Origin: Iphione sp. A-MEVVRFRX5
Lineage: Eukaryota
DNA: 64,000 bases
NCBI GenBank assembly: GCA_976226885.1
Contig: OZ320313.1
Span: forward strand, 121,892,001 to 121,956,000
Direction of reading: 5' to 3'
Below the pieces are notes generated by a model. It worked only from the letters and a program-made list of their open reading frames with translations, was not told where the DNA came from and did not search any database. This document shows positions 1-64,000 of the stretch, piece after piece. Positions within the stretch are counted from its first letter, which is position 1, and the number at the start of each line of letters is the position of its first letter. The position numbers and the translations under genes were made by a program.

Positions 1-900
1 GATCTGGTATATCTCAGAGTACAACAATGCTAGGAAATCAGCCCTTCTCATCAGAATTGGCTTTAATACTGTGGTCGGGATGCTGCATATACCAGATGAC
101 TTATCAAGACATATTTTCTTCACAATGTCCTTGATATCTGTTGGCAATGGCATCCTTATCTCAAACCCGTCCATGGTTCTAAGATCGGCTTCTGAACTGG
201 TGGCCAGTGAGTCAGGCACCAGCTTGTGTACTTCATCTATGAAGTACCGATTGAGTCTTTCAGGTATCATCAGGTACCGTTTTGTTAGCCCCTTTTCAGC
301 AAAGAACCTTGTTTAGAATTTTCCATAAACCGCCTGAATCCCCACTTGCATCCTCTAATCTCGAGGCCCTGTATCCTTTCCTTTCTTGTGCTATCACCTG
401 CTTTAGTTCACCATTTAGGTGCTTAAAGATCCTCAAGGCATCCAGGTCCCCACGTGTTTTCCACCTCCAATGGAAGTGCGGTCTGTCTCATACCAGCTCC
501 ATCACACCTGGGCTCATCACGTATCCATCCTTACATGACTGCACCCAAATATTCTTCTCAGGGCATTCCTCCTCCAAGATCTTCTGCAGATTCTCCTCAT
601 AGATTTCCCAGGCTTTTTCATGGTGTCCTTCCAGTTTCATCGCTTCCCCTCTCAGTCTTGCTTCCAGAATGTTGTGGTCCACCTCTTTCCAGCTCCTGAC
701 TGTTATCTGTTTTCTCTCGATATGCAGCTTGCTTTTCTTCAGAACACAAGACCGGTAGGTGGTCACTTAGGTACCACTAAAGAGTTACTTGGCTAGAAAT
801 ACCTTTAAACCAGATATGATCAGGCAATGTGAATTCTCAACCATCGTTCCTGCATCACAAACCTGGAGAAATCCTTTGCCAGCAAACAGGTCAGTATGCC
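1..900 (-). pseudogene. APE C-terminus, linker and start of RT of the decayed LINE
   Basis: TDLFAGKGFLQVCDAGTMVENSHC/DHIWFKG/SDHLP vs LSGLGLAQVIHGSTMVEGIHCNDQIWVN/SDHWP. RKQITVRSWKEV..EECPEK vs KEVIVRKWSEV..YQCPER. IPTTVLKPILMRRADFL vs VPTRILKPVLMNMADFV in the 28954-31698 ORF. Confidence 0.85.
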
Positions 901-1451
901 TTTGTTGTCAATACATACAGGATAATCCAGGCTTGGTATGATGAGACCATACCTCATCGCAGTCATCTGGGCATACATGTTGTGGCATGTGATTACGCTA
1001 TTCAAAATGAGTTGTTCATTGTTGTCGATGTCTGGCTCGACTCTTGACAGTAGCATCCCCGAGATTGGGCATATGACTAACTTTGGTCCTGAGTTGACTG
1101 GACCAGCAATCCAGTTATGAATTCAGCACTCATAATGCCAGAGTCTCTCAATATACTCCATAGTGCTCCGGTATCGCAGTGTCAATTGCCCGGTCTCATA
1201 CCTTAATAGCTCATGCATACCCAGGCAGATCATCTCTAAGTCATAGGTTGATGTATCAAAGTACAAGCACCTGCTCCATAGTCGCTTGTAAGAAGGTTTC
1301 ACTGCGATGATCCAGTCCAAGTCCAGGTCAATTGGTGGTAGGCCTTCATCCTTAAGATCCATCACAGCTTCATCGACCCGGCTATCCACAACCATCAGCA
1401 CTCTTGTTCGCCGTTGTCCAGGGCCCGTTATGCCCTTCCGAATTGAATATT
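900..1451 (-). pseudogene. SGNH-hydrolase-like frame (frameshifted, C-terminally deleted)
   Basis: RVLMVVDSRV, YDLEMICLGMHE and SRVEPDIDNNEQLILNSVITCHNMYAQMTAMRYGLIIPSLDYPVC match 32328-33011 (KVLIVYDYRA, YDLVIVVMGIYA, ERAEPDCDFEVEQLRLNAYINTHNLFAEATARELGMVPCYLDHPIC). Confidence 0.85.
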
Positions 1452-1599
1452 CTGCCAAGAAAACAGAGAAGGGAGAGCATGGTGGGTACTAGCGTTGCAA
1501 CATACAATGTACTAGACTATGTGGTAGCAAACTACCACTCATCATACACTGCTTATTTTGGCACAGTGTCCTGCAGATGTCATTCAGAAGGATTATGCG

Positions 1600-1900
1600 T
1601 CAATGACTCCCGAGCCCTTCATCCTGAATTTTCATCAGCACAAAGAATTTTCTCTCAATTTACCTCTAAATTCCTGCTCCATTCTTCTGTTCCTGCTAAT
1701 TTGTTTCCCGAGCATCATGCGTCCCAGCCACTTTCACAAGAGGCAACGTCCTTGACCTTTGTCTTGTCGTTAGTGGTGCACACTTTCATTGTTTGCAACA
1801 CAGTTTCACAATTGTCATATTCATACCCATCAACAAACATCAGGGCGTGCTCAAATGGAGAAAGACTCCGGGACTTTGACCAAAATGCTCCGGGGCAATG
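1600..1900 (-). pseudogene. NADAR-domain remnant (ORF1 C-terminus)
   Basis: FWSKSRSLSPFEHALMFVDGYEYDNCETVLQTMKVCTTNDKTKVKDVASCESGWDA*CSGNKLAGTEEW aligns with YFTKDTDNLSMEEKSPVSHNGTWYENAELAYQTEKARVCGDEKAILELRNCTSGFEARRIGNQIQTNEKW. In-frame stops present. Confidence 0.8.
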
Positions 1901-2160
1901 GACGCAGGTGATAGGGACAGATCAGCGTGAACCAGTAGAGGGGCAGGTATAGAAAGGAACTGTAATTACTCAGGAACTACTGCACATAAATGGATGGGAT
2001 TTCGACCAAAATGCTCCGGGGCAATGGACGCCAGTGATAGGGGGCGGTTAGGGTGACCCAGTTCATGGGTTTGTAAAGAGAAAAATTGTGATAACTTGCA
2101 AACTATTCTACATAGAAGGATAGGACTTTAACCAAATATGTCTAGGGATGCCCTGGCCAC
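1871..2160. repeat. Degenerate 126-bp tandem repeat (two units plus a partial third)
   Basis: ggactttgaccaaaatgctccggggcaatggacgc at 1871, ggatttcgaccaaaatgctccggggcaatggacgc at 1997, ggactttaaccaaatatg at 2123. Confidence 0.75.
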
Positions 2161-2304
2161 TCTTCAGCAGATCGCACACTTGAAGCTAAGGTAACTGTAT
2201 AATTCTAACTCGCCCCCACCCCGATAGGGGGCAGCAGAGGTGAGAGATTTATGCGTCCTGAGAAGCACCTGAGAGGGCTACAGTAGTAACCAAAAAAATT
2301 CATA

Positions 2305-4125
2305 CTTACAAGGTTGAGGGAGAATATCCTTCAGGTAGAATTGCTTGAACGTATTCTGGTGTGACCACATTCCCTTCTTGAGGATTTCGTGAAGTGGTAC
2401 ACCCTGTGAGTGTAACTTCGAGGCTGATGCTGCTCAAGTGCTGTGTGCTGAGAACAATGTTGTGTCTACTCCTGCTCTAGGGAGCACTTCCCTAACCCAC
2501 CTAGCCAGTGATGCTGTAGTGACCGAGTGATAAGGGGGTATATAGCTGACCAAGAGACCCTTCCTGTCTGCTCAAATGTTCTTTCAAGGTACTCTTTCAA
2601 ATGTGAGGTAACGCATAATGCCAGATCTTGTGGATAAGGAGCTAAAATGATATGGCTGGGAGCCTTACCCTGTGTTTAAGTGGCTGTGTGAAATTAACTT
2701 GAACTGTGCCTACACCAATAAAATGAATATTATCCAGTGCTATGTCATGGATCGTTTGCATTCTGCCACAAGCAGCTAACAATAACAGCATAGTAAATTT
2801 TAACGTCAACTGTTTCAAAGATAACGAAGCGCACGGGAACCAGTGCCTTAACCCCTTCTAGACCGTCCATTGGATCATATATGATCGATAAGCTTCAAGC
2901 CAGCAGTTAGATAAGTCATATTTGATGGATTTTTTTAATTTTTTGAATGTAATTAGATCACATTGTGAGGTATTCATTTTCACTTAAAGCTTTGTAAAAA
3001 ATACACTGGGTCACCATGGAAAAATAGTTACATGACTTGTAAGAATCCCTAAATTCAGCATATTTACATATTTTTATACAAATATCAAATAATTATGTCT
3101 TAAACTTGAAAAAGGCAGATAATTATTCATTATATTAGCAAAGTAGCCCTCTGAAATACTACAGGGGTTATCCCTATAACTTATCAAAAGTTTTTAATAA
3201 ATCATTAGTGGGAATAAAACTAAAAGGATAATGTATGATGTCCTATAACCTTCTTCATTAGGACATAGAATTACATGTAAATGTTGCATAATATTTCTGA
3301 TTAACATATACAGCTCTTATGTAAAAAAGACTCTTTTGTTAAGTTCTGTCATGAAAATGGTGAAGTACTTTTTAGTTTGTTTTGATGGGAGACATATTTG
3401 ACTAATACTCTTAAATCAATTGTGATTATATCCATTTTGGATATATCCCATGATGCATCAATGATGCTGATGCATATGGTTATGCACTATTTTTGTATGA
3501 AACATGTATACTTACAGACCAAGACAAAATGCATTCCAGATCACATACAGAGACAAATTAGGTATCAGAACATTGGAAATCACTTGCTGAACACTTTCTT
3601 AATTGAACATTTTCTTCTATGAGCAATATTTTTCTATGTTTATTATCAAGTTAGGTAAATAAGGGTAAATTAGATGTAAATTTCTGAAACTGTATCTCAC
3701 TTTCAATCCAGTCCTGTTGCCATGGCAACCAAATATGTCACATGATACAGTTTTAAAAATATCATGTAATCCAAGCGCTTTCAGTTGATATACAACATTA
3801 CAAGGTTATCCCCTGTATTAAACCCTGCAGCTAACCATGAGACATGTAACAACAGTTACCAATTCAAAAACCATCATTTTTGTCTGTCAGGAAGGGGTTA
3901 AAAAATCTAATACCAAGTCAACATCCCAAGTAACCTCAATTTGAGCCTGAGGTAGCCTGAGGTTAAACATGCCTGAAAGGATTCTAGTGGTGAGGTGATG
4001 CTGGGATTCTAGTGGTGAGGTGATGCTGGCCAATGAGTGGCTCCTCAATATCTGGCTTCATGGGATCAACATTTTGCAAAGCACAATAGGTATGCCATCT
4101 TCCCAAGTATGTGGAGTACTGATAG
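2305..4125 (-). pseudogene. DIRS tyrosine recombinase (interrupted by piggyBac MITE)
   Basis: YLGRWHTYCALQNVDP; VTWDVDLVLDFLRHW; LSLKQLTLKFTMLLLLAACGRMQTIH; LCVTSHLKEYLERT; LARWVREVLPRAGVDTTLFSAHST*AASAS; KKGMWSHQNTFKQFY. These are typical DIRS YR motifs. Confidence 0.85.
2852..3897. mobile_element. Non-autonomous piggyBac-type element
   Basis: TTAA at 2848-2851 and 3898-3901, CCCCTTC.../...GAAGGGG termini. Removing it rejoins the YR frame (DFLRHWFP). Confidence 0.85.
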
Positions 4126-4400
4126 ATCCATCCAACTTTTTCCTGGGGAATATTCTGGACTGATACGGTGAGGGTGGAGTGTCTATGACTATGACGTTCT
4201 TCTGCAGTAGATCTTCAACCTCCTTATTGATACCCTCTATTTCTTCTGCCGAAAGGTTCAATTGTGGGAAAAAAGGCCTCATGGGAGGCTCCATTGTGAA
4301 TTCAAGTTCAAGACCAGAAATGTATTATAAAATGTCAGGGTTTGAAGTAATTTCTTTCCAATTTTCTAGCCGTAAAGGTAAGTTGCCTGCCACGACCGTG
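4120..4400 (-). pseudogene. DIRS RT N-terminal stub
   Basis: AGNLPLRLENWKEITSNPDIL..GLELEF..EEIEGINKEVEDLLQKNVI..YQSRIFPRKKLDGS, then fused to the YR start. Confidence 0.8.
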
Positions 4401-4413
4401 TCAGAGGCGCTGC

Positions 4414-5603
4414 TTACTTCTTCGTTTGGTGTACCTGAAAATCCTGTATTGGTTCCGCATGTTGTTGTGGCCTAGGCTGGGATGGTGGCTGCGACCTGTA
4501 ATCCTGTCTGAATTTTGGTCTGTATGGTTGGTACCTGGGTCTGCCTCTGAAGGAGCCTGCACCTCTACGTACACCTTGGCCTCTCTGCTGTTTGAACGTC
4601 TTGGGCTTTTCAATCTTGACTGTTAGTTTGTTGACCACGTCTAACCTCTTGAGGCTGGATTCCAGTTTGTCCCCGAAGGGCCACCTTGGTGAAAGGGGAT
4701 TATCTTCTGCCGCCAGGCAAGGATTTTCTGCCTTTAGGCCACATTTCAAGTCTTCTCTTCTTGCTTTAAGTAGTTCTGCATTAGTGGCTCCATACAAATG
4801 TAACATCTCAAGGATAGCCTTCGTTGGCTGCTTCAGGGTCGTATCTGTCTGGGCTAGAGTCAGCAAGGGGGCCAGTCCCAATATCAGTGCCATTTGTCCC
4901 ATCACCAGAATCGATTGGACTTTTTGAAGATTTCTGTCTCTTTCCTCGAAGGGTTTTGCCCAAGCAGGCCAAATAGGCTCATTGACCTTCGTGATTTGCA
5001 GCCAATTGCAGTTTGCGGGCCTAGGGTTTTCCTTTCTCTTAACTGACAGGTCCTCCATTGCAATAGTCTTGGCTTGTATCTTGTTGACCAGACTAGCCAT
5101 GTTATCTGGAATCTTGGCACGGGTTTTGTCATCTTCAAAACTTTGGCGTTCAAATTCATCCAAGAGATCTTCGGGTTCAGATCCTGCATCTGATAATGCA
5201 TTGGGTGGCCCATGTGAAGGCAACAATTCCTCCATCAGACCAGATATGGAGGCATCAGAATGGTTATCTTCGGTTGAAGTGCTTGGTAATACCTCACTGG
5301 TATCTAATGAATCAGGGCATAACGTTTGGAACCCTTCATTCATTGAATCAGCCATCTGGACCATGGTATCTTGCATGTCTGATCTAAATCCTGCCATGTT
5401 ACTGTTTGATTTCTCCAGGGCCGAGAGAAGCGCAGCATTAATGTTTGCCACAGACGTGTCTTTCTGGGGCAGTTCTGATTCCTCCTGGGATTTAACAGGT
5501 TTTGGTGCAGGCTCTTTTCCCTTAGCAGAATTGGGTTTAGAGCTTCCCTTTCTCTTAGAAGAAGTTTTTTTTCAGTAGGGATTTCAGTCACCGAAACTTC
5601 CAT
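4414..5603 (-). CDS. DIRS gag-like protein; 345-aa open frame, probable true start at 5603 separated by a frameshift in an A8 run (~5565-5572)
   Basis: PRPANCNWLQITKVNEPIW, DRNLQKVQ, LYGATNAELLKARREDLK and FGDKLESSLK are characteristic of DIRS gag, and the frame lies directly upstream of the RT stub. Confidence 0.8.
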
Positions 5604-6089
5604 AACCTATTCTTCTGTCGGTGGTGTTGACATATTGGCTTCACAAAATATCGAAACAAAGCCTAATTCAGGGTAAATTGTAAGTAACCCTATACAAAAG
5701 CCTCAATAAACCTTGAAGACAAGCGAAAATTAAATCGGAGAAGCAAAATTCCTCTGCCGCCAGACCTCAGACTCTGCCAACTAGCATACAGAGTTTGCTG
5801 CGTGATGAGCCAAAGCCGCCGTGCAGGAGGGACAATTCGTTAATCTTCAAAAAACTAACAAATTGGAACTAGAAAAAGTTGTCAATAAGGTCTATACAGT
5901 AAAAACCTCAACAATCAGTGAAAAGAGCAAATTGATTTGTATAAATGAACCAGGAATTTTGAAAAAACTCACAACACTCGAGCAGCATGTCTGACGTCGC
6001 TTGACGAATGCTCTGATGTTGCCATCTGCAGGACGCCACATTTCACCTCTGCCGCCCCCTATCTGAGTGGTGGCGAGTTAGAGTTCAGA

Positions 6090-6900
6090 TAAATCCAAAT
6101 TAGATGGATGGACCTATCAGGTTTGCTCCTCAGGAAAATTTTCAACTGGAATGGAGAAGGAAGATTATCTGGAAGAATGACTCCCTGTTGTAGTAGGTCC
6201 TCTACTGCTTGAGTAATGTTAGTTGATTCCACATCAGCAAACTCTTAATACCTTAAGGAATCTTCTAGATGAAGGCTGGCAATGGAACTCTAACATAATA
6301 CCACGAACAATGTTCGAGGTTAAATGAAATGCTTTCCTAAACATAATCTTTATAAACTAATTTGCCTGCCTCAAAACCACTGGAGTTTACTTCATGGGAG
6401 TCTTCCCCCAAATCCTGATGTTGGTCAGAAGAGAAGGGAGTCTGCGACAAAGTGCTATGTTGATACTTCTCATTAAAGTAGGGCCTGTAAGGCTGAAATC
6501 TTGCCTCAGCCACATTTATTGAATTTACTTTATTTATTTACTGAATTGAATTTACTGAATTTGCTTCAGTTGGTCTTGCCCATCTTGGTGCAATCCACCA
6601 TGTGGGTTAACTTGTTCACCATATCAAGCATCTTGAGTGATCCTTCCAAACTGCCACCAAACAAAAATTTTTGACACACAAGGTGATCTTCAGACCCCAG
6701 GTGATGGTATTCTGCCTTCTGAGTGAAACGGATGCAATCCCAATGTGTCTTAATCAAATCTGAGTTTGTGCCTCCAAAAAGGCAAAGTGCATCAAGCAGC
6801 ATATTCAGTACTGGCTGAAGTGACAGGTCCTTTTTAGCTGCTTTCACAATCATCATAGTGCCTTTTATCAGCATTGCCTTCCCCAGATGTCCCACCACCT
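6090..6900 (-). pseudogene. Second, older DIRS relic (gag C-terminus + RT start)
   Basis: LLDALCLFGGTNSDLIK..FLFGGSLEGSLKMLDMVNKL (6566-6964 ORF); RFQPYRP; TQAVEDLLQQGVILPDNLPSPFQLKIFLRSKPDRSI. All parallel the first DIRS. Confidence 0.75.
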
Positions 6901-8552
6901 GCCACATATTCACACGTATAGTTAGACAGATATAAGCCCTAATCCAAAACATAAAATGATACATGTCCTCTCCAACTACCGCTAAGGTGCATAACAGTGG
7001 TCACACATCAACTGACAGCCAGGGATAAAGACCGTACAACTGCATGATGCTTACATCTGTTTTACTACTGGGGCACTTTAAGTCAGATTCTACCTCTTGG
7101 TGGGCAAAGGAGACCAGCACAAATATAAAACCAGACGGTTTTACAAAAACTAGCTATGGGTGTTTTGCATGTTTATAAAAAGATGAACACAGCAAAACAG
7201 ACATGAAAAGCACATCAATTTACTATGAATGGAAACTTTTACCTAACATGACATGCAAAAAAAACACAGAACTGACAGTGGCCCCAAGGCATGGCAGAGA
7301 GTGCAATATTACCTGCTGCTTCTCAATGGAAAGACAAGTAGAGTTGCTTATAAGCAAAACATTGCAGGCAAGAACGACCGCCTAATTGACCTTTAATCCT
7401 CTCGTGGATGGACTCTCTTCCTAAATCTAAGTTGCTAGGCATTTAGTACATTCTGACAAAAAATGCTCCAATTTTTACGGTTAGGGTATATGGGCTGTTA
7501 CACCAGTGGCATGGAAAAAACACGAATCTACATATGTCCTTCAAAATAACCAATAGTAATAAAATATGCATTGTAAGAAGGTAGTGGTTTTTGCACTCAG
7601 CAGCTGTTCACATTCGCAAACAGTTGGGATCAGGTTCCAATTTAATGACTGCTTCTGTATTATTCATCACCTTTTCGGCTTGATTCCCTGACCTGATTAG
7701 ATTACACTGCCGTTTCTCTGGACTGGCTTGCAGACTGCTTTAGTAGAGTCATAAAGTCCAGTGATGATTTCAACTACTCTATGTGCAAAAGAGAGAGATC
7801 AGACTGTGGAGATGGTTTTGTTGAGGTACTAGGCAGGGCCATCTTCCTATCATTTAAAAATGACACCATTTTCACGCATCGCCCATCACAGCTCTGCACT
7901 GGCCGACAGTCTGCTCTCCCTCAACCCCACCCCCCCCCATCAATCTCACTTCGCCAGGGTGTACATAGACACGAGAGGGAGCCAAAACCAAGAGACTGCG
8001 GCAATATTCCAGCTGATATAGAAACCCATGAGAGTAGGTTCTCATGTTGAAGTACAAAAAAACACACACCTCTTTTCACCTCTGTACCTCTCCTGTCCTA
8101 CTGATCACGTCTATTTCACTAGCTGAATTCTTTTCCACTCATCTACACTTCTGCTAGCTTCCCATCTTGGCTAACTGGATGTCTCTTTCACCAGCTCCAC
8201 AGCTCTTCTGACGCTAACATGCCTCTCTCATGACCCTCACCCAGCGTCCACTGCTTAGCTTATAAACTTCTGCTAGTTACAGTAGTAGATATTTGCCAGA
8301 CAGACAATTTTAAATTCCCTTACTTTTCCCTGACTGATGATCAATTTTCTCATACCAAAACAGTACAGAAATGATTTCCTGCTGCCCCTTCAGCTACCTA
8401 ATCTTCCCTTTTAGTACTATTTCAACCAATGAGGTACATTTGGAGCAATCATATATTTGGAGCAATTACACAAAAAACGTTTTTCTTACACACTTTTCTT
8501 ATTGCATCCTGGGTTTATAAGAGCTGCTCGAGTACCAAGTGTCACCAACTAT

Positions 8553-9501
8553 GGACCCATCGATTGAAAATAGGTGAACCTAGTGAATTAGACCTATATA
8601 TGCCATTCCTCGACATTCAGGGTCCCCACTTAAATTTCATTTTCAAATTCCCTTTGTTTTCCCTGAGTTTTCCCTGTGCCATGGCAGTTTTCCCTGTGTT
8701 GGTTTCTGTACAACTATAACTTTGAATTATCAAATTATAATTCAAGTTTACTGTTCTCTAGTATGCAATATGTATCTTTTTTGTATCATAAGTTACAAGG
8801 TCCAGTGTCAGGTGCAGCATTGTAAAAATTAGAACTATAAATTCTTTTATATCCTAATACAATGTATTCCATGACTTAAGATTCACTCCAGTGTGACACA
8901 GGTCATTATGCTGTCAGAAAGCCAAAGGAAAATAGAAGCAGTTAATCTTTATGACTGTCATGAAGTATTTCTTGCTATTTGATAACATATGGATGATTTT
9001 TGAATTAAAAATGTTGACCTTGTCTTAACCTATTTAATTGATGTTCATAATTTTTTTCCCTGTTTTCCCTGTGTTTGCCCCAAATTTTCAAATTCCCTGT
9101 TTTCCCGGACAGGGAATTTGTTTGGCCATTTTCCCTGTTTTCCCTGTGCAGAGGGGAACCCTGGACATTGGTTGAGAGTCTGGGGTAAATCCTCTGTAAA
9201 ATGTCTTACTTTGACCTGCTGCAGTTTCTTATTTCTCCACAAAAATCTCTCAAAATCTGAGTGAATAATCTTTAATATGTTAGCTATATGCCAAACTATT
9301 TTTTCCTACCTTCCATGGTTTTATCAAAGTGGCCGAAGAAATATCACCTTCTATCTTCTAGTCTCTCAGCTACACCATGTGGGGATGTTTGTAGGAGGAT
9401 TTTTCATTGCCCATGTGCAGAGCACTAGTTGCTACAGCAACAGGCCACTCCCCATCCGGTTTAGTAAAATGTGTCGTTGTAACGCAATAATCGACAGGTC
9501 C
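8553..9501. mobile_element. MITE with GGACCCATCG-type TIRs, AT on both flanks (same family as 20752-21169), carrying a nested insertion
   Basis: at|ggacccatcgattg ... atcgacaggtcc|at. Internal sequence colinear with 20752-21169. Confidence 0.75.
8618..9163. mobile_element. MITE with CAGGG termini and 6-bp TSD (GACATT)
   Basis: gacatt|cagggtcccc ... ggggaaccctg|gacatt. The related copy at ~20815 lacks the insert. Confidence 0.75.
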
Positions 9502-11949
9502 ATTGTAAAGAGTATTTGAAATTCATTCCACTGTAATGACAGTTTAATACTTGACAATACTAGTTAAACAAAGTTAATACCCATGGCAGTGTGCTGAATG
9601 TGCCATCAGCAGCTCACGAGATTACTTTGAGTTCAATGAGTCACACATTGGCCGGGATGACTCAGGTATGTCTCCAATATTTGAGGTGCATGCAATCGGA
9701 TGTGAATCAATCAGATTCCCTTGTTAATCAGGTGAAAATTATTGCTGACGGTTGCTTCGAGCATTTTTTGTCTGGGTCCAGCTTGCCCACTCGCCCAAGC
9801 CCATTTCACAGCACTTCACTGTCAGCAGAAACCTTGTCCTACAGTGCCCATCCCGTTCTGCCCCTGCCACTGCATTCAGTCCATCCCTCACACAGTCGTC
9901 TACCCACAGCAACCCTCTCCAGTCGTCTACCCACAGCAACCCTCTCCATCATTTACTGAGGACAATGGTGGAGATCTTATAGGCTAGAATCCACTTGCTA
10001 CCACTAACTAAATTTCCCACTAACGGGACATTCATAATAAATCAATTTTAAAATGCGGAAAACACATCTGAAATCATTCGGAGATCCGGAAGTGTCATCT
10101 TACACTTAAGAATTTATTCTATTTCCATTTTTCACAGACCAAAGTCAGTTTCATCCCGACCCCTTTCGTATTTCGCAGAATGATGATTTTCACTGACCAA
10201 ATCAAATTCCTTGACTTTTCCTGACACTAAAGAAAGTATTTTGACTGATGTTTTCCTTACCTGTGGGAAGCCTGTTCTGGGGTCTAAAGGTAAAGGTTCT
10301 AGTCATCATCCGACTGGAATTCATGCCCATGTGATCTGTCAACTGCCCAATGTGCAGCAGGCATCAAAATGATGGGAAGCTGGACGGTTGTCAAAGAATG
10401 CTTTTTTTCAAATCAGTTATAACTAGTCATCTCTGATGACAATACAGACAGTACATGTATTATGTGTTGTTTTATACAGAAAGAACTAAAGGTCATTAAT
10501 TACAGGTTTGGGAATCTTGTGTTCAATAGTTTTTAAGTTATGAATGTTCCAAAATTGCCACTTCAGGCCTTGACAAGTACAGCTTTGCGAATGTTCATCT
10601 CCTATCAAAGTGTGTTTACCACGTCAAGAAGCACGCAGAGCTTCCCTGGAAAAGCCATATGGTAAAGTCCAGCAAGGCCCAAGGAGCAAAGGCAATGTGT
10701 TTAACAGTGATCGGTTGGTTAACAATAAACATATTGCAATATGCATAAAAAAATTTGCTGTTGCTCATATCCAGTTAAAGTATATACACCCATTCCTGCT
10801 TAGTTGATCCTCAATAACCGAATTCCTTGGTGAAACAAAATAATGTTACATTAATTCTAAAATACACATATCCCATCATTTTCCATATGCCGCACTTTTA
10901 TAACTAACTAGAAAGGAGGCTAGGAAGGTAAAATGGCCAACTATAAGCACTTAGATATTTGGATATCAGCCATTTGTTATCATCGCAAGATATCTTTATG
11001 AGAGCTAGGCATCTTTCAAATACATTTCAGTATAATGTGAAGTTTTCTGATTTAACCTGCAGTATAATAATCTGTGGAGTGATTTTGTCATCTTTAAAAC
11101 GCGGGCAGAGAAGGGCAGACAAACATAAATCTAGCTAGAGAGAGAAAATGCTTTGAACTAAAGGAAAAGTCTGTTTCCCTAGTAATGTCGGTAGTGAGAA
11201 GTATCCAAAAATTGGCACTTGCGTGTAAACGATAAAAAAGGACACCGGGCTACGAGGTATATAGTTCCATGTCACTCATTCCGTCATATGAAACTGATTA
11301 GTTCTGCCTAGGTGAGCACACCATGACAGCTACATGCCTTGCAACCACCACACTGTTTGTCATTGTGTGTTTGTGTATAGAATCTGAATGAGGAACTTCT
11401 CTATTTTGGTATTAAGATAATTTCAAATGCAATAGTTTCAACTGAGTATCAAGCATTCATGTAATAAAATAATGTACTAGAAAATCAGTCCGTTTGAATT
11501 AAGGGTACTGAAGTTATATGACCAACAAGACTGTGATAGAAAGTCAGATGGTTGGACAACAGTATTCCTAGGTCCCCCCACTTTTCTGTGAGGCAACGGA
11601 CAGAAATGCCGATTATTAGTGCATAGGACTTAAGTTAGTCCATGGACTAACTTTTCTGTAGCTTAAACCAGGTTAAGTTAGTCCCCCTGACAGGGCTAGA
11701 GTAGGATTTGTTAAGTTGTGTATTTTTGTAGTGTGTATTCTGCCTACTACGTCATATACATGTAACCCTCATTTTATCATGCTGCAATCACACCTTTTCT
11801 ACATAAAATGAGACTGTGCTCGTCATATCAAAATAGTTTAAAAGCATGGGTATTACTAATCTAATTTATTTTAAACAGAAATGGTTTGTACCATTTACAC
11901 AAAAATTGATAATCATTATGGCGACACAGGGTAAAGTCTGAGGGCAGAC

Positions 11950-12543
11950 AATGTCAGTGGCTACTGATGACAAGGAACAGGACATTGTCGTCAGACAATA
12001 GCTGACCCTCCTGGGTCTCCAGTATTCCTTAGTAACCATGTAGAAGTCACACATACGGTTTATTTTTACATACCGGTGATGGAAGTGTCCTGACAGTGTC
12101 AATGCCCGTGTTGATGTCATTGACGATGCCACCGTTTTCTGCGACAGCCACATCTCTAACCGTATGCCATGGCTTACTGTATAGGAGATAAAGTGTGTAA
12201 CATTAAAACAATAAAAAAAGATACATGTAAGTTGTGACATGTAGGTAAATTGTCAACGGTAGGGCCTGAGTGATAATGGAAGAAATAAGATACTTGCAGA
12301 CGCTAACTTAGGGCATTTCTTGACGGAGCATATATATTGTTATTATGGGATAGGCGTTCCTCCTAAAAATACATACATCTTAAATTAACATCTTAACTAT
12401 TCTGCAATGAATTAGGAGATAGATCAACAGACTTATACAAACTCATTGTGTTCGTCCTCTACGCACCGAAGTACATAGTGCAGGTCAACCTCCTTCCTTG
12501 AGTTGCTGGACTCCCACGTATTAGTAAAATGAGGGACGGGCTA
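11950..12543 (-). other. Candidate short host exons (unidentified protein)
   Basis: Open minus-strand segments bounded by AG/GT (e.g. tatacag|taagcc...caccg|gtatgt at ~12177-12075; acccag|gagggt at ~12011). No TE motifs and no recognisable protein family. Confidence 0.3.
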
Positions 12544-13182
12544 ACCGGGGTCGGAATTATTTTGCAGAAGAAAGAATAAAATACCATAAAGTGGGGTTAC
12601 TTGAGACGGTGAGTAACTTGAGACAACAGCCTACTTTTTGACTATAAAAGTGCTCTTAAATATATAATTTAAATTATAGCAAAATCTTATAGGTACTTAT
12701 CAAGGTGTGGCTGCTATTAATACCAATCATTTGAATATGAATGACATTTCTTATCACTTAGGAAAATTGTTGTTAAAATGGAGTAAAAGTATAATAATTG
12801 ATCATATAAAAGTATAACTGTGCATAATTTTGGCCACAGAGAATTAAGTCATGTACTTTTTTGTTTGAAGTTATATTTTGTGAGAAACTCCATTTGTTTT
12901 TAAATATAATTATGTAATAGTTCAATTCATCCTAATTGCATTTTCTACCATTTTCTCAAGTTACTCTAGGTAAGCGATGTGTTTGAAAATTTCATTCACA
13001 TGGCTACCAATTTTGAAATACCATACCCGGTACACAACTACCCCAGTCAGGAATGTGACCTCACACTGAGCTAACAGTGACCTCATATTATGAGCCCATG
13101 CTGAACTCAATTTGTAACCTCACAGTGAACTCACAACAATATGGAAGTTAAAAAAAAAACTCCTATGAAGATTATTACATAA

Positions 13183-13376
13183 TGTTGTATCCTTCAGTAT
13201 TTAAACTGGATATTTAGGTTATTTTATAAGAGATAGACAACAGCACTACATGCTTGGTGGAGGTGGTGGAGCTAACTGGTTTATTCTGAAGGTTGCCACC
13301 AGGGGTGGGAGTATACACCGGGTAACTCATATAGAGGTAGTTACTTATAACCAATATAGTATTAATAAACATAACA
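13183..13376 (-). repeat. 3' LTR
   Basis: TG...CA, direct repeat of 18442-18635. Confidence 0.95.
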
Positions 13377-13600
13377 TCCCTCCCTTTTTGGAATAATGCT
13401 TATCACAGAATGTCTCTTGATTAGATTATCAAATGTCTATCAAATGCATACAAATTCCTCCATTCTGATACTTAAAACCTTTATAGAAAAATGTAGACTT
13501 CTTTAATAAAATAGCAAGTCTGGTAGCTTGCTCAGTCAGTTGCACTACGGGATTATTCTGCCCTATGCTAACTGCTGTTCTGGAATATGTGATATCCTTG

Positions 13601-16600
13601 TTACTTCATCACAAAGTCTTTAAACTTGGATGGCACAGTTCTAGACCTCTTCGGTCTGGCGCTCACTGGTGTTGGTGGCAGTTCGGGAGCGCTACTTTGC
13701 TCTTCAGGGGCACTGTCTGGTGCCTCTGCATTCATAGCTTCTGGTGCTGGTAAGCCTTGTTCTTCTGTCTGTGGTTGATGGTACTTGCGCACGTGCGTAC
13801 TGTTTTGATCGTACTGCGTGCCATCTGCAGACTCGATGGTGACTTGATTACCGTTCTTGGACACAACTTTGTATGGCTCGGGTTGGAATGGTGTGTCCAG
13901 TTTGGTTGTTTTCTCTTGTTTCAGCAGGACTACATCTCCTGCTGAGATGTCAGACTCCTGCGCTCTTCTCTTCTTGTCCGTGTAGAGTCTGGCTTTCCCC
14001 TTTTTCTCCGCATCTCGATCCCTGGTATCCTGGTCGAGAAGATCTGATGTCAACTGGGGAAGGTTCATCCGGATCTTCCTGCCAAAGAGTAGTTCTGCGT
14101 TGTCGAGTGGGGTGTGGCATGGTAGGCTGCCACATATGTAGTGACGGCATCCTTCCAGTCTTTCCCTTCAGCTTGCGCAGTCTTCATGCATTTAAGGAGT
14201 GACTGGTTTTGTCGCTCGACCTCTCCGTTTGCTTGTGGCCACTTCGGTGTTACTCGATGGTGCTCAATGCCCATGTCAGCCATATACTTCATGAAGATCT
14301 CGGATTTGAACTGAGGGCCATTGTCAGATGACAGTGACAGGGGTAGGCCGTGTCGAGCAAATATTCTTGACAAACTCTTCACTGTCTTCTCTGCCATTGT
14401 TGATTTCATGACTTCTACCTCGTAGTATCAGCTGTAGTAATCAATGACTACAAGTACGGATTCTCCACTTGGCAGCGGTCCCATGAAATCCACTGCTAGG
14501 TCTTCCCATGGTCCTGCTGGTAGACCAGTGCTTCTCATCGGCTCAGGTGGATTCGGTCGACTCACCACCTGGCAACTATGACACGATCGGCAGAATTTTT
14601 CGACATCCTTTTCCATTCCTGGCCACCAAACCTTGGTTCACAAGTTCTGTTTGGTGCTGACGATTCCGAGATGTCCCTCATGTGCTAGGCTCATTATCCT
14701 CTGTCACAGGCTGCGTGGCACTACGATGCGTGTGCCCCTGAGCACTAGCTTTCCGATTATGCAGAGCTCATTGCTGATTGCTCGCATCAGCTTCTGACTA
14801 CAGGTGTCCCACTTGCCAGTCCTGATGCACTTTCGGATCTCCTTGAGATCTGCGTCTTCACCTGATGCATTTTCACCCTCGCGGGTTGTCAGGGCTCTTG
14901 GCGTTGCGGTGATGGCGACAAACTTCACATATTCTTCGGCCTGCGTTCCGAAGCTAGACTTACTCCTGGTCGAAGTGAATAGTCTTGAGAGTGGGTCAGT
15001 GATGTTCTTCGCCCCGGGAATGTGGACTACTTTGAACTGGTAGGGTTGCATCCGCAATACCCATCGCTCAACTCTCACACATGGCTTGGATCGTGGTGAA
15101 TATATCGCCTCCAGTGGCTTGTGGTCGGTGAGAAGGTCGAACTCGATACCATAGAGGTATGGATGAAACTTCTCGCATGCCCACACCAATCCAAGTGCTT
15201 CTTTCTCCATCTGGGAGTACCGTCTTTCGACGTCAGTTAGGCTCCGGCTGGCATAACTGATCTCCTTGGAGCATCTGTCTTGTTCTTGGATCAGAACTGC
15301 TCCCAGACTGACTGGACTTGCATCTGCGATGACCTTCGTCTTGGCGTTCAGATCGAAGTATCCGAGGGTCTTTGCACTCGCCAGTGCTTCTTTCAGCCTC
15401 CGGAATGCTTCTTTCTGGTCTTCCCCGAACTCGAACTTCTTGTTCTTCCTGGTGAGCTCACGCAATGGTTCTGCTAGCGTCGCAAAGTTTGGGATGAATC
15501 GAGAACAGTAGTTCACAAGTCCCAAGAAGCTCCTCACTTCATTCATGTTCTCCGGCTCTCTCACCTGGACCACGGCTTCTACCTTGTCCTTCATTGGGTC
15601 GATTCCTTTGTCGGACAGCTTGTGTCCCATGAATGTCAGCTGCGACTTGCTGATCTGACACTTTTCCTTGTTCAGTGTTAGTCCGGCGTTCCTCAATCTG
15701 TTGAGTACCTGTCTCAGTCGCTTGTCGTGCTCAACTTGATCGCATCCATGGACAATGATGTCATCGGAGATGTTCGCCACACCGGGTATGCCTTGCACTA
15801 CCTTGTGGATCTCGTGCTGGTAAATCTCCGACGCTGCATTGATTCCAAACAACAGCCTCTTGTACCTGTACAGGCCACAGTGTGTCACGAATGTCGTGAT
15901 GTTGCGTGAATCGGGATGAAGTTCCAGCTGGTGGTACCCATAGCGCAGATCCAGTTTGGAGAAAATGCGACTCTGGCTCATCTCCTGCAGTACTCATCGA
16001 TGGTCGGGATCGGGTGTTTCTCTCGCATAACTGCTTCGTTGACGCGGCGCATGTCAATGCAGAGACGGATCTCCCCGTTTGCCTTCGGAACCACCACAAC
16101 AGGGCTCACCCATGCCATTGGTTCCTCTACGGGCTCAATGATGTCCTTGTTGATGAGTTCCTAGACCTTTGCTTTGACTTTCGCTCAAAGTCCAAATGGC
16201 GTTCTTCTCACTGGCTGGGCTATCGGCTTCACCTCTGGGTTGATGCTCAGCTTCACCTGCCATCCCTTCAGCTTACCGATTCCGTCGAATACTTCAGTGA
16301 ACTCCTTCTCCAGGTCCTCCTTGGACGTGACGGCCTGCACATCTATACCGATCTTCAGCATCTGGAGTTCGGTCGCTGTCTTCTTGCTGAGGAGTGGTGG
16401 TCCGGTGCCCTTGATGACCACAAACTCAGCTTTCGTCTCGTGACTGCCTGCTTTGACAGTTGCTTCAAAGGTGCCCAGCGTCTCGAATGGCTTGTCACCT
16501 GCATACGGGTAGAGACGCTTAGTGCATTTCCTTGATTTGCACTTAATCTGCTTTGCCTTCAGCTCTTCCCACAGCTTCTGGTCAATGATGTTGCTGTCAC

Positions 16601-17550
16601 TCCCGGAGTCAACGATCACTCCTGTGTCAACACCACCAATGTTGATAGTCAGCATATCAGCCTTGAATTTGCTCTTAATGTTAAACATGTGGGTGCCTTC
16701 ATCTGAACTGTCGTCTTCCTCCAGGTGACGCACCTTCGTCTTCTGCTTTCTTGGCTTTTTGTTGCCCTTTTCTTCTCTCTTCTGGGTCTTCCCCTTGGAG
16801 CGGCACATCTTTACGAAGTGGTCTTGCCCTCCGCACTTCTTACATTCCTGTCCCTTGGCTGGGCAGGATGGATCCTTACCGAAGTGTCCCCTGCGTCCAC
16901 ATCAGTAGCATTCGTCACCACCATCCTTGCGTCTTGGCCTTGTATTCTTGGACATAACCTTGCGAACTTCTTGCTTCTCCAGCTTCATCGCCGTAAACTG
17001 GGACTCCATGGCCTCGAATGTTGACGCGATGTTGAGCGTTTCAGGAAGCGTCAGGGTGTCGCCTCGCTCCAGCAACTTGCGACGCAGCTTGTCAGACTTG
17101 CAGTGCTGTACTACCTGGTCACGGATCTGGTTGTTCAGCTCATCTCTGTAATCACAGCCTTCTGACAGCTGCTTCAGTCGACTGACGTACTGGGCGACGG
17201 TCTCCTCACCTTGCTGTGCCTTCCTAAACACATGTCGCTGGTATGTGGCATTTGTCGTTGTGACGTAGTGTTGCCTCAGGGCTGCCAGTGCTGCAGAGTA
17301 GTCCTTCATCTCACCTCGGTCAGGTAGCATCTTGAAGGTCTCCCTCACTGCCGCACCAGCTGTGTAGAGCAGAAGGGCACGTCTCTGCGCCTTGTTGTCA
17401 TCGGATTCTTCTGTCACGAAGAGTCCCTTGCTGTCTGCATAAGCCTCAAAACTCTTCAATCCACGCCTTCCAGCGGACGCTGACAATGGTGGCGTCTCCA
17501 GTCGGGTCGAACGGCTTCATACCCCGCATATCGCTTAGGTCGATACCAGC
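13601..17550 (-). pseudogene. gag-pol of the Gypsy element (gag, Zn knuckles, protease, RT, RNase H, integrase)
   Basis: gag RALLLYTAG/YQRHVFRK; CGRRGHFGKDPSC; protease VDSGSD; RT SKLDLRYGYHQL, NISDDII; RNase H ADASPVSLGAVL, TDHKPL; integrase HEGH..CHSC, SDNGPQF, PQANGEVER. Several TGA stops at Arg (CGA) positions plus frameshifts. Confidence 0.95.
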
Positions 17551-18441
17551 CATATCTCAACAAGCACAGTAAATGTGACAGAATAAATGTCAAATAAATA
17601 TCACTGACCTGGTTTCGTGGTCTCTCCTCCTGTATACAACACAGTAATAACAGGGAGAAATAAATGGTAAAGGTTCTCTACCTCAGGTCAGGGTCACACA
17701 CAAAGTGATAGGCACACACAAATACAGATTAAACCTTCAAAGTTCTTCAATCTCAATGTCCTCTTCTTACGCTGAGCAGTATTCAAACTTCCACAATTCT
17801 TCAAAATCTTCTGCACATATATTTGCAAAGTTTTCTTCAATGTTCCTCTAAGTTGCCAATATTGTCACACATCAAAGTTGTATATAAGTTTGTTTAGGAA
17901 CTTCCCGGGGTCATCAACAACACACTCAAGCAGTTCCCACACTCTTAGATAGACCTCACCAACTTTGACAGCTTTTGCGCGACTTCTCCAGGGTGACCAC
18001 GCCTACTCACGCTATGTTTTCCCGCCAAATCAGCGATACGACGCTACCAGTGGTCTCCCAAGGGATTTGAGCCTCTCCAGCTGACCTAGCGTGGCCTGGG
18101 TATCCTCTTACACTGTCCTTTACGCTATGATCGCAATTTCCGTGCTACGATCGCAATTTTGGCCTTATATCCACAATTTCTTCACATATAACACTTCAGG
18201 GATGTAAAAGAACCTTTCCTCAGTGTCTACCAACACTCTTGTCTTGATATCTTGTCTCCTTTTACAAGAATTCACAGCATCTAAGCTCACTGAAAGTATA
18301 CTTCTTCACTGTTCCTTTGTTTGAGTAGCTCCCTGCATTTAAGCATAAAGTTTCACCTACTTCACTTCTCCTTTGATTTGACTCACTCAAACTTATTCCA
18401 GAGTGTCCTGAGGTGTCTCCTGTCTTTATCCTCGTCACCAA

Positions 18442-18635
18442 TCTTGTATCCTTCAGTATTTAAACTGGATATTTAGGTTATTTTATAAGAGACAGACAAC
18501 AGCACTACATACTTGGTGGAGGTGGTGGAGCTAACTGGTTTATTCTGAAGGTTGCCACCAGGGGTGGGAGTATACACCGGGTAACTCATATAGAGGTAGT
18601 TACTTATAACCAATATAGTATTAATAAACATAACA
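18442..18635 (-). repeat. 5' LTR
   Basis: Direct repeat of 13183-13376, adjacent to the PBS. Confidence 0.95.
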
Positions 18636-18640
18636 CATAA

Positions 18641-19678
18641 TTATGTAATCATACCTGTATTGATCCAATACCAATTTTGTACAGTTAGGTACTGGTTGTA
18701 ATGGCAGATAAAAGCCATTACCTAGCCAATAGTAGCCAATACCTTGTGTGTTTTGTATGATGTAATGGCCCCAGTATTGGTCCAGTATTGGCATTGTTGT
18801 CAGGTAGTGTGCTTGCCACCTAGTAGTGAAAATTCAAAAATAAACAAATCAACAGTCAAAATCAGAAAGGTGTAGTACAGAGGACTATAGAATTGGCACT
18901 TTATAGCTAATTATAGTTTTCTTTCTCAACAAGTTTGTGTGATATTGAACATGAGTAACCAGTGATTCACTAGGACAGTTGCTAGTGCATTGTTAATTTG
19001 AATACAAATGTACATGTATATTTGAAGAATGATTGTAAAATACGCCTGGAATATGGTAGTGGGTTATAATAGGAGACTTTGTAAATTGTGATGAGAAATC
19101 CCACTAAAGATAACTGTAATGGACCTGTACTGGACCAGTACAGTTGAAGATAATGCTCCAGTACAGGCTATGTACTGGGCCAGTACAGATCAATATAGGG
19201 TCCTGAATGTCAGGCCTTGATGACAAACTAGAGGATGAGGCAACATGCAAAAGAACCATGGGTAAACCTTAATCAATTGCCAGTACTGGGCTAGTACCAT
19301 TATAATTGCACTGTTCCTGTAGTATATATTCCAGTACAGGGTCAATAGCCAATCTACACTGCACCTATGCAGGACTTTCAGTACTGGGCCATTAGGCAGC
19401 CAATTTCCATTTCTGTACATGTCCAGTACTGATAGCCTGTACTGGACCGTTATCATAAACTGTACTAGTCAAGTATGGGTCCATTACAGTCATATGTTTT
19501 CTAGGCCAGTACAGGGCTGATACTAGACTGGTACTGCACCTGTACAGGAGTGCTAGTACTGGGCCATTGAGCAGCCAATTTGCATTTCAGTACCGGCCCA
19601 GTGCTCATGGCCTTTACCGGACCATTATCTTAAACTGTATTGGTCCAGTACCAGTCCATTACAGTAATGTTTACTGGG
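18641..19678. mobile_element. CAGTAC-rich palindromic non-autonomous element ending ...GTTTACTGGG (EnSpm/CMC-like termini, tentative)
   Basis: Internal inverted repeat actgtaatggacctgtactggaccagtacagtt (~19113) vs aactgtattggtccagtaccagtccattacagt (~19633). A second copy in the opposite orientation lies at 37767-38530 + 42875-42939. Confidence 0.6.
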
Positions 19679-20379
19679 AACCTCTTTAAGGTGCAGACCA
19701 TTGTTATTAGTCAATATCTCAAGTAACCCCAAAGCTGTCTCAAGTAACCCCAAAGTCCGGTAACTTGAGATGCTTGAAGTTACTTAAGATAGCCTTTAAC
19801 TTTTAGGTGAAAAATTGAATCCAGTCAATATTGAAATATTTGATAAATATACAGCTATATTAGAGTGAACATGTCATCCAAGAAACAATGATATTAGTGT
19901 TTGGAAAGTTAATTTAACTAAGTTTTTTTTAGATAGAGACCACTGTTAATAGTGACTATCTCAAGTTTCCCCAAGTTGTCTGAAGTTACCCCAAAGCTGG
20001 GGTAACTTAAGACAACTGTTATGTAAAAAAATAATATACTAAGGATTCTATATTTTTCAAAGCTTTAACAATATTCAAATCTACATTAGGTTTCTCTATC
20101 ATATTTAATTAATACCTCAAACTTATTATGTTAAATATTTTTGATAATTCAAAAAAACCTTAAAAACTCTCTCAAGTAACCCCACTTTATGGTAGCTGGT
20201 GATGTGTAAAGTTTCTTTTTTAAAAAAATGTTTCCTTAGGCTGAAATAATTTTTTTTAAAAACGTGCATCAATAAATTGTCATGGGACCTAACCATAGTC
20301 ATAAAACCTGCTGACAATGGAGATGCAATAGTACCATAGTCCCAAATACTGAGGACTATGCTGCAGTAGCACAGAAAAA

Positions 20380-20582
20380 ACTTTCTAACATCACTAACTA
20401 CTTCCTGCTAACCTCTAATCCCACATGCGTCTTTAACCAGGAAAATAATGCCACTCTGTGGAACCTACACACATTAATCAGTTCTTGATGCAGCCCCCAA
20501 TTCTACACCCTCCCCAAAATCCATAAGAGTCTCACACCTCCCCCTCCAGCCACCCAACATCTCTGGCAATGGCTCCCCCACA
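20380..20582 (+). pseudogene. Penelope-like (PLE) RT relic, piece 1
   Basis: FYTLPKIHKSLTPP...SGNGSPT. Confidence 0.75.
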
Positions 20583-20751
20583 TGGTGAAATGGTATTGTA
20601 GTTATGTATAGAGTGGAGATGAGTGTTTTATTTTAGTAGCTTTTATTTCAACCTAGGCACATGGTTGGCAACAGGAAGTAGCAGTGAGGCAAAAGACCTA
20701 GTAAGTAAAGCTGAGTGGCTGTAAATTTGCCATAAGGTGGCAGCACTGCAT

Positions 20752-21169
20752 GGACCCATCAATTGAAAATCCATTGAAAACAGATGGTGCTAGTTAATTT
20801 GACTTATATATGCTCTTCCTCTACATTGATTGAGAGTGTGTAGTAAATGCTATGTAAAATGTATCATTTTGACCTGCTCCAGTTCTCATATTTCTCCTCA
20901 GAAATCTCTGATAATTTGGGCAAGTGATCCATAACATGGTATCTATACATATGCCAAACCATTTTCTCCTAACTTTTGTGGTTTCTTAACAGCAACAGGA
21001 GAAACATCTACCTCTATCTTCTAGTCTGTCAGCTAAGCCATGTGGCACTGTTTGTGGAAGGAGGATTTTTTACTGCCCACGTGCAGATTGCTAGTTCCTA
21101 TAGCAACCAGCCATGCCTCTTCCCAAAAGGTAAAACATGCCTCGTCATAACTCAAAAATCGATGGGTCC
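20752..21169. mobile_element. 418-bp MITE with AT target duplication in the left LTR
   Basis: ctgcAT|ggacccatc...gatgggtcc|ATtgggtgg. The empty site in the sister LTR reads ctgcATtgggtgg (27251-27263). Confidence 0.85.
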
Positions 21170-23135
21170 ATTGGGTGGATATCACAATATCCCCCTAATC
21201 AGAGTTAAGAGATAAATCTGATAACGATGTATGTGTATAAAATGTTTGTCATTGGTGACTGTTAGATTATTTGACGGGTAAGAGTCCGAGTAAACCTTGA
21301 TACTATAATCTCTCTCTAATGAATATTATGGTTTGCTAGTGAGTAACACTGTTCTTTATGACATCTGTCACTAAACTAAGCTATGAAGGTTGGTAGACTG
21401 CTCATAACAGGATCCACATGAAGGTGTTATTCTGACCTCTTTGCCAGGTGGTCCCTATCTATTTTGACCTGTATCACACAGCTTTTCTCATGATATGGCC
21501 AGAATGAGTTGTTGTGGCATCCTTGTGCTGTTGTGCGAGTGACTCTGCATTGGGGGTCACAGGTGGCTTTGGATGGTCTGGAGCAACTGGAGTGGTAGCA
21601 TGTTCATGCTGTTGGGGGTGCCTCTAATTCAGGACACTCTGCAGCTCCTTCCTGAAGCTGTGATCTATTTCGCTTTATTTGTGTTCCTGCTGGGGTCTGC
21701 ACAATGTAGGACCTTGGCTCAGAACACTTTTCAATGACAGTTCCTGGGCACCATGTCTGTGATGGCTTGTCCATGATGTGCATTTTCTGTCTAGGACTCA
21801 GTGGTTGAAGCTCATGTTTCCTAGCCCTGCAATCATGGTATTAATTGTTCTTGTGCTGTTTCACTTCCATCCTCTGTTTGTCTTGTTCCTCTCTTTACTC
21901 TAAGTGAGATGGTAGCATAGTAGACAGTTTGTGGTTCATAAGTAGCTCTCCTGGCGATGGTCATTTTAGATCGATTGGAGTTGCACGGATGTTCAGCAGA
22001 GCTTTATTGATGTTTTGTCTGTTCTTCAAGCTTTTCTTGATCACTGGCTTGATCTCTTATATCTGACTTTCAATGAACCTATTTGACTGAGTGTAGTGGG
22101 GTGATGATGTTATATGTTTTATATCCTATTTGCTACAGAGCTTTTTGAAGGCTTCTCCTGAAAACTGGGGTCCATTGTCAGATTGGATCCCATCAGGCCA
22201 TCCAAACATATCAAAAGTTTCTTCTGTCAATCTAGAGACAGAATCAGACGTGACAGGACATTCAATTTCTTTAACCAAAGGGTATTTTGAGAAGTAATTA
22301 GACAGAATGATGAAGTATCTGCCCTTGATCTCAAAGAGGTCAGCACCAAGCATCTTCCATGAGGTGTGTGGCACTTCTGTTGGCAGGAGTAGTTTCTTTC
22401 TTTAGGCATCTTGCACTTCTTGGCACAAAGGACAATTCTTAACCATCTTTTTGATGTCTTCATTTATATTTGGCCAGTATACAGTGTCACAGGCCAACAT
22501 CCTTGTCTTTTTACCTTGGTGTCCTTCATGGAGTTGTTTTAGGATGTCTTCTTTCATTGATTAAGGAATAAGTATCTGTTTTCCTTTGAAGATAAGCAAT
22601 CTTCTAGCCTCAGTGCATCTCTGTATGACCCGAATGACCTCAGGGTTGTAGGCAGCTGTTTGATGCTTTCTGGCCATTCTTGATATATCACCTTAGCTAG
22701 TGTGTTCTCCGGGGCAGTATTGGATGGTAGAGTCATAATCCTGGACACGCAACAGCATCCTTTGCAGCCTAGGTGGGGCAGTTGCAATGGGCTTGGCACA
22801 CAACATCTCTAGTGGTTTGTGGTCAGTGATGATGGTGAACCTTCGGCCATACAGGTATGAGCTGAAACATTCAATTCTGTGGACTACTGTGAGAATTTCT
22901 CTTTCGATGTTGTTGTAGTTGGCTTGTGTCTTAGTTAGGGTCTTTGATGCAAATGCAATAGGCCTGTTGTCTTGCACTAGACAGGCTCCGAGCCCTTCAT
23001 GAAAGCATCAACTTCTAGTATCAGTGACTTGTTGACATCACAGTATGCAACACATCAGGCAGATAAGGCTTGTTTTAGCTCTTCAAAGGTCGCCTGGTGG
23101 TGTACGTCCCATGCAAAGGTTACTTCCTTCTTTAA

Positions 23136-23489
23136 CCCTATAAGGGTGGGTGATGTCTGAGGGCATTCCCAGGCAAAAGCCTGATAATGCCAGAGGCATT
23201 CCCATGTAAAGGCGAAGGATGCCTTCAGGCATCATGGACCAGGGTATAGTTTTAGAGTATTCCCAGAATTTTTATGATTTTTTTCCTTAAAGAATACATC
23301 CAAAATAGCCATAATTATGCCATTTTCTATGATTAGCACCAAGAAATCATTCTAATTTTTATACTTTTTATGTAACAGGCTGTGAAATATCATCATTTAA
23401 TAATATCCCTTGCCCTTTTGAAGGATATCTAACCAGATATCCTCGCCCTGTAGGGCAGTTAACTAATACCTGGTCTAGCCCTGAATGGG
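23136..23489. mobile_element. 354-bp piggyBac-type MITE in Gypsy pol
   Basis: TTAA at 23132-23135 and 23490-23493, CCC/GGG termini. Excision restores ELLKKEVTFAWD. Confidence 0.85.
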
Positions 23490-26478
23490 TTAACAGCTCT
23501 CACAAGGGAGCAGACATGCTTAAATTCAGGATGAAGCTTCCCATGTAGGTTATGAGCATAATAAATGCTGTAGATCCTCCTTTGTTTCCGGAAATGGCAT
23601 TTCACAGATATCTCTGACCTTTGCAGGATCAGGTGAGATGCTTTGTTCACTGTAGATATTTGCAAAAAAGGATATCAATCACTTCTTGATGTCGCAATTC
23701 TAAGTGTTAAACACAAGCCCATGCTCTTTGGTGGCATTTATGAGCTTGATCAGATTGGCATTGTGCTATTCCTCAGCAGCACCAAAGACACACACACCAT
23801 CGGCAATGCCTAAGCAGCCATCCAGACCTTCTAGGATTTTGTCCATCCTCTGCTGGAAGATATCTTGGCTGATATTCAATCCAAAGGGCAGTCTCTGGAA
23901 GCAGTATCTCCCAAAGGGTGTGCAGAATGTAGTGAGGAGCTGGCAGCTTTCCTCCAGTGGGACACTCCAGTAGCCAGCTTTTGCATCCAGCTTGCTGAAG
24001 AATTTGGCTCCCACAAAGCAGGTGTTCATCTCCTCTAAGGTAGGCATTTTGTGTGGACACCTCTTGACGGCATTGTTTAAGTGTTTAGGGTCTAGGCAAA
24101 CCCTGATGCTGCCATCTTTTTTTGTGCTGTATACAAGGCTTGAACACCAGTTGGGGTGTTCCTGGACTTTGCTTATGATGCCTGTGTCCACCATTCTAGT
24201 GATCTCAGCCTCAATCTTCAGGAGTAAATTGATGTTGCATTTTCTCGGTCTGTCAAGGTATGGTTCTGCATCTGCTTTCAATAGGATCTTGGCTGGTTCC
24301 TTGAGTTTTCCAATCTTGTCAAGCTAGTTGGGATATATATTGATGAGGTCTGACCTAGATGTAATGGGATTAGTCAGGTTATCCATCTCATAGGCATCGA
24401 CTCTCTCATAGGTGATGGACACAAGATTTAGCTTTTCACAGGTAGGGAGCCTGAGGACTGGCAGTCTGGGTATGTTAGCCACATAGAAGGTGGTCATCAA
24501 CCATGTAGATCTGCCATACTGGCATTTAGTGTCGAGGCTGCCAAGACATCTAATCACATTTCCTAAGTAGGAAGTCAGTCTCATGTCAGTGGGTGTAAAG
24601 ACTTCCTCTAGTTTGACATTTCCATACATCTGCCAAAATGTCCAAAGTGGTAAGGCATTTGCATTGGCACCAGTGTCGAGCTTAACACCCAAGGTGTGCT
24701 GGCCAGATATCCTGGGTATTTGCACATTAAGCAGTCTGTATGCTTTGTCCTGTGTAACAGCATCTAAGTTGGTGAGTACCTAGAATCCTTTGACATATGA
24801 CTCACTAGTATCACTGTCACTATCCAAGGTAAACCTGGTATCTTCAACCATGTGGACCTTTTTCTTGTTGCTGCAGGGCTTACTACTGGCTTTCTGTTCA
24901 GCTTAGATGAGTCAGGCTTTTGGTGGCCCTCAGCCTTAGCCTTCTGACAGAGATCCTTCCAGTGGCCGATTTTACCACAGAAGTGATATTCTGAGTTGTA
25001 TGCAGGATATTGGTGATATTGATGAATGTTGCACTTCCAATATTGATACTTTTATAATCGGTGACAAGGTGCTCTACCTTGCTATACTTATTGCAATATT
25101 CAAGTCTTAAAACATTATTCATTGTCTAGTAATATTTATGTGACATGTATATGTAATTTATAGAGTCAAGAGCATAGCCACATCGTACAATCATGTATAT
25201 GTAATTTAATGTACATCAATATATAACCGACCATACTATTAACTTAGTTTTGACCAGATGACTCATCTCTTATCAGTGTATAAAGATCAGGAGCCAATTA
25301 CTTATGGAAAGTATGTAACATCCTTCAGGAATAAATTATTCAAAAATCACAAATCACATTCTTGGTAGTTATGTACTGTTCCACAGTTCCCACATGGCTT
25401 TTTCTTGGGTCGAATGTCACATCTTATGTGGTCAACTTTTAGGGTTACAAATTTGTTGTGTACCCATGAATGCTGCCTCATGCTGGCAACCCTCTTTGAG
25501 GACTACATCAAACAATAGGTCTCTGTCCTTTCCCAACAGATCCCATCTGAAAGCTTCAAATGGGGTCCTGGCTATAATAATAATCTGGTCCTGAAGTTCC
25601 TTGTTTCTAAACTCACACAGTAAGGCTTGTGTATGGGCCCTGAATACAAACTCATCAAGACTTTCACCTTTTTTTATCAGTATTGCAGTAAAGAAAGCCT
25701 GTGGATGTGGAAATTTAAAGCAACCTTTAGCTGGTCTTCAGAAAACTTTCAGAGCTTGTCTGGGTCTTTACTATTGGTGTCACTTAGGCTGGATGCATTG
25801 AGACACCATAAACCCTCATCAGCTAAACCAATTTTGATTTTGCACGCAATTTTTGTCTTATCAGTAACATCATTATCATCACAGACAAGGGTAATTTTTT
25901 GCTTAAAAAGCCTAAAAGCATCAGCAAGATTTGTGTCATCCCAATTCATGGTAGGGTACTTAGACACCTTTTTGGTATGGTATTATAGGTAGGCTTATTG
26001 GTAGGTAGTACAGAAATTATGGTACAGTGATGTCAGTTATTTCTGTATAAAGCCTATACAGGTAAGTAGAAGTGGCAGTTACTTCAGTATTTAGCCTACA
26101 CAGATATTTGTTATTTTCCCCCTCCTGTGCTAGTATGTGGAATATATGTGATGATGGGGAACAACCGGCGTTATATGGACTGCATGCTCTCACTGGTGTC
26201 ACAAGTAAATTCCTCCTGGCACTGGTATTGTAGGGTCAGTCTGGAGGTGGTAGCAAAACATGCAGCCTACTCACAGTTATGGCCTCCCTATTAGGCATTT
26301 AACTGTAGGGATGAGTACTCACATCCATGCTCCACTGCTATCACCATGAAGTGGTATTGTAGTTATATAGAGAGTGGAGATGAGTGTTTTACTTTGGTAG
26401 CTTTTATTTCATCCTAGGCACATGGCTGGAAACAGGAAGTAGCAGTGAGGTCAAATATCCAGTGAGTAAAACTGAATA

Positions 26479-27220
26479 CAGGGGAACCTTACTTTGCGAC
26501 CATCATGCTTTACGACCAAAATGCCCATTCCGACCATTTTGGGTCGGAACGGAAATATTCTCAATACAAATTCTATATGATAGCATCTTACTTTGTGACC
26601 ATATTGCTTTACGACCAAATTCACCATACGACCACTCATCTTAGGGTCGTTTTTGGTATATTTTAATATCACTTTGCGACCGCCCAGCCTGGAGGGCGTC
26701 AACGGCGACCTCTGTGATGTTCCTCACACCCTTGAGGGGTTGGCCGAGAGTGGTTGAGGGCGTCAACTGCGACCCCTCTGATGTTCCTCACACGTTGGAG
26801 AGGGTGGCAGGAGTGGTCGCGGGTGTCAATGGCAACCTCTCTGATGGTCTCTCACCCTGGAGGAATCGGCTAGAGTGGTCGCGGGTCGTCAACGGCGACC
26901 TCTCTGATGTCCTCTCACCTTGGAGAGGGTATCTCACACCTCTTTTAGTCACTTTTAGTCATCAAATTCAGCACTTTTTGGACTTAAAGTCATCAAATTC
27001 AGCACTTTTTGGACTTTTAGTCATCAAAATCAGCACTTTTTGGACTTAAAGTCATCAAATTTGGCACTTTTTGGACATTTCGAGAGAATCCACATGTAAG
27101 TAGAGAGAGAGAGAGAGGGGGGTAAAATTATTGCTTTGCGACCATTTTCGCTATTGCGAAAACTTTGCGACCACCACTTGGGTCGGCCCCAAATGGTGGT
27201 CGCAAAGTAAGGTTCTCCTG
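26479..27220. mobile_element. TA-flanked MITE (Tc1/mariner-like) in the right LTR, with internal tandem repeats
   Basis: ta|caggggaaccttactttgcgacc ... ggtcgcaaagtaaggttctcctg|ta. Absent from the left LTR. Confidence 0.85.
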
Positions 27221-27272
27221 TAGTTCTAAATTTGTCATAAGGTGGCAGCACTGCATTGGGTGGATATCAGTA

Positions 27273-27777
27273 CACAAAGAAAATCTCAGCCCTATATATT
27301 GGAGCTCATGCTGAAACCACTTGTTCCCCTCTCCTTTATTCCAGCCTTGTGCTGGGATACAGTGAGGTTACTGACCTCTAGTGGGGGGTATGGTAAACAA
27401 CTGTGTAATTACACTGTTGGTATGTGAAAGAAAATAGTTCCACACATGAAGAATAGATCATTTATTTAAATGTCAAGGCTGGAATGAAGACAAAACCATT
27501 ATGGTAAGCTGTGGATGAAGCAAAATACTTGTTCAGGCAGCATTATCAGACTGAACCCTGCCTTCCAGCCTTGTTTGGTATTCATGCTACCTGAACTTGT
27601 ATTTTGCTTCATCCAAGCACACCATACCTGTTTTGTCTAAATACCAATGTCTCAGCTTCATCCAAGCACACCATACCTGTTTTGTCTAAATACCAATGTC
27701 TCACATGAGAAATGTCTAGTGGCCACCTCTACTGCCCTCCACCTCAGACCGGACCCCCTAGGTGGTATATCCTGGTA
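27273..27777 (+). pseudogene. PLE RT relic, piece 2 (includes a ~50-bp tandem duplication at ~27606-27704)
   Basis: KKISAL..LKPLVP; CLNTNVSHEKCLVA (cf. SLYTNIPHEEG). Confidence 0.65.
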
Positions 27778-28953
27778 CAGTTGCCTCTGCCTAAAGCATC
27801 CACCAAAGGGACTGTACAAAAGTGGTCTCCTAAGGCGAATGGTCGCCTAATCCATTGGTTAGGGGGTCAAGCCACAAAAAGATAATGTCTGAAATAATGT
27901 TCTAAAAGTGCTTAATTTGATGGGCAATAGTCCAAAAACGTTCTAAAAGTGCTGAATTTGATAGGGAAATGTCCAAAAAAGTTTTAAAAGTGCTCTTTGC
28001 TAGGTTCACTTGAGGGTTTCCTGTCACCTACAAAGCAGGTGACCGCTGACTTTTAGCACCAGGAACACTCAAACAACATGGGCAACCATCACTTGAGGGT
28101 CTCCTGTGACGTACAAAACAGGCGACTGCTGACTTTTAGTGCCAGAAACACTCAAACAACATGGCCAACCATCAATTGAGGGTCTAGTGTCACCTACAAA
28201 GTGGGAGACCACTGAGCTTTTGTGCTAGAAACACTCCAAAAACATGTGCGACCTGGGCTTGAGGCTCCAGTGTCACCTATTAAGCAGGAGACTGCCGAGG
28301 TCTCTGTCTGGATATGGGTTATCCATTGTTAAGATAAGATAAGATAAGATAACTGTTTATTCGGAATCTTTGAAATACAAAGTTCTTCGTCCGAAATATG
28401 TCGGACAATAAACTGGTTCTGCTAAGACGCGTTGAAATGTCTGTAATGATGCTTGAATACATTTGTCGGCCATAGACTATCACAATTTCGTTAGGATACA
28501 TAAATATTAAATGGTTGTCAGTTAAGGTAGGTATAATACTTAGTTCACATACTGGCCAGCAATAATCAAGTAGATCACAGATACAATGGATACAGGGTAC
28601 AAGAGAATCTTAGGTATTTGTCAACGTTACCCGAATATGCTTGTCAGCCAATCACTATCACAGTTTCCGTTAAGATACGTAGTAAAAGTAGTCTGTTAAG
28701 GTAGATGTAAATACCTGATTTAGTATTACGGCTATAGTGTATAACTCCACATCGTATCATGGGCCCTCATGGCTCGTACCCCTAGCATTATCAATCATCC
28801 ATGGGCTGTCTGTCAACCGTGAATTCACACATTCACACTCCTTGTTGTTATCTGTCTCACAGTCACTCATCATCAACCATACACCTTCATACTCCCCAAT
28901 CATCCATGATACTGTTCTCCCAGATATACCGACTCTACACCCAGAACCAATCA

Positions 28954-31698
28954 TTAACCCTTCGATAGGACCCATCTAGCCCTTGATTGTTCAGGTAACT
29001 CGTTCCACAGCTTAACTGCTTTATATCTGAGTGATCTTGCAAATAGAGACGACTTGGGTTTTGGGAGCGACCCACACCAGCCCAGTCCTTTTCTGGTACG
29101 AGTTTTCTCCTTCACAGGTATCAGTCCAAGATGCATTAGTTGATGGACTAGTAATAGTCCCTTGCTTTCAATAACCTCAGATACCCTCGGCAGACCATTT
29201 CTCCTTTGAAAATCGGTGGGGCTTTGGCGCTGATTACTCATGAGCGCCGCACGAACGCATTTATTTAGGCACACTTGGGCCCTGACAACATCTGATGGAT
29301 TGATTCCGAAAAGGCAACCCGCATGATAGTACAGATGCGTTAACACTAAACTATTGAACATCATCACCCTCACCTTCAGTGGCAGTATGATCTTTGTTCT
29401 CGCGATTCTGATTGCTGATAGCCACATTTTGCTGTTGAGTTTCCTGACTGACTTTTTCATGGTCAACTTTGCGTCAACCCACATGCCCAGCAGTTTCACC
29501 AACGTGACTGATATTAGCTTTTCCCCGTTGATGGACAGATCTAGGTCTATCCCCCGAGCGCGCCCCATGGGCATGTGTACGCACTTGTCTACGCTAATGA
29601 TCAGGCCCAGTGATTGGCACCAGTTCTCGACTGCCTTTAGTGCCGTAATGGCCACGCCCCTCAGCCTTAATAGGTCTCTGGCTCGTACCATCAATGTTGC
29701 GTCGTCCGCGTATAGAACCGATGACACACCATCCGGTAGACATAGTGATAGGCTGTTGATGATCAGTAGAAACCCCAGAGGTCCAAAGACGGACCCCTGG
29801 GGTACGCCGTGATTCACCTGCCTCACCTCTGACCTAGAGCCATGGCACTCAACATACTGCCGCCTGTCATTTAAATAGCTCTGCAGCATTGATGTGAGTT
29901 TTGGCCCTCCACCCACTCTCTCGACTTCGTCAATAACCTTCTTCCTAGGCACTAAATCAAACGCTTTTTTTAGATCTAGTAGTATGAGGCAGACATACTC
30001 GCCCCTGTTCATCGCCTCATGGGAGTCGGTTATCAGCTTACCCACAGCAGTCTGAGTTGAGTGCCTGCTGCGGAAGCCGTGTTGTGTGTGACTAATGACT
30101 CCCCTATCCTCTAAAATCCGTTGCAAGCTTCTACTAAACCATGCCTCACAAATTTTGCCTATCACAGGCAAAATACTAACTGGCCTATAATTTGCAAGGC
30201 AGTTCCTATCACCTTTTTTATACACAGGACAAACTCGAGCGACTTTCCAGCTCCCCGGGTAAATCCCGGTTTGATAAACTTGAGTGAAAAGCCATACCAC
30301 AAAGTCCGCCATGTTCATTAGCACTGGCTTCAGGATCCGTGTAGGCACCCCTTGTATCCCGGACGACTTTCTGACGTCAACTCTCTTAATTAGACTGACG
30401 ACTAATTGCTCTGTTGGTGGCTCAAGCTCGAATGTATTCTCCTTTCCAACTTTTACACCCTTACTGTTTGCGCATGCACCCGGCTCACCTGTCTGTACAA
30501 GGCGCTCCACCTCGTCTATAAACTGGCCATTAAACCTTTCGGCTAAAGATGGAAGACCATCAACTGGGCCAGGGAGCGTGTCCTTCACCTGATCTCTCCC
30601 CATACACTCATCTATGATACCCCATAATTTTTTACAATCTCCACCAGCTTTTGCTACCCTGTTTGTCCAGTATTCCTGTTCTTCTTTCTGCACTACCTGC
30701 TTTAGCTTATTGTTTAAAAACTTAAAAATGTTTCGGCTATCGCTACATCCTGTCTTCTTCCATTTCTTTAAAAAATAGTATCTATCAGCCGCCAGTTCTT
30801 TGGCACCTTCACTCATCTGAAAACCGTCTCTCCTAACTCTTATCTCTATTTTCCTCTCCGGGCACTGGTAGTCTAGCTCATCCCTAACGGCTCCTATTAA
30901 CCCATCCCATGCTTCTACATGTCCCTGACTTGTTATATCCACTGCCGATTTGCCCTTATCTATCACCTCTCCTATATTCACCTCACTCCATTTTCTAACT
31001 ATTACCTCTTTTTTTACTTTGCTAACCTTTCCCTTCTTCAGCACAATACTTACTGGCCAATGGTCGCTGAGCGTCCCTATCCCTATGGTACCACCTAGGT
31101 GTCCACTGAAATTTACCCATATCTGATCATTACAGTGAATCCCTTCTACCATGGTGCTTCCATGAATCACCTGGGCAAGTCCCAACCCACTTAGCATCTG
31201 TGTGAGGCTTCTCCCAGATTTACCCTGGTCCCCGTAGTGGAAATTTAGATCCCCTAGTAGTACAGTATCCGTGTTACCTCTCTCCCCCCATGTGTCCCAT
31301 ACGTATTGAAGATCCCTCATAGAGTTTGCTATTTTATCTGAAGGTGGTCTATAGGTACATATGATCTTCATCGGTTTCCTTTTCCCATACTTTAGTTCCA
31401 CCCCCAAAAACTCACAAAGACCAGCTACTCCCGTTGGGCGGTACTCACTCAATAGAGTTATTCCCTCACGAACATAGATTACTATTCCCCCACCTTTCCT
31501 CTCTGAGCCGCTCGACCTATCGGCCCTAACACTCACATACCCAGTAATCTTAATCTCACCATCCGCATGGCTTCGGTTTAGCCAACTCTCAGAGATGCAC
31601 ATGACATCTACGTGTTCATTTGCCATGTACTCACTCAGCTCGCCTATTTTCTTTCTCAAACTCCTGACGTTATAGTGAGCTACCTTGACCCCCTTCAT
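28954..31698 (-). CDS. APE endonuclease - reverse transcriptase polyprotein (914 aa)
   Basis: APE: NVRSL, SESWL, GGGIVIYV, YRPP, GDLNF, SDH. RT: NYRPVSILP, QHGFR, DLKKAFD, GVPQGSVFGP, YADD. Confidence 0.97.
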   Translation of the reverse strand: MKGVKVAHYNVRSLRKKIGELSEYMANEHVDVMCISESWLNRSHADGEIKITGYVSVRADRSSGSERKGGGIVIYVREGITLLSEYRPTGVAGLCEFLGVELKYGKRKPMKIICTYRPPSDKIANSMRDLQYVWDTWGERGNTDTVLLGDLNFHYGDQGKSGRSLTQMLSGLGLAQVIHGSTMVEGIHCNDQIWVNFSGHLGGTIGIGTLSDHWPVSIVLKKGKVSKVKKEVIVRKWSEVNIGEVIDKGKSAVDITSQGHVEAWDGLIGAVRDELDYQCPERKIEIRVRRDGFQMSEGAKELAADRYYFLKKWKKTGCSDSRNIFKFLNNKLKQVVQKEEQEYWTNRVAKAGGDCKKLWGIIDECMGRDQVKDTLPGPVDGLPSLAERFNGQFIDEVERLVQTGEPGACANSKGVKVGKENTFELEPPTEQLVVSLIKRVDVRKSSGIQGVPTRILKPVLMNMADFVVWLFTQVYQTGIYPGSWKVARVCPVYKKGDRNCLANYRPVSILPVIGKICEAWFSRSLQRILEDRGVISHTQHGFRSRHSTQTAVGKLITDSHEAMNRGEYVCLILLDLKKAFDLVPRKKVIDEVERVGGGPKLTSMLQSYLNDRRQYVECHGSRSEVRQVNHGVPQGSVFGPLGFLLIINSLSLCLPDGVSSVLYADDATLMVRARDLLRLRGVAITALKAVENWCQSLGLIISVDKCVHMPMGRARGIDLDLSINGEKLISVTLVKLLGMWVDAKLTMKKSVRKLNSKMWLSAIRIARTKIILPLKVRVMMFNSLVLTHLYYHAGCLFGINPSDVVRAQVCLNKCVRAALMSNQRQSPTDFQRRNGLPRVSEVIESKGLLLVHQLMHLGLIPVKEKTRTRKGLGWCGSLPKPKSSLFARSLRYKAVKLWNELPEQSRARWVLSKG

Positions 31699-32327
31699 CC
31701 CAAGGATGTTATGCCTAACTAATGTGAGTCAGAAAGTGATACGGTGCCCTCCGTTGTTCTCAGTCACTCACCAACCATCCAGCCAGACAATTCACGATCA
31801 TACGTTCTAGAATAACATTCATAATCAGGTGACAAGCCACACATACTCTGATAACATTCTAACCCGGGATATATGCATATCACTCCACGCTCCTAACAGC
31901 CATTCCTCTTAGATAATAGCTCACATATTTACAACATGAACGTACGTACCCTTATTCTGCGATAAATATACAATCTGACTACGCCAGCTTCTTCTCATTT
32001 CAGATTCACCACGCTTAAATTTCACAAATGTACAACGTAAATGCAATGTATAACATAAACATCCATACGATTATTCTGCTTTACACGATCAAATCGACAG
32101 CATTGATATCTAGAAGGTAACTGTTCCCGGGCTTTCTCCCGCTAGTAAAACTTCTAATAAAACAAGATGCGATTATCTAAACGTCTGATGGAATCGGTAA
32201 ATATCAACGCAAACACTCAATCTTGTTTAAGATACCATACTGGTCTGGCGATGTTCATTCTACACTAGAAATAGTGTCTTTGAATTAGACCAGGCCAGTA
32301 TAACACCACCCAATCAGGTCTGATACC

Positions 32328-33011
32328 TTAGTGCCCGTGCTTCCTCATGTACTCTCGTAGTGACTCACATAAGATGTGTGTCCAATCGGAAAGGGCCAGT
32401 CTCGTCGGAGTGACCCCATCGTCCTCAAGGTACATGTCCTCAATATGGAGACCACCGTTTCTCATACTGCAGATTGGATGGTCCAGGTAGCATGGCACCA
32501 TGCCTAGCTCACGCGCCGTTGCTTCTGCGAACAAGTTATGAGTATTGATGTAAGCATTGAGGCGCAGCTGTTCCACCTCAAAGTCGCAGTCCGGTTCCGC
32601 ACGCTCCATTTGCGCGGACGCCAAGTTGGCAAGTAGCACCCTTGGACCTACGTCGTTTGGACGACAGATGTTCTTCACCAGTTGTAGATAGTAGTTCATG
32701 TGGAGTGCGAACGAGCGCGGCGATTTCGGCGTCAGCGTCCAATGGCCCTTCTCCAGCTTCATCACCGCATAGATGCCCATGACCACAATCACTAGGTCAT
32801 AGGCCGATACGTCCTTGAACAATCGCTTTTTGGCCAGGCGTCGATACGACATATGCCTGACTTGTACTCCGTGGATTGTCATCCTCGGTAGGTGTTCAAG
32901 ACCGATCCGCCTTACTGCTCTGGCTGCTCTGTAGTCGTATACGATGAGCACCTTCACGTCACGGCCCATCCGTGCGTGTCTGTTCGTCTTGATGACTACC
33001 TCTGTTGTCAA
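32328..33011 (-). CDS. SGNH/GDSL-hydrolase-like protein (the ORF-track start is TTG; first ATG is at aa 15; probable spliced exon starting at 33001)
   Basis: Block-I-like KVLIVYDYR, block-III-like YDLVIVVMGI, RVLLANL, block-V-like LEDDGVTPT..W. A homolog is conserved in the relic at 900-1451. Confidence 0.7.
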   Translation of the reverse strand: MTTEVVIKTNRHARMGRDVKVLIVYDYRAARAVRRIGLEHLPRMTIHGVQVRHMSYRRLAKKRLFKDVSAYDLVIVVMGIYAVMKLEKGHWTLTPKSPRSFALHMNYYLQLVKNICRPNDVGPRVLLANLASAQMERAEPDCDFEVEQLRLNAYINTHNLFAEATARELGMVPCYLDHPICSMRNGGLHIEDMYLEDDGVTPTRLALSDWTHILCESLREYMRKHGH

Positions 33012-33217
33012 AGAGAAAACACAGTTCTCAGAAGCAGTCCGAGGCGGCTACATATTTCTGCCTTCATATCAATAAAACACCCACTGAGGATCGTAACGCT
33101 AGCTAAGTGCTTGTGACAGACCCTCATAAGATAGTAACAAGAACAATAGCAATCTGTACAAGTGCAAAACCATCATATTATCACACAATAAAAATATTTC
33201 ACTCGTACATGATCAAG

Positions 33218-35083
33218 TTACTGGGCCACCCCGGATTGTGTACGCCTTACACTAGCACAAGGAGCACCTGTGTCAACGGCCGATCTTGGTAGATTAACAT
33301 CCTGTGCATTTAATTTATCACGTATTCTCATCAAAACATTCCCAAGAGTGTTACTACCGATTTTCTCAAGGCATTCATTTCCATTTGGCAGCCATGGCCC
33401 ACTACCAGTACCAATATAACTATCCCAGTCACAAAAAACCAGATGGTTCCTCGTTTCCATCAGTGCCTTTCGTGCCAACAGAGAGAGTTCATATTTACTA
33501 GTTAATACTTCCTCCAGTGTTACCTCTGAACTCGCGGACCATTTTTCGTTAGTCTGGATTTGGTTCCCAATGCGTCTCGCCTCAAATCCACTCGTACAGT
33601 TGCGAAGTTCCAAAATTGCTTTCTCGTCACCACACACCCGCGCTTTCTCTGTCTGATATGCTAATTCGGCGTTCTCGTACCAAGTACCGTTGTGCGAGAC
33701 CGGACTTTTTTCTTCCATCGATAAGTTGTCCGTGTCTTTTGTAAAATAGTGATGCTCACCCCTCGTTTCCTGCGAATTCTTGCCTGGATGTAATTTATGA
33801 GGTAATAAATCCAGGTTTTTGTAGCTGAGGACGGTCCCGTCGATCACGACATCAACACCTCGAACCGTTGCACGACAGCCATGGCGCCGCGCCGCTGCCG
33901 CAACCTTCTGTAGTTTGTTGTGTTTTTCCAGGCCCGTAGGTGGAATCTCCTCCTTAAAACGCACTCGTCTGCATCCCTTCAACCGTGTGAGATTGCTCTT
34001 CTTACTCAGGGCTACATCTCTCAAGATGCTGTCCTTGAAGAGGACTCCCATCGTCGCCGTATTGTTGTTTTCTTCCAAGCAGACGACATCAGAGATACTG
34101 TCGTCACTCAGACCAGAGGCATTACGCACTATCTTCCTTGTCACTTGGTATCTATTGATGTCTTCTTTGGTGCTAACGCCTTCCACCAGTAGTTTTCTTG
34201 ATCTATCCCGAATCTCGATCCTAGTTAAGTCATCATCAACCCGGTCGCATCTCTTGTCAGTCAGCATCGCGAGCGCTTCCACCCGCTTCATTGATGCTTG
34301 TATGTCTTGTAGCCTGCTCGAGTTCACGTCAATACACTCATCTCTTGCCTCTACCTTGGCTGATACATCATCCAATTTAACCTTCAATAGATTTAGTTCT
34401 ATCCAGACTTGATCCCGCAGTAACTTCATCTCTTTCTGCAGGCCCCGGACGAGTGAGAGGATCGCTTCCTCTGACCCTACTGTCGTGTCAACGCTGTCAG
34501 CCACCACTTCGTGCTGTCCGTTTGCTGCTTCTACCGGTCCGCCCTTAGCAGCCGTCGTGGGTGACGATGCGCCCGTATCTATAGAACCGGTTACGTCATG
34601 TTGCAAGGTAGAGGATGTATTTACAGCATGGACATCCTCATCATGGCCAGTATCCTGATGCCGCACCGATATTGTTGACAATCCACTGTCAGTGTCAACA
34701 CCCACCATCGTAGGCGTGACAGACTGTGTCAACTCCGTTTCAATCACCAAATCACCCTGTGTGTCTTGTTGCACCTCAGTATTTGGTTGTCTTCCTGTGT
34801 TTTTAGTTGATGTATCACCCACTCGCTTGTCTTTGCCATACCTTTTTTGCGTCTTGGGCCCATAATCGCCAGACATACTGGTCGCCAGCTGAGTAGTCGC
34901 GCTGACCTTTCCCGCTCTTCCTCGTGTTGTTCTCCTATTGTCGCCCGGTGGTCTCGATCCTGGAGAGAAATCCATGATATCTCCCACCGACAGACTTTTC
35001 TCCCTCAATCTTGCCATGGATCTCAAAATTGGGGTATTCATAATGCCCCTGCTGTCCTCATTTAATCGAGGTCTGCCCGGCAT
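33218..35083 (-). CDS. ORF1p (621 aa): disordered N-terminus, coiled coil, L1/Tnp22-like RRM region, C-terminal NADAR (YbiA-like) domain
   Basis: Heptad-rich EEAILSL...RIEIRDR; RSRKLLVEGV; RVRFKEEIP. NADAR motifs GTWYENAELAYQTEKA..GD, EARRIG, W, KY, ALMET, DSYIGTG and GSNTLGNVLMRIRDKL at ~33310-33755. Confidence 0.88.
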   Translation of the reverse strand: MPGRPRLNEDSRGIMNTPILRSMARLREKSLSVGDIMDFSPGSRPPGDNRRTTRGRAGKVSATTQLATSMSGDYGPKTQKRYGKDKRVGDTSTKNTGRQPNTEVQQDTQGDLVIETELTQSVTPTMVGVDTDSGLSTISVRHQDTGHDEDVHAVNTSSTLQHDVTGSIDTGASSPTTAAKGGPVEAANGQHEVVADSVDTTVGSEEAILSLVRGLQKEMKLLRDQVWIELNLLKVKLDDVSAKVEARDECIDVNSSRLQDIQASMKRVEALAMLTDKRCDRVDDDLTRIEIRDRSRKLLVEGVSTKEDINRYQVTRKIVRNASGLSDDSISDVVCLEENNNTATMGVLFKDSILRDVALSKKSNLTRLKGCRRVRFKEEIPPTGLEKHNKLQKVAAAARRHGCRATVRGVDVVIDGTVLSYKNLDLLPHKLHPGKNSQETRGEHHYFTKDTDNLSMEEKSPVSHNGTWYENAELAYQTEKARVCGDEKAILELRNCTSGFEARRIGNQIQTNEKWSASSEVTLEEVLTSKYELSLLARKALMETRNHLVFCDWDSYIGTGSGPWLPNGNECLEKIGSNTLGNVLMRIRDKLNAQDVNLPRSAVDTGAPCASVRRTQSGVAQ

Positions 35084-35333
35084 GATTGTGGTTTGTGACT
35101 GATTATCTGGAGAGCACCGCGTACACGTCCTACTCGAGCGCCATATAAATAAAAATGTTTGGTACTGAGATTCATGGTCTTAATGGCCGAATGGTGTCCC
35201 TAGCAATTAGTTGCCATGGGCAGAGTCTGCTACATAGAGAATACACTAAATTTCAGTCGGCTCTGGGAAAAAGTGGTCGCCATGGATGACTGGTCTCCTG
35301 AAGCGAATGGTCGCCAGGTGAGAGTTGACTGTA

Positions 35334-36045
35334 CATCCATCCTTAAAATACTGAGGTTGGTCCTCACCAAAAATAAGTACATGTATCAACGGAATGGCCA
35401 TGAGCACCAGGGTGGTACCGACATATGCAAATCTTTATGGCGGTGCCATACCAGTACCTCTGGAAGCAGTTCATTGAAAACATCTTCCTCATCTGGACAC
35501 AGCAAGCATGAATGAACCCATTTCCTCGAACATATCAACAATGCTACTCTGGATCTACAATTCACCTTCACCATCTCCAACACCTGAGTTACCTTACTAA
35601 ACAGCATCATCATCATCAAGCAGACAACCCTCTACTTTTACTTTGGGGTCAAGCCGACAGACACCGGGGCTTATCTCCACTATACTTGCACCCATCCCCA
35701 CTGCTGCAAGAGGATGATCCCATACAACCAGTTTCTCCAGGTGAGGCGTAAATGCTCCAAGGAGGCAGACTTTTGGAAACAGGCATTAATTATGGCTGGG
35801 GCATTCATTAAGCAGGGCTACCAGAGAGATTGTCTGATTTTTACCCTCCTATGTGCCTCCAGACTTAGCCGCTAGGGTCTTATTCCCCTCCACCCCAGCC
35901 CCACCTCATCCACTCACAGTTAAGATCATTCAGGAGAACCACCAATTTCATGCTATCACTACATATACCCCATGCTTCATGGCCTTTAGGAACATACTCA
36001 CCAAGAACTGGCCAGTCTTAGCACAGTCCCTTTCTGCACTACATA
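35334..36045 (+). pseudogene. PLE RT relic, piece 3 (RT core/thumb)
   Basis: LRLVLTKN, GMAMSTRVVPTYANL, FLEHINN, KPTDTGAYLHYTCTHP..IPYNQFLQVRRKCS, ITTYTP. Confidence 0.85.
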
Positions 36046-37002
36046 CAGGAGAACCCCACCATGCGACCAGTTGCCTAGGGCGACCAGTCGGCCAGTGCGA
36101 CCAGTTTTACTAAGAACGAACCAGATTTCAGTACATTTGCTATATGATACTATTCGCCCAGGGCGACCACTGGCTTGGGCGACCATTCGCCCATTAAGAC
36201 CAGCATTTTAAGAACAAAAACGCTTGTTTGAGGGTGACCGGGGCGACCGCCGGCCCTGGTACCCAAAAATCACTATGAAAACGAGCTTTGAGGAACTCCT
36301 GTCGCGCTTGTTTGAAGGTGATCGTGGTGACCGTAGGCGACCGCCGGCCCTGATACCCAAAAATCACTATGAAAACAAGCTTTGAGGAACTCCTGTCACG
36401 CTTGTTTGAAGGTGACCGTGGCGACCGTCGGCGACCACCGGCCCTGATACCCAAAAATCACTATGAAAACGAGCTTTGAGGAACTCCTGTCATGCTTGTT
36501 TGAGGGTAACCGGGGTGACCGCCGGCGACCGCTGGCCCTGATACCCAAGAAACACTATGAAAACGAGCTTTGAGGACCTCCTGTCACGCTTGTTTGAGGG
36601 TAACCGGGGCGACTGCCAGCCCTGATACCCAAGATTCCCCATAATATTTCAGTTAATTTAGACTTCTTTTCCCCATAATATTCAGTTAATTTGGACTTTT
36701 TCCCCATAACATTCAGTTAATTTGGACTTTTTCCCCATAATATTCAGTTAATTTGGACTTTTCCCCATAATATTCAGTTAATTTGGACTTTTTCCCCATA
36801 ATATTCAGTTAATTTAGACTTTTTTTCCCCATAATATCCCCATAGAGAAGAACACATAGAGAGAGACATAGAGAGAGAGAGGGAGACAGAGAGAGGGACA
36901 TAGAGAGAGAGAGGGAGCCAACCAATGCCTTAGGAGACCAGTTGCCTAATGCGACCACTTCAGCTCAGTCCCTTAGGTGGTCGCATTAGGCGGGTTCTCC
37001 TG
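36046..37002. mobile_element. TA-flanked MITE with internal ~75-bp and ~32-bp tandem arrays and (GA)n
   Basis: ta|caggagaacccc..atgcgacc ... ggtcgcat..cgggttctcctg|ta. TIR related to 26479-27220. Confidence 0.85.
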
Positions 37003-38106
37003 TATCTACAACACACCCACTTCCCACCCCTCCCCCTACCCGCAAGTAAATTATTTTTTTGTTTTTCTGGCCAGGTGAAGGGGGATCTATCCTCTGACTC
37101 TCCAGTCATGGGCTCTTGGCATCACACACTAGTGCCAGCAAACCTCTAAACAGATAGACCCCATTAATACTGTAAGGTTCCCTAGTATACCCACTGCCCA
37201 TAGGGGCCTCTGGAGGTTTCGTAAGGACCAGGTAATTACTCTGTATTTTTACACCCTATATCGGGTGGCCATGCTACTCCCATGGTGCCTGATGAGACTA
37301 TGTGTATTATTGTCAAAACCATGGACTCCCCATAACCTGACCACTTACTACCTCCTATTACTGCCCCCTCCCCTTTGTTGTCCCCCTCACTTGTATAATA
37401 AGCCCACCTCCCCTCCGAACAGATCACACCAGGAAGGCCCTCTCCCCTCCCAGGAGCATCATAGGAACTCCACATAATTCCACAAAAAGTTTTTTCCAAC
37501 AACTGTCTTACAAGTTGATTTCCCCATGCCCATGGCCCCACTACAACAACCTCCGAATTTTTACATGGGCCTAGAGGTTTGCATTCCATATCTTGGGAGG
37601 GTGCACTGTCACCTTTGCCCTTCTGCATGGTTGCACCATGGCTCTGAGACTTGATTTGCACTAGCCCCATATATAAATGATATGAGACTACAGACATGTA
37701 ACACACATAGATTATTTATATTACTAGCAGTATAGTTTGATCAACACCATAAGAGAGTCCTGGTTACCCAAAAAACATGACTGTAATGGACCTGTACCTG
37801 ACCAGTACAATTTATGAAGATGGTGCAGTACAGGCTGTCCTTACTGGGCCAGTTCAGCATTGCAAATTGGCTGCATAATGACCTGATACTGGCAGTCCTG
37901 TACAGGTGCAGTACAGGTCTAATATCAGCACTGTACTGGCCCAGTAAACATAACTGTAATGGACCTGTACCTTACCAGTGCTGTTAAAAATAATGGTCCA
38001 GTACTGGGCCAGTACAGAAATGCAAATTGGATGCCTAATGGCACGCAACTGGCAGTCCTGTACAGATGCAGTGCAGGTCTAGCATCTGCCCTTTACTGGA
38101 ATATAC

Positions 38107-38351
38107 TGTGGCATGCATGCAGGGAATGTGCGCAGGGAGTGTGTGTGCAGGAAGTGGCAGAAAAGCGAGTGTGATGTGTGGGGAATGGATGAGTGGGTAA
38201 GTGTGTGCATGAGTGCCCTGCACCAAGTATTATATAAGGCAAGGTGTACCAGGATTGTTCAGTTGCCTCTCGGACTTGGCTGAATAAACATGTTAAACTT
38301 TACTCTGGTGTCACTGCATCATGAGTCTACATAATGGTAGAAGCCACAACA
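38107..38351 (+). repeat. Solo LTR (245 bp)
   Basis: TG...CA, ATATAC on both sides (38101-38106, 38352-38357), internal TATATAA and AATAAA. Absent from the sister host repeat (~19320). Confidence 0.75.
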
Positions 38352-39427
38352 ATATACTACAGGAACAGTACAGTTAGACCAGTATTAGCCCAGTACTGGC
38401 AATTTATTAAGGTTTGCCTATGGTACCAGTAGTTAAGAAATCAGAAAGTACTTGAAAGTCTGTGTGTTCTTTTCTTTTGCATGTTACCTCTGACATCATC
38501 CTCTGGTTTGTCATCAAGGTCTGACATTTAGTATCCTATTGATAAAATAAAACTAATCTTACAATTGCTAATAAGTGAGGATTACATACTGAGTACACCT
38601 TTGTACCCCTGCTGTTTGGATATATCAAGTACATGCTCTACAAGGTTTATCTCACTTAAAGCATGGCCCAAGCAAGAAAACAGTGAAGACGGCAGCCACA
38701 CTACTTCTGTGATGCTCTGTACTGCACATTTCTGCTTTTGACTTGATTTTGCACACTATTTGAAAACAATGCCAATATTAGCCCAATACTCGACCATTAC
38801 ATCATTTAGATTATACAAAACACACAAGGTATTGGCTACTTTTGGCTGGGTAATGGCGTGTACAGTCAGATGTCCTTATGCGGACATGTCTTGGATGTGG
38901 ACGCTTCTACAATGCGGACACTTTGGAGAATGGAGATATTTCCTATAGTTAAGCATTGTAAAAGGACGTCTCTAATCAGGACAGCCATTTTAGGGAAGCA
39001 TCCTCCTACGGACATTGTTGTTGCGCGAATTTTAGACAGCAGAGAGGTCTCAGAAGTCACTTTCAAAGGTTGTCGCGCAAATTTTGGGGCCTACCAGACC
39101 CCTGACAACCTAAGAAGTCATTTCCACAGATTTCTCTCAATATGCCTCTACAAAGGACGTGTTGTCGCGCAAATTTGGAGCTGTAGGAGTCATTGTCGTC
39201 AAAATTTGCGCTTTTATGACTCTTATTAATTTTTTATTATTATAGCTTTATTTATTCTGGTAATACTACATACATAAGCAGTATTTGGTACCAGCATCTC
39301 AGAGTTAAACAAGAAATCAAAAATGAAAAATTGAAAGATTTAAAGTCAACAATAGATAATAATAATGATTTACAGCAATAATGATTTACAGAGCAGGAAA
39401 CAATGGAGCAGAGGACTCCCAAGTCAT

Positions 39428-42400
39428 ATCAAGAATCAATCAAGAATCAAGAATCGTTTATTCACTTCTTAACTGACAATGTCAATAAGATCTCCCAGCG
39501 AAAAGCGACAGGAAATGACATAATATAAGAGATAACTTAGGTACTAACTATACAAAAAAATATCTTTGACTAGAATCCATCATGCTTGAAGTTAGTATTC
39601 TAATTGTCGTAGTCTGTGACAAGTCTCGATTGCACATCCGATTCTTTTTCGCTACCTATCATTTCTTTTATTGGTCACTTCATAATTATCAACTACAAGA
39701 AAAGTCTTCTTTTATTTGACTATTAGGCATCACATTCTACAGTTAAAAAATCTTTTACATCGGTCATTATAGTTGCAACACATATCCACTACTGGACTCT
39801 TATATCACTTTCTCGTTCTTCGTGGTTTGTATGGAGTACACCAATTCCATTAGTGACGGGGATTAAGCATGCATCTCTGGTGTAGCAAACGTCTCCTGAA
39901 GGTCTTCGGGTCCACACAGGTTCGTAGTGACACCGGGAGGTTATTCCACATCTTCACACCTGAATAGAGAAACGAATTTTTATACAGGCGCGTCCTAGGT
40001 TTTCTCATTTGCAGTACTGGGCCTACACTTAATCTTGTATGTGCACCATTTCTCTTGGTCTTTTCCTTCACAACTCCCAGCAGGTATAGCCTGTGGATCA
40101 GACAGACTAGGGCTCTATTGCCTCTTGTCTCAAGTGTGTCTATTCGCAGCTTGGCTCTCAACCTTGTGTTTGACATATATGAGAATCGTCTTCCTATCAT
40201 CATACCTCTCATCACCCTATTGCAGTGTAATTGCAAATTCTCTAAAGTTGTCCGACCATGACATACTAGGAATGGAAGACTGTAGTCGAATAGCGTCAAC
40301 AAGAAGCCTTTGAATAGTCTGCCTTTTTCTTTGATGCTGAGACAGTTAGAAATTTTGCTAAGGTAGTACCCTCTCTGCCTTGTCGTCTGAGATAATTTAT
40401 TCAAAAGAGGTTGCCAATTTAATGAACTATCTAAATAATGTCCCAGAAATTTGCAGTTTTCCGTTTTTTGAAGTTGATTGCGATTTAATGTTAGATCTAG
40501 ATCTAGGTCCTTGCTCTTGCCAAAGGTCATATAAAAAGTTTTTGCGATACTTACAATCAGACCATTTTTACACGTCCACTCGTGAACGTCGCGTAGTCCA
40601 CGCTGTAACTTTAGCCACAGTGCCAGCGCATTGGAAGCCACAGCATATATCGTTACATCGTCAGCATACATTATACTGGATGTCACTAGTTGCGTATTTG
40701 GTATGTCGTTTATTAGCACACTGAACAAGAAGGGGCCCAGTATGCTCCCCTGTGGGACCCCAATCGGCATAGCAACTGAATCTGAACAATGACCATTGCA
40801 TTTAACAAATTGCTTTCGATCTGATAGATATGACTTGATCCAGGCTATTGTTCTTGGTCCTATTCCAGCTCCTACTAACTTATTTAGAATGATCACTTGA
40901 TTGGCCAGATCGAACGCCTTCGTCATGTCAATGAAGACCACTCCTACATGTCTATTGTTATCTATCGCTTCGTAGACGCCTGCTAGTAGGGCTGCCGCTG
41001 CTGTGGAGGTGCTTCTACCCGGTCTAAAGCTATGTTGTTGCTGACTAAAAAAATGTGTGCTGTCCAGATAGTCCACTAGTTGGTTGTATACCAGTCGCTC
41101 TAGGACCTTACCTATGATTGGCAGAATCGCTACTGGCCTATAATTGCTGCTGTCTGCCTCCAACCCTTTCTTATGTAAAGGAGATATTCTCGCTGATTTC
41201 CATGAGTCAGGGAATACCGAACGTGCTATGGAGTCATTAAAAATGTCTCTGATTGGATTTACGGCCAAAATTAAACTGTCTTTCAAGATTTTCATTGGGA
41301 TATTTTCGAACCCACTAGGTTTGTTTATTTTTAAGGTTTGAATTACTTTTGAGACTTCCGATGCTCTTACCGATTTTAACTCCCATCCCATACTATTCTG
41401 AGCATTCTGTGTGATATTTAATCCCAAGTCATTTGATAGTTGCATTGGCTGGCTGACAAAGTAATCGTTGAGGATACTTGGTACCCTCGTTGTTTCAACC
41501 CATACACCCCCTTCCTTCAGACGTATTTCTTTTGGGGTCAGTTCCCTCTTCAAGACTAGATTATTGATTACTTGCCAGTATTCGCGGATATCCTTGCATG
41601 CATTTAGCTTCTTTGCAAAAAATTCCCTCTTTAATCTATGACATAATTTCTTTACCCTTCCCTTGTAATATTTATAAATTCGGAAACTGTCAATATTCCC
41701 TGTTGTCCTAAAGTCTTTCAGGAAATAATCACGGTTGGCAATATATTCTTTCAACTCCCTCGTCACCCATTCTTTCCCATTAGGCCTTTTCTTTTTCTGT
41801 TTTAAAGGGCAAACTGCATCTACCGCAGTCTTGATTGCTTCTTGCAAAGATGTCCATTTAACCTCCCCTTTCTCCTCATGATTGTTTTCTACTGCAAGTA
41901 TGGTTTCCAAGATATGTTCATTTAAGATGTTCTTATTGTATTGAGACCAGTCCCTGCACAATTTTGTTTCTTTGTTCTTTTTCTCCCTGTCCTTTTTGTC
42001 TGTGATGTATGTTGCTACATGATCACTTATTGCATCATCGAAGGTACCGCTCTTATTTATTGTGGACATGCTGGAAAAGATAAGGTCAATACATGATTTA
42101 GCCGTTTCATGAATTAACGTTGGCACTCCGATGTATTGATGTAGGCCCACTGAGCTGCATGCGCTCAACAGGTCTCGCTTTGCCAGTGACTCATTAAAGA
42201 TGTTTATGTTGAAATCACCTCCTAGTACTATATTTGCAAAGCCCTGTTTCCGAAATTTTATAAGCTTGTCTTTTATATTACTTGTGAGCTCCCTCAAATT
42301 CCCATGCGGTGGCCTATAGATTGTTCCTAGTATCAATGGTTTGCGATATGGACTAGATATTTTTAACCAAAGACTTTCTAAGTTCTCATCAGAAACGCAT

Positions 42401-42873
42401 TCCTCTTCCAATTTTTCCGCATTGGCCAAATTGCTTACATACACCACAACCCCTCCCCCCCGTTTCTTTCTATCATTGCCGCGGTCCTGCCTTATACAAT
42501 GATACCCTTCCAACTTTATAGCGGACAGCGGTACTGCACTGTTCAGCCAAGTCTCTGATAATCCACATGCAAATATTTTCTCTCTTCTTATTAATGATTC
42601 AAATGAGTCAATTTTTGGTAGTAGGCTATGTATATTTAAGAAACAAAAGACACGACCTTTCATACTTTATTGATATATGAGCTATATCGTATACGTTTTC
42701 CAAATTTAGTAGATATATAGACGATAAGATACTAGCCAATTGAATCTGACGGAGTATCAAACGGCTCCAGGCAATTATATCCTACTAACAGATCTACAAA
42801 CTGGCCACATCTGAAATGCGGACAGTTTGAGAAAGAACGGAGGGTTTCCTTAATCTGGACGTTCGACTGAACT
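39428..42873 (-). mobile_element. CR1-group LINE with an intact APE-RT ORF, no ORF1 (probably 5'-truncated)
   Basis: 3' end AATAAA + (GATTCTT)n at 39428-39462; ~210 nt upstream of the ATG, then host repeat. Confidence 0.88.
39850..42663 (-). CDS. APE endonuclease - reverse transcriptase polyprotein (937 aa)
   Basis: NIHSL, SETWL, GGGVVVYV, YRPP, GDFN, SDH; NYRPVAILP, DMTKAFD, GVPQGSILGP, YADD. Confidence 0.97.
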   Translation of the reverse strand: MKGRVFCFLNIHSLLPKIDSFESLIRREKIFACGLSETWLNSAVPLSAIKLEGYHCIRQDRGNDRKKRGGGVVVYVSNLANAEKLEEECVSDENLESLWLKISSPYRKPLILGTIYRPPHGNLRELTSNIKDKLIKFRKQGFANIVLGGDFNINIFNESLAKRDLLSACSSVGLHQYIGVPTLIHETAKSCIDLIFSSMSTINKSGTFDDAISDHVATYITDKKDREKKNKETKLCRDWSQYNKNILNEHILETILAVENNHEEKGEVKWTSLQEAIKTAVDAVCPLKQKKKRPNGKEWVTRELKEYIANRDYFLKDFRTTGNIDSFRIYKYYKGRVKKLCHRLKREFFAKKLNACKDIREYWQVINNLVLKRELTPKEIRLKEGGVWVETTRVPSILNDYFVSQPMQLSNDLGLNITQNAQNSMGWELKSVRASEVSKVIQTLKINKPSGFENIPMKILKDSLILAVNPIRDIFNDSIARSVFPDSWKSARISPLHKKGLEADSSNYRPVAILPIIGKVLERLVYNQLVDYLDSTHFFSQQQHSFRPGRSTSTAAAALLAGVYEAIDNNRHVGVVFIDMTKAFDLANQVIILNKLVGAGIGPRTIAWIKSYLSDRKQFVKCNGHCSDSVAMPIGVPQGSILGPFLFSVLINDIPNTQLVTSSIMYADDVTIYAVASNALALWLKLQRGLRDVHEWTCKNGLIVSIAKTFYMTFGKSKDLDLDLTLNRNQLQKTENCKFLGHYLDSSLNWQPLLNKLSQTTRQRGYYLSKISNCLSIKEKGRLFKGFLLTLFDYSLPFLVCHGRTTLENLQLHCNRVMRGMMIGRRFSYMSNTRLRAKLRIDTLETRGNRALVCLIHRLYLLGVVKEKTKRNGAHTRLSVGPVLQMRKPRTRLYKNSFLYSGVKMWNNLPVSLRTCVDPKTFRRRLLHQRCMLNPRH

Positions 42874-43699
42874 TGCCATTACTGCCAGTACCTAACACTA
42901 CAAAATTAGCATTGGATCAATACAGGCATGTTTACTGGGTAATATGCACCATCTTATAATTTGTTAAAGTTTGATTTTTGTTCAGTAACTTTTCAGAAAG
43001 TAAGACATGATAATTTAAATGAATCTGTCTATGTTGGTTAATAGATTTACATCCTTAGAATTGAATAATTGGGACATTTTAACAGTGTTTGGTCTAGTTC
43101 TAAAATATTTCTTGATGTAGTGGTACTTTTCTCTGTGTTCCTGCGTAGCTGGACAGATGAGCATGTCATAAAATTCAGTTTGTTAGTCATACATAGATGA
43201 CAAGGTGTAAAACTATGATCAGTGCTAAGTACAATGTATACTTCTACTTTTGGTAGTTTATAGTCACGTTTTCCTACATCTAAAGAGGTTATATATTGCT
43301 GTGGGCTTGTCTCATGTTTGAATATTCAGTAGTTTATAAACAACTTGTCTATCAAGTTCTGCATTCCAATTTTGGGTATCCATCTCCCTTAGCCTGAGAT
43401 TTATTGACTGTTTTAGCCATTTGGAATTGTAAATCTCTTTCTGGGTCCAAACATTAGAAAGACCACTTTTATCCAAGGTGTTTTTGACTTTTGTCTTCTA
43501 TTTAGTTTTCAGAAGGTTCTTCTCATGGAGTTGGCATAGTAGTAGATAGATATTGTCTGAGATTTTTGTGTGTGAGATTTCTTACCTGAGAGCACCAGAA
43601 GGTAATCATTCTCTTTTCAGTGGTACTGTTTAAGGGGAAGCATCCCAGATCGCCATATACTACATGTATGCAATTTGCCATGTTGATCTTTAAGCATTT

Positions 43700-44300
43700 T
43701 TGAAAGATTTTTCGTGAAACATTTCAATATAATCTGTGTTTTCGAAGTCCCAAGTTTTGCACCCATAGAGTCGGATTGGTGATACAAGTTGGTCGAAAAG
43801 CTCTTGAAAGTTGTATAGTTGAATCTCTATTTCCGACCAGTGGTCGGGTCGAAGCTTAAATGGTTGGAATTACAAGTTTGCTGGGAAATCGAAGGTAGTC
43901 AGGGATGAAAACAATATCCCTTCACGATTAAGAGTCCAAAGGTGCTCAATTAAGAGTAAGAATCCTAAAAGTGGTGTGACGGACATCAGAGGGGTTGCAC
44001 CTGATCCTAACCCAGGTGTAAGGAACATCACAGTGGTTGTGCCTGACACTAAACCAGGTGTGAGGAGCATCACTGAGGTCGTAGGGGATGCCCCTGGTTG
44101 TAAATTGATAGAAAAATGTATAGAACATGGCCATTGGATGTGTGGTCGTAAGCTAAAAATGGTCGTAAATCACTTTGGTCGTAAATAGATAGTCAATCAT
44201 AGTGGTTATCTATGGAGAAAATTTTGGTTCTGAGCTCAAATGATCATATTTGGCCGTTTAGTCAGAAATCTCAGAGGTCACAAATAGGGACTCAACTGTA
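43700..44300. repeat. Degenerate MITE-like repeat related to 26479-27220 (opposite orientation)
   Basis: ggtcgtaa motifs and gtgaggagcatcac/gtaaggaacatcac tandem units resembling the reverse complement of the units at 26700-26940. Confidence 0.4.
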
Positions 44301-45479
44301 TGTCTACTCAGGCCCGTAGCCAGGAATTTTTGTGGGGGGTATCGGAAATTAGAGAGGTGGAACTCGTGGGGGGCACTTGAAGTTTAGGGGCCCCTTCGTT
44401 TAGTCTTACTTTGCGGGAGACCCTTACACACCCCTTTTGTACATTATCTTAACCTATTGTGGGGGGAACACCCACACCCCCTGCTGTACATTGTAACAAT
44501 AAAGACACCACACATAGGTTCTTCTAATCAGGCCTTTATTGTGTAGAGCAGCACAGGTAACACAGTCATTCACAAGCAAGTCCCACTAGGAACACACAAC
44601 TCCTCACTTATATATACCTTGGTGATGTAAACATGCTCTCAAAGGTATGCAAAACTCATTGTGCTCTCTCAACAGATGTCCTGGGGACATTACATGATTA
44701 ACTACCCATTGTATCAGTCCATTAAGGGGTAGGATCAAATGTTCATTACGACTTCAACACGTCCTAATTGTCACCTCATTAATAAGATGAACAAACATGT
44801 TTACAACTGTGTGGCGTCACCTACACCAAGTGAAAATTTTCAACTACATCTCCGACGATACCCCCAATACCACCCTGGCTACAGGCCTGCGACTGGAAGA
44901 TTTAATTTTCATGCTTTTGTGCTCAAACCAAACATAGCATACCTGGCCTGGATCATTTGCTTGTTTATAGCCTTATTAAAGAGACCATTAAAGTTAAAGG
45001 TGGTTTTCAGGTAAGGGTAGTTATCAACAACCTGTTGTGTATCACTACCAAATGTGAAGACAGGAGAAAACAGCTCCAACTACAAGGGGACCTCTGGAAT
45101 CTCGATTCAGATGACTCTGACAACTGGATGGTAATTAATCGTGCATGAGGATTTTATTTACCAGTTACCAGACCAACAGTGATGTTAGCAGTCGGCAGTA
45201 GACCTTTACTGGTTTTCTCCACCTTTCTCCCAATTCTCAGGACTGTTGGCCTGTTCTGGCCCTACCTTATTCCGGATTTGGACATTGAGGAGTATAACTC
45301 AGTTACTGCTGCCTGCTAGTTCTTCCATGTGAGTAATTACCTGTTGTCTTTTACAGTAATGTACTGGACTCAGATTTTTTTAGAAATCACTGCACCGGTC
45401 AGAGTTCTTTGGTAGATAGGATTGGAGGACAACCTTCCTTTTAATACAATACAGCTTATGGATGTAGGTATCATTTCAA

Positions 45480-47210
45480 TGATGGATTGAACACCGAAGA
45501 TTGAGTTTGGGTAGAAACAGCTAGAGGACAACTGAAAACTCCCTCCAACCTGGAATTCCAAGAAGTGATTGGAATTAATGAGGTGGTTAACATGGATAAG
45601 GTCAAGACCCCATTTGACTTCATTTCACCATTTATGTCACTGGCACTTTTAGGAGCGATCATTTCAAGCAGCAACAGGTATGCTGCAGAGAAGAGGGATT
45701 GAAAGCCCAGGACCATAAAATGCCATGGACTGACATAAAAACTGATGACATGTTCAATTTCCTCAGACTTGCAATGGTTATGAGCATTCTTGGTAAACCA
45801 AAAATGAAAAAATATTTGGCAACAGCTGGTCAGGACCTGACACTGAAATCCACCAAGTACATGCCACGGGACAGATTCACTACCATACTGAGGTGAGAAG
45901 AAAATATTTTTCATCATTTGAAAATAATCTTTACTAGAAAATGTAATTCTTCTTTTATTATTATGACTGGTTACAGAATTTGTATTGATTTTTGTAATAT
46001 GTACCCACAGGTACTTCCACTACACCAAGGATGGTGCTCCTGACTCAAGCAATGAAGATCGGACTGGGCCAATGCACAAGGTGGCTGTCTTGTCCAAATA
46101 TATCAATACAGCTACCAAGAGACTATAAAAACTCCAAAGAATGTAGTGGTAGATGATGGTGATACATAAAGATTGTGTATGATTTCACCAATACACTATA
46201 TATGCCTGCCAAGCCAATGAAATGGGGCTTGAAATGTTGGGCCTTGACTGAGTCTAGTACAAGATATGTCTTACACTGAACACCTAACTTTGGGAGGGAA
46301 GATGATACTCAAATGAATCTTGTAAAATTCATTATTATGAAATTGCTCAGGGGTGCAGACATTATAGCCAAGACTTTTTGTCTTTACATGGATAAATATT
46401 GTCTTTCAATCTCTTTGAGAATCTTAGGTGGTATGGAGTCTTTTGTTGTGGAATGGTAAGACTCAAACATAGACATCTACCCAGGGAACTCATGGAGAAG
46501 AAACATGAAAAATTAGAAAAGCAATGTGACCGTGTTTTCCTGAATAGTGCCAATCCCTTCTTGTCTCTGTGGATGGATAAATGCATTGTCAGGGTCCTGA
46601 GTACAATTCACAGTTCTGTGATGTCATCTGTGCCTAGGCTGACCAAGGACATGGGCACTGGTAAATTTATGAAAACTAACATGAAATGTCCATCAAGCAT
46701 AACTGATTATTCATTGCACATGAGATTAGTCAACCACCACGATCAGCTGGTCCAATATTATAATTTATACACGAAAGCATGCAGATAGACTGACAAGTTC
46801 TTCTGGCATGTAGTTGAGCTGATTAAAGTAAATGCCTACATTATGTACTGCCAGGGTACCCCTATTTGGTGACATTGTGACAAACAGATTTCCTAAACAA
46901 GGCTCTGAATTCAGACTCAAAAATAGGTGCGTCTCTACTGATTTTAAGCAAAAAAGCTATTGCAGGGTTTCTTGTCAGAGGGTTTCAGCAGGAGTTCAAA
47001 CCACCAGAAGACAAACCAGATTGGGATGTGAAACCTATCAAATACATCTATGTATGCCTGGGTGTTTCAAAACCATACTATCAGAGATTATGTCCAGAGT
47101 GTAGTCGAGGAGTGAACCAGAATGTTATCGTGTGCATGTAATAACTGTCGATGAAGGCACTGACAAAGAAAATGATTGTTCAACCTGCTTTACAAATATC
47201 ACACTAGTCA
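45480..47210 (+). pseudogene. piggyBac (PGBD4-like) transposase relic with GT-AG intron 45893-46010
   Basis: WTDIKTDDMFNFL..MPRDRFTTILR|YFHY; YMPAKPMKWGLKCWAL; CGMVR..LP; W.DK..VRVLSTIH; DY..HM..V..HDQ; Cys-rich C-terminus. Confidence 0.88.
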
Positions 47211-48769
47211 AAATGAATAAAATGGTTTACAGAGGATACTCCAAAACCGAACACTCAAAAAATGAATTTCCCCAAATCTGAACATATTTGACCACTACCA
47301 ATTGTTTTTCTCTGTTAAAATACTCATATAACCGAACATTTGTTTTCAAAATCTGAATGAATTTTGTGAACTTTGGCTGGTTTTTGCCAATTTTTTTTAT
47401 GAATTTGGCTGGTTTTTGCCGATTTTCAGATGAATTTGGCTGGTTTTTGTCCCATTTCAGATGAATTTGGCTGAGTTTGCTGTTTTTAAGATGAATTTGG
47501 CTGATTTTTGCCGATTTTCGGATGAATTCGAAAGACAAATTTTCCAAAATCTGAACAAAATAACCCTAAACAGTGATCATTTGGCTGTACATGGAAAATG
47601 ACTCACTTTCTTCTCCTTCCTCATATTGTATCCAATACAGTGTATTCCACATTCAAAGTTATAAATATCAAAAAAAGTACCACATGTATAATATTCCATT
47701 ATGTAATATGTAATCCACTTGGTAATAATCATGAAAGAATTCTCACTTTAACACATTTTGACATTCTGACAATAATAAAACACAAGGAATAGATAAAAAT
47801 ATTACCAACATCATCAACATAGTCAACTGTGGACACACCCGTTGTCTTGCATTTGCCAGCTTGGTTGTAGTATACTTTTCTGAAAGAAGAAAATGTCTCA
47901 GAGTGAGAAATCATATGACCTTTGTTGACATGAAAATATAAAAAGCAATATGATTCTCATTCAAGCATAAAATATTTAATAAATAATTAAATCTAGATGT
48001 AGACAACAAACATTCACACAAAATGGTCTATAAATGTTAAAATTGCATTTTGACCCTTACTTGTGTGGGTCATACACTAATGACACCTTCATAATATGAG
48101 ACTCACCTGAGTATATCTTGTTGTAACTGCTGTTGCCATCAAACTGTAAAAGTAATTTCACTAGTTTATCTATTCATTGTGGATTAACTGCTTTTCTAAT
48201 TTTAATGATATATGTCTGCTCATATTGTCTTGTATCATTACTGCTGTACTGGCTATTTTAAGAACAAATCTAAAATTAAGCATTCCTCTTATACATATAC
48301 CTCTTATTCTAATAACATATGTCTCCTCGTATTGCCCATATCATGACTGCTCTTATTGACTGCTTGAAGGTGATTTTGCGAATGATCTCCTTTAATTACT
48401 TTTTTGAGTACTTGTAAATAATTCTTATGGCATAACAGGTTCCTAAACAAATTATAAACTTAATCAGTTTAATGTTGGGTTGACGGATTGTTTGTTAATC
48501 AGGTCATTTACGTAGAAAACAGATACAATTGAAGGTGGTGATTTTACCCCAATTTTTCCCCAATACTGGTGACTGAGTAACTGTTTGCTAAACAGGTCTA
48601 AGACTTAATCTGTTTAGCAAACAGGTTTGTTTACTCTGTCAACAAAATATAGTGTGGGGGTGTAGAATCACCTATCTGCTGGCTACAGTGCACTGTTTCA
48701 ACCAGTCAGTGGAAGAGCAATGGCTCCTGAAGGGGTGCTGAACCCATGTGCCAGAGGTTCTGCTGGCCA

Positions 48770-50560
48770 CCTCAGCACAAACGTAAAGTGGTGGATGAAG
48801 AAGTGCAGAAGATGGTGAGGCAGGGGGGAGTCCTTGGACATCACAAGTAATGCTAGTTAAGAATTGCTTGGTGGTTCTACATCGATTTTAGGTGGTTGAA
48901 TGAGAGGATGAGGAAGGATGCATACCCCATACCTTAAGTAGAACATACCCTAGCTGCCTTGGTAGGGGCAAGATCCTTCTATGTCATTGACCTGGCCTCC
49001 ATATACATGTCCTGGCAACTGGAGGTGAAGAAAAAGGACCGAAAGAAGACAGTGTGCACCCCGAGAGTTGTTTGAGTTCTGTGTTCTACTATTTAGTCTC
49101 TTTAACGACCCCTCCACACTCAAGAGGTTGATGGACGTTAATAGGGCTGATTGCAGCGTGGTTTCTTATGTACTTAAATGATGTCATAGAGATGAAGAAT
49201 TTGGTACAGCAGATGTGCTGCATACTTATGGATGTCCTCTCCTGCCTTCATGAGGCGGGACTAAGGATCAAGCCAGAGAAGTGTCAACTTATGCACATTG
49301 AAGTTACATACCTGGAGCATGTGGTCAGGGGAGATGAGCAGAAGAAGGCTTTCACAGACATCCGCATGTGCCTGGTCACCACTCTGAGTTATTCTATCCC
49401 CAAGGGACTGTTGGTGATGGGCACCAATGCTCCTAACAAAGAACTGCGCACCGTGCTCTCCCAGTGGCAAGAGGGGAAGGAGAGGGTCCTGTCAATCCCT
49501 CACCAAGCAAGAGAGGAGCTCTTGTGTTACCCGCAAGGAACTACTGGCCATCATCTCTGCCTTTAGGCATTTCAAGTCATACATATCCAGGTTGAAGGTG
49601 GTCATCAAGACGGACCATTGCAGCCTCTGCTGGCTGGTGAAGATCAAGGAGCCCAAAGGCCAGATGGCCTGCTGGCTGGAGGAGATTTACTGCCAAGACA
49701 TGGAGATTTTACGTCAGCTGGGAAGGATTCATAACAATGCAGATGCCTTGGTGAGGCGACGCTGCTGACAGTTCAGTCAGCAAGAAACAGCAGAAGAGAT
49801 GGCAGAGGAGAGCCAGAAAGTCTTGGCAATTCATGTAGACGAACCATCAGGGGTGACCGAAGTTGCAATTGCTACAGATGAGGATCCTCAGTTGCACTTG
49901 ATTCTTCAGCGGCTGGAGAAAGGGGAGCTGGCTCCTGACTGGAATCCAGAGACACGCCAAGAGGGGCACTGCCTCTGGGTGTGGTGGGACAGGCTAGGAG
50001 TGGACAGCCGCCAGATCACAAGGATTTGGGCAGCAGAGGACGGTCGGGTATGGCTGGAGGTGTTCATCCCAGAAGGGCTGAGAAAGGAGGGCTGGAGGAA
50101 CATACATGCGGGGGCTTTGGTGGACATTTGAGCCCAGACAAAATAGTAGGTATACAATGTACGAAGTTTTTCTGGCTGAGATTTAACCAGGATGTAGCTG
50201 CATGGGGAGGGTAATGTATGCCCACAAGAAGAGGACCAGAGGTTAACTGGAAGCCCTTGGGAACTGGTGATGGTTGACATACTCGGGCCGTTCCCCTACA
50301 CTATGTGGGCAAGGGGGGGGGGGTGAAGTATACACTTGTAGCCAGTGGTCAATTCACCAAGTGGACAGAGGCCTTTCCCTCTAACCACCTTATTGGTGAG
50401 GAAACTGAACGAGTTCTGGTGAAGGAGCTTGTCAGTTTGGTCCCCCATGAGTAATTAGCGGCAACCAGAGAGGGAACTTTTAGGCCCATTGGTGGCGGAG
50501 GTTCAACTCAATCAAGAAGGTAGGTCTCTCTCCCAAGTTTCAGAAGTTCTGGGTAGACCC
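48770..50560 (+). pseudogene. Highly decayed Ty3/Gypsy pol (RT, RNase H, integrase)
   Basis: VDEEVQKM; FYIDFRWLNERMRKDAYP; CVTRKELLAII..TDHCSL; HNNADAL; VDILGPFP. Confidence 0.8.
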
Positions 50561-50877
50561 TTGGATTGTTCAGAAAGCTTTATTGGTGGCAGTTCACCAA
50601 GAAAGGAAGACAGGAGAAGATAGTCCACACGGAGCTGCTGAAACCTGGACAAGGCTTCTCTGTGAATCGTGGCGCAGAGGAAGCCCTACTGCCGTGACTG
50701 TTACAACCAGACAGCATGGCGTGAAACCTCAGTCAATTAGTGGTGGATGGAGGGAGGCATGAAGGCCCTCTGCCAGCCATGGGCATTAAAGTAGCAGTTG
50801 CACAACCAGCTCACCACTTGTCAACTGTGATTCCTTCTAACAGCAAACTCGCAAGTAGCAAACCTGTGGAGGATGTG

Positions 50878-51030
50878 TTCCTGTGCGCGGTATGCAAGAA
50901 ATTCATTTGTGATAGGAAAGATCATCTGAAGCGGCACCTGTTCACCCATCAAGAGCAATGACTGGCGTGGGCCTGTCCCAATGGAAGGAGGACCTCCACT
51001 GTCACTTGGACGCTCAGCATTGGAACGGGG
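50878..51030 (+). pseudogene. C2H2 zinc-finger remnant(s) downstream of the Gypsy integrase
   Basis: FLCAVCKKFICDRKDHLKRHLFTH followed by a degenerate ..KEDLHCHLDAQH. Confidence 0.55.
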
Positions 51031-51696
51031 GCGGCTCCAGGAAGCTCCGCAAGAAGGCCTTGGAACACCATTATTGGTCCTACAAGGAAGGAGGATCCAA
51101 AATTTTGCAGAGGCGCCCAGAGAAACCGCCAGAAGAGATGGAAATGGAGGAGGAGTGGGCTGCATCACCCTAGGGTGACACCCCTGCTGAGACAGCTGGG
51201 GCACCCACCGGAGTACCAGAAGAGGTGGAACCACAGCATTTGACCTCCACCACAGTCTCTCCCCTGAACAGAAGATGATTGCCGTATGTTGAGGTAGGTG
51301 CAGCGGGGAGGGTAGTGCAGTGGAGCCTCTGATCTGCTATACGTAGCTGAGTTCAAAGTTTGTGGAGATGAGCCAGGTGAACAGTGTGTAACACAATAAA
51401 TTAAGATGACACAGGTTTCTTGGTTAATTGATGGCTTTATTGTGGCAGAGTGCACTCCTACAGGTAGCAGGATGGAGCTCTCCAAAAAGTCAAGAGAAAT
51501 CATGGACATTATATACCAATAGTTCACAACCCTTATGTCCAAGTTTGCAACACCCTGGTCATAGTTTGTGCCACAACCTGAGGCACAAAGCTCATGACAA
51601 GTTGTAAACTTAGGTCATAGTTCACATGACCTCCAACCTGGGTGCATTCCCTAGGTCATGACCAGTCAAGAATCGAATTAATCACAGGTCCCACCC

Positions 51697-54600
51697 TGTA
51701 AGATATTTATGATTTACTTAAGCAGAGAGAGAGAAAGACACAACATGATGCCATACTGCTTTAAACTGGAAGTGAATTTATTCCTGTGTTCTCATTGGTT
51801 AAAAATCTCACCGACATGAAAATCCCTCCTTTCTTCAGATAAAAAACTTCTCACAGATACATATCTCTTTATTACAGGACAACATCATTACCTTATGAAG
51901 AATGCAAATTTAGACTTGTTTTTTATTACTTTTTACATATAAGCAACACCATTCCTGAGTGTTAACATAGTGAGAGGTATACTAGGTTGTAACATAATCT
52001 TTTAAATACTCTGGTTTTCTACATGCTTGACTTGGATGATCAAACACTCTTTGTGGTAAAATCCTGTGAAGGCCTATCTTGTGGACTTTGCACAGGCACA
52101 TTAACAACATCTGGTGGGTCAGCAGTTTTGTATTCTGAAAAACTCAGACACCTTGGAGGAGTTTCAATTACCTCACCCTGACCCTCTTGTGTACCCTGTA
52201 CATATTTCTTGACATGGCTGACATGACTTTTGGATGACACCTTCTGGTGACAACAGCTTATTGTTTTTGTTTGATTTTTTATTAAAGCAAAGTCCCAACT
52301 TGAGGATCTTTGTCAGCTGTCTCAGTGCAGCTGTTGTTAATTCTTTCCGACATTTTAAATTTTTGTTCTCTGTCAGTATCTCTCATCTCCCCATCAAAAG
52401 CTTTTGGTTTTAAGGAAGGAAGATAAGTTTGTAATTTCCTGTTACAAAGGGTTTCAGTTGGACTTACCCCAGTCATAGAGTGATGGGTGGTGTGGTATGC
52501 GCACAGAAAGAGCTTAAGTTCTTTCCTCCAGCCCTTCTTGTCAGCTTGGAAAGCTCTCATAGACTTTAACAATGTGTGATAAAATCCTTTCCACTTCACC
52601 ATTCGCTGAGGCCAATATGGAGTGGTTAGTCTATGTGAAATGTCTAATTTTTGGGGATATTGTGAGAATTTCTCTGCTTTGAACTGTGATCCATTATCTG
52701 TAGTGATGGAATAAGGTATTCTAAATAGGTCAGTTAATTCTTCAATTGCCTCAACAACTTTTTCAGTGGTTGTGGTCTTCAATGGCTTGACCAAGAAGAA
52801 TCTACTATAATAATTGATAATGTCTAGAAGTGTTTCATCTGATGGAAATAGACCTACAAAGTTTAATGCTAGGTCTTGCCATGGACTGTCTGGCAGTTCT
52901 GTTGTAGGTATTGGTTCTGGTTTGTTTGCCTGAGATATAACTTGACACCCATGGCATTTCTTGCAAAAGCTTTCACAATCTTTGTCGATGCTGGGCCACC
53001 AGCCCTTCTCACGAAGTCTTGCTTTGGTTTTGACAATACCTTGGTGTCCTTGGTGTGCAAGTTTAAATACCTCATCTCTTCTAGGAATGACAATTCTGCT
53101 GTGATGCAAAGCTTTGCAGGTAGACAGCTCTGCACTAACAGCTTTAGATGCTGGATTGCATTCTTCAAAACTATTGATTTGAATACATACTCTAACAATT
53201 GTCGATTCCTCATCACTCTTGCATTTGTGTTCAATTGCATGAGCAGACATTGTCCTCAGCATGCTATACTCAACTTATATATGCTTCTGCTATGTTGGGC
53301 TTCTTTGGGCTGGAACGGGTCTTTTATCGGGAGTCTTGAGAGGACATCTGCCATGTTAAGCTTACCTTCAATGTACTTGACCTTGAAATTGTTAGCTTGT
53401 AACCTCAAAACCCAATGCTCAATATGCACTGAAGGTCACGATTTAGGCCCATAGATAGTTTGTACTGGCTTGTGGCCAGTCAGCAACTCAAATTCAGTCC
53501 TAATCAAATAGATCTGGAACCTTTCACAAGCTCAAACTAATGCCAGTGCTTCTTTTTCAGTTTGTGAGTATCTACGCTCTACATCAGATCTAGATCAAAG
53601 ATCTAGATGCACAGATGACAAGCTTGAAATTGCCATCAGCTTGTTGCTGGACTAGCACTGTGCCTAACCCAACAGGTGAAGCATCATCAATCACGTGTGT
53701 CTTTACCCCCTTTTTAAAATAAGCTACCACTGTTTTAGAAGAAAGTCCTTGCTTCAAGGTATCAAATGCTGATTACTGCTCATGGGTCCACTTAAATGGG
53801 ACATTTACCTTGGTCAACCTTCTTAACTGTTCAACTGTTGTTTCAAAATCAGGGATATACCAAGAACATTAGTTTGCAAGACCAAGAAAACTATATATGT
53901 CACCTGCATCTTCCGATTGGTGGACATTTTTAATGCACTGAACCTTACTGTCATCAGGACTTAGCCCCTTTTCTCCAAGAACATGACCTGAGAAAACCAG
54001 CTTATTCATTTGAAAATAACACTTAGTCTTATTCAAAGTTATGTCATGTTTCTCTAATATTTAGGACCTTTTCTAACCTCTTATCATGTTTTTTTCACTC
54101 TTACCATGAATGAGAATATCATCTGAGACATTATCTGTACCTTCACAACCATATATTATCTGCTGAATGACCTTCTGGTACAACTCGGATGCAGAGGAAA
54201 CACCATACAATAAATTTTTATACTAGTACACACCTTTAGGAGTAATAAATTAGTAATTTCTCTAGATTGTTCATCTAGCTCAATCTGATTGTAACCCATC
54301 TTTAGCTCAACTCAGGAAAATACAGTACTCTCATTCAAATCAAGTAAATTTTCTTCAATGGTGGGGATAGGAAAATGCTCTCATATCAACTGTCTCTCAT
54401 ATCAAATGTCTCATATCAACACAAACTCTAATGTCACCATTAGGAACAATAACTAGTGGAGAGGTCCAAGATGTAGGCATATCAACTACTTTTTCAATAA
54501 TATCATCAGCCTCTACCTTATTTGACATCTCAAGCTTCTCACAAAGTGCAAAGGAAACTCTCCTTCCTTGCTGTTAAACAGGCTTTACAGATTCATCAAC

Positions 54601-56585
54601 ATGAATGTGTAACTGAAAACCTTTTAATTTTCCTATTCCCTCAAAAAACTGTTTATTCTCTGGTTGCTCTAAGGTTTCTAACTGAGACATAATCCTAATG
54701 AAATCAAGCTTTTGACTGATCTGGCTCAATAAGACGTTGATAACACTCCTACCTCTTATCACTAGGATATCTGTTTTTACAAACTTAGACTTGCCCTCAA
54801 TCTCAGCCCTAAATTTACCTTTTACCTTGAGGCACCAGTATCCAGGGTCACATCAACTGAAATACTGTTGATCTTTACAGTACAGAAAGAGTTTTTTGTT
54901 CCTTTACCCTCAGATACACCAAACACACATTCATCTTGTGTACATTCATCATCAGATGACTCAGATACACCAGACTCTACACACTTCACTTTTGAAAATA
55001 AAAACCATTTTGCAAAGTGATTTTTTTCCACACTTGTCACACTTTATACCTTTAGCAGGACAGTCTTCACTGGTCACAATGTGAGAGGTGGAACCACAAT
55101 GTATACACTTTTTTGCTTTACCTTTACTCTTACTACCAAATTTGCCAGCCTTCTGTTTACTTGTATCTGGAACAGAATGTTTACCTCTTTAATTTTGTCT
55201 CTGAACTTTAATATGGTTTACATCATGAGACAGAGAATCACTCTTAGTGTCCATTTGTTTTACTTGGTGATCAACTGCTTCCATCGTGTGAGCGATGTTG
55301 AGAGCACATTGCAAAATCAAGTCACCTTTCTCTAAAAGTTTCTTCCGAAGAGCAGATGATCTATACTGGTCAACCAGTTGGCCCCAAATGTCCTCATTAG
55401 TATCATGGAAATTGTATATTTCAGCTTGCTTTAATAACCGTACAACATATTGATCAGTTGACTCTGACTCACTTTGACACATTTTACAGAATACATTACG
55501 TTCATATCTAATGTTGGCAATAAAATGTGAATCAAGAGTTTGCAAAGCAATGTCAAACACAGTGTCATCTTCAGCAACAGGACCAGGATCAGTCAGTGTG
55601 TCATATAGTTCTTGAACATCCATGCCAGCACAGTGGAGTAATAAGGCCTTCTTATGACCAGCGTCATCAATACCTTTTGCAAGGATACTATACTCAAAAG
55701 CCTTCTTCCATTTATGCCAATAAGGTGCAATAGATGTACTCTCACCTTTACAGTCAAACTTAGGTATGCTACCTATGTCATTTACTGCCATAATTAATAA
55801 AGTCTTTGACACAGTAAGACTCAATGGCAAATAAACAGTGCACAATGTAAAAGACACACTTTCTACCACATGTGACTAAACTTGTAGTACACTGACACAT
55901 GGTAGGTTGCACCTGACAATACACAAGTTATACACAATTAACATACAGTATCAAGCATTGGCATACATATATGACAGTCACTGGATTATACTCACAAATC
56001 CTGTGTATGTGCTGAATGGTATTGACAGCCCTTATGGCTTGAAGTATAGATGGCCAGTAAGCTCACACCCATGGGGAACCTTATGGGACTTTTACGTCGG
56101 CGAAATGGCACTAAAATGGCTGTCAAAGTCACTGTTGAACTTTCCAGTTTTTCAGTGTCACTATGTGAAACGTAGATCTGCCCAAATTCTGTCAACCTCG
56201 CTGAAAATCATTAAAACAGTGAGGAAACGTCCACAGGCTCACTGTAAACCATCCCTGGACTCTTCAGATCGCTTGGAAGTTGAAACTGCATCATTTCTGG
56301 AAAGTGGCGCGAAAACAAGTAGCTGACACAACTCCACACTTCTGCCTTCTCTCCTAAGGAAACTAGACCCTGTCAGCTCTCAAGGGGGATGTGATCCTTC
56401 AATCTCTATATTTCCTTCCTTTTTAACAAGTTGTAGGCATAAACTCGTCACCAATTGCAAGATATTTATGATTTACTTTAGCAGAGAGAGAGAAAGACAC
56501 AACATGACACCATACTGCTTAAAACCGGAAGTGAATTTATTCCTGTGTTCTCATTGGTTAAAAATATAATCTCACTGACACGGCA
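51697..56585 (-). mobile_element. Ty3/Gypsy (Mag / K02A2.6-like) LTR element, decayed
   Basis: LTRs 51697-51821 and 56456-56585, CACCC TSD, PBS TGGTGACGAG (56444-56453), PPT after 51821. gag KALLLHCAG (55189-55869), protease LDTGAS, integrase HQGHQGI..CHGC, TDNGSQF. Confidence 0.9.

Positions 56586-64000: not shown

What the first reader, a model, noticed from the sequence alone, without database searches (positions are those of the whole stretch)
28331..35145. Intact three-module LINE: ORF1 with NADAR domain, a separate SGNH-like frame, then APE-RT
Seen: a complete 6.8-kb element (5' ATGGCG motif to AATAAA+(TTATC)n tail) with three stop-free frames in tandem. Established: CR1/L2-group LINEs normally have two ORFs, and where an SGNH esterase occurs (e.g. 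ZfL2-1-type elements) it is part of ORF1. Inference: this family carries two enzyme-derived accessory modules (NADAR and SGNH) in an arrangement I do not recognise as described. The relic at 1-2160 keeps the same order, arguing against a chance chimera. It may already exist unremarked in repeat libraries.
Basis: partly seen in the sequence, partly recalled or inferred. Interest (0 to 1): 0.9.

Follow-up and report, generated by a model that had tools for sequence, protein, structure and literature searches.

The report
Three-gene LINE with NADAR and esterase-like modules
This is a real, apparently intact jumping gene (a LINE retrotransposon) that carries two extra enzyme-derived modules besides its copying machinery: a NADAR domain fused to its first protein and a separate, degenerate esterase-like gene. 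This combination recurs in related elements and is not described in the literature I could search.

Summary
On the minus strand, 35145 to 28331, there are three stop-free frames in three phases:
- ORF1, 621 aa, with a C-terminal NADAR domain (Pfam 6e-15).
- A middle frame (MID) of 239 codons.
- An APE-RT ORF2 of 914 aa.

These are followed by a 3' hairpin, AATAAA and a (TTATC)4 tail.

The same order (NADAR, MID, RT) is found in the decayed relic at window 1-1921, a different family at 32-38% aa identity. It is also found in L002, an unrelated public contig whose RT is the best database match.

MID hits no Pfam or PDB profile, and AlphaFold failed on it. It is nevertheless collinear with a family of stand-alone about 230-aa LINE ORFs (L012, L002, L003) that carry the four SGNH blocks (hhalign P 4.6e-4, z=9 against shuffles).

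In this copy the esterase Ser, Asn and His equivalents are Tyr, Tyr and Thr. Two NADAR acidic residues also appear lost, so both modules may act non-catalytically.

A NADAR domain in LINE ORF1 was noted in passing in 2025 for oyster elements in Repbase. I did not find the three-cistron arrangement described.

Verdict: a new variant of a known kind, of moderate interest.

The parts
28331..35145 (-). The 3' end is well defined. The 5' end is not verified.
35084..35145 (-). Putative short 5' UTR (62 nt) upstream of the ORF1 ATG.
   Evidence: The boundary is unverified, as no TSD was found.
33218..35083 (-). ORF1 (621 aa plus stop). It has a low-complexity N-terminal third, a central region alignable with L002 ORF1, and a C-terminal NADAR domain.
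33311..33757 (-). NADAR (YbiA-like) domain, ORF1 residues 443-591.
   Evidence: Pfam PF08719 E 6.3e-15, 56.2 bits against a cutoff of 35.1. The profile with L002 hits YbiA 2b3w at 8.6e-9 and 8bau at 2.8e-5.
33048..33217 (-). Spacer between the ORF1 stop and the start of the MID stop-free frame. It has stops in all frames.
32328..33047 (-). MID: a stand-alone esterase(SGNH)-like frame of 239 codons plus stop. The first ATG is at 32969. Block equivalents are VLIVYDYRA (Ser to Tyr39), HG (Gly60), MGIYA (Asn to Tyr93) and DDGVTP (Asp210, His to Thr213).
31699..32327 (-). 630-nt non-coding spacer between MID and ORF2, with weak internal direct repeats.
28954..31698 (-). ORF2 (914 aa plus stop): APE endonuclease (about aa 8-230) and reverse transcriptase (aa 494-710, YADD at 663-666).
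   Evidence: Pfam RVT_1 1.3e-30 and Exo_endo_phos 1.7e-8. Invariant catalytic columns are listed.
28381..28414 (-). 3' UTR hairpin (13 bp in two helices of 5 and 8 bp), about 20 nt upstream of AATAAA.
   Evidence: z -2.0 against shuffles
28333..28361 (-). AATAAA, CAG, then the (TTATC)4 microsatellite tail.
1..1921 (-). Decayed relic of a related family with the same order: NADAR piece 1921-1718, MID 1488-823, APE C-terminus and RT 907-1. The MID block I keeps the Ser (VLMVVDSRV).

Best explanation
This is an autonomous non-LTR retrotransposon (LINE) with a CR1-like 3' end and three cistrons.

- ORF1p is an RNA-packaging-type accessory protein: a low-complexity N-terminus and a central region shared with L002, with a YbiA-family NADAR domain fused at its C-terminus.
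- The second cistron (MID) is a highly diverged descendant of the stand-alone SGNH-esterase-like ORF that sister elements (L012, L002) carry at the same position.
- ORF2p (APE plus RT) nicks the target and copies the RNA by target-primed reverse transcription. It presumably recognises the 3' hairpin and (TTATC)n tail, as in CR1/L2 elements.

What is shown: the three frames, the NADAR and APE-RT identities, recurrence of the architecture, and homology of MID to the esterase-like ORF family.

What is inferred:
- The accessory modules serve the element's ribonucleoprotein.
- In this copy both work mainly as binding or scaffold modules rather than enzymes. The esterase Ser, Asn and His equivalents are Tyr, Tyr and Thr, and two acidic NADAR residues appear replaced.
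- In relatives with intact motifs (L002, L012) they may still be catalytic: NADAR removing ADP-ribose from nucleic-acid bases or a related N-glycosidic substrate, and the esterase acting on or binding lipids as in ZfL2-1.
For: - Frames and phases.
- Pfam NADAR 6.3e-15, RVT_1 1.3e-30, Exo_endo_phos 1.7e-8.
- NADAR profile hits YbiA and 8bau.
- The relic has the same order, at 32-38% aa identity in all three modules.
- L002 is the locus of the best RT hit. It has ORF1 with NADAR (2.9e-23), then an ORF with LLITDSRG, GGACD and DGLHPT (weak Lipase_GDSL_2 hit, E 0.047), then APE-RT.
- L012 has an intact 230-aa ORF with VLIVGDSRAKHL, SGLT, GVCD and DGCH, about 550 nt upstream of APE-RT.
- In the RT tree the window element groups with window LINE2 (SH-aLRT 98). 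That pair groups with L002 and L012/P0028 (88).
- hhalign of the MID family against the esterase-like family gives 196 collinear columns and P 4.6e-4. The observed score is 32.4. Shuffled columns give 13.0 +/- 2.2 (maximum 18.9, n=60), and the reversed alignment gives 11.2.
- The relic MID against L012 gives pairwise z=3.8 (4/1000).
- The pooled alignment against a TesA profile gives z=4.7 (0/60), with the four SGNH blocks in register.
- A profile of MID plus L002 and L003 gives GDSL-like proteins (9hi4, 9hi6, 9hi5) as its best non-coiled-coil PDB matches, E 0.002-0.08.
- 3' hairpin and microsatellite tail. CR1 elements have a conserved 3' hairpin and octamer microsatellite (PMC4316615).
- In the CR1 group, poly-A tails are reported only for Zenon elements (PMC13343379).
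Against: - MID has no hit in Pfam at E<=10.
- MID has no hit in PDB sequences, alone or as a family profile.
- MID has only one true relative among 1.8 billion representative proteins.
- HMMER profiles of the MID family and of the esterase-like family do not find each other at E<=1.
- Pairwise window MID against L002, L003 or L012 is not above shuffles.
- The two AlphaFold models are low confidence (pLDDT 42.6 and 50.9), and Foldseek on them is meaningless.
- The esterase-like family itself fails Pfam. It reaches only z=2.8 against TesA on its own.
- No second copy of this exact family, no TSD and no verified 5' end, so 'intact and active' is not shown.
- MID has no conserved AUG close to the ORF1 stop in this copy (249 nt to the first ATG), so its translation is uncertain.
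- The RT clade was not tested against labelled references.
Confidence: 0.8

Rival explanations
1. MID is a conserved LINE accessory protein of a fold unrelated to SGNH hydrolases. On this reading, the block-like matches to esterase ORFs are convergent or over-read.
For: - No curated profile or PDB sequence hit for MID or its family.
- HMMER cross-searches are negative.
- Pairwise scores for the window copy are at chance.
- AlphaFold gave low confidence.
- Three of the five SGNH signature residues are absent.
Against: - The hhalign match is end to end, at P 4.6e-4 and z=9 over shuffles.
- The relic copy keeps the block I Ser and scores z=3.8 against L012.
- MID has the same size and the same position as the esterase-like ORF in the sister RT lineages.
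- Adding the MID family to the esterase family raises the score against TesA rather than lowering it.
Confidence: 0.15
2. The three-module arrangement is a local accident: a 5'-truncated or ORF1-less LINE sitting downstream of unrelated NADAR and MID genes or TE fragments.
For: - The 630-nt stop-filled spacer before ORF2.
- The nearest RT relative in the window (LINE2) has no NADAR or MID upstream.
- No TSD was found.
Against: - The same order and orientation occur in the relic, a different family, and in L002 from another assembly.
- L012 has the esterase-like ORF directly upstream of APE-RT.
- All three modules diverge between element and relic by similar amounts, 32-38%.
Confidence: 0.03
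3. The copy is a dead relic. ORF1 and MID were once a single longer ORF (coiled coil, NADAR, esterase) or MID has lost its start. On this reading the present 'separate frame' is a decay product.
For: - Similarity between the element and the relic extends upstream of the first ATG of MID, with PP..S..VF.L..E..I in both.
- 171 nt of stop-filled sequence separate ORF1 from MID.
- The catalytic residues are degenerate.
Against: - In L002 the ORF1 stop is followed 15 nt later by the ATG of the esterase-like ORF, in another frame.
- In L012 an upstream frame ends 34 nt before the ATG. Separate cistrons are therefore the family's norm.
- All three frames of the window copy are stop-free, whereas the relic and L002 carry stops or frameshifts.
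Confidence: 0.1

Closest known systems
CR1/L2-type LINEs with an esterase (type IV) ORF1p, e.g. zebrafish ZfL2-1 (PMC3905857, PMC4120745)
   Same: - An APE-RT LINE carrying an SGNH-type module upstream of ORF2.
- A CR1-like 3' end (hairpin plus short tandem-repeat tail, no poly-A).
- The esterase is thought to act on or bind lipids rather than RNA.
   Different: - In ZfL2-1 the esterase is a domain of ORF1p, preceded by a coiled coil, and it has an active Ser-Asp-His triad.
- Here the esterase-like module is its own cistron with no coiled coil, placed after a separate ORF1.
- In this copy it lacks the Ser, Asn and His.
- It is too diverged for Pfam.
Repbase 'Tx1' LINE families of Crassostrea gigas whose ORF1 proteins look like YbiA-family NADAR domains (remark in PMC12477816, 2025)
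   Same: A NADAR domain in the ORF1 protein of a LINE from an invertebrate.
   Different: - Those families are filed under Tx1 (L1 group), whereas this element has CR1-like 3' features.
- No second accessory ORF is mentioned for them.
- I could not obtain their sequences, so identity with them is untested.
Ectocarpus Gypsy lineage with a NADAR domain at the N-terminus of Pol (PMC12477816)
   Same: A retroelement that has captured a YbiA-family NADAR domain.
   Different: It is an LTR element, the domain is fused to Pol rather than to a Gag/ORF1-like protein, and the host is a brown alga.
Bdelloid rotifer Vesta LTR elements and Athena Penelope-like elements with a stand-alone GDSL esterase ORF3, including Athena-L derivatives without catalytic residues (PMC5408684)
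   Same: - A stand-alone GDSL/SGNH-like ORF as an extra cistron of a retroelement.
- Catalytically dead derivatives exist.
   Different: - A different element class, with the ORF downstream of pol.
- That paper reports those esterases as separate captures from the LINE esterases.
Free-standing NADAR enzymes: E. coli YbiA, DarT1-associated NADAR, Phytophthora NADAR 8bau (PMC11543638, PMC11125620)
   Same: - The same domain family by Pfam and by profile.
- The Glu..Lys motif is present (AELAYQTEK).
   Different: - Those are single-domain enzymes.
- Here the domain is the C-terminal part of a 621-aa LINE protein.
- In this copy the equivalents of the YbiA-type Glu and the nearby Asp appear replaced.

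Membership tests
APE-type non-LTR retrotransposon (LINE) | An ORF with an N-terminal apurinic-like endonuclease and a reverse transcriptase with the YADD motif | tested here: met
   Pfam Exo_endo_phos 1.7e-8 and RVT_1 1.3e-30. Catalytic columns E37, D150/N152, D212/H213 and YADD 663-666 are invariant in the alignment with two other LINE ORF2s.
APE-type non-LTR retrotransposon (LINE) | Insertion flanked by target-site duplications, with multiple genomic copies | tested here: inconclusive
   No TSD longer than 4-6 nt was found. The window holds only a diverged relic and no second copy of this family. The rest of the genome is not available.
CR1 group (CR1/L2-like LINEs) | 3' UTR hairpin followed by a short tandem-repeat tail rather than poly-A | tested here: met
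   Hairpin at 28381-28414, then AATAAA, then (TTATC)4. The sister LINE2 ends AATAAACG(ATTCTTG)n.
CR1 group (CR1/L2-like LINEs) | RT domain clusters with reference CR1-group RTs (RTclass1/Repbase) | not testable with these tools
   No labelled reference RT sequences were available. The tree contains only unlabelled database hits.
NADAR superfamily (Pfam PF08719, YbiA-like) | Significant match to the family profile over its whole length | tested here: met
   56.2 bits against a gathering score of 35.1, covering profile positions 9-162 of 163. The profile with L002 hits YbiA at 8.6e-9.
NADAR superfamily (Pfam PF08719, YbiA-like) | Catalytic residues as in characterised NADARs: the Glu and Lys of the E-x6-K motif, the YbiA-type Glu (E125 in P. 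nicotianae numbering) and D130 | tested here: inconclusive
   The E-x6-K motif is present (AELAYQTEK). W133 is present. E125 and D130 align to Ile/Phe and Ser, next to a 6-aa insertion, in the MAFFT alignment with L002. L002 keeps E, D and W. The residue roles are taken from PMC11543638.
SGNH/GDSL hydrolase fold (for MID) | Match to a curated SGNH/GDSL profile | tested here: not met
   No Pfam family at E<=10 for MID, the relic pieces or P0036. No PDB sequence hit for the MID family profile.
SGNH/GDSL hydrolase fold (for MID) | Four conserved blocks (I GDS, II G, III GxND, V DxxH) in order, shown by homology to sequences that have them | tested here: met
   hhalign against L012, L002 and L003 gives P 4.6e-4 and z=9 over shuffles, with blocks I, III and V in register. 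The pooled alignment against TesA gives z=4.7. This is remote homology, not a direct profile hit.
SGNH/GDSL hydrolase fold (for MID) | Catalytic Ser-Asp-His triad and oxyanion Gly/Asn | tested here: not met
   The window MID has Tyr39, Gly60, Tyr93, Asp210 and Thr213. The relic keeps the Ser. P0036 also has Thr in place of His. MID should therefore not be called an active esterase.
SGNH/GDSL hydrolase fold (for MID) | Flavodoxin-like five-strand alpha/beta fold | tested here: inconclusive
   AlphaFold gave pLDDT 42.6 and 50.9. The second model has a beta-alpha-beta order compatible with the fold, but Foldseek matches are meaningless (TM 0.1-0.2).
Tx1 clade LINEs (the clade under which NADAR-bearing oyster LINEs are filed) | RT groups with Tx1/L1-group references, with an A-rich or poly-A 3' end | tested here: inconclusive
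   The 3' end is a (TTATC)n microsatellite, not poly-A, which argues against membership. The RT test could not be run without reference sequences.

The most novel reading that the evidence does not exclude
[quoted passage not shown] NADARs reverse guanine ADP-ribosylation, and their role in animals is unknown. The lineage also carries a separately translated esterase-derived protein. That would make it the first described three-cistron LINE with two enzyme-derived accessory proteins, and it could account for part of the unexplained 'animal NADAR' gene set. The window copy would be a member in which both modules have drifted to non-catalytic roles.
Probability: 0.15. Interest if true: 0.8.

Novelty: new variant of a known kind. 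Interest (0 to 1): 0.5.

Why it matters
LINE ORF1 proteins are known to be modular: RRM, CCHC, PHD and esterase types have been described.

This element adds two points.
- A NADAR domain can be part of ORF1p. So far this has been noted only in passing.
- An esterase-derived protein can be a separate second cistron alongside a different ORF1, giving a three-gene LINE.

NADAR enzymes were shown in 2023 to remove ADP-ribose from guanine in DNA, and their function in animals is open (PMC11125620). LINE-borne NADARs give a concrete setting in which to test whether nucleic-acid ADP-ribosylation acts on retroelements.

There is also a practical consequence. Some 'NADAR genes' and orphan ORFs in invertebrate gene sets may be LINE cistrons. 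Curated profiles miss the esterase-like module completely.

Tried and rejected
- **Word-indexed protein searches.** MID and the ORF1 C-terminal half found nothing.
- **Exhaustive phmmer of MID.** It gave one true fragment (P0036) and two spurious repeat proteins.
- **Exact look-ups.** The three ORFs are not in the protein collection.
- **Metagenome scans.** Both were unproductive. The NADAR-ORF1 alignment found none. The RT alignment found one 5'-truncated L2-like locus, L007.
- **AlphaFold on MID.** The 4-row and 7-row alignments gave pLDDT 42.6 and 50.9. Foldseek against PDB on the better model gave TM 0.1-0.2, so I disregarded it.
- **Early hhalign runs without L012.** They were not significant, with E 0.05-0.3. 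Adding L008's esterase-like ORF1 domain only added noise.
- **Pairwise shuffle tests of window MID against L002, L003 and L012.** All were at chance.
- **HMMER cross-searches between the MID and esterase-like families.** Negative.
- **Pfam on L003 and L012 esterase-like ORFs.** Negative.
- **ORF1 central region as an L1-type coiled coil, RRM and CTD.** hhalign against the L009, L010 and L003 ORF1s was not significant, and Pfam gave no Transposase_22 hit. I therefore do not claim an RRM.
- **TSD search.** Negative.
- **TesA profile.** The 80 loci from genome contigs are all 88-100% identical orthologues, so the profile is shallow.
- **Chimera explanation.** Rejected because the architecture recurs.
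- **Literature searches.** Searches for DUF1768 with retrotransposon, and for three-ORF non-LTR elements, found nothing relevant.


Full report
**1. Observation**

The feature is on the minus strand. Read from 35145 down to 28331, the 6815 nt contain exactly three long stop-free frames, each in a different phase:
- ORF1: 35083-33221, 621 aa from the ATG.
- A middle frame, here called MID: 33047-32331, 239 codons, with the first ATG at 32969.
- ORF2: 31698-28957, 914 aa.

ORF1 and the MID frame are separated by 171 nt. MID and ORF2 are separated by 630 nt. Both spacers are full of stops in all frames.

The 3' end reads AATAAA-CAG-(TTATC)4-TTAAC. It is preceded by a hairpin at 28381-28414. There are no N runs in the window.

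The 5' end at 35145 could not be verified. I found no target-site duplication, and no second copy of this family is in the window.

**2. What the modules are**

Pfam gives a full-length NADAR match in ORF1 residues 443-591 (E 6.3e-15, 56.2 bits against a cutoff of 35.1). In ORF2 it gives RVT_1 (1.3e-30) and the APE-type endonuclease (1.7e-8). MID has no Pfam match, even at E<=10.

A profile of the ORF1 C-terminal halves of this element, the relic and L002 hits E. coli YbiA (2b3w, 8.6e-9) and a solved NADAR (8bau, 2.8e-5). The NADAR call is therefore safe.

**3. Recurrence of the architecture**

*Relic.* The relic at the left edge of the window has, on the minus strand:
- a NADAR piece at 1921-1718;
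- MID at 1488-823, with one stop;
- the APE C-terminus and RT at 907-1.

Identities to the element are 32%, 32% (E 2e-23) and 35-38%. The relic is therefore a different family. MID has diverged no faster than the recognised coding modules, and the spacers are not conserved.

*L002.* The best RT match in the large protein collection (P0001, 25% identity) lies on a 2-Mb contig of an unrelated public assembly. Its locus, L002, shows the same order:
- an ORF1 ending in NADAR (Pfam 2.9e-23);
- 15 nt later, the ATG of a second ORF that carries LLITDSRG, CRGAT, GGACD and, after a frameshift, DGLHPT;
- a 1.2-kb spacer;
- APE-RT.

*L012.* P0028 is the sister of the L002 RT in my tree. Its contig, L012, has an intact 230-aa ORF with VLIVGDSRAKHL, SGLT, LTGVCDV and LQDGCHLSP, about 550 nt upstream of APE-RT. 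The contig is too short to show whether a NADAR ORF1 precedes it.

*Tree.* In a quick maximum-likelihood tree of the ORF2 proteins, the window element pairs with the second intact LINE of the window (SH-aLRT 98). That pair groups with L002 and L012 (88).

The three-module layout is therefore a property of a lineage, not of one locus.

Other RT neighbours have other ORF1 types:
- L008: coiled coil, an esterase-like domain and CCHC knuckles in one ORF1.
- L009, L010 and L011: ORF1s that I read by eye as coiled coil plus RRM-like. This was not confirmed; hhalign was not significant.
- L003: an esterase-like 243-aa frame upstream of a Cys-rich, putatively PHD-like, plus coiled-coil ORF1.

They fit the modular, reticulate ORF1 evolution described for this superfamily (PMC4120745).

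**4. Is MID SGNH-like?**

Direct tests failed:
- No Pfam hit.
- No PDB sequence hit for MID or for its family profile.
- Only one true relative (P0036, a 111-aa fragment) among 1.8 billion representative proteins.
- Two AlphaFold runs with pLDDT 42.6 and 50.9, with meaningless Foldseek output.
- Pairwise scores of the window MID against L002, L003 and L012 at chance.
- HMMER profiles of the two groups do not find each other.

Indirect tests succeeded once L012 was available:
- L012, L002 and L003 are clearly one family, with pairwise z of 16.8 and 11.8.
- The relic MID, which keeps the block I serine (VLMVVDSRV), scores z=3.8 against L012 (4 of 1000 shuffles).
- A profile-profile comparison of the MID family (window, relic, P0036) with that family aligns 196 columns end to end, with P 4.6e-4.
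- Sixty column-shuffled controls gave 13.0 +/- 2.2 (maximum 18.9) against the observed 32.4. The reversed alignment gave 11.2.

In that alignment:
- VLIVYDYRA lies on VLIVGDSRA (block I).
- MGIYA lies on TGVCD (block III).
- DDGVTP lies on QDGCHL (block V).

For the link to bona fide SGNH enzymes I used a profile of E. coli TesA orthologues:
- The esterase-like family alone scores z=2.8 (1 of 60 shuffles reaches it).
- The pooled MID plus esterase-like alignment scores z=4.7 (0 of 60).
- In the printed alignment for the esterase-like family, GDS, the block II Gly, GxND and DGxHP are in register.

A mixed profile (MID family, L002 and L003) also has GDSL-like proteins as its best non-coiled-coil PDB matches, at E 0.002 to 0.08. 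The aligned parts are block III, the N..a...g.p.vD helix-strand and DG.HPT.

I conclude, at about 0.85, that MID descends from an SGNH-type esterase ORF. It should not be called an esterase. The window copy has Tyr39, Gly60, Tyr93, Asp210 and Thr213 at the positions of ZfL2-1 S143, G165, N195, D279 and H282 (residue roles from PMC3905857).

**5. State of the NADAR domain**

Characterised NADARs use a Glu and a Lys seven residues apart. YbiA-type members also have a Glu (E125 in the P. nicotianae structure) near D130 and W133 (PMC11543638).
- The window ORF1 has the first motif (AELAYQTEK) and the Trp.
- In the alignment with L002, the E125 and D130 positions are Ile/Phe and Ser, beside a 6-aa insertion.
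- L002 keeps Glu, Asp and Trp when aligned directly to 8bau and YbiA.

Activity of the window copy is therefore doubtful. This rests on an alignment with an indel at the critical place.

**6. Clade**

I could not run a labelled RT phylogeny. Three features favour the CR1 group:
- The 3' hairpin followed by a short tandem-repeat tail.
- The CR1-like tail AATAAACG(ATTCTTG)n of the sister LINE2.
- Weak to good matches of these ORF2s to Pfam Exo_endo_phos_2.

CR1 elements have a conserved 3' hairpin and octamer microsatellite (PMC4316615). Within the group, poly-A tails are reported only for Zenon (PMC13343379).

From my own knowledge, the C-terminal '...LWNxLP' motif of ORF2 is also typical of CR1/L2-type elements. 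I did not test this.

**7. Comparison with what is known**

- Esterase modules in LINEs are described as a domain of ORF1p (type IV), preceded by a coiled coil. They occur in CR1, L2 and RTEX, and also in Penelope-like elements (PMC3905857, PMC4120745).
- Metcalfe and Casane found the esterase type only in vertebrate subgroups of the Jockey superfamily.
- Stand-alone GDSL ORFs, some catalytically dead, are known in rotifer LTR and Penelope-like elements (PMC5408684).
- A 2025 paper on Ectocarpus transposons reports NADAR domains in a Gypsy lineage. It remarks that Repbase ORF1 proteins of several oyster 'Tx1' LINE families also look like NADAR domains (PMC12477816).
- I found no description of a LINE with a NADAR-bearing ORF1 plus a separate esterase-derived cistron.
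- Papers on NADAR enzymes list molluscs, echinoderms, cnidarians and others as carrying NADARs, and call their role in animals unknown (PMC11125620).

**8. Mechanism**

*Shown:* a complete coding set for target-primed reverse transcription, plus two conserved accessory modules.

*Inferred:*
- ORF1p packages the RNA.
- MID is translated as a second cistron. The gaps of 15 nt and 34 nt in L002 and L012 would suit termination-reinitiation. The 249-nt gap to the first ATG in the window copy leaves its translation uncertain.
- The 630-nt spacer before ORF2 has weak direct repeats, and the L002 spacer has three clear ones. It may carry internal translation or promoter signals.
- In copies with intact motifs, the NADAR could remove ADP-ribose or a similar adduct from the element's RNA or cDNA. 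The esterase could bind or process lipids, as proposed for ZfL2-1.
- In the window copy, both more likely act as binding modules.

**9. Verdict**

- The finding is a new variant of a known kind: the LINE ORF1/accessory-module repertoire.
- It is of moderate interest in itself. Interest would be higher if the NADAR proves to be an active counter-measure to nucleic-acid ADP-ribosylation.

Noticed in passing
window 39853-42663 (minus), tail about 39428-39462: A second intact LINE ORF2 (937 aa, APE+RT, 28% identical). It is the closest RT relative of the NADAR element in my tree (SH-aLRT 98). It ends AATAAACG(ATTCTTG)n after a hairpin. No ORF1, NADAR or MID-like sequence is detectable in the 4 kb upstream, so it is either an ORF1-less sister family or a truncated copy.
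   Followed up: partly
window 28006-28292: An 83-bp tandem repeat (3.5 copies, 80% matches) begins about 40 nt beyond the (TTATC)n tail of the element. The LINE sits next to, or inside, a small satellite array.
   Followed up: no
window 13601-17486 (minus) and 52285-53262 (minus): LTR-retrotransposon coding remnants. They include a gag-like frame (Retrotrans_gag/PNMA), an aspartyl protease, RT plus RNase H (1e-29), and separately an integrase (H2C2 plus rve). The window is a transposon-rich eukaryotic region.
   Followed up: partly
window 59351-60280 (plus): Another RT-like stretch, 23% identical to residues 445-756 of the element's ORF2 (tblastn 6e-14). It was not examined further.
   Followed up: no
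L002 4863-5632: The 1.2-kb spacer between the esterase-like ORF and ORF2 of L002 holds three direct copies of an approximately 40-86-nt motif (TTAGGGTTTYGTCAGGTGACGGCTCCCTACACT...). The window element's 630-nt spacer has only weak 22-34-nt direct repeats (31799-32079). Repeats directly upstream of ORF2 may mark an internal promoter or translation signal.
   Followed up: partly
L003 3182-3910 and 4699-5850: In this distant relative, an esterase-like 243-aa frame (ILSDSKAKY, GTCD, DGMHPN) lies upstream of a Cys-rich, putatively PHD-like, plus coiled-coil ORF1 and APE-RT. This is the opposite order to the window element. An RT fragment just upstream (2605-2886) leaves open whether the frame belongs to the same insertion.
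   Followed up: partly
L008 360-1907: A marine-metagenome LINE whose single ORF1 combines a coiled coil, an esterase-like domain with Thr in place of the block I Ser (FLGDTNLG), and two CCHC knuckles. It is another unlisted ORF1 domain combination in the same RT neighbourhood.
   Followed up: no
window 1854-2102 (minus): The relic carries a roughly 126-nt tandem duplication just upstream of its NADAR fragment. Two about 41-codon frames read nearly the same peptide (...PYHWRPLPRSILV...).
   Followed up: no
L017, L014, L015: A 926-bp contig filed under Ruminococcus albus 8, and two chromosomes filed under Enterobacter hormaechei, encode a TesA 100% identical to E. coli K-12. The first looks like contamination. 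The others may be mislabelled records in the public genome collection.
   Followed up: no

Follow-up and report, generated by a model that had tools for sequence, protein, structure and literature searches.

Does a LINE on this contig reach one of its own open reading frames through a splice in its sense RNA? LINEs replicate via their own RNA, so sense-strand introns are expected to be lost from them. The window, the whole 64,000-nt stretch of DNA that was analysed, is animal DNA dense with transposon remains, and it contains an intact element whose middle frame is a separate gene, lying behind the ORF1 stop in another reading frame. The first-pass annotation proposed that an acceptor-like motif at the start of this frame allows a spliced mRNA to encode an ORF1-NADAR-SGNH fusion, with the unspliced RNA being the one retrotransposed.

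The element and its decayed sister copy

The intact element comprises the following features.

28330..35150, minus strand: intact three-ORF non-LTR retrotransposon with three tandem open frames; 5' end approximate
33218..35083, minus strand: ORF1, an open frame of 621 aa, ATG at 35083
34199..34468, minus strand: coiled-coil-like segment of ORF1, about residues 206-295, from its heptad register
33761..34198, minus strand: putative L1-type RRM and CTD of ORF1, by resemblance
33311..33757, minus strand: NADAR domain, ORF1 residues 443-591, Pfam PF08719
33002..33217, minus strand: spacer 1, T-rich (37% T), between the ORF1 stop and the acceptor AG
32328..33001, minus strand: middle frame with 224 codons from the acceptor on; resembles SGNH/GDSL by Atlas similarity and motif positions
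31699..32327, minus strand: spacer 2, 629 nt long; 17 ATGs, strong acceptors absent
28954..31698, minus strand: ORF2, 914 aa, APE endonuclease and reverse transcriptase by Pfam
28330..28953, minus strand: 3' UTR, with AATAAA at 28361-28356 and a (TCTTA)n tail at 28352-28330

The element is an APE-type non-LTR retrotransposon (LINE): ORF2 matches Exo_endo_phos (E 1.7e-08) and RVT_1 (E 1.3e-30) in Pfam, there are no LTRs, and the 3' end consists of AATAAA and then the (TCTTA)n tail (28361-28330), as in LINEs. A search for a target-site duplication gave 6-mers only, and no terminal repeat longer than 6 nt was found between the two ends. The short-repeat tail of ORF2, together with the absence of an evident C-terminal zinc knuckle, presumably sets the element apart from L1 and Tx1. 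Within ORF1, 72% of the a/d positions of the coiled coil are hydrophobic in one register versus 4-52% in the others. The stretch that follows (34198-33761, minus strand) is one that we take to resemble an L1-type RRM and CTD; it gave no Pfam or PDB match, hhalign was negative and its Atlas lead, Baculo_FP_2nd, reached 0.78 only. The NADAR domain lies above the Pfam cut-off (E 6e-15, profile positions 9-162 of 163, 56 bits against 35.1), and Atlas clusters of 415-489 aa carry NADAR in 100% of their members. For YbiA-like NADAR proteins, PMC11543638 describes a conserved pair formed by Glu and, seven residues on, Lys (E88/K95), and a Glu-x6-Lys pair, assigned by spacing alone, occurs in the NADAR of both copies of the element.

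The second copy, hereafter the relic, occupies positions 1870-1 of the minus strand and holds NADAR, the middle frame and ORF2 in the same order as the intact LINE.

1601..1870, minus strand: relic NADAR, centre deleted (tblastn, 31% over 87 aa)
898..1451, minus strand: relic middle frame with one stop and its C-terminal end lost (32% over 175 aa)
1..895, minus strand: relic ORF2, beginning near endonuclease residue 166, 35-38% identity, running past the window edge

At about 1870 the relic is interrupted upstream by a 126-nt duplication adjoining the inverted repeat of a DIRS-like element, and the upstream part of its ORF1 was sought across the rest of the window and not found. It carries two internal deletions and about 8 stops in about 555 codons. 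Protein identity between the copies is approximately 30-38%, and 7 of the 29 four-fold third positions compared in the middle frame are identical, which amounts to saturation; the copies thus represent two old families and not recent duplicates.

Relatives were sparse. Protein searches with the middle frame and ORF1 gave no matches (one search covered only proteins of 30-60 aa), alignment and motif scans of metagenome and viral contigs with the middle frame found nothing, and neither did ORF2 scans of viral contigs. HMMER gave three matches, two of which (P0001 and P0002) are repeat artefacts, while P0003 (111 aa) is a real C-terminal fragment that stops short of the acceptor; no third copy covering the acceptor came from the protein searches or from the metagenome and viral contig scans. 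Scans with the reverse transcriptase (RT) yielded 83 loci, comprising three plus the best 80 of 195 confirmed, and among these neither NADAR nor the middle frame was present (0/83), and an SGNH domain lay upstream of ORF2 in eight. It forms the C-terminal part of one long ORF1 in six of the eight; one is truncated and one is split by a stop. Lipase_GDSL_2 matched all seven of the SGNH-bearing loci tested, three of them above the cut-off. Thus, as far as these sequences indicate, the usual form of a LINE SGNH domain is a fusion behind a coiled coil, an arrangement that splicing would restore here. In an RT tree of 44 loci, from which 39 shorter matches were left out and in which no labelled reference LINEs were included, the ORF2 of the window sits on a long branch (1.43) at no more than 35% identity to the 44 loci.

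Embedding similarity and motifs speak for the SGNH label given to the middle protein in the first-pass annotation; Pfam, profile-profile comparison and fold search do not confirm it. Similarity to five Atlas clusters among those listed (196-272 aa) is 0.94-0.96; one matching cluster is mostly eukaryotic with Mollusca commonest, two carry Lipase_GDSL_2 in 21-30% of members, and all 10 of the 10 family-bearing matches belong to the same clan. No Pfam or PDB match was obtained, a profile of six LINE esterases does not confirm SGNH, hhalign against SGNH paired the block III region correctly, at a probability of 0.3, and both structure models were poor (pLDDT 45-46), with generic helical matches only in the fold search. 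The middle-frame alignment included about 25 C-terminal relic residues that are out-of-frame ORF2, and this weakened both the searches and the model that used it. Set against the SGNH block layout in the accessible part of PMC5408684 (block I Ser, block III Asn, block V Asp-x-x-His), the intact protein has, by motif position, Tyr for Ser, Tyr for Asn and Thr for His. The relic keeps Asp-Ser and lacks the Asn. The middle protein is best described as SGNH-like and is probably non-catalytic. Oskar provides an analogy, as its OSK domain binds RNA, and RNA binding by the middle protein is a guess on that model. Membrane binding would be a reasonable guess because the ZfL2-1 esterase binds liposomes even with active-site mutations, according to the accessible text of PMC3905857.

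The acceptor-like motif ahead of the middle frame

Two sites are at issue, one in each copy.

33002..33024, minus strand: pyrimidine tract and CAG, candidate acceptor of the intact copy; exon start 33001, phase 1
1452..1478, minus strand: pyrimidine tract and CAG, candidate acceptor of the relic; exon start 1451, phase 1

The first-pass description of a phase-1 acceptor motif in both copies was borne out as written, the codon being split after its first base. Both sites stand in ungapped register, 2 nt plus 16 codons (50 nt) ahead of a shared V-L-x-V-x-D strand. On a generic acceptor score, with weights set once the sites had been seen, the intact site ranks first of the 541 AGs on the sense strand of the element (4.96; runner-up, 4.59) and 83rd of 8579 in the window, and the relic site ranks first of 146 and seventh of 8579, respectively. 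When pyrimidines are simply counted, with no weights, the relic site leads the 48 YAGs at each of the four lengths counted, and the intact site falls within the top 6-27 of 224. The two upstream segments were also shuffled 4000 times with their dinucleotides preserved: an equally good site arose in 6.7% for the intact copy and 0.075% for the relic, a score of 4.96 was attained in both copies in 0.18%, and the best sites of the two copies were equidistant in 0.4%. The intact acceptor on its own is unremarkable; such an acceptor occurs in 76 of 1064 random 120-nt bins of the window (about 7%), and another LINE has, antisense and by chance, a 14-mer identical to the relic acceptor (60249-60262). 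As controls, an equally strong acceptor was found in the preceding 120 nt of none of six LINE loci with a fused SGNH domain and none of 14 ORF2 starts. The evidence lies in the coincidence of place, phase and rank, and neither site suffices alone. Neutral inheritance cannot explain the shared acceptor, because the four-fold positions are saturated.

The ends of a spliceosomal intron are represented by GT...AG and a polypyrimidine tract; the acceptor is clear and the donor ambiguous. Branch-point motifs were sought 18-40 nt upstream; the intact copy has only loose matches, at -30 and -10, and the relic has none. The neighbouring GAG acceptor at 32999, considered in combination with a phase-0 donor, was rejected (score -0.44, rank 979 of 8579, no relic counterpart).

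On this comparison of two sequences, the only two copies that cover the site, the motif is a real, statistically unusual and conserved candidate acceptor in a three-ORF LINE. The reading that fits best is a working acceptor through which an upstream exon is joined to the middle frame, because position, phase and rank coincide in two saturated families and because SGNH is the C-terminal part of a long ORF1 in six other invertebrate LINE loci.

Routes into the middle frame

Two codons downstream of the motifs bear on whether a splice is needed at all.

32967..32969, minus strand: internal in-frame ATG, 11th codon after the acceptor and five codons before the first conserved strand
1426..1428, minus strand: relic ACG, a possible decayed start, with a strong start context

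The first-pass annotation is right that the frame has no ATG at its start in either copy: from the in-frame stop upstream to the acceptor there is none. Its alignment of the internal Met of the intact copy with a Thr of the relic was incorrect: in the ungapped alignment Met (32969) pairs with Gly (1419), and the relic Thr (ACG, 1428) is three codons earlier than that partner, such that pairing them needs a gap. From the density of stops in the relic, we put the chance that any given ATG in it has changed at about one in four. The argument from the missing ATG is neutral as to splicing, because the ATG at 32969 could, on its position, give the whole middle domain without a splice and the relic is decayed enough to have lost a start. 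What speaks for a coding exon is a 50-nt length kept unchanged between copies whose putative starts lie three codons apart. Two further observations touch on this question. Against splicing, the 11 codons before Met 32969 have no real similarity between the copies (BLOSUM 0), and an in-frame ATG could suffice; for splicing, a free middle protein would be without the coiled coil that generally precedes esterase ORF1 proteins.

Three donor candidates within ORF1 are relevant.

33754..33762, minus strand: best phase-1 donor, GGG/gtgagc, first intron base 33759, at the N-terminal edge of NADAR
33262..33270, minus strand: weak phase-1 donor, CAG/gtgctc, first intron base 33267, 7/11 U1 matches
33245..33253, minus strand: phase-0 donor-like site, AGT/gtaagg, first intron base 33250

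In-frame cis-splicing from some ORF1 donor to 33001 is the account towards which we lean, by a narrow balance of the sequence evidence. Its likeliest form, which we put forward tentatively, would use the donor at 33759 and swap NADAR for the middle domain. This donor ranks first of the 38 phase-1 GTs in ORF1 and third of 104 overall, has 8/11 U1 matches and splits codon 442, directly ahead of the Pfam NADAR match, which starts with residue 443 (profile position 9); excision of 33759-33002 (758 nt) leaves an open 665-aa product with the middle domain in the place of NADAR. An equally good donor appears at 33759 in 16.8% of 5000 synonymous recodings of ORF1 and is the best phase-1 donor in 9.7%, and the lead that it offers is post hoc and modest. 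The relic has lost the homologous stretch. The strongest donor in ORF1, at 34841, is in phase 2. The frame is open with either 33759 or 33267; we infer the splice itself, the choice between donors, the SGNH fold and every function. Use of the remaining ORF1 donors, joined in frame to 33001, seems to us quite improbable.

We suggest that the pyrimidine-CAG motif is more likely than not a working but regulated 3' splice site that would join ORF1 in frame to the middle frame. Unspliced RNA would give the 621-aa ORF1 protein ending in NADAR and would also serve as the full-length template, whereas removal of the 758 nt would give the 665-aa protein, whose coiled coil and putative RNA-binding part would be unchanged and whose C-terminal domain would be a catalytically dead SGNH-like module that probably binds lipid, membrane or RNA. 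Mixed ORF1 protein oligomers could then carry NADAR and SGNH-like functions together. On this proposal, a possibility that we hold with considerable reserve, a LINE lineage would be keeping a functional intron and using alternative splicing to produce mutually exclusive C termini, NADAR or dead SGNH-like, of its ORF1 protein.

The spliced RNA would retain ORF2 and the 3' tail, and no canonical poly(A) signal (AATAAA/ATTAAA) occurs in spacer 2, after the middle frame; the first-pass proposal that unspliced RNA alone is copied is therefore no more than a possibility, and processed copies are to be expected unless the unspliced RNA is favoured. In the accessible text of PMC5860796, spliced RNAs of human L1 lead to dead-end copies, a cost that the splicing model must absorb. 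Any route to ORF2 has to pass 629 nt that hold 17 ATGs, with no strong acceptor (best nearby, -0.92). A second intron that would delete spacer 2 to reach ORF2 (donor 32326, acceptor 31718) was considered and is unsupported, the two sites ranking 9/95 and 5/48. Structure in the spacer RNA was not significant (z -1.7), and Rfam gave no match.

The most substantial rival, to which we assign a minor though appreciable likelihood, dispenses with splicing: a free middle protein would be made from the ATG at 32969 by reinitiation or internal initiation, and the two motifs would be coincidental products of a T-rich spacer. This ATG sits just before the first strand, the relic ACG at 1428 is in strong start context, and the base composition of the spacer, the 7% of random bins that hold such a site and the chance recurrence of the 14-mer all show how readily one motif can arise. 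The similar Atlas proteins are stand-alone ORF calls of 196-272 aa (introns are invisible to such calls), and ORF2 is itself reached past its 17 ATGs without an evident acceptor. However, this account requires two independent top-ranked acceptors in the same phase and register, a placement seen in 0.4% of shuffles, as well as an offset of three codons between the two putative start codons, and six ATGs intervene in spacer 1 between the ORF1 stop and 32969.

The additive fusion proposed in the first-pass annotation is a sub-case of in-frame cis-splicing, and we consider it unlikely. The weak phase-1 donor to which that annotation pointed near the end of ORF1 is indeed present at 33267; joined to 33001 it would remove a 266-nt intron, stay in phase 1 with an open frame, and yield an 829-aa ORF1-NADAR-middle-domain protein. 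It has a perfect CAG exon end, it is the best phase-1 site after NADAR, the intron is short, and the weakness of the donor would suit partial splicing. Against this, it ranks seventh of the 38 phase-1 GTs, 14% of the GTs in the window score equally well, and it is mildly disfavoured because the relic has no comparably good phase-1 donor after NADAR, in a region that may have been deleted. Of the original fusion claim, the acceptor motif stands; the fusion as formulated needs the weak 33267, and the best donor, 33759, would replace NADAR instead of retaining it.

Somewhat less credit still is given to a third account, in which the acceptor frees a monocistronic mRNA through a non-coding or out-of-frame exon (donor 34841 or 33250) or, provided that the host uses such a mechanism, a spliced-leader trans-splice, with translation from 32969. 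The acceptor lies 32 nt ahead of that ATG, no donor has been shown to be conserved, and the donors at 34841 and 33250 are strong on the intron side and then lead to an immediate stop; the gtaagg site at 33250 is in phase 0, as previously annotated, and runs into that stop when joined to 33001. Identical phase and ungapped register are not predicted by such an account, however, and ORF2 lacks the comparable acceptor that resolution of a polycistron would need.

A signal-peptide-like exon drawn from spacer 1 strikes us as very improbable. A hydrophobic uORF (33176-33099, minus strand) lies within this spacer, and its first part (33176-33122, followed by a phase-1 GT at 33121) joined to the acceptor would make an env-like secreted or membrane-targeted protein; it starts ATGATG and has a hydrophobic core (Kyte-Doolittle 8-mer, 3.1), and an ATGATG uORF occurs in the relic as well, where it is in the middle frame. 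The donor at 33121 is weak (5/11 U1 matches), the relic uORF is not hydrophobic (1.15), T-rich spacers give hydrophobic residues by chance, and an internal promoter or an upstream splice would be required. Finally, we discount almost entirely the idea that the motif merely reflects constraint on a protein sequence, an N-terminal extension translated via near-cognate TTG, readthrough or frameshift: the in-frame tracts do read hydrophobic residues and then Thr/Ala-Glu in both copies, but stops lie 12 and 15 codons upstream and the start context is poor, and constraint or a shared frameshift is unlikely because the residues ahead of the two acceptors fail to align between the copies (ungapped BLOSUM -16) and the uORFs overlapping the two acceptors sit in different frames.

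Known elements and implications

This LINE resembles several described systems and differs from each. Esterase-bearing ORF1s have been described for CR1, L2, RTEX and Penelope-like elements, where coiled coils generally precede the esterase (PMC3905857), and CR1-group ORF1 surveys list esterase as an ORF1 type, the string "splic" being absent from the accessible portions of PMC4120745 and PMC13343379. The type IV esterase LINEs (ZfL2-1, CR1, L2, RTEX; accessible portions of PMC3905857 and PMC4120745) share with our element the APE-RT and an SGNH/GDSL-like domain upstream of ORF2; in those portions, their domain lies behind a coiled coil within ORF1, with a mostly intact active site and no RRM, and no Repbase esterase ORF1 had an RRM as of 2013 (PMC3905857). 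In contrast, the domain described here is found not inside ORF1 in the genomic frame, as in type IV, but in a separate frame behind a stop, next to an acceptor-like site; it is catalytically degenerate, and it is accompanied by NADAR and a putative RRM. NADAR is reported in the ORF1 of oyster Tx1 LINEs, at its end as in our element, and as NADAR-Pol in Ectocarpus Gypsy elements, and no middle ORF or splicing is mentioned for the oyster Tx1 in the accessible text of that source (PMC12477816). GDSL occurs as an extra ORF3 in rotifer LTR and Athena elements (accessible text of PMC5408684). The domain set of this three-ORF LINE is unusual.

Regulated splicing has parallels among LTR elements. The env of gypsy and the errantiviruses is a third ORF expressed from spliced RNA, with the full-length RNA as template, as described in the accessible text of PMC4276936; these are LTR elements in which unspliced RNA is packaged and the splice removes gag-pol, whereas the splice considered here would retain most of ORF1 and all of ORF2. 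In the short GAG mRNA of Ty1/Copia elements, exemplified by Arabidopsis EVD (accessible text of PMC5580714), a conserved alternative splice alters the structural-protein product; EVD splicing is coupled to premature termination, in contrast to our LINE, whose middle frame lacks a canonical poly(A) signal downstream. Human L1 RNA likewise contains splice sites inside a LINE, but the resulting SpIREs encode non-functional ORF1 protein and are dead-end copies (PMC5860796, in part), and the introns of TART are antisense (PMC1636488, in part), whereas the candidate site here is on the sense strand and, unlike those of L1 and TART, appears to be kept across two families at the start of a domain. If it is spliced, this element would work, by analogy, like a retroviral or Copia splice, yet it is a LINE. 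The literature covered, mostly titles and the beginnings of abstracts, contained no LINE with a separate spliced esterase-like ORF.

In summary, we consider the splice probable on the basis of two copies. If it is real, this LINE would, in the manner of retroviruses and Copia elements, keep a balance between spliced and unspliced RNA by means of a splice site selected across two deeply diverged families, and one would have to ask how unspliced RNA is selected for copying. An esterase-like domain and a putative RRM would then occur in one element, a combination reported as absent from Repbase in 2013 in the accessible text cited above. Splicing of this kind would also offer a mechanism for ORF1 domain shuffling, in which an optional domain is carried as an exon and may be fixed by processed copies.

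Upstream frames and splice-like sites of the three-ORF LINE

In the spacer that precedes the SGNH-like middle frame, both the intact element and its decayed sister-family relic carry an upstream ORF that starts with ATGATG and lies in the middle frame. The intact version (33099-33176, minus strand) looks, from its sequence, signal peptide-like; the relic version (1489-1545, minus strand) does not have that look. Two further acceptor-like sites were recorded in the main element:

35106, minus strand: acceptor-like site, 23 nt upstream of the ORF1 ATG
34959, minus strand: acceptor-like site in early ORF1, second-best after 33001 (score 4.59)

Spacer 2, between the middle frame and ORF2 (31699-32327, minus strand), is 629 nt long and holds 17 ATGs, all upstream of ORF2. 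A donor-like site at 32326 (minus strand) stands 1 base past the middle-frame stop, and weak tandem acceptors, with CTGAC upstream of them, are present at 31718/31714 (minus strand). Judged from these motifs, splicing between them would leave the ORF2 ATG about 21 nt from the middle-frame stop; neither the donor nor the acceptors stood high in the ranking of candidate splice sites.

The relic and other transposable elements in the window

Two internal deletions, at about 896 and about 1650 (minus strand), interrupt the relic; the one at about 1650 affects the NADAR centre, and the one at about 896 extends from the middle-frame C-terminus through endonuclease residues 1-165. A 126-nt tandem duplication (1870-2121) adjoins the relic, as part of the first of these features:

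1870-6085: DIRS-like remnant with 43-nt inverted repeats (2201-2243 and 6043-6085), a gag-like ORF (4414-5571, minus strand) and an RT start
about 6100-7000: second DIRS-like remnant, downstream of the first in window coordinates
39430-42900, minus strand: second LINE, with an intact EN-RT frame of 938 codons

The second LINE, whose EN-RT frame scores 28% against ORF2 of the main element, has a (TTCTTGA)-type tail and is probably 5'-truncated; neither an ORF1 nor a middle frame was found upstream of its EN-RT frame. Four regions (13600-17520, 22690-25740, 49130-50130 and 52280-55880), across which gag, protease, RT and integrase motifs were read, we take to be decayed Gypsy-like LTR retrotransposon remnants. 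From their motifs, 35400-35800, beside the 5' end of the main element, is presumably a Penelope-like RT remnant, 46396-46788 a piggyBac-like fragment and 58500-61230 (plus strand) a decayed LINE with RT-RNase H; the last was also matched by tblastn.

Related loci outside the window

Loci L001, L002 and L003 of the RT scans come from contigs listed under bacterial MAGs; the DNA itself is of animal origin and carries LINEs. L001/L002 (2200-14700) bear intronless genes in tandem, encoding cysteine-rich secreted proteins that we assume to resemble cystine-knot cytokines. Two other loci carry fused SGNH domains:

L006, 899-2359: invertebrate LINE ORF1 with a fused SGNH domain
L027, 330-2942: invertebrate LINE ORF1 with a fused SGNH domain

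The active site of the L006 SGNH domain is degenerate, which points to a recurrent loss of catalysis.
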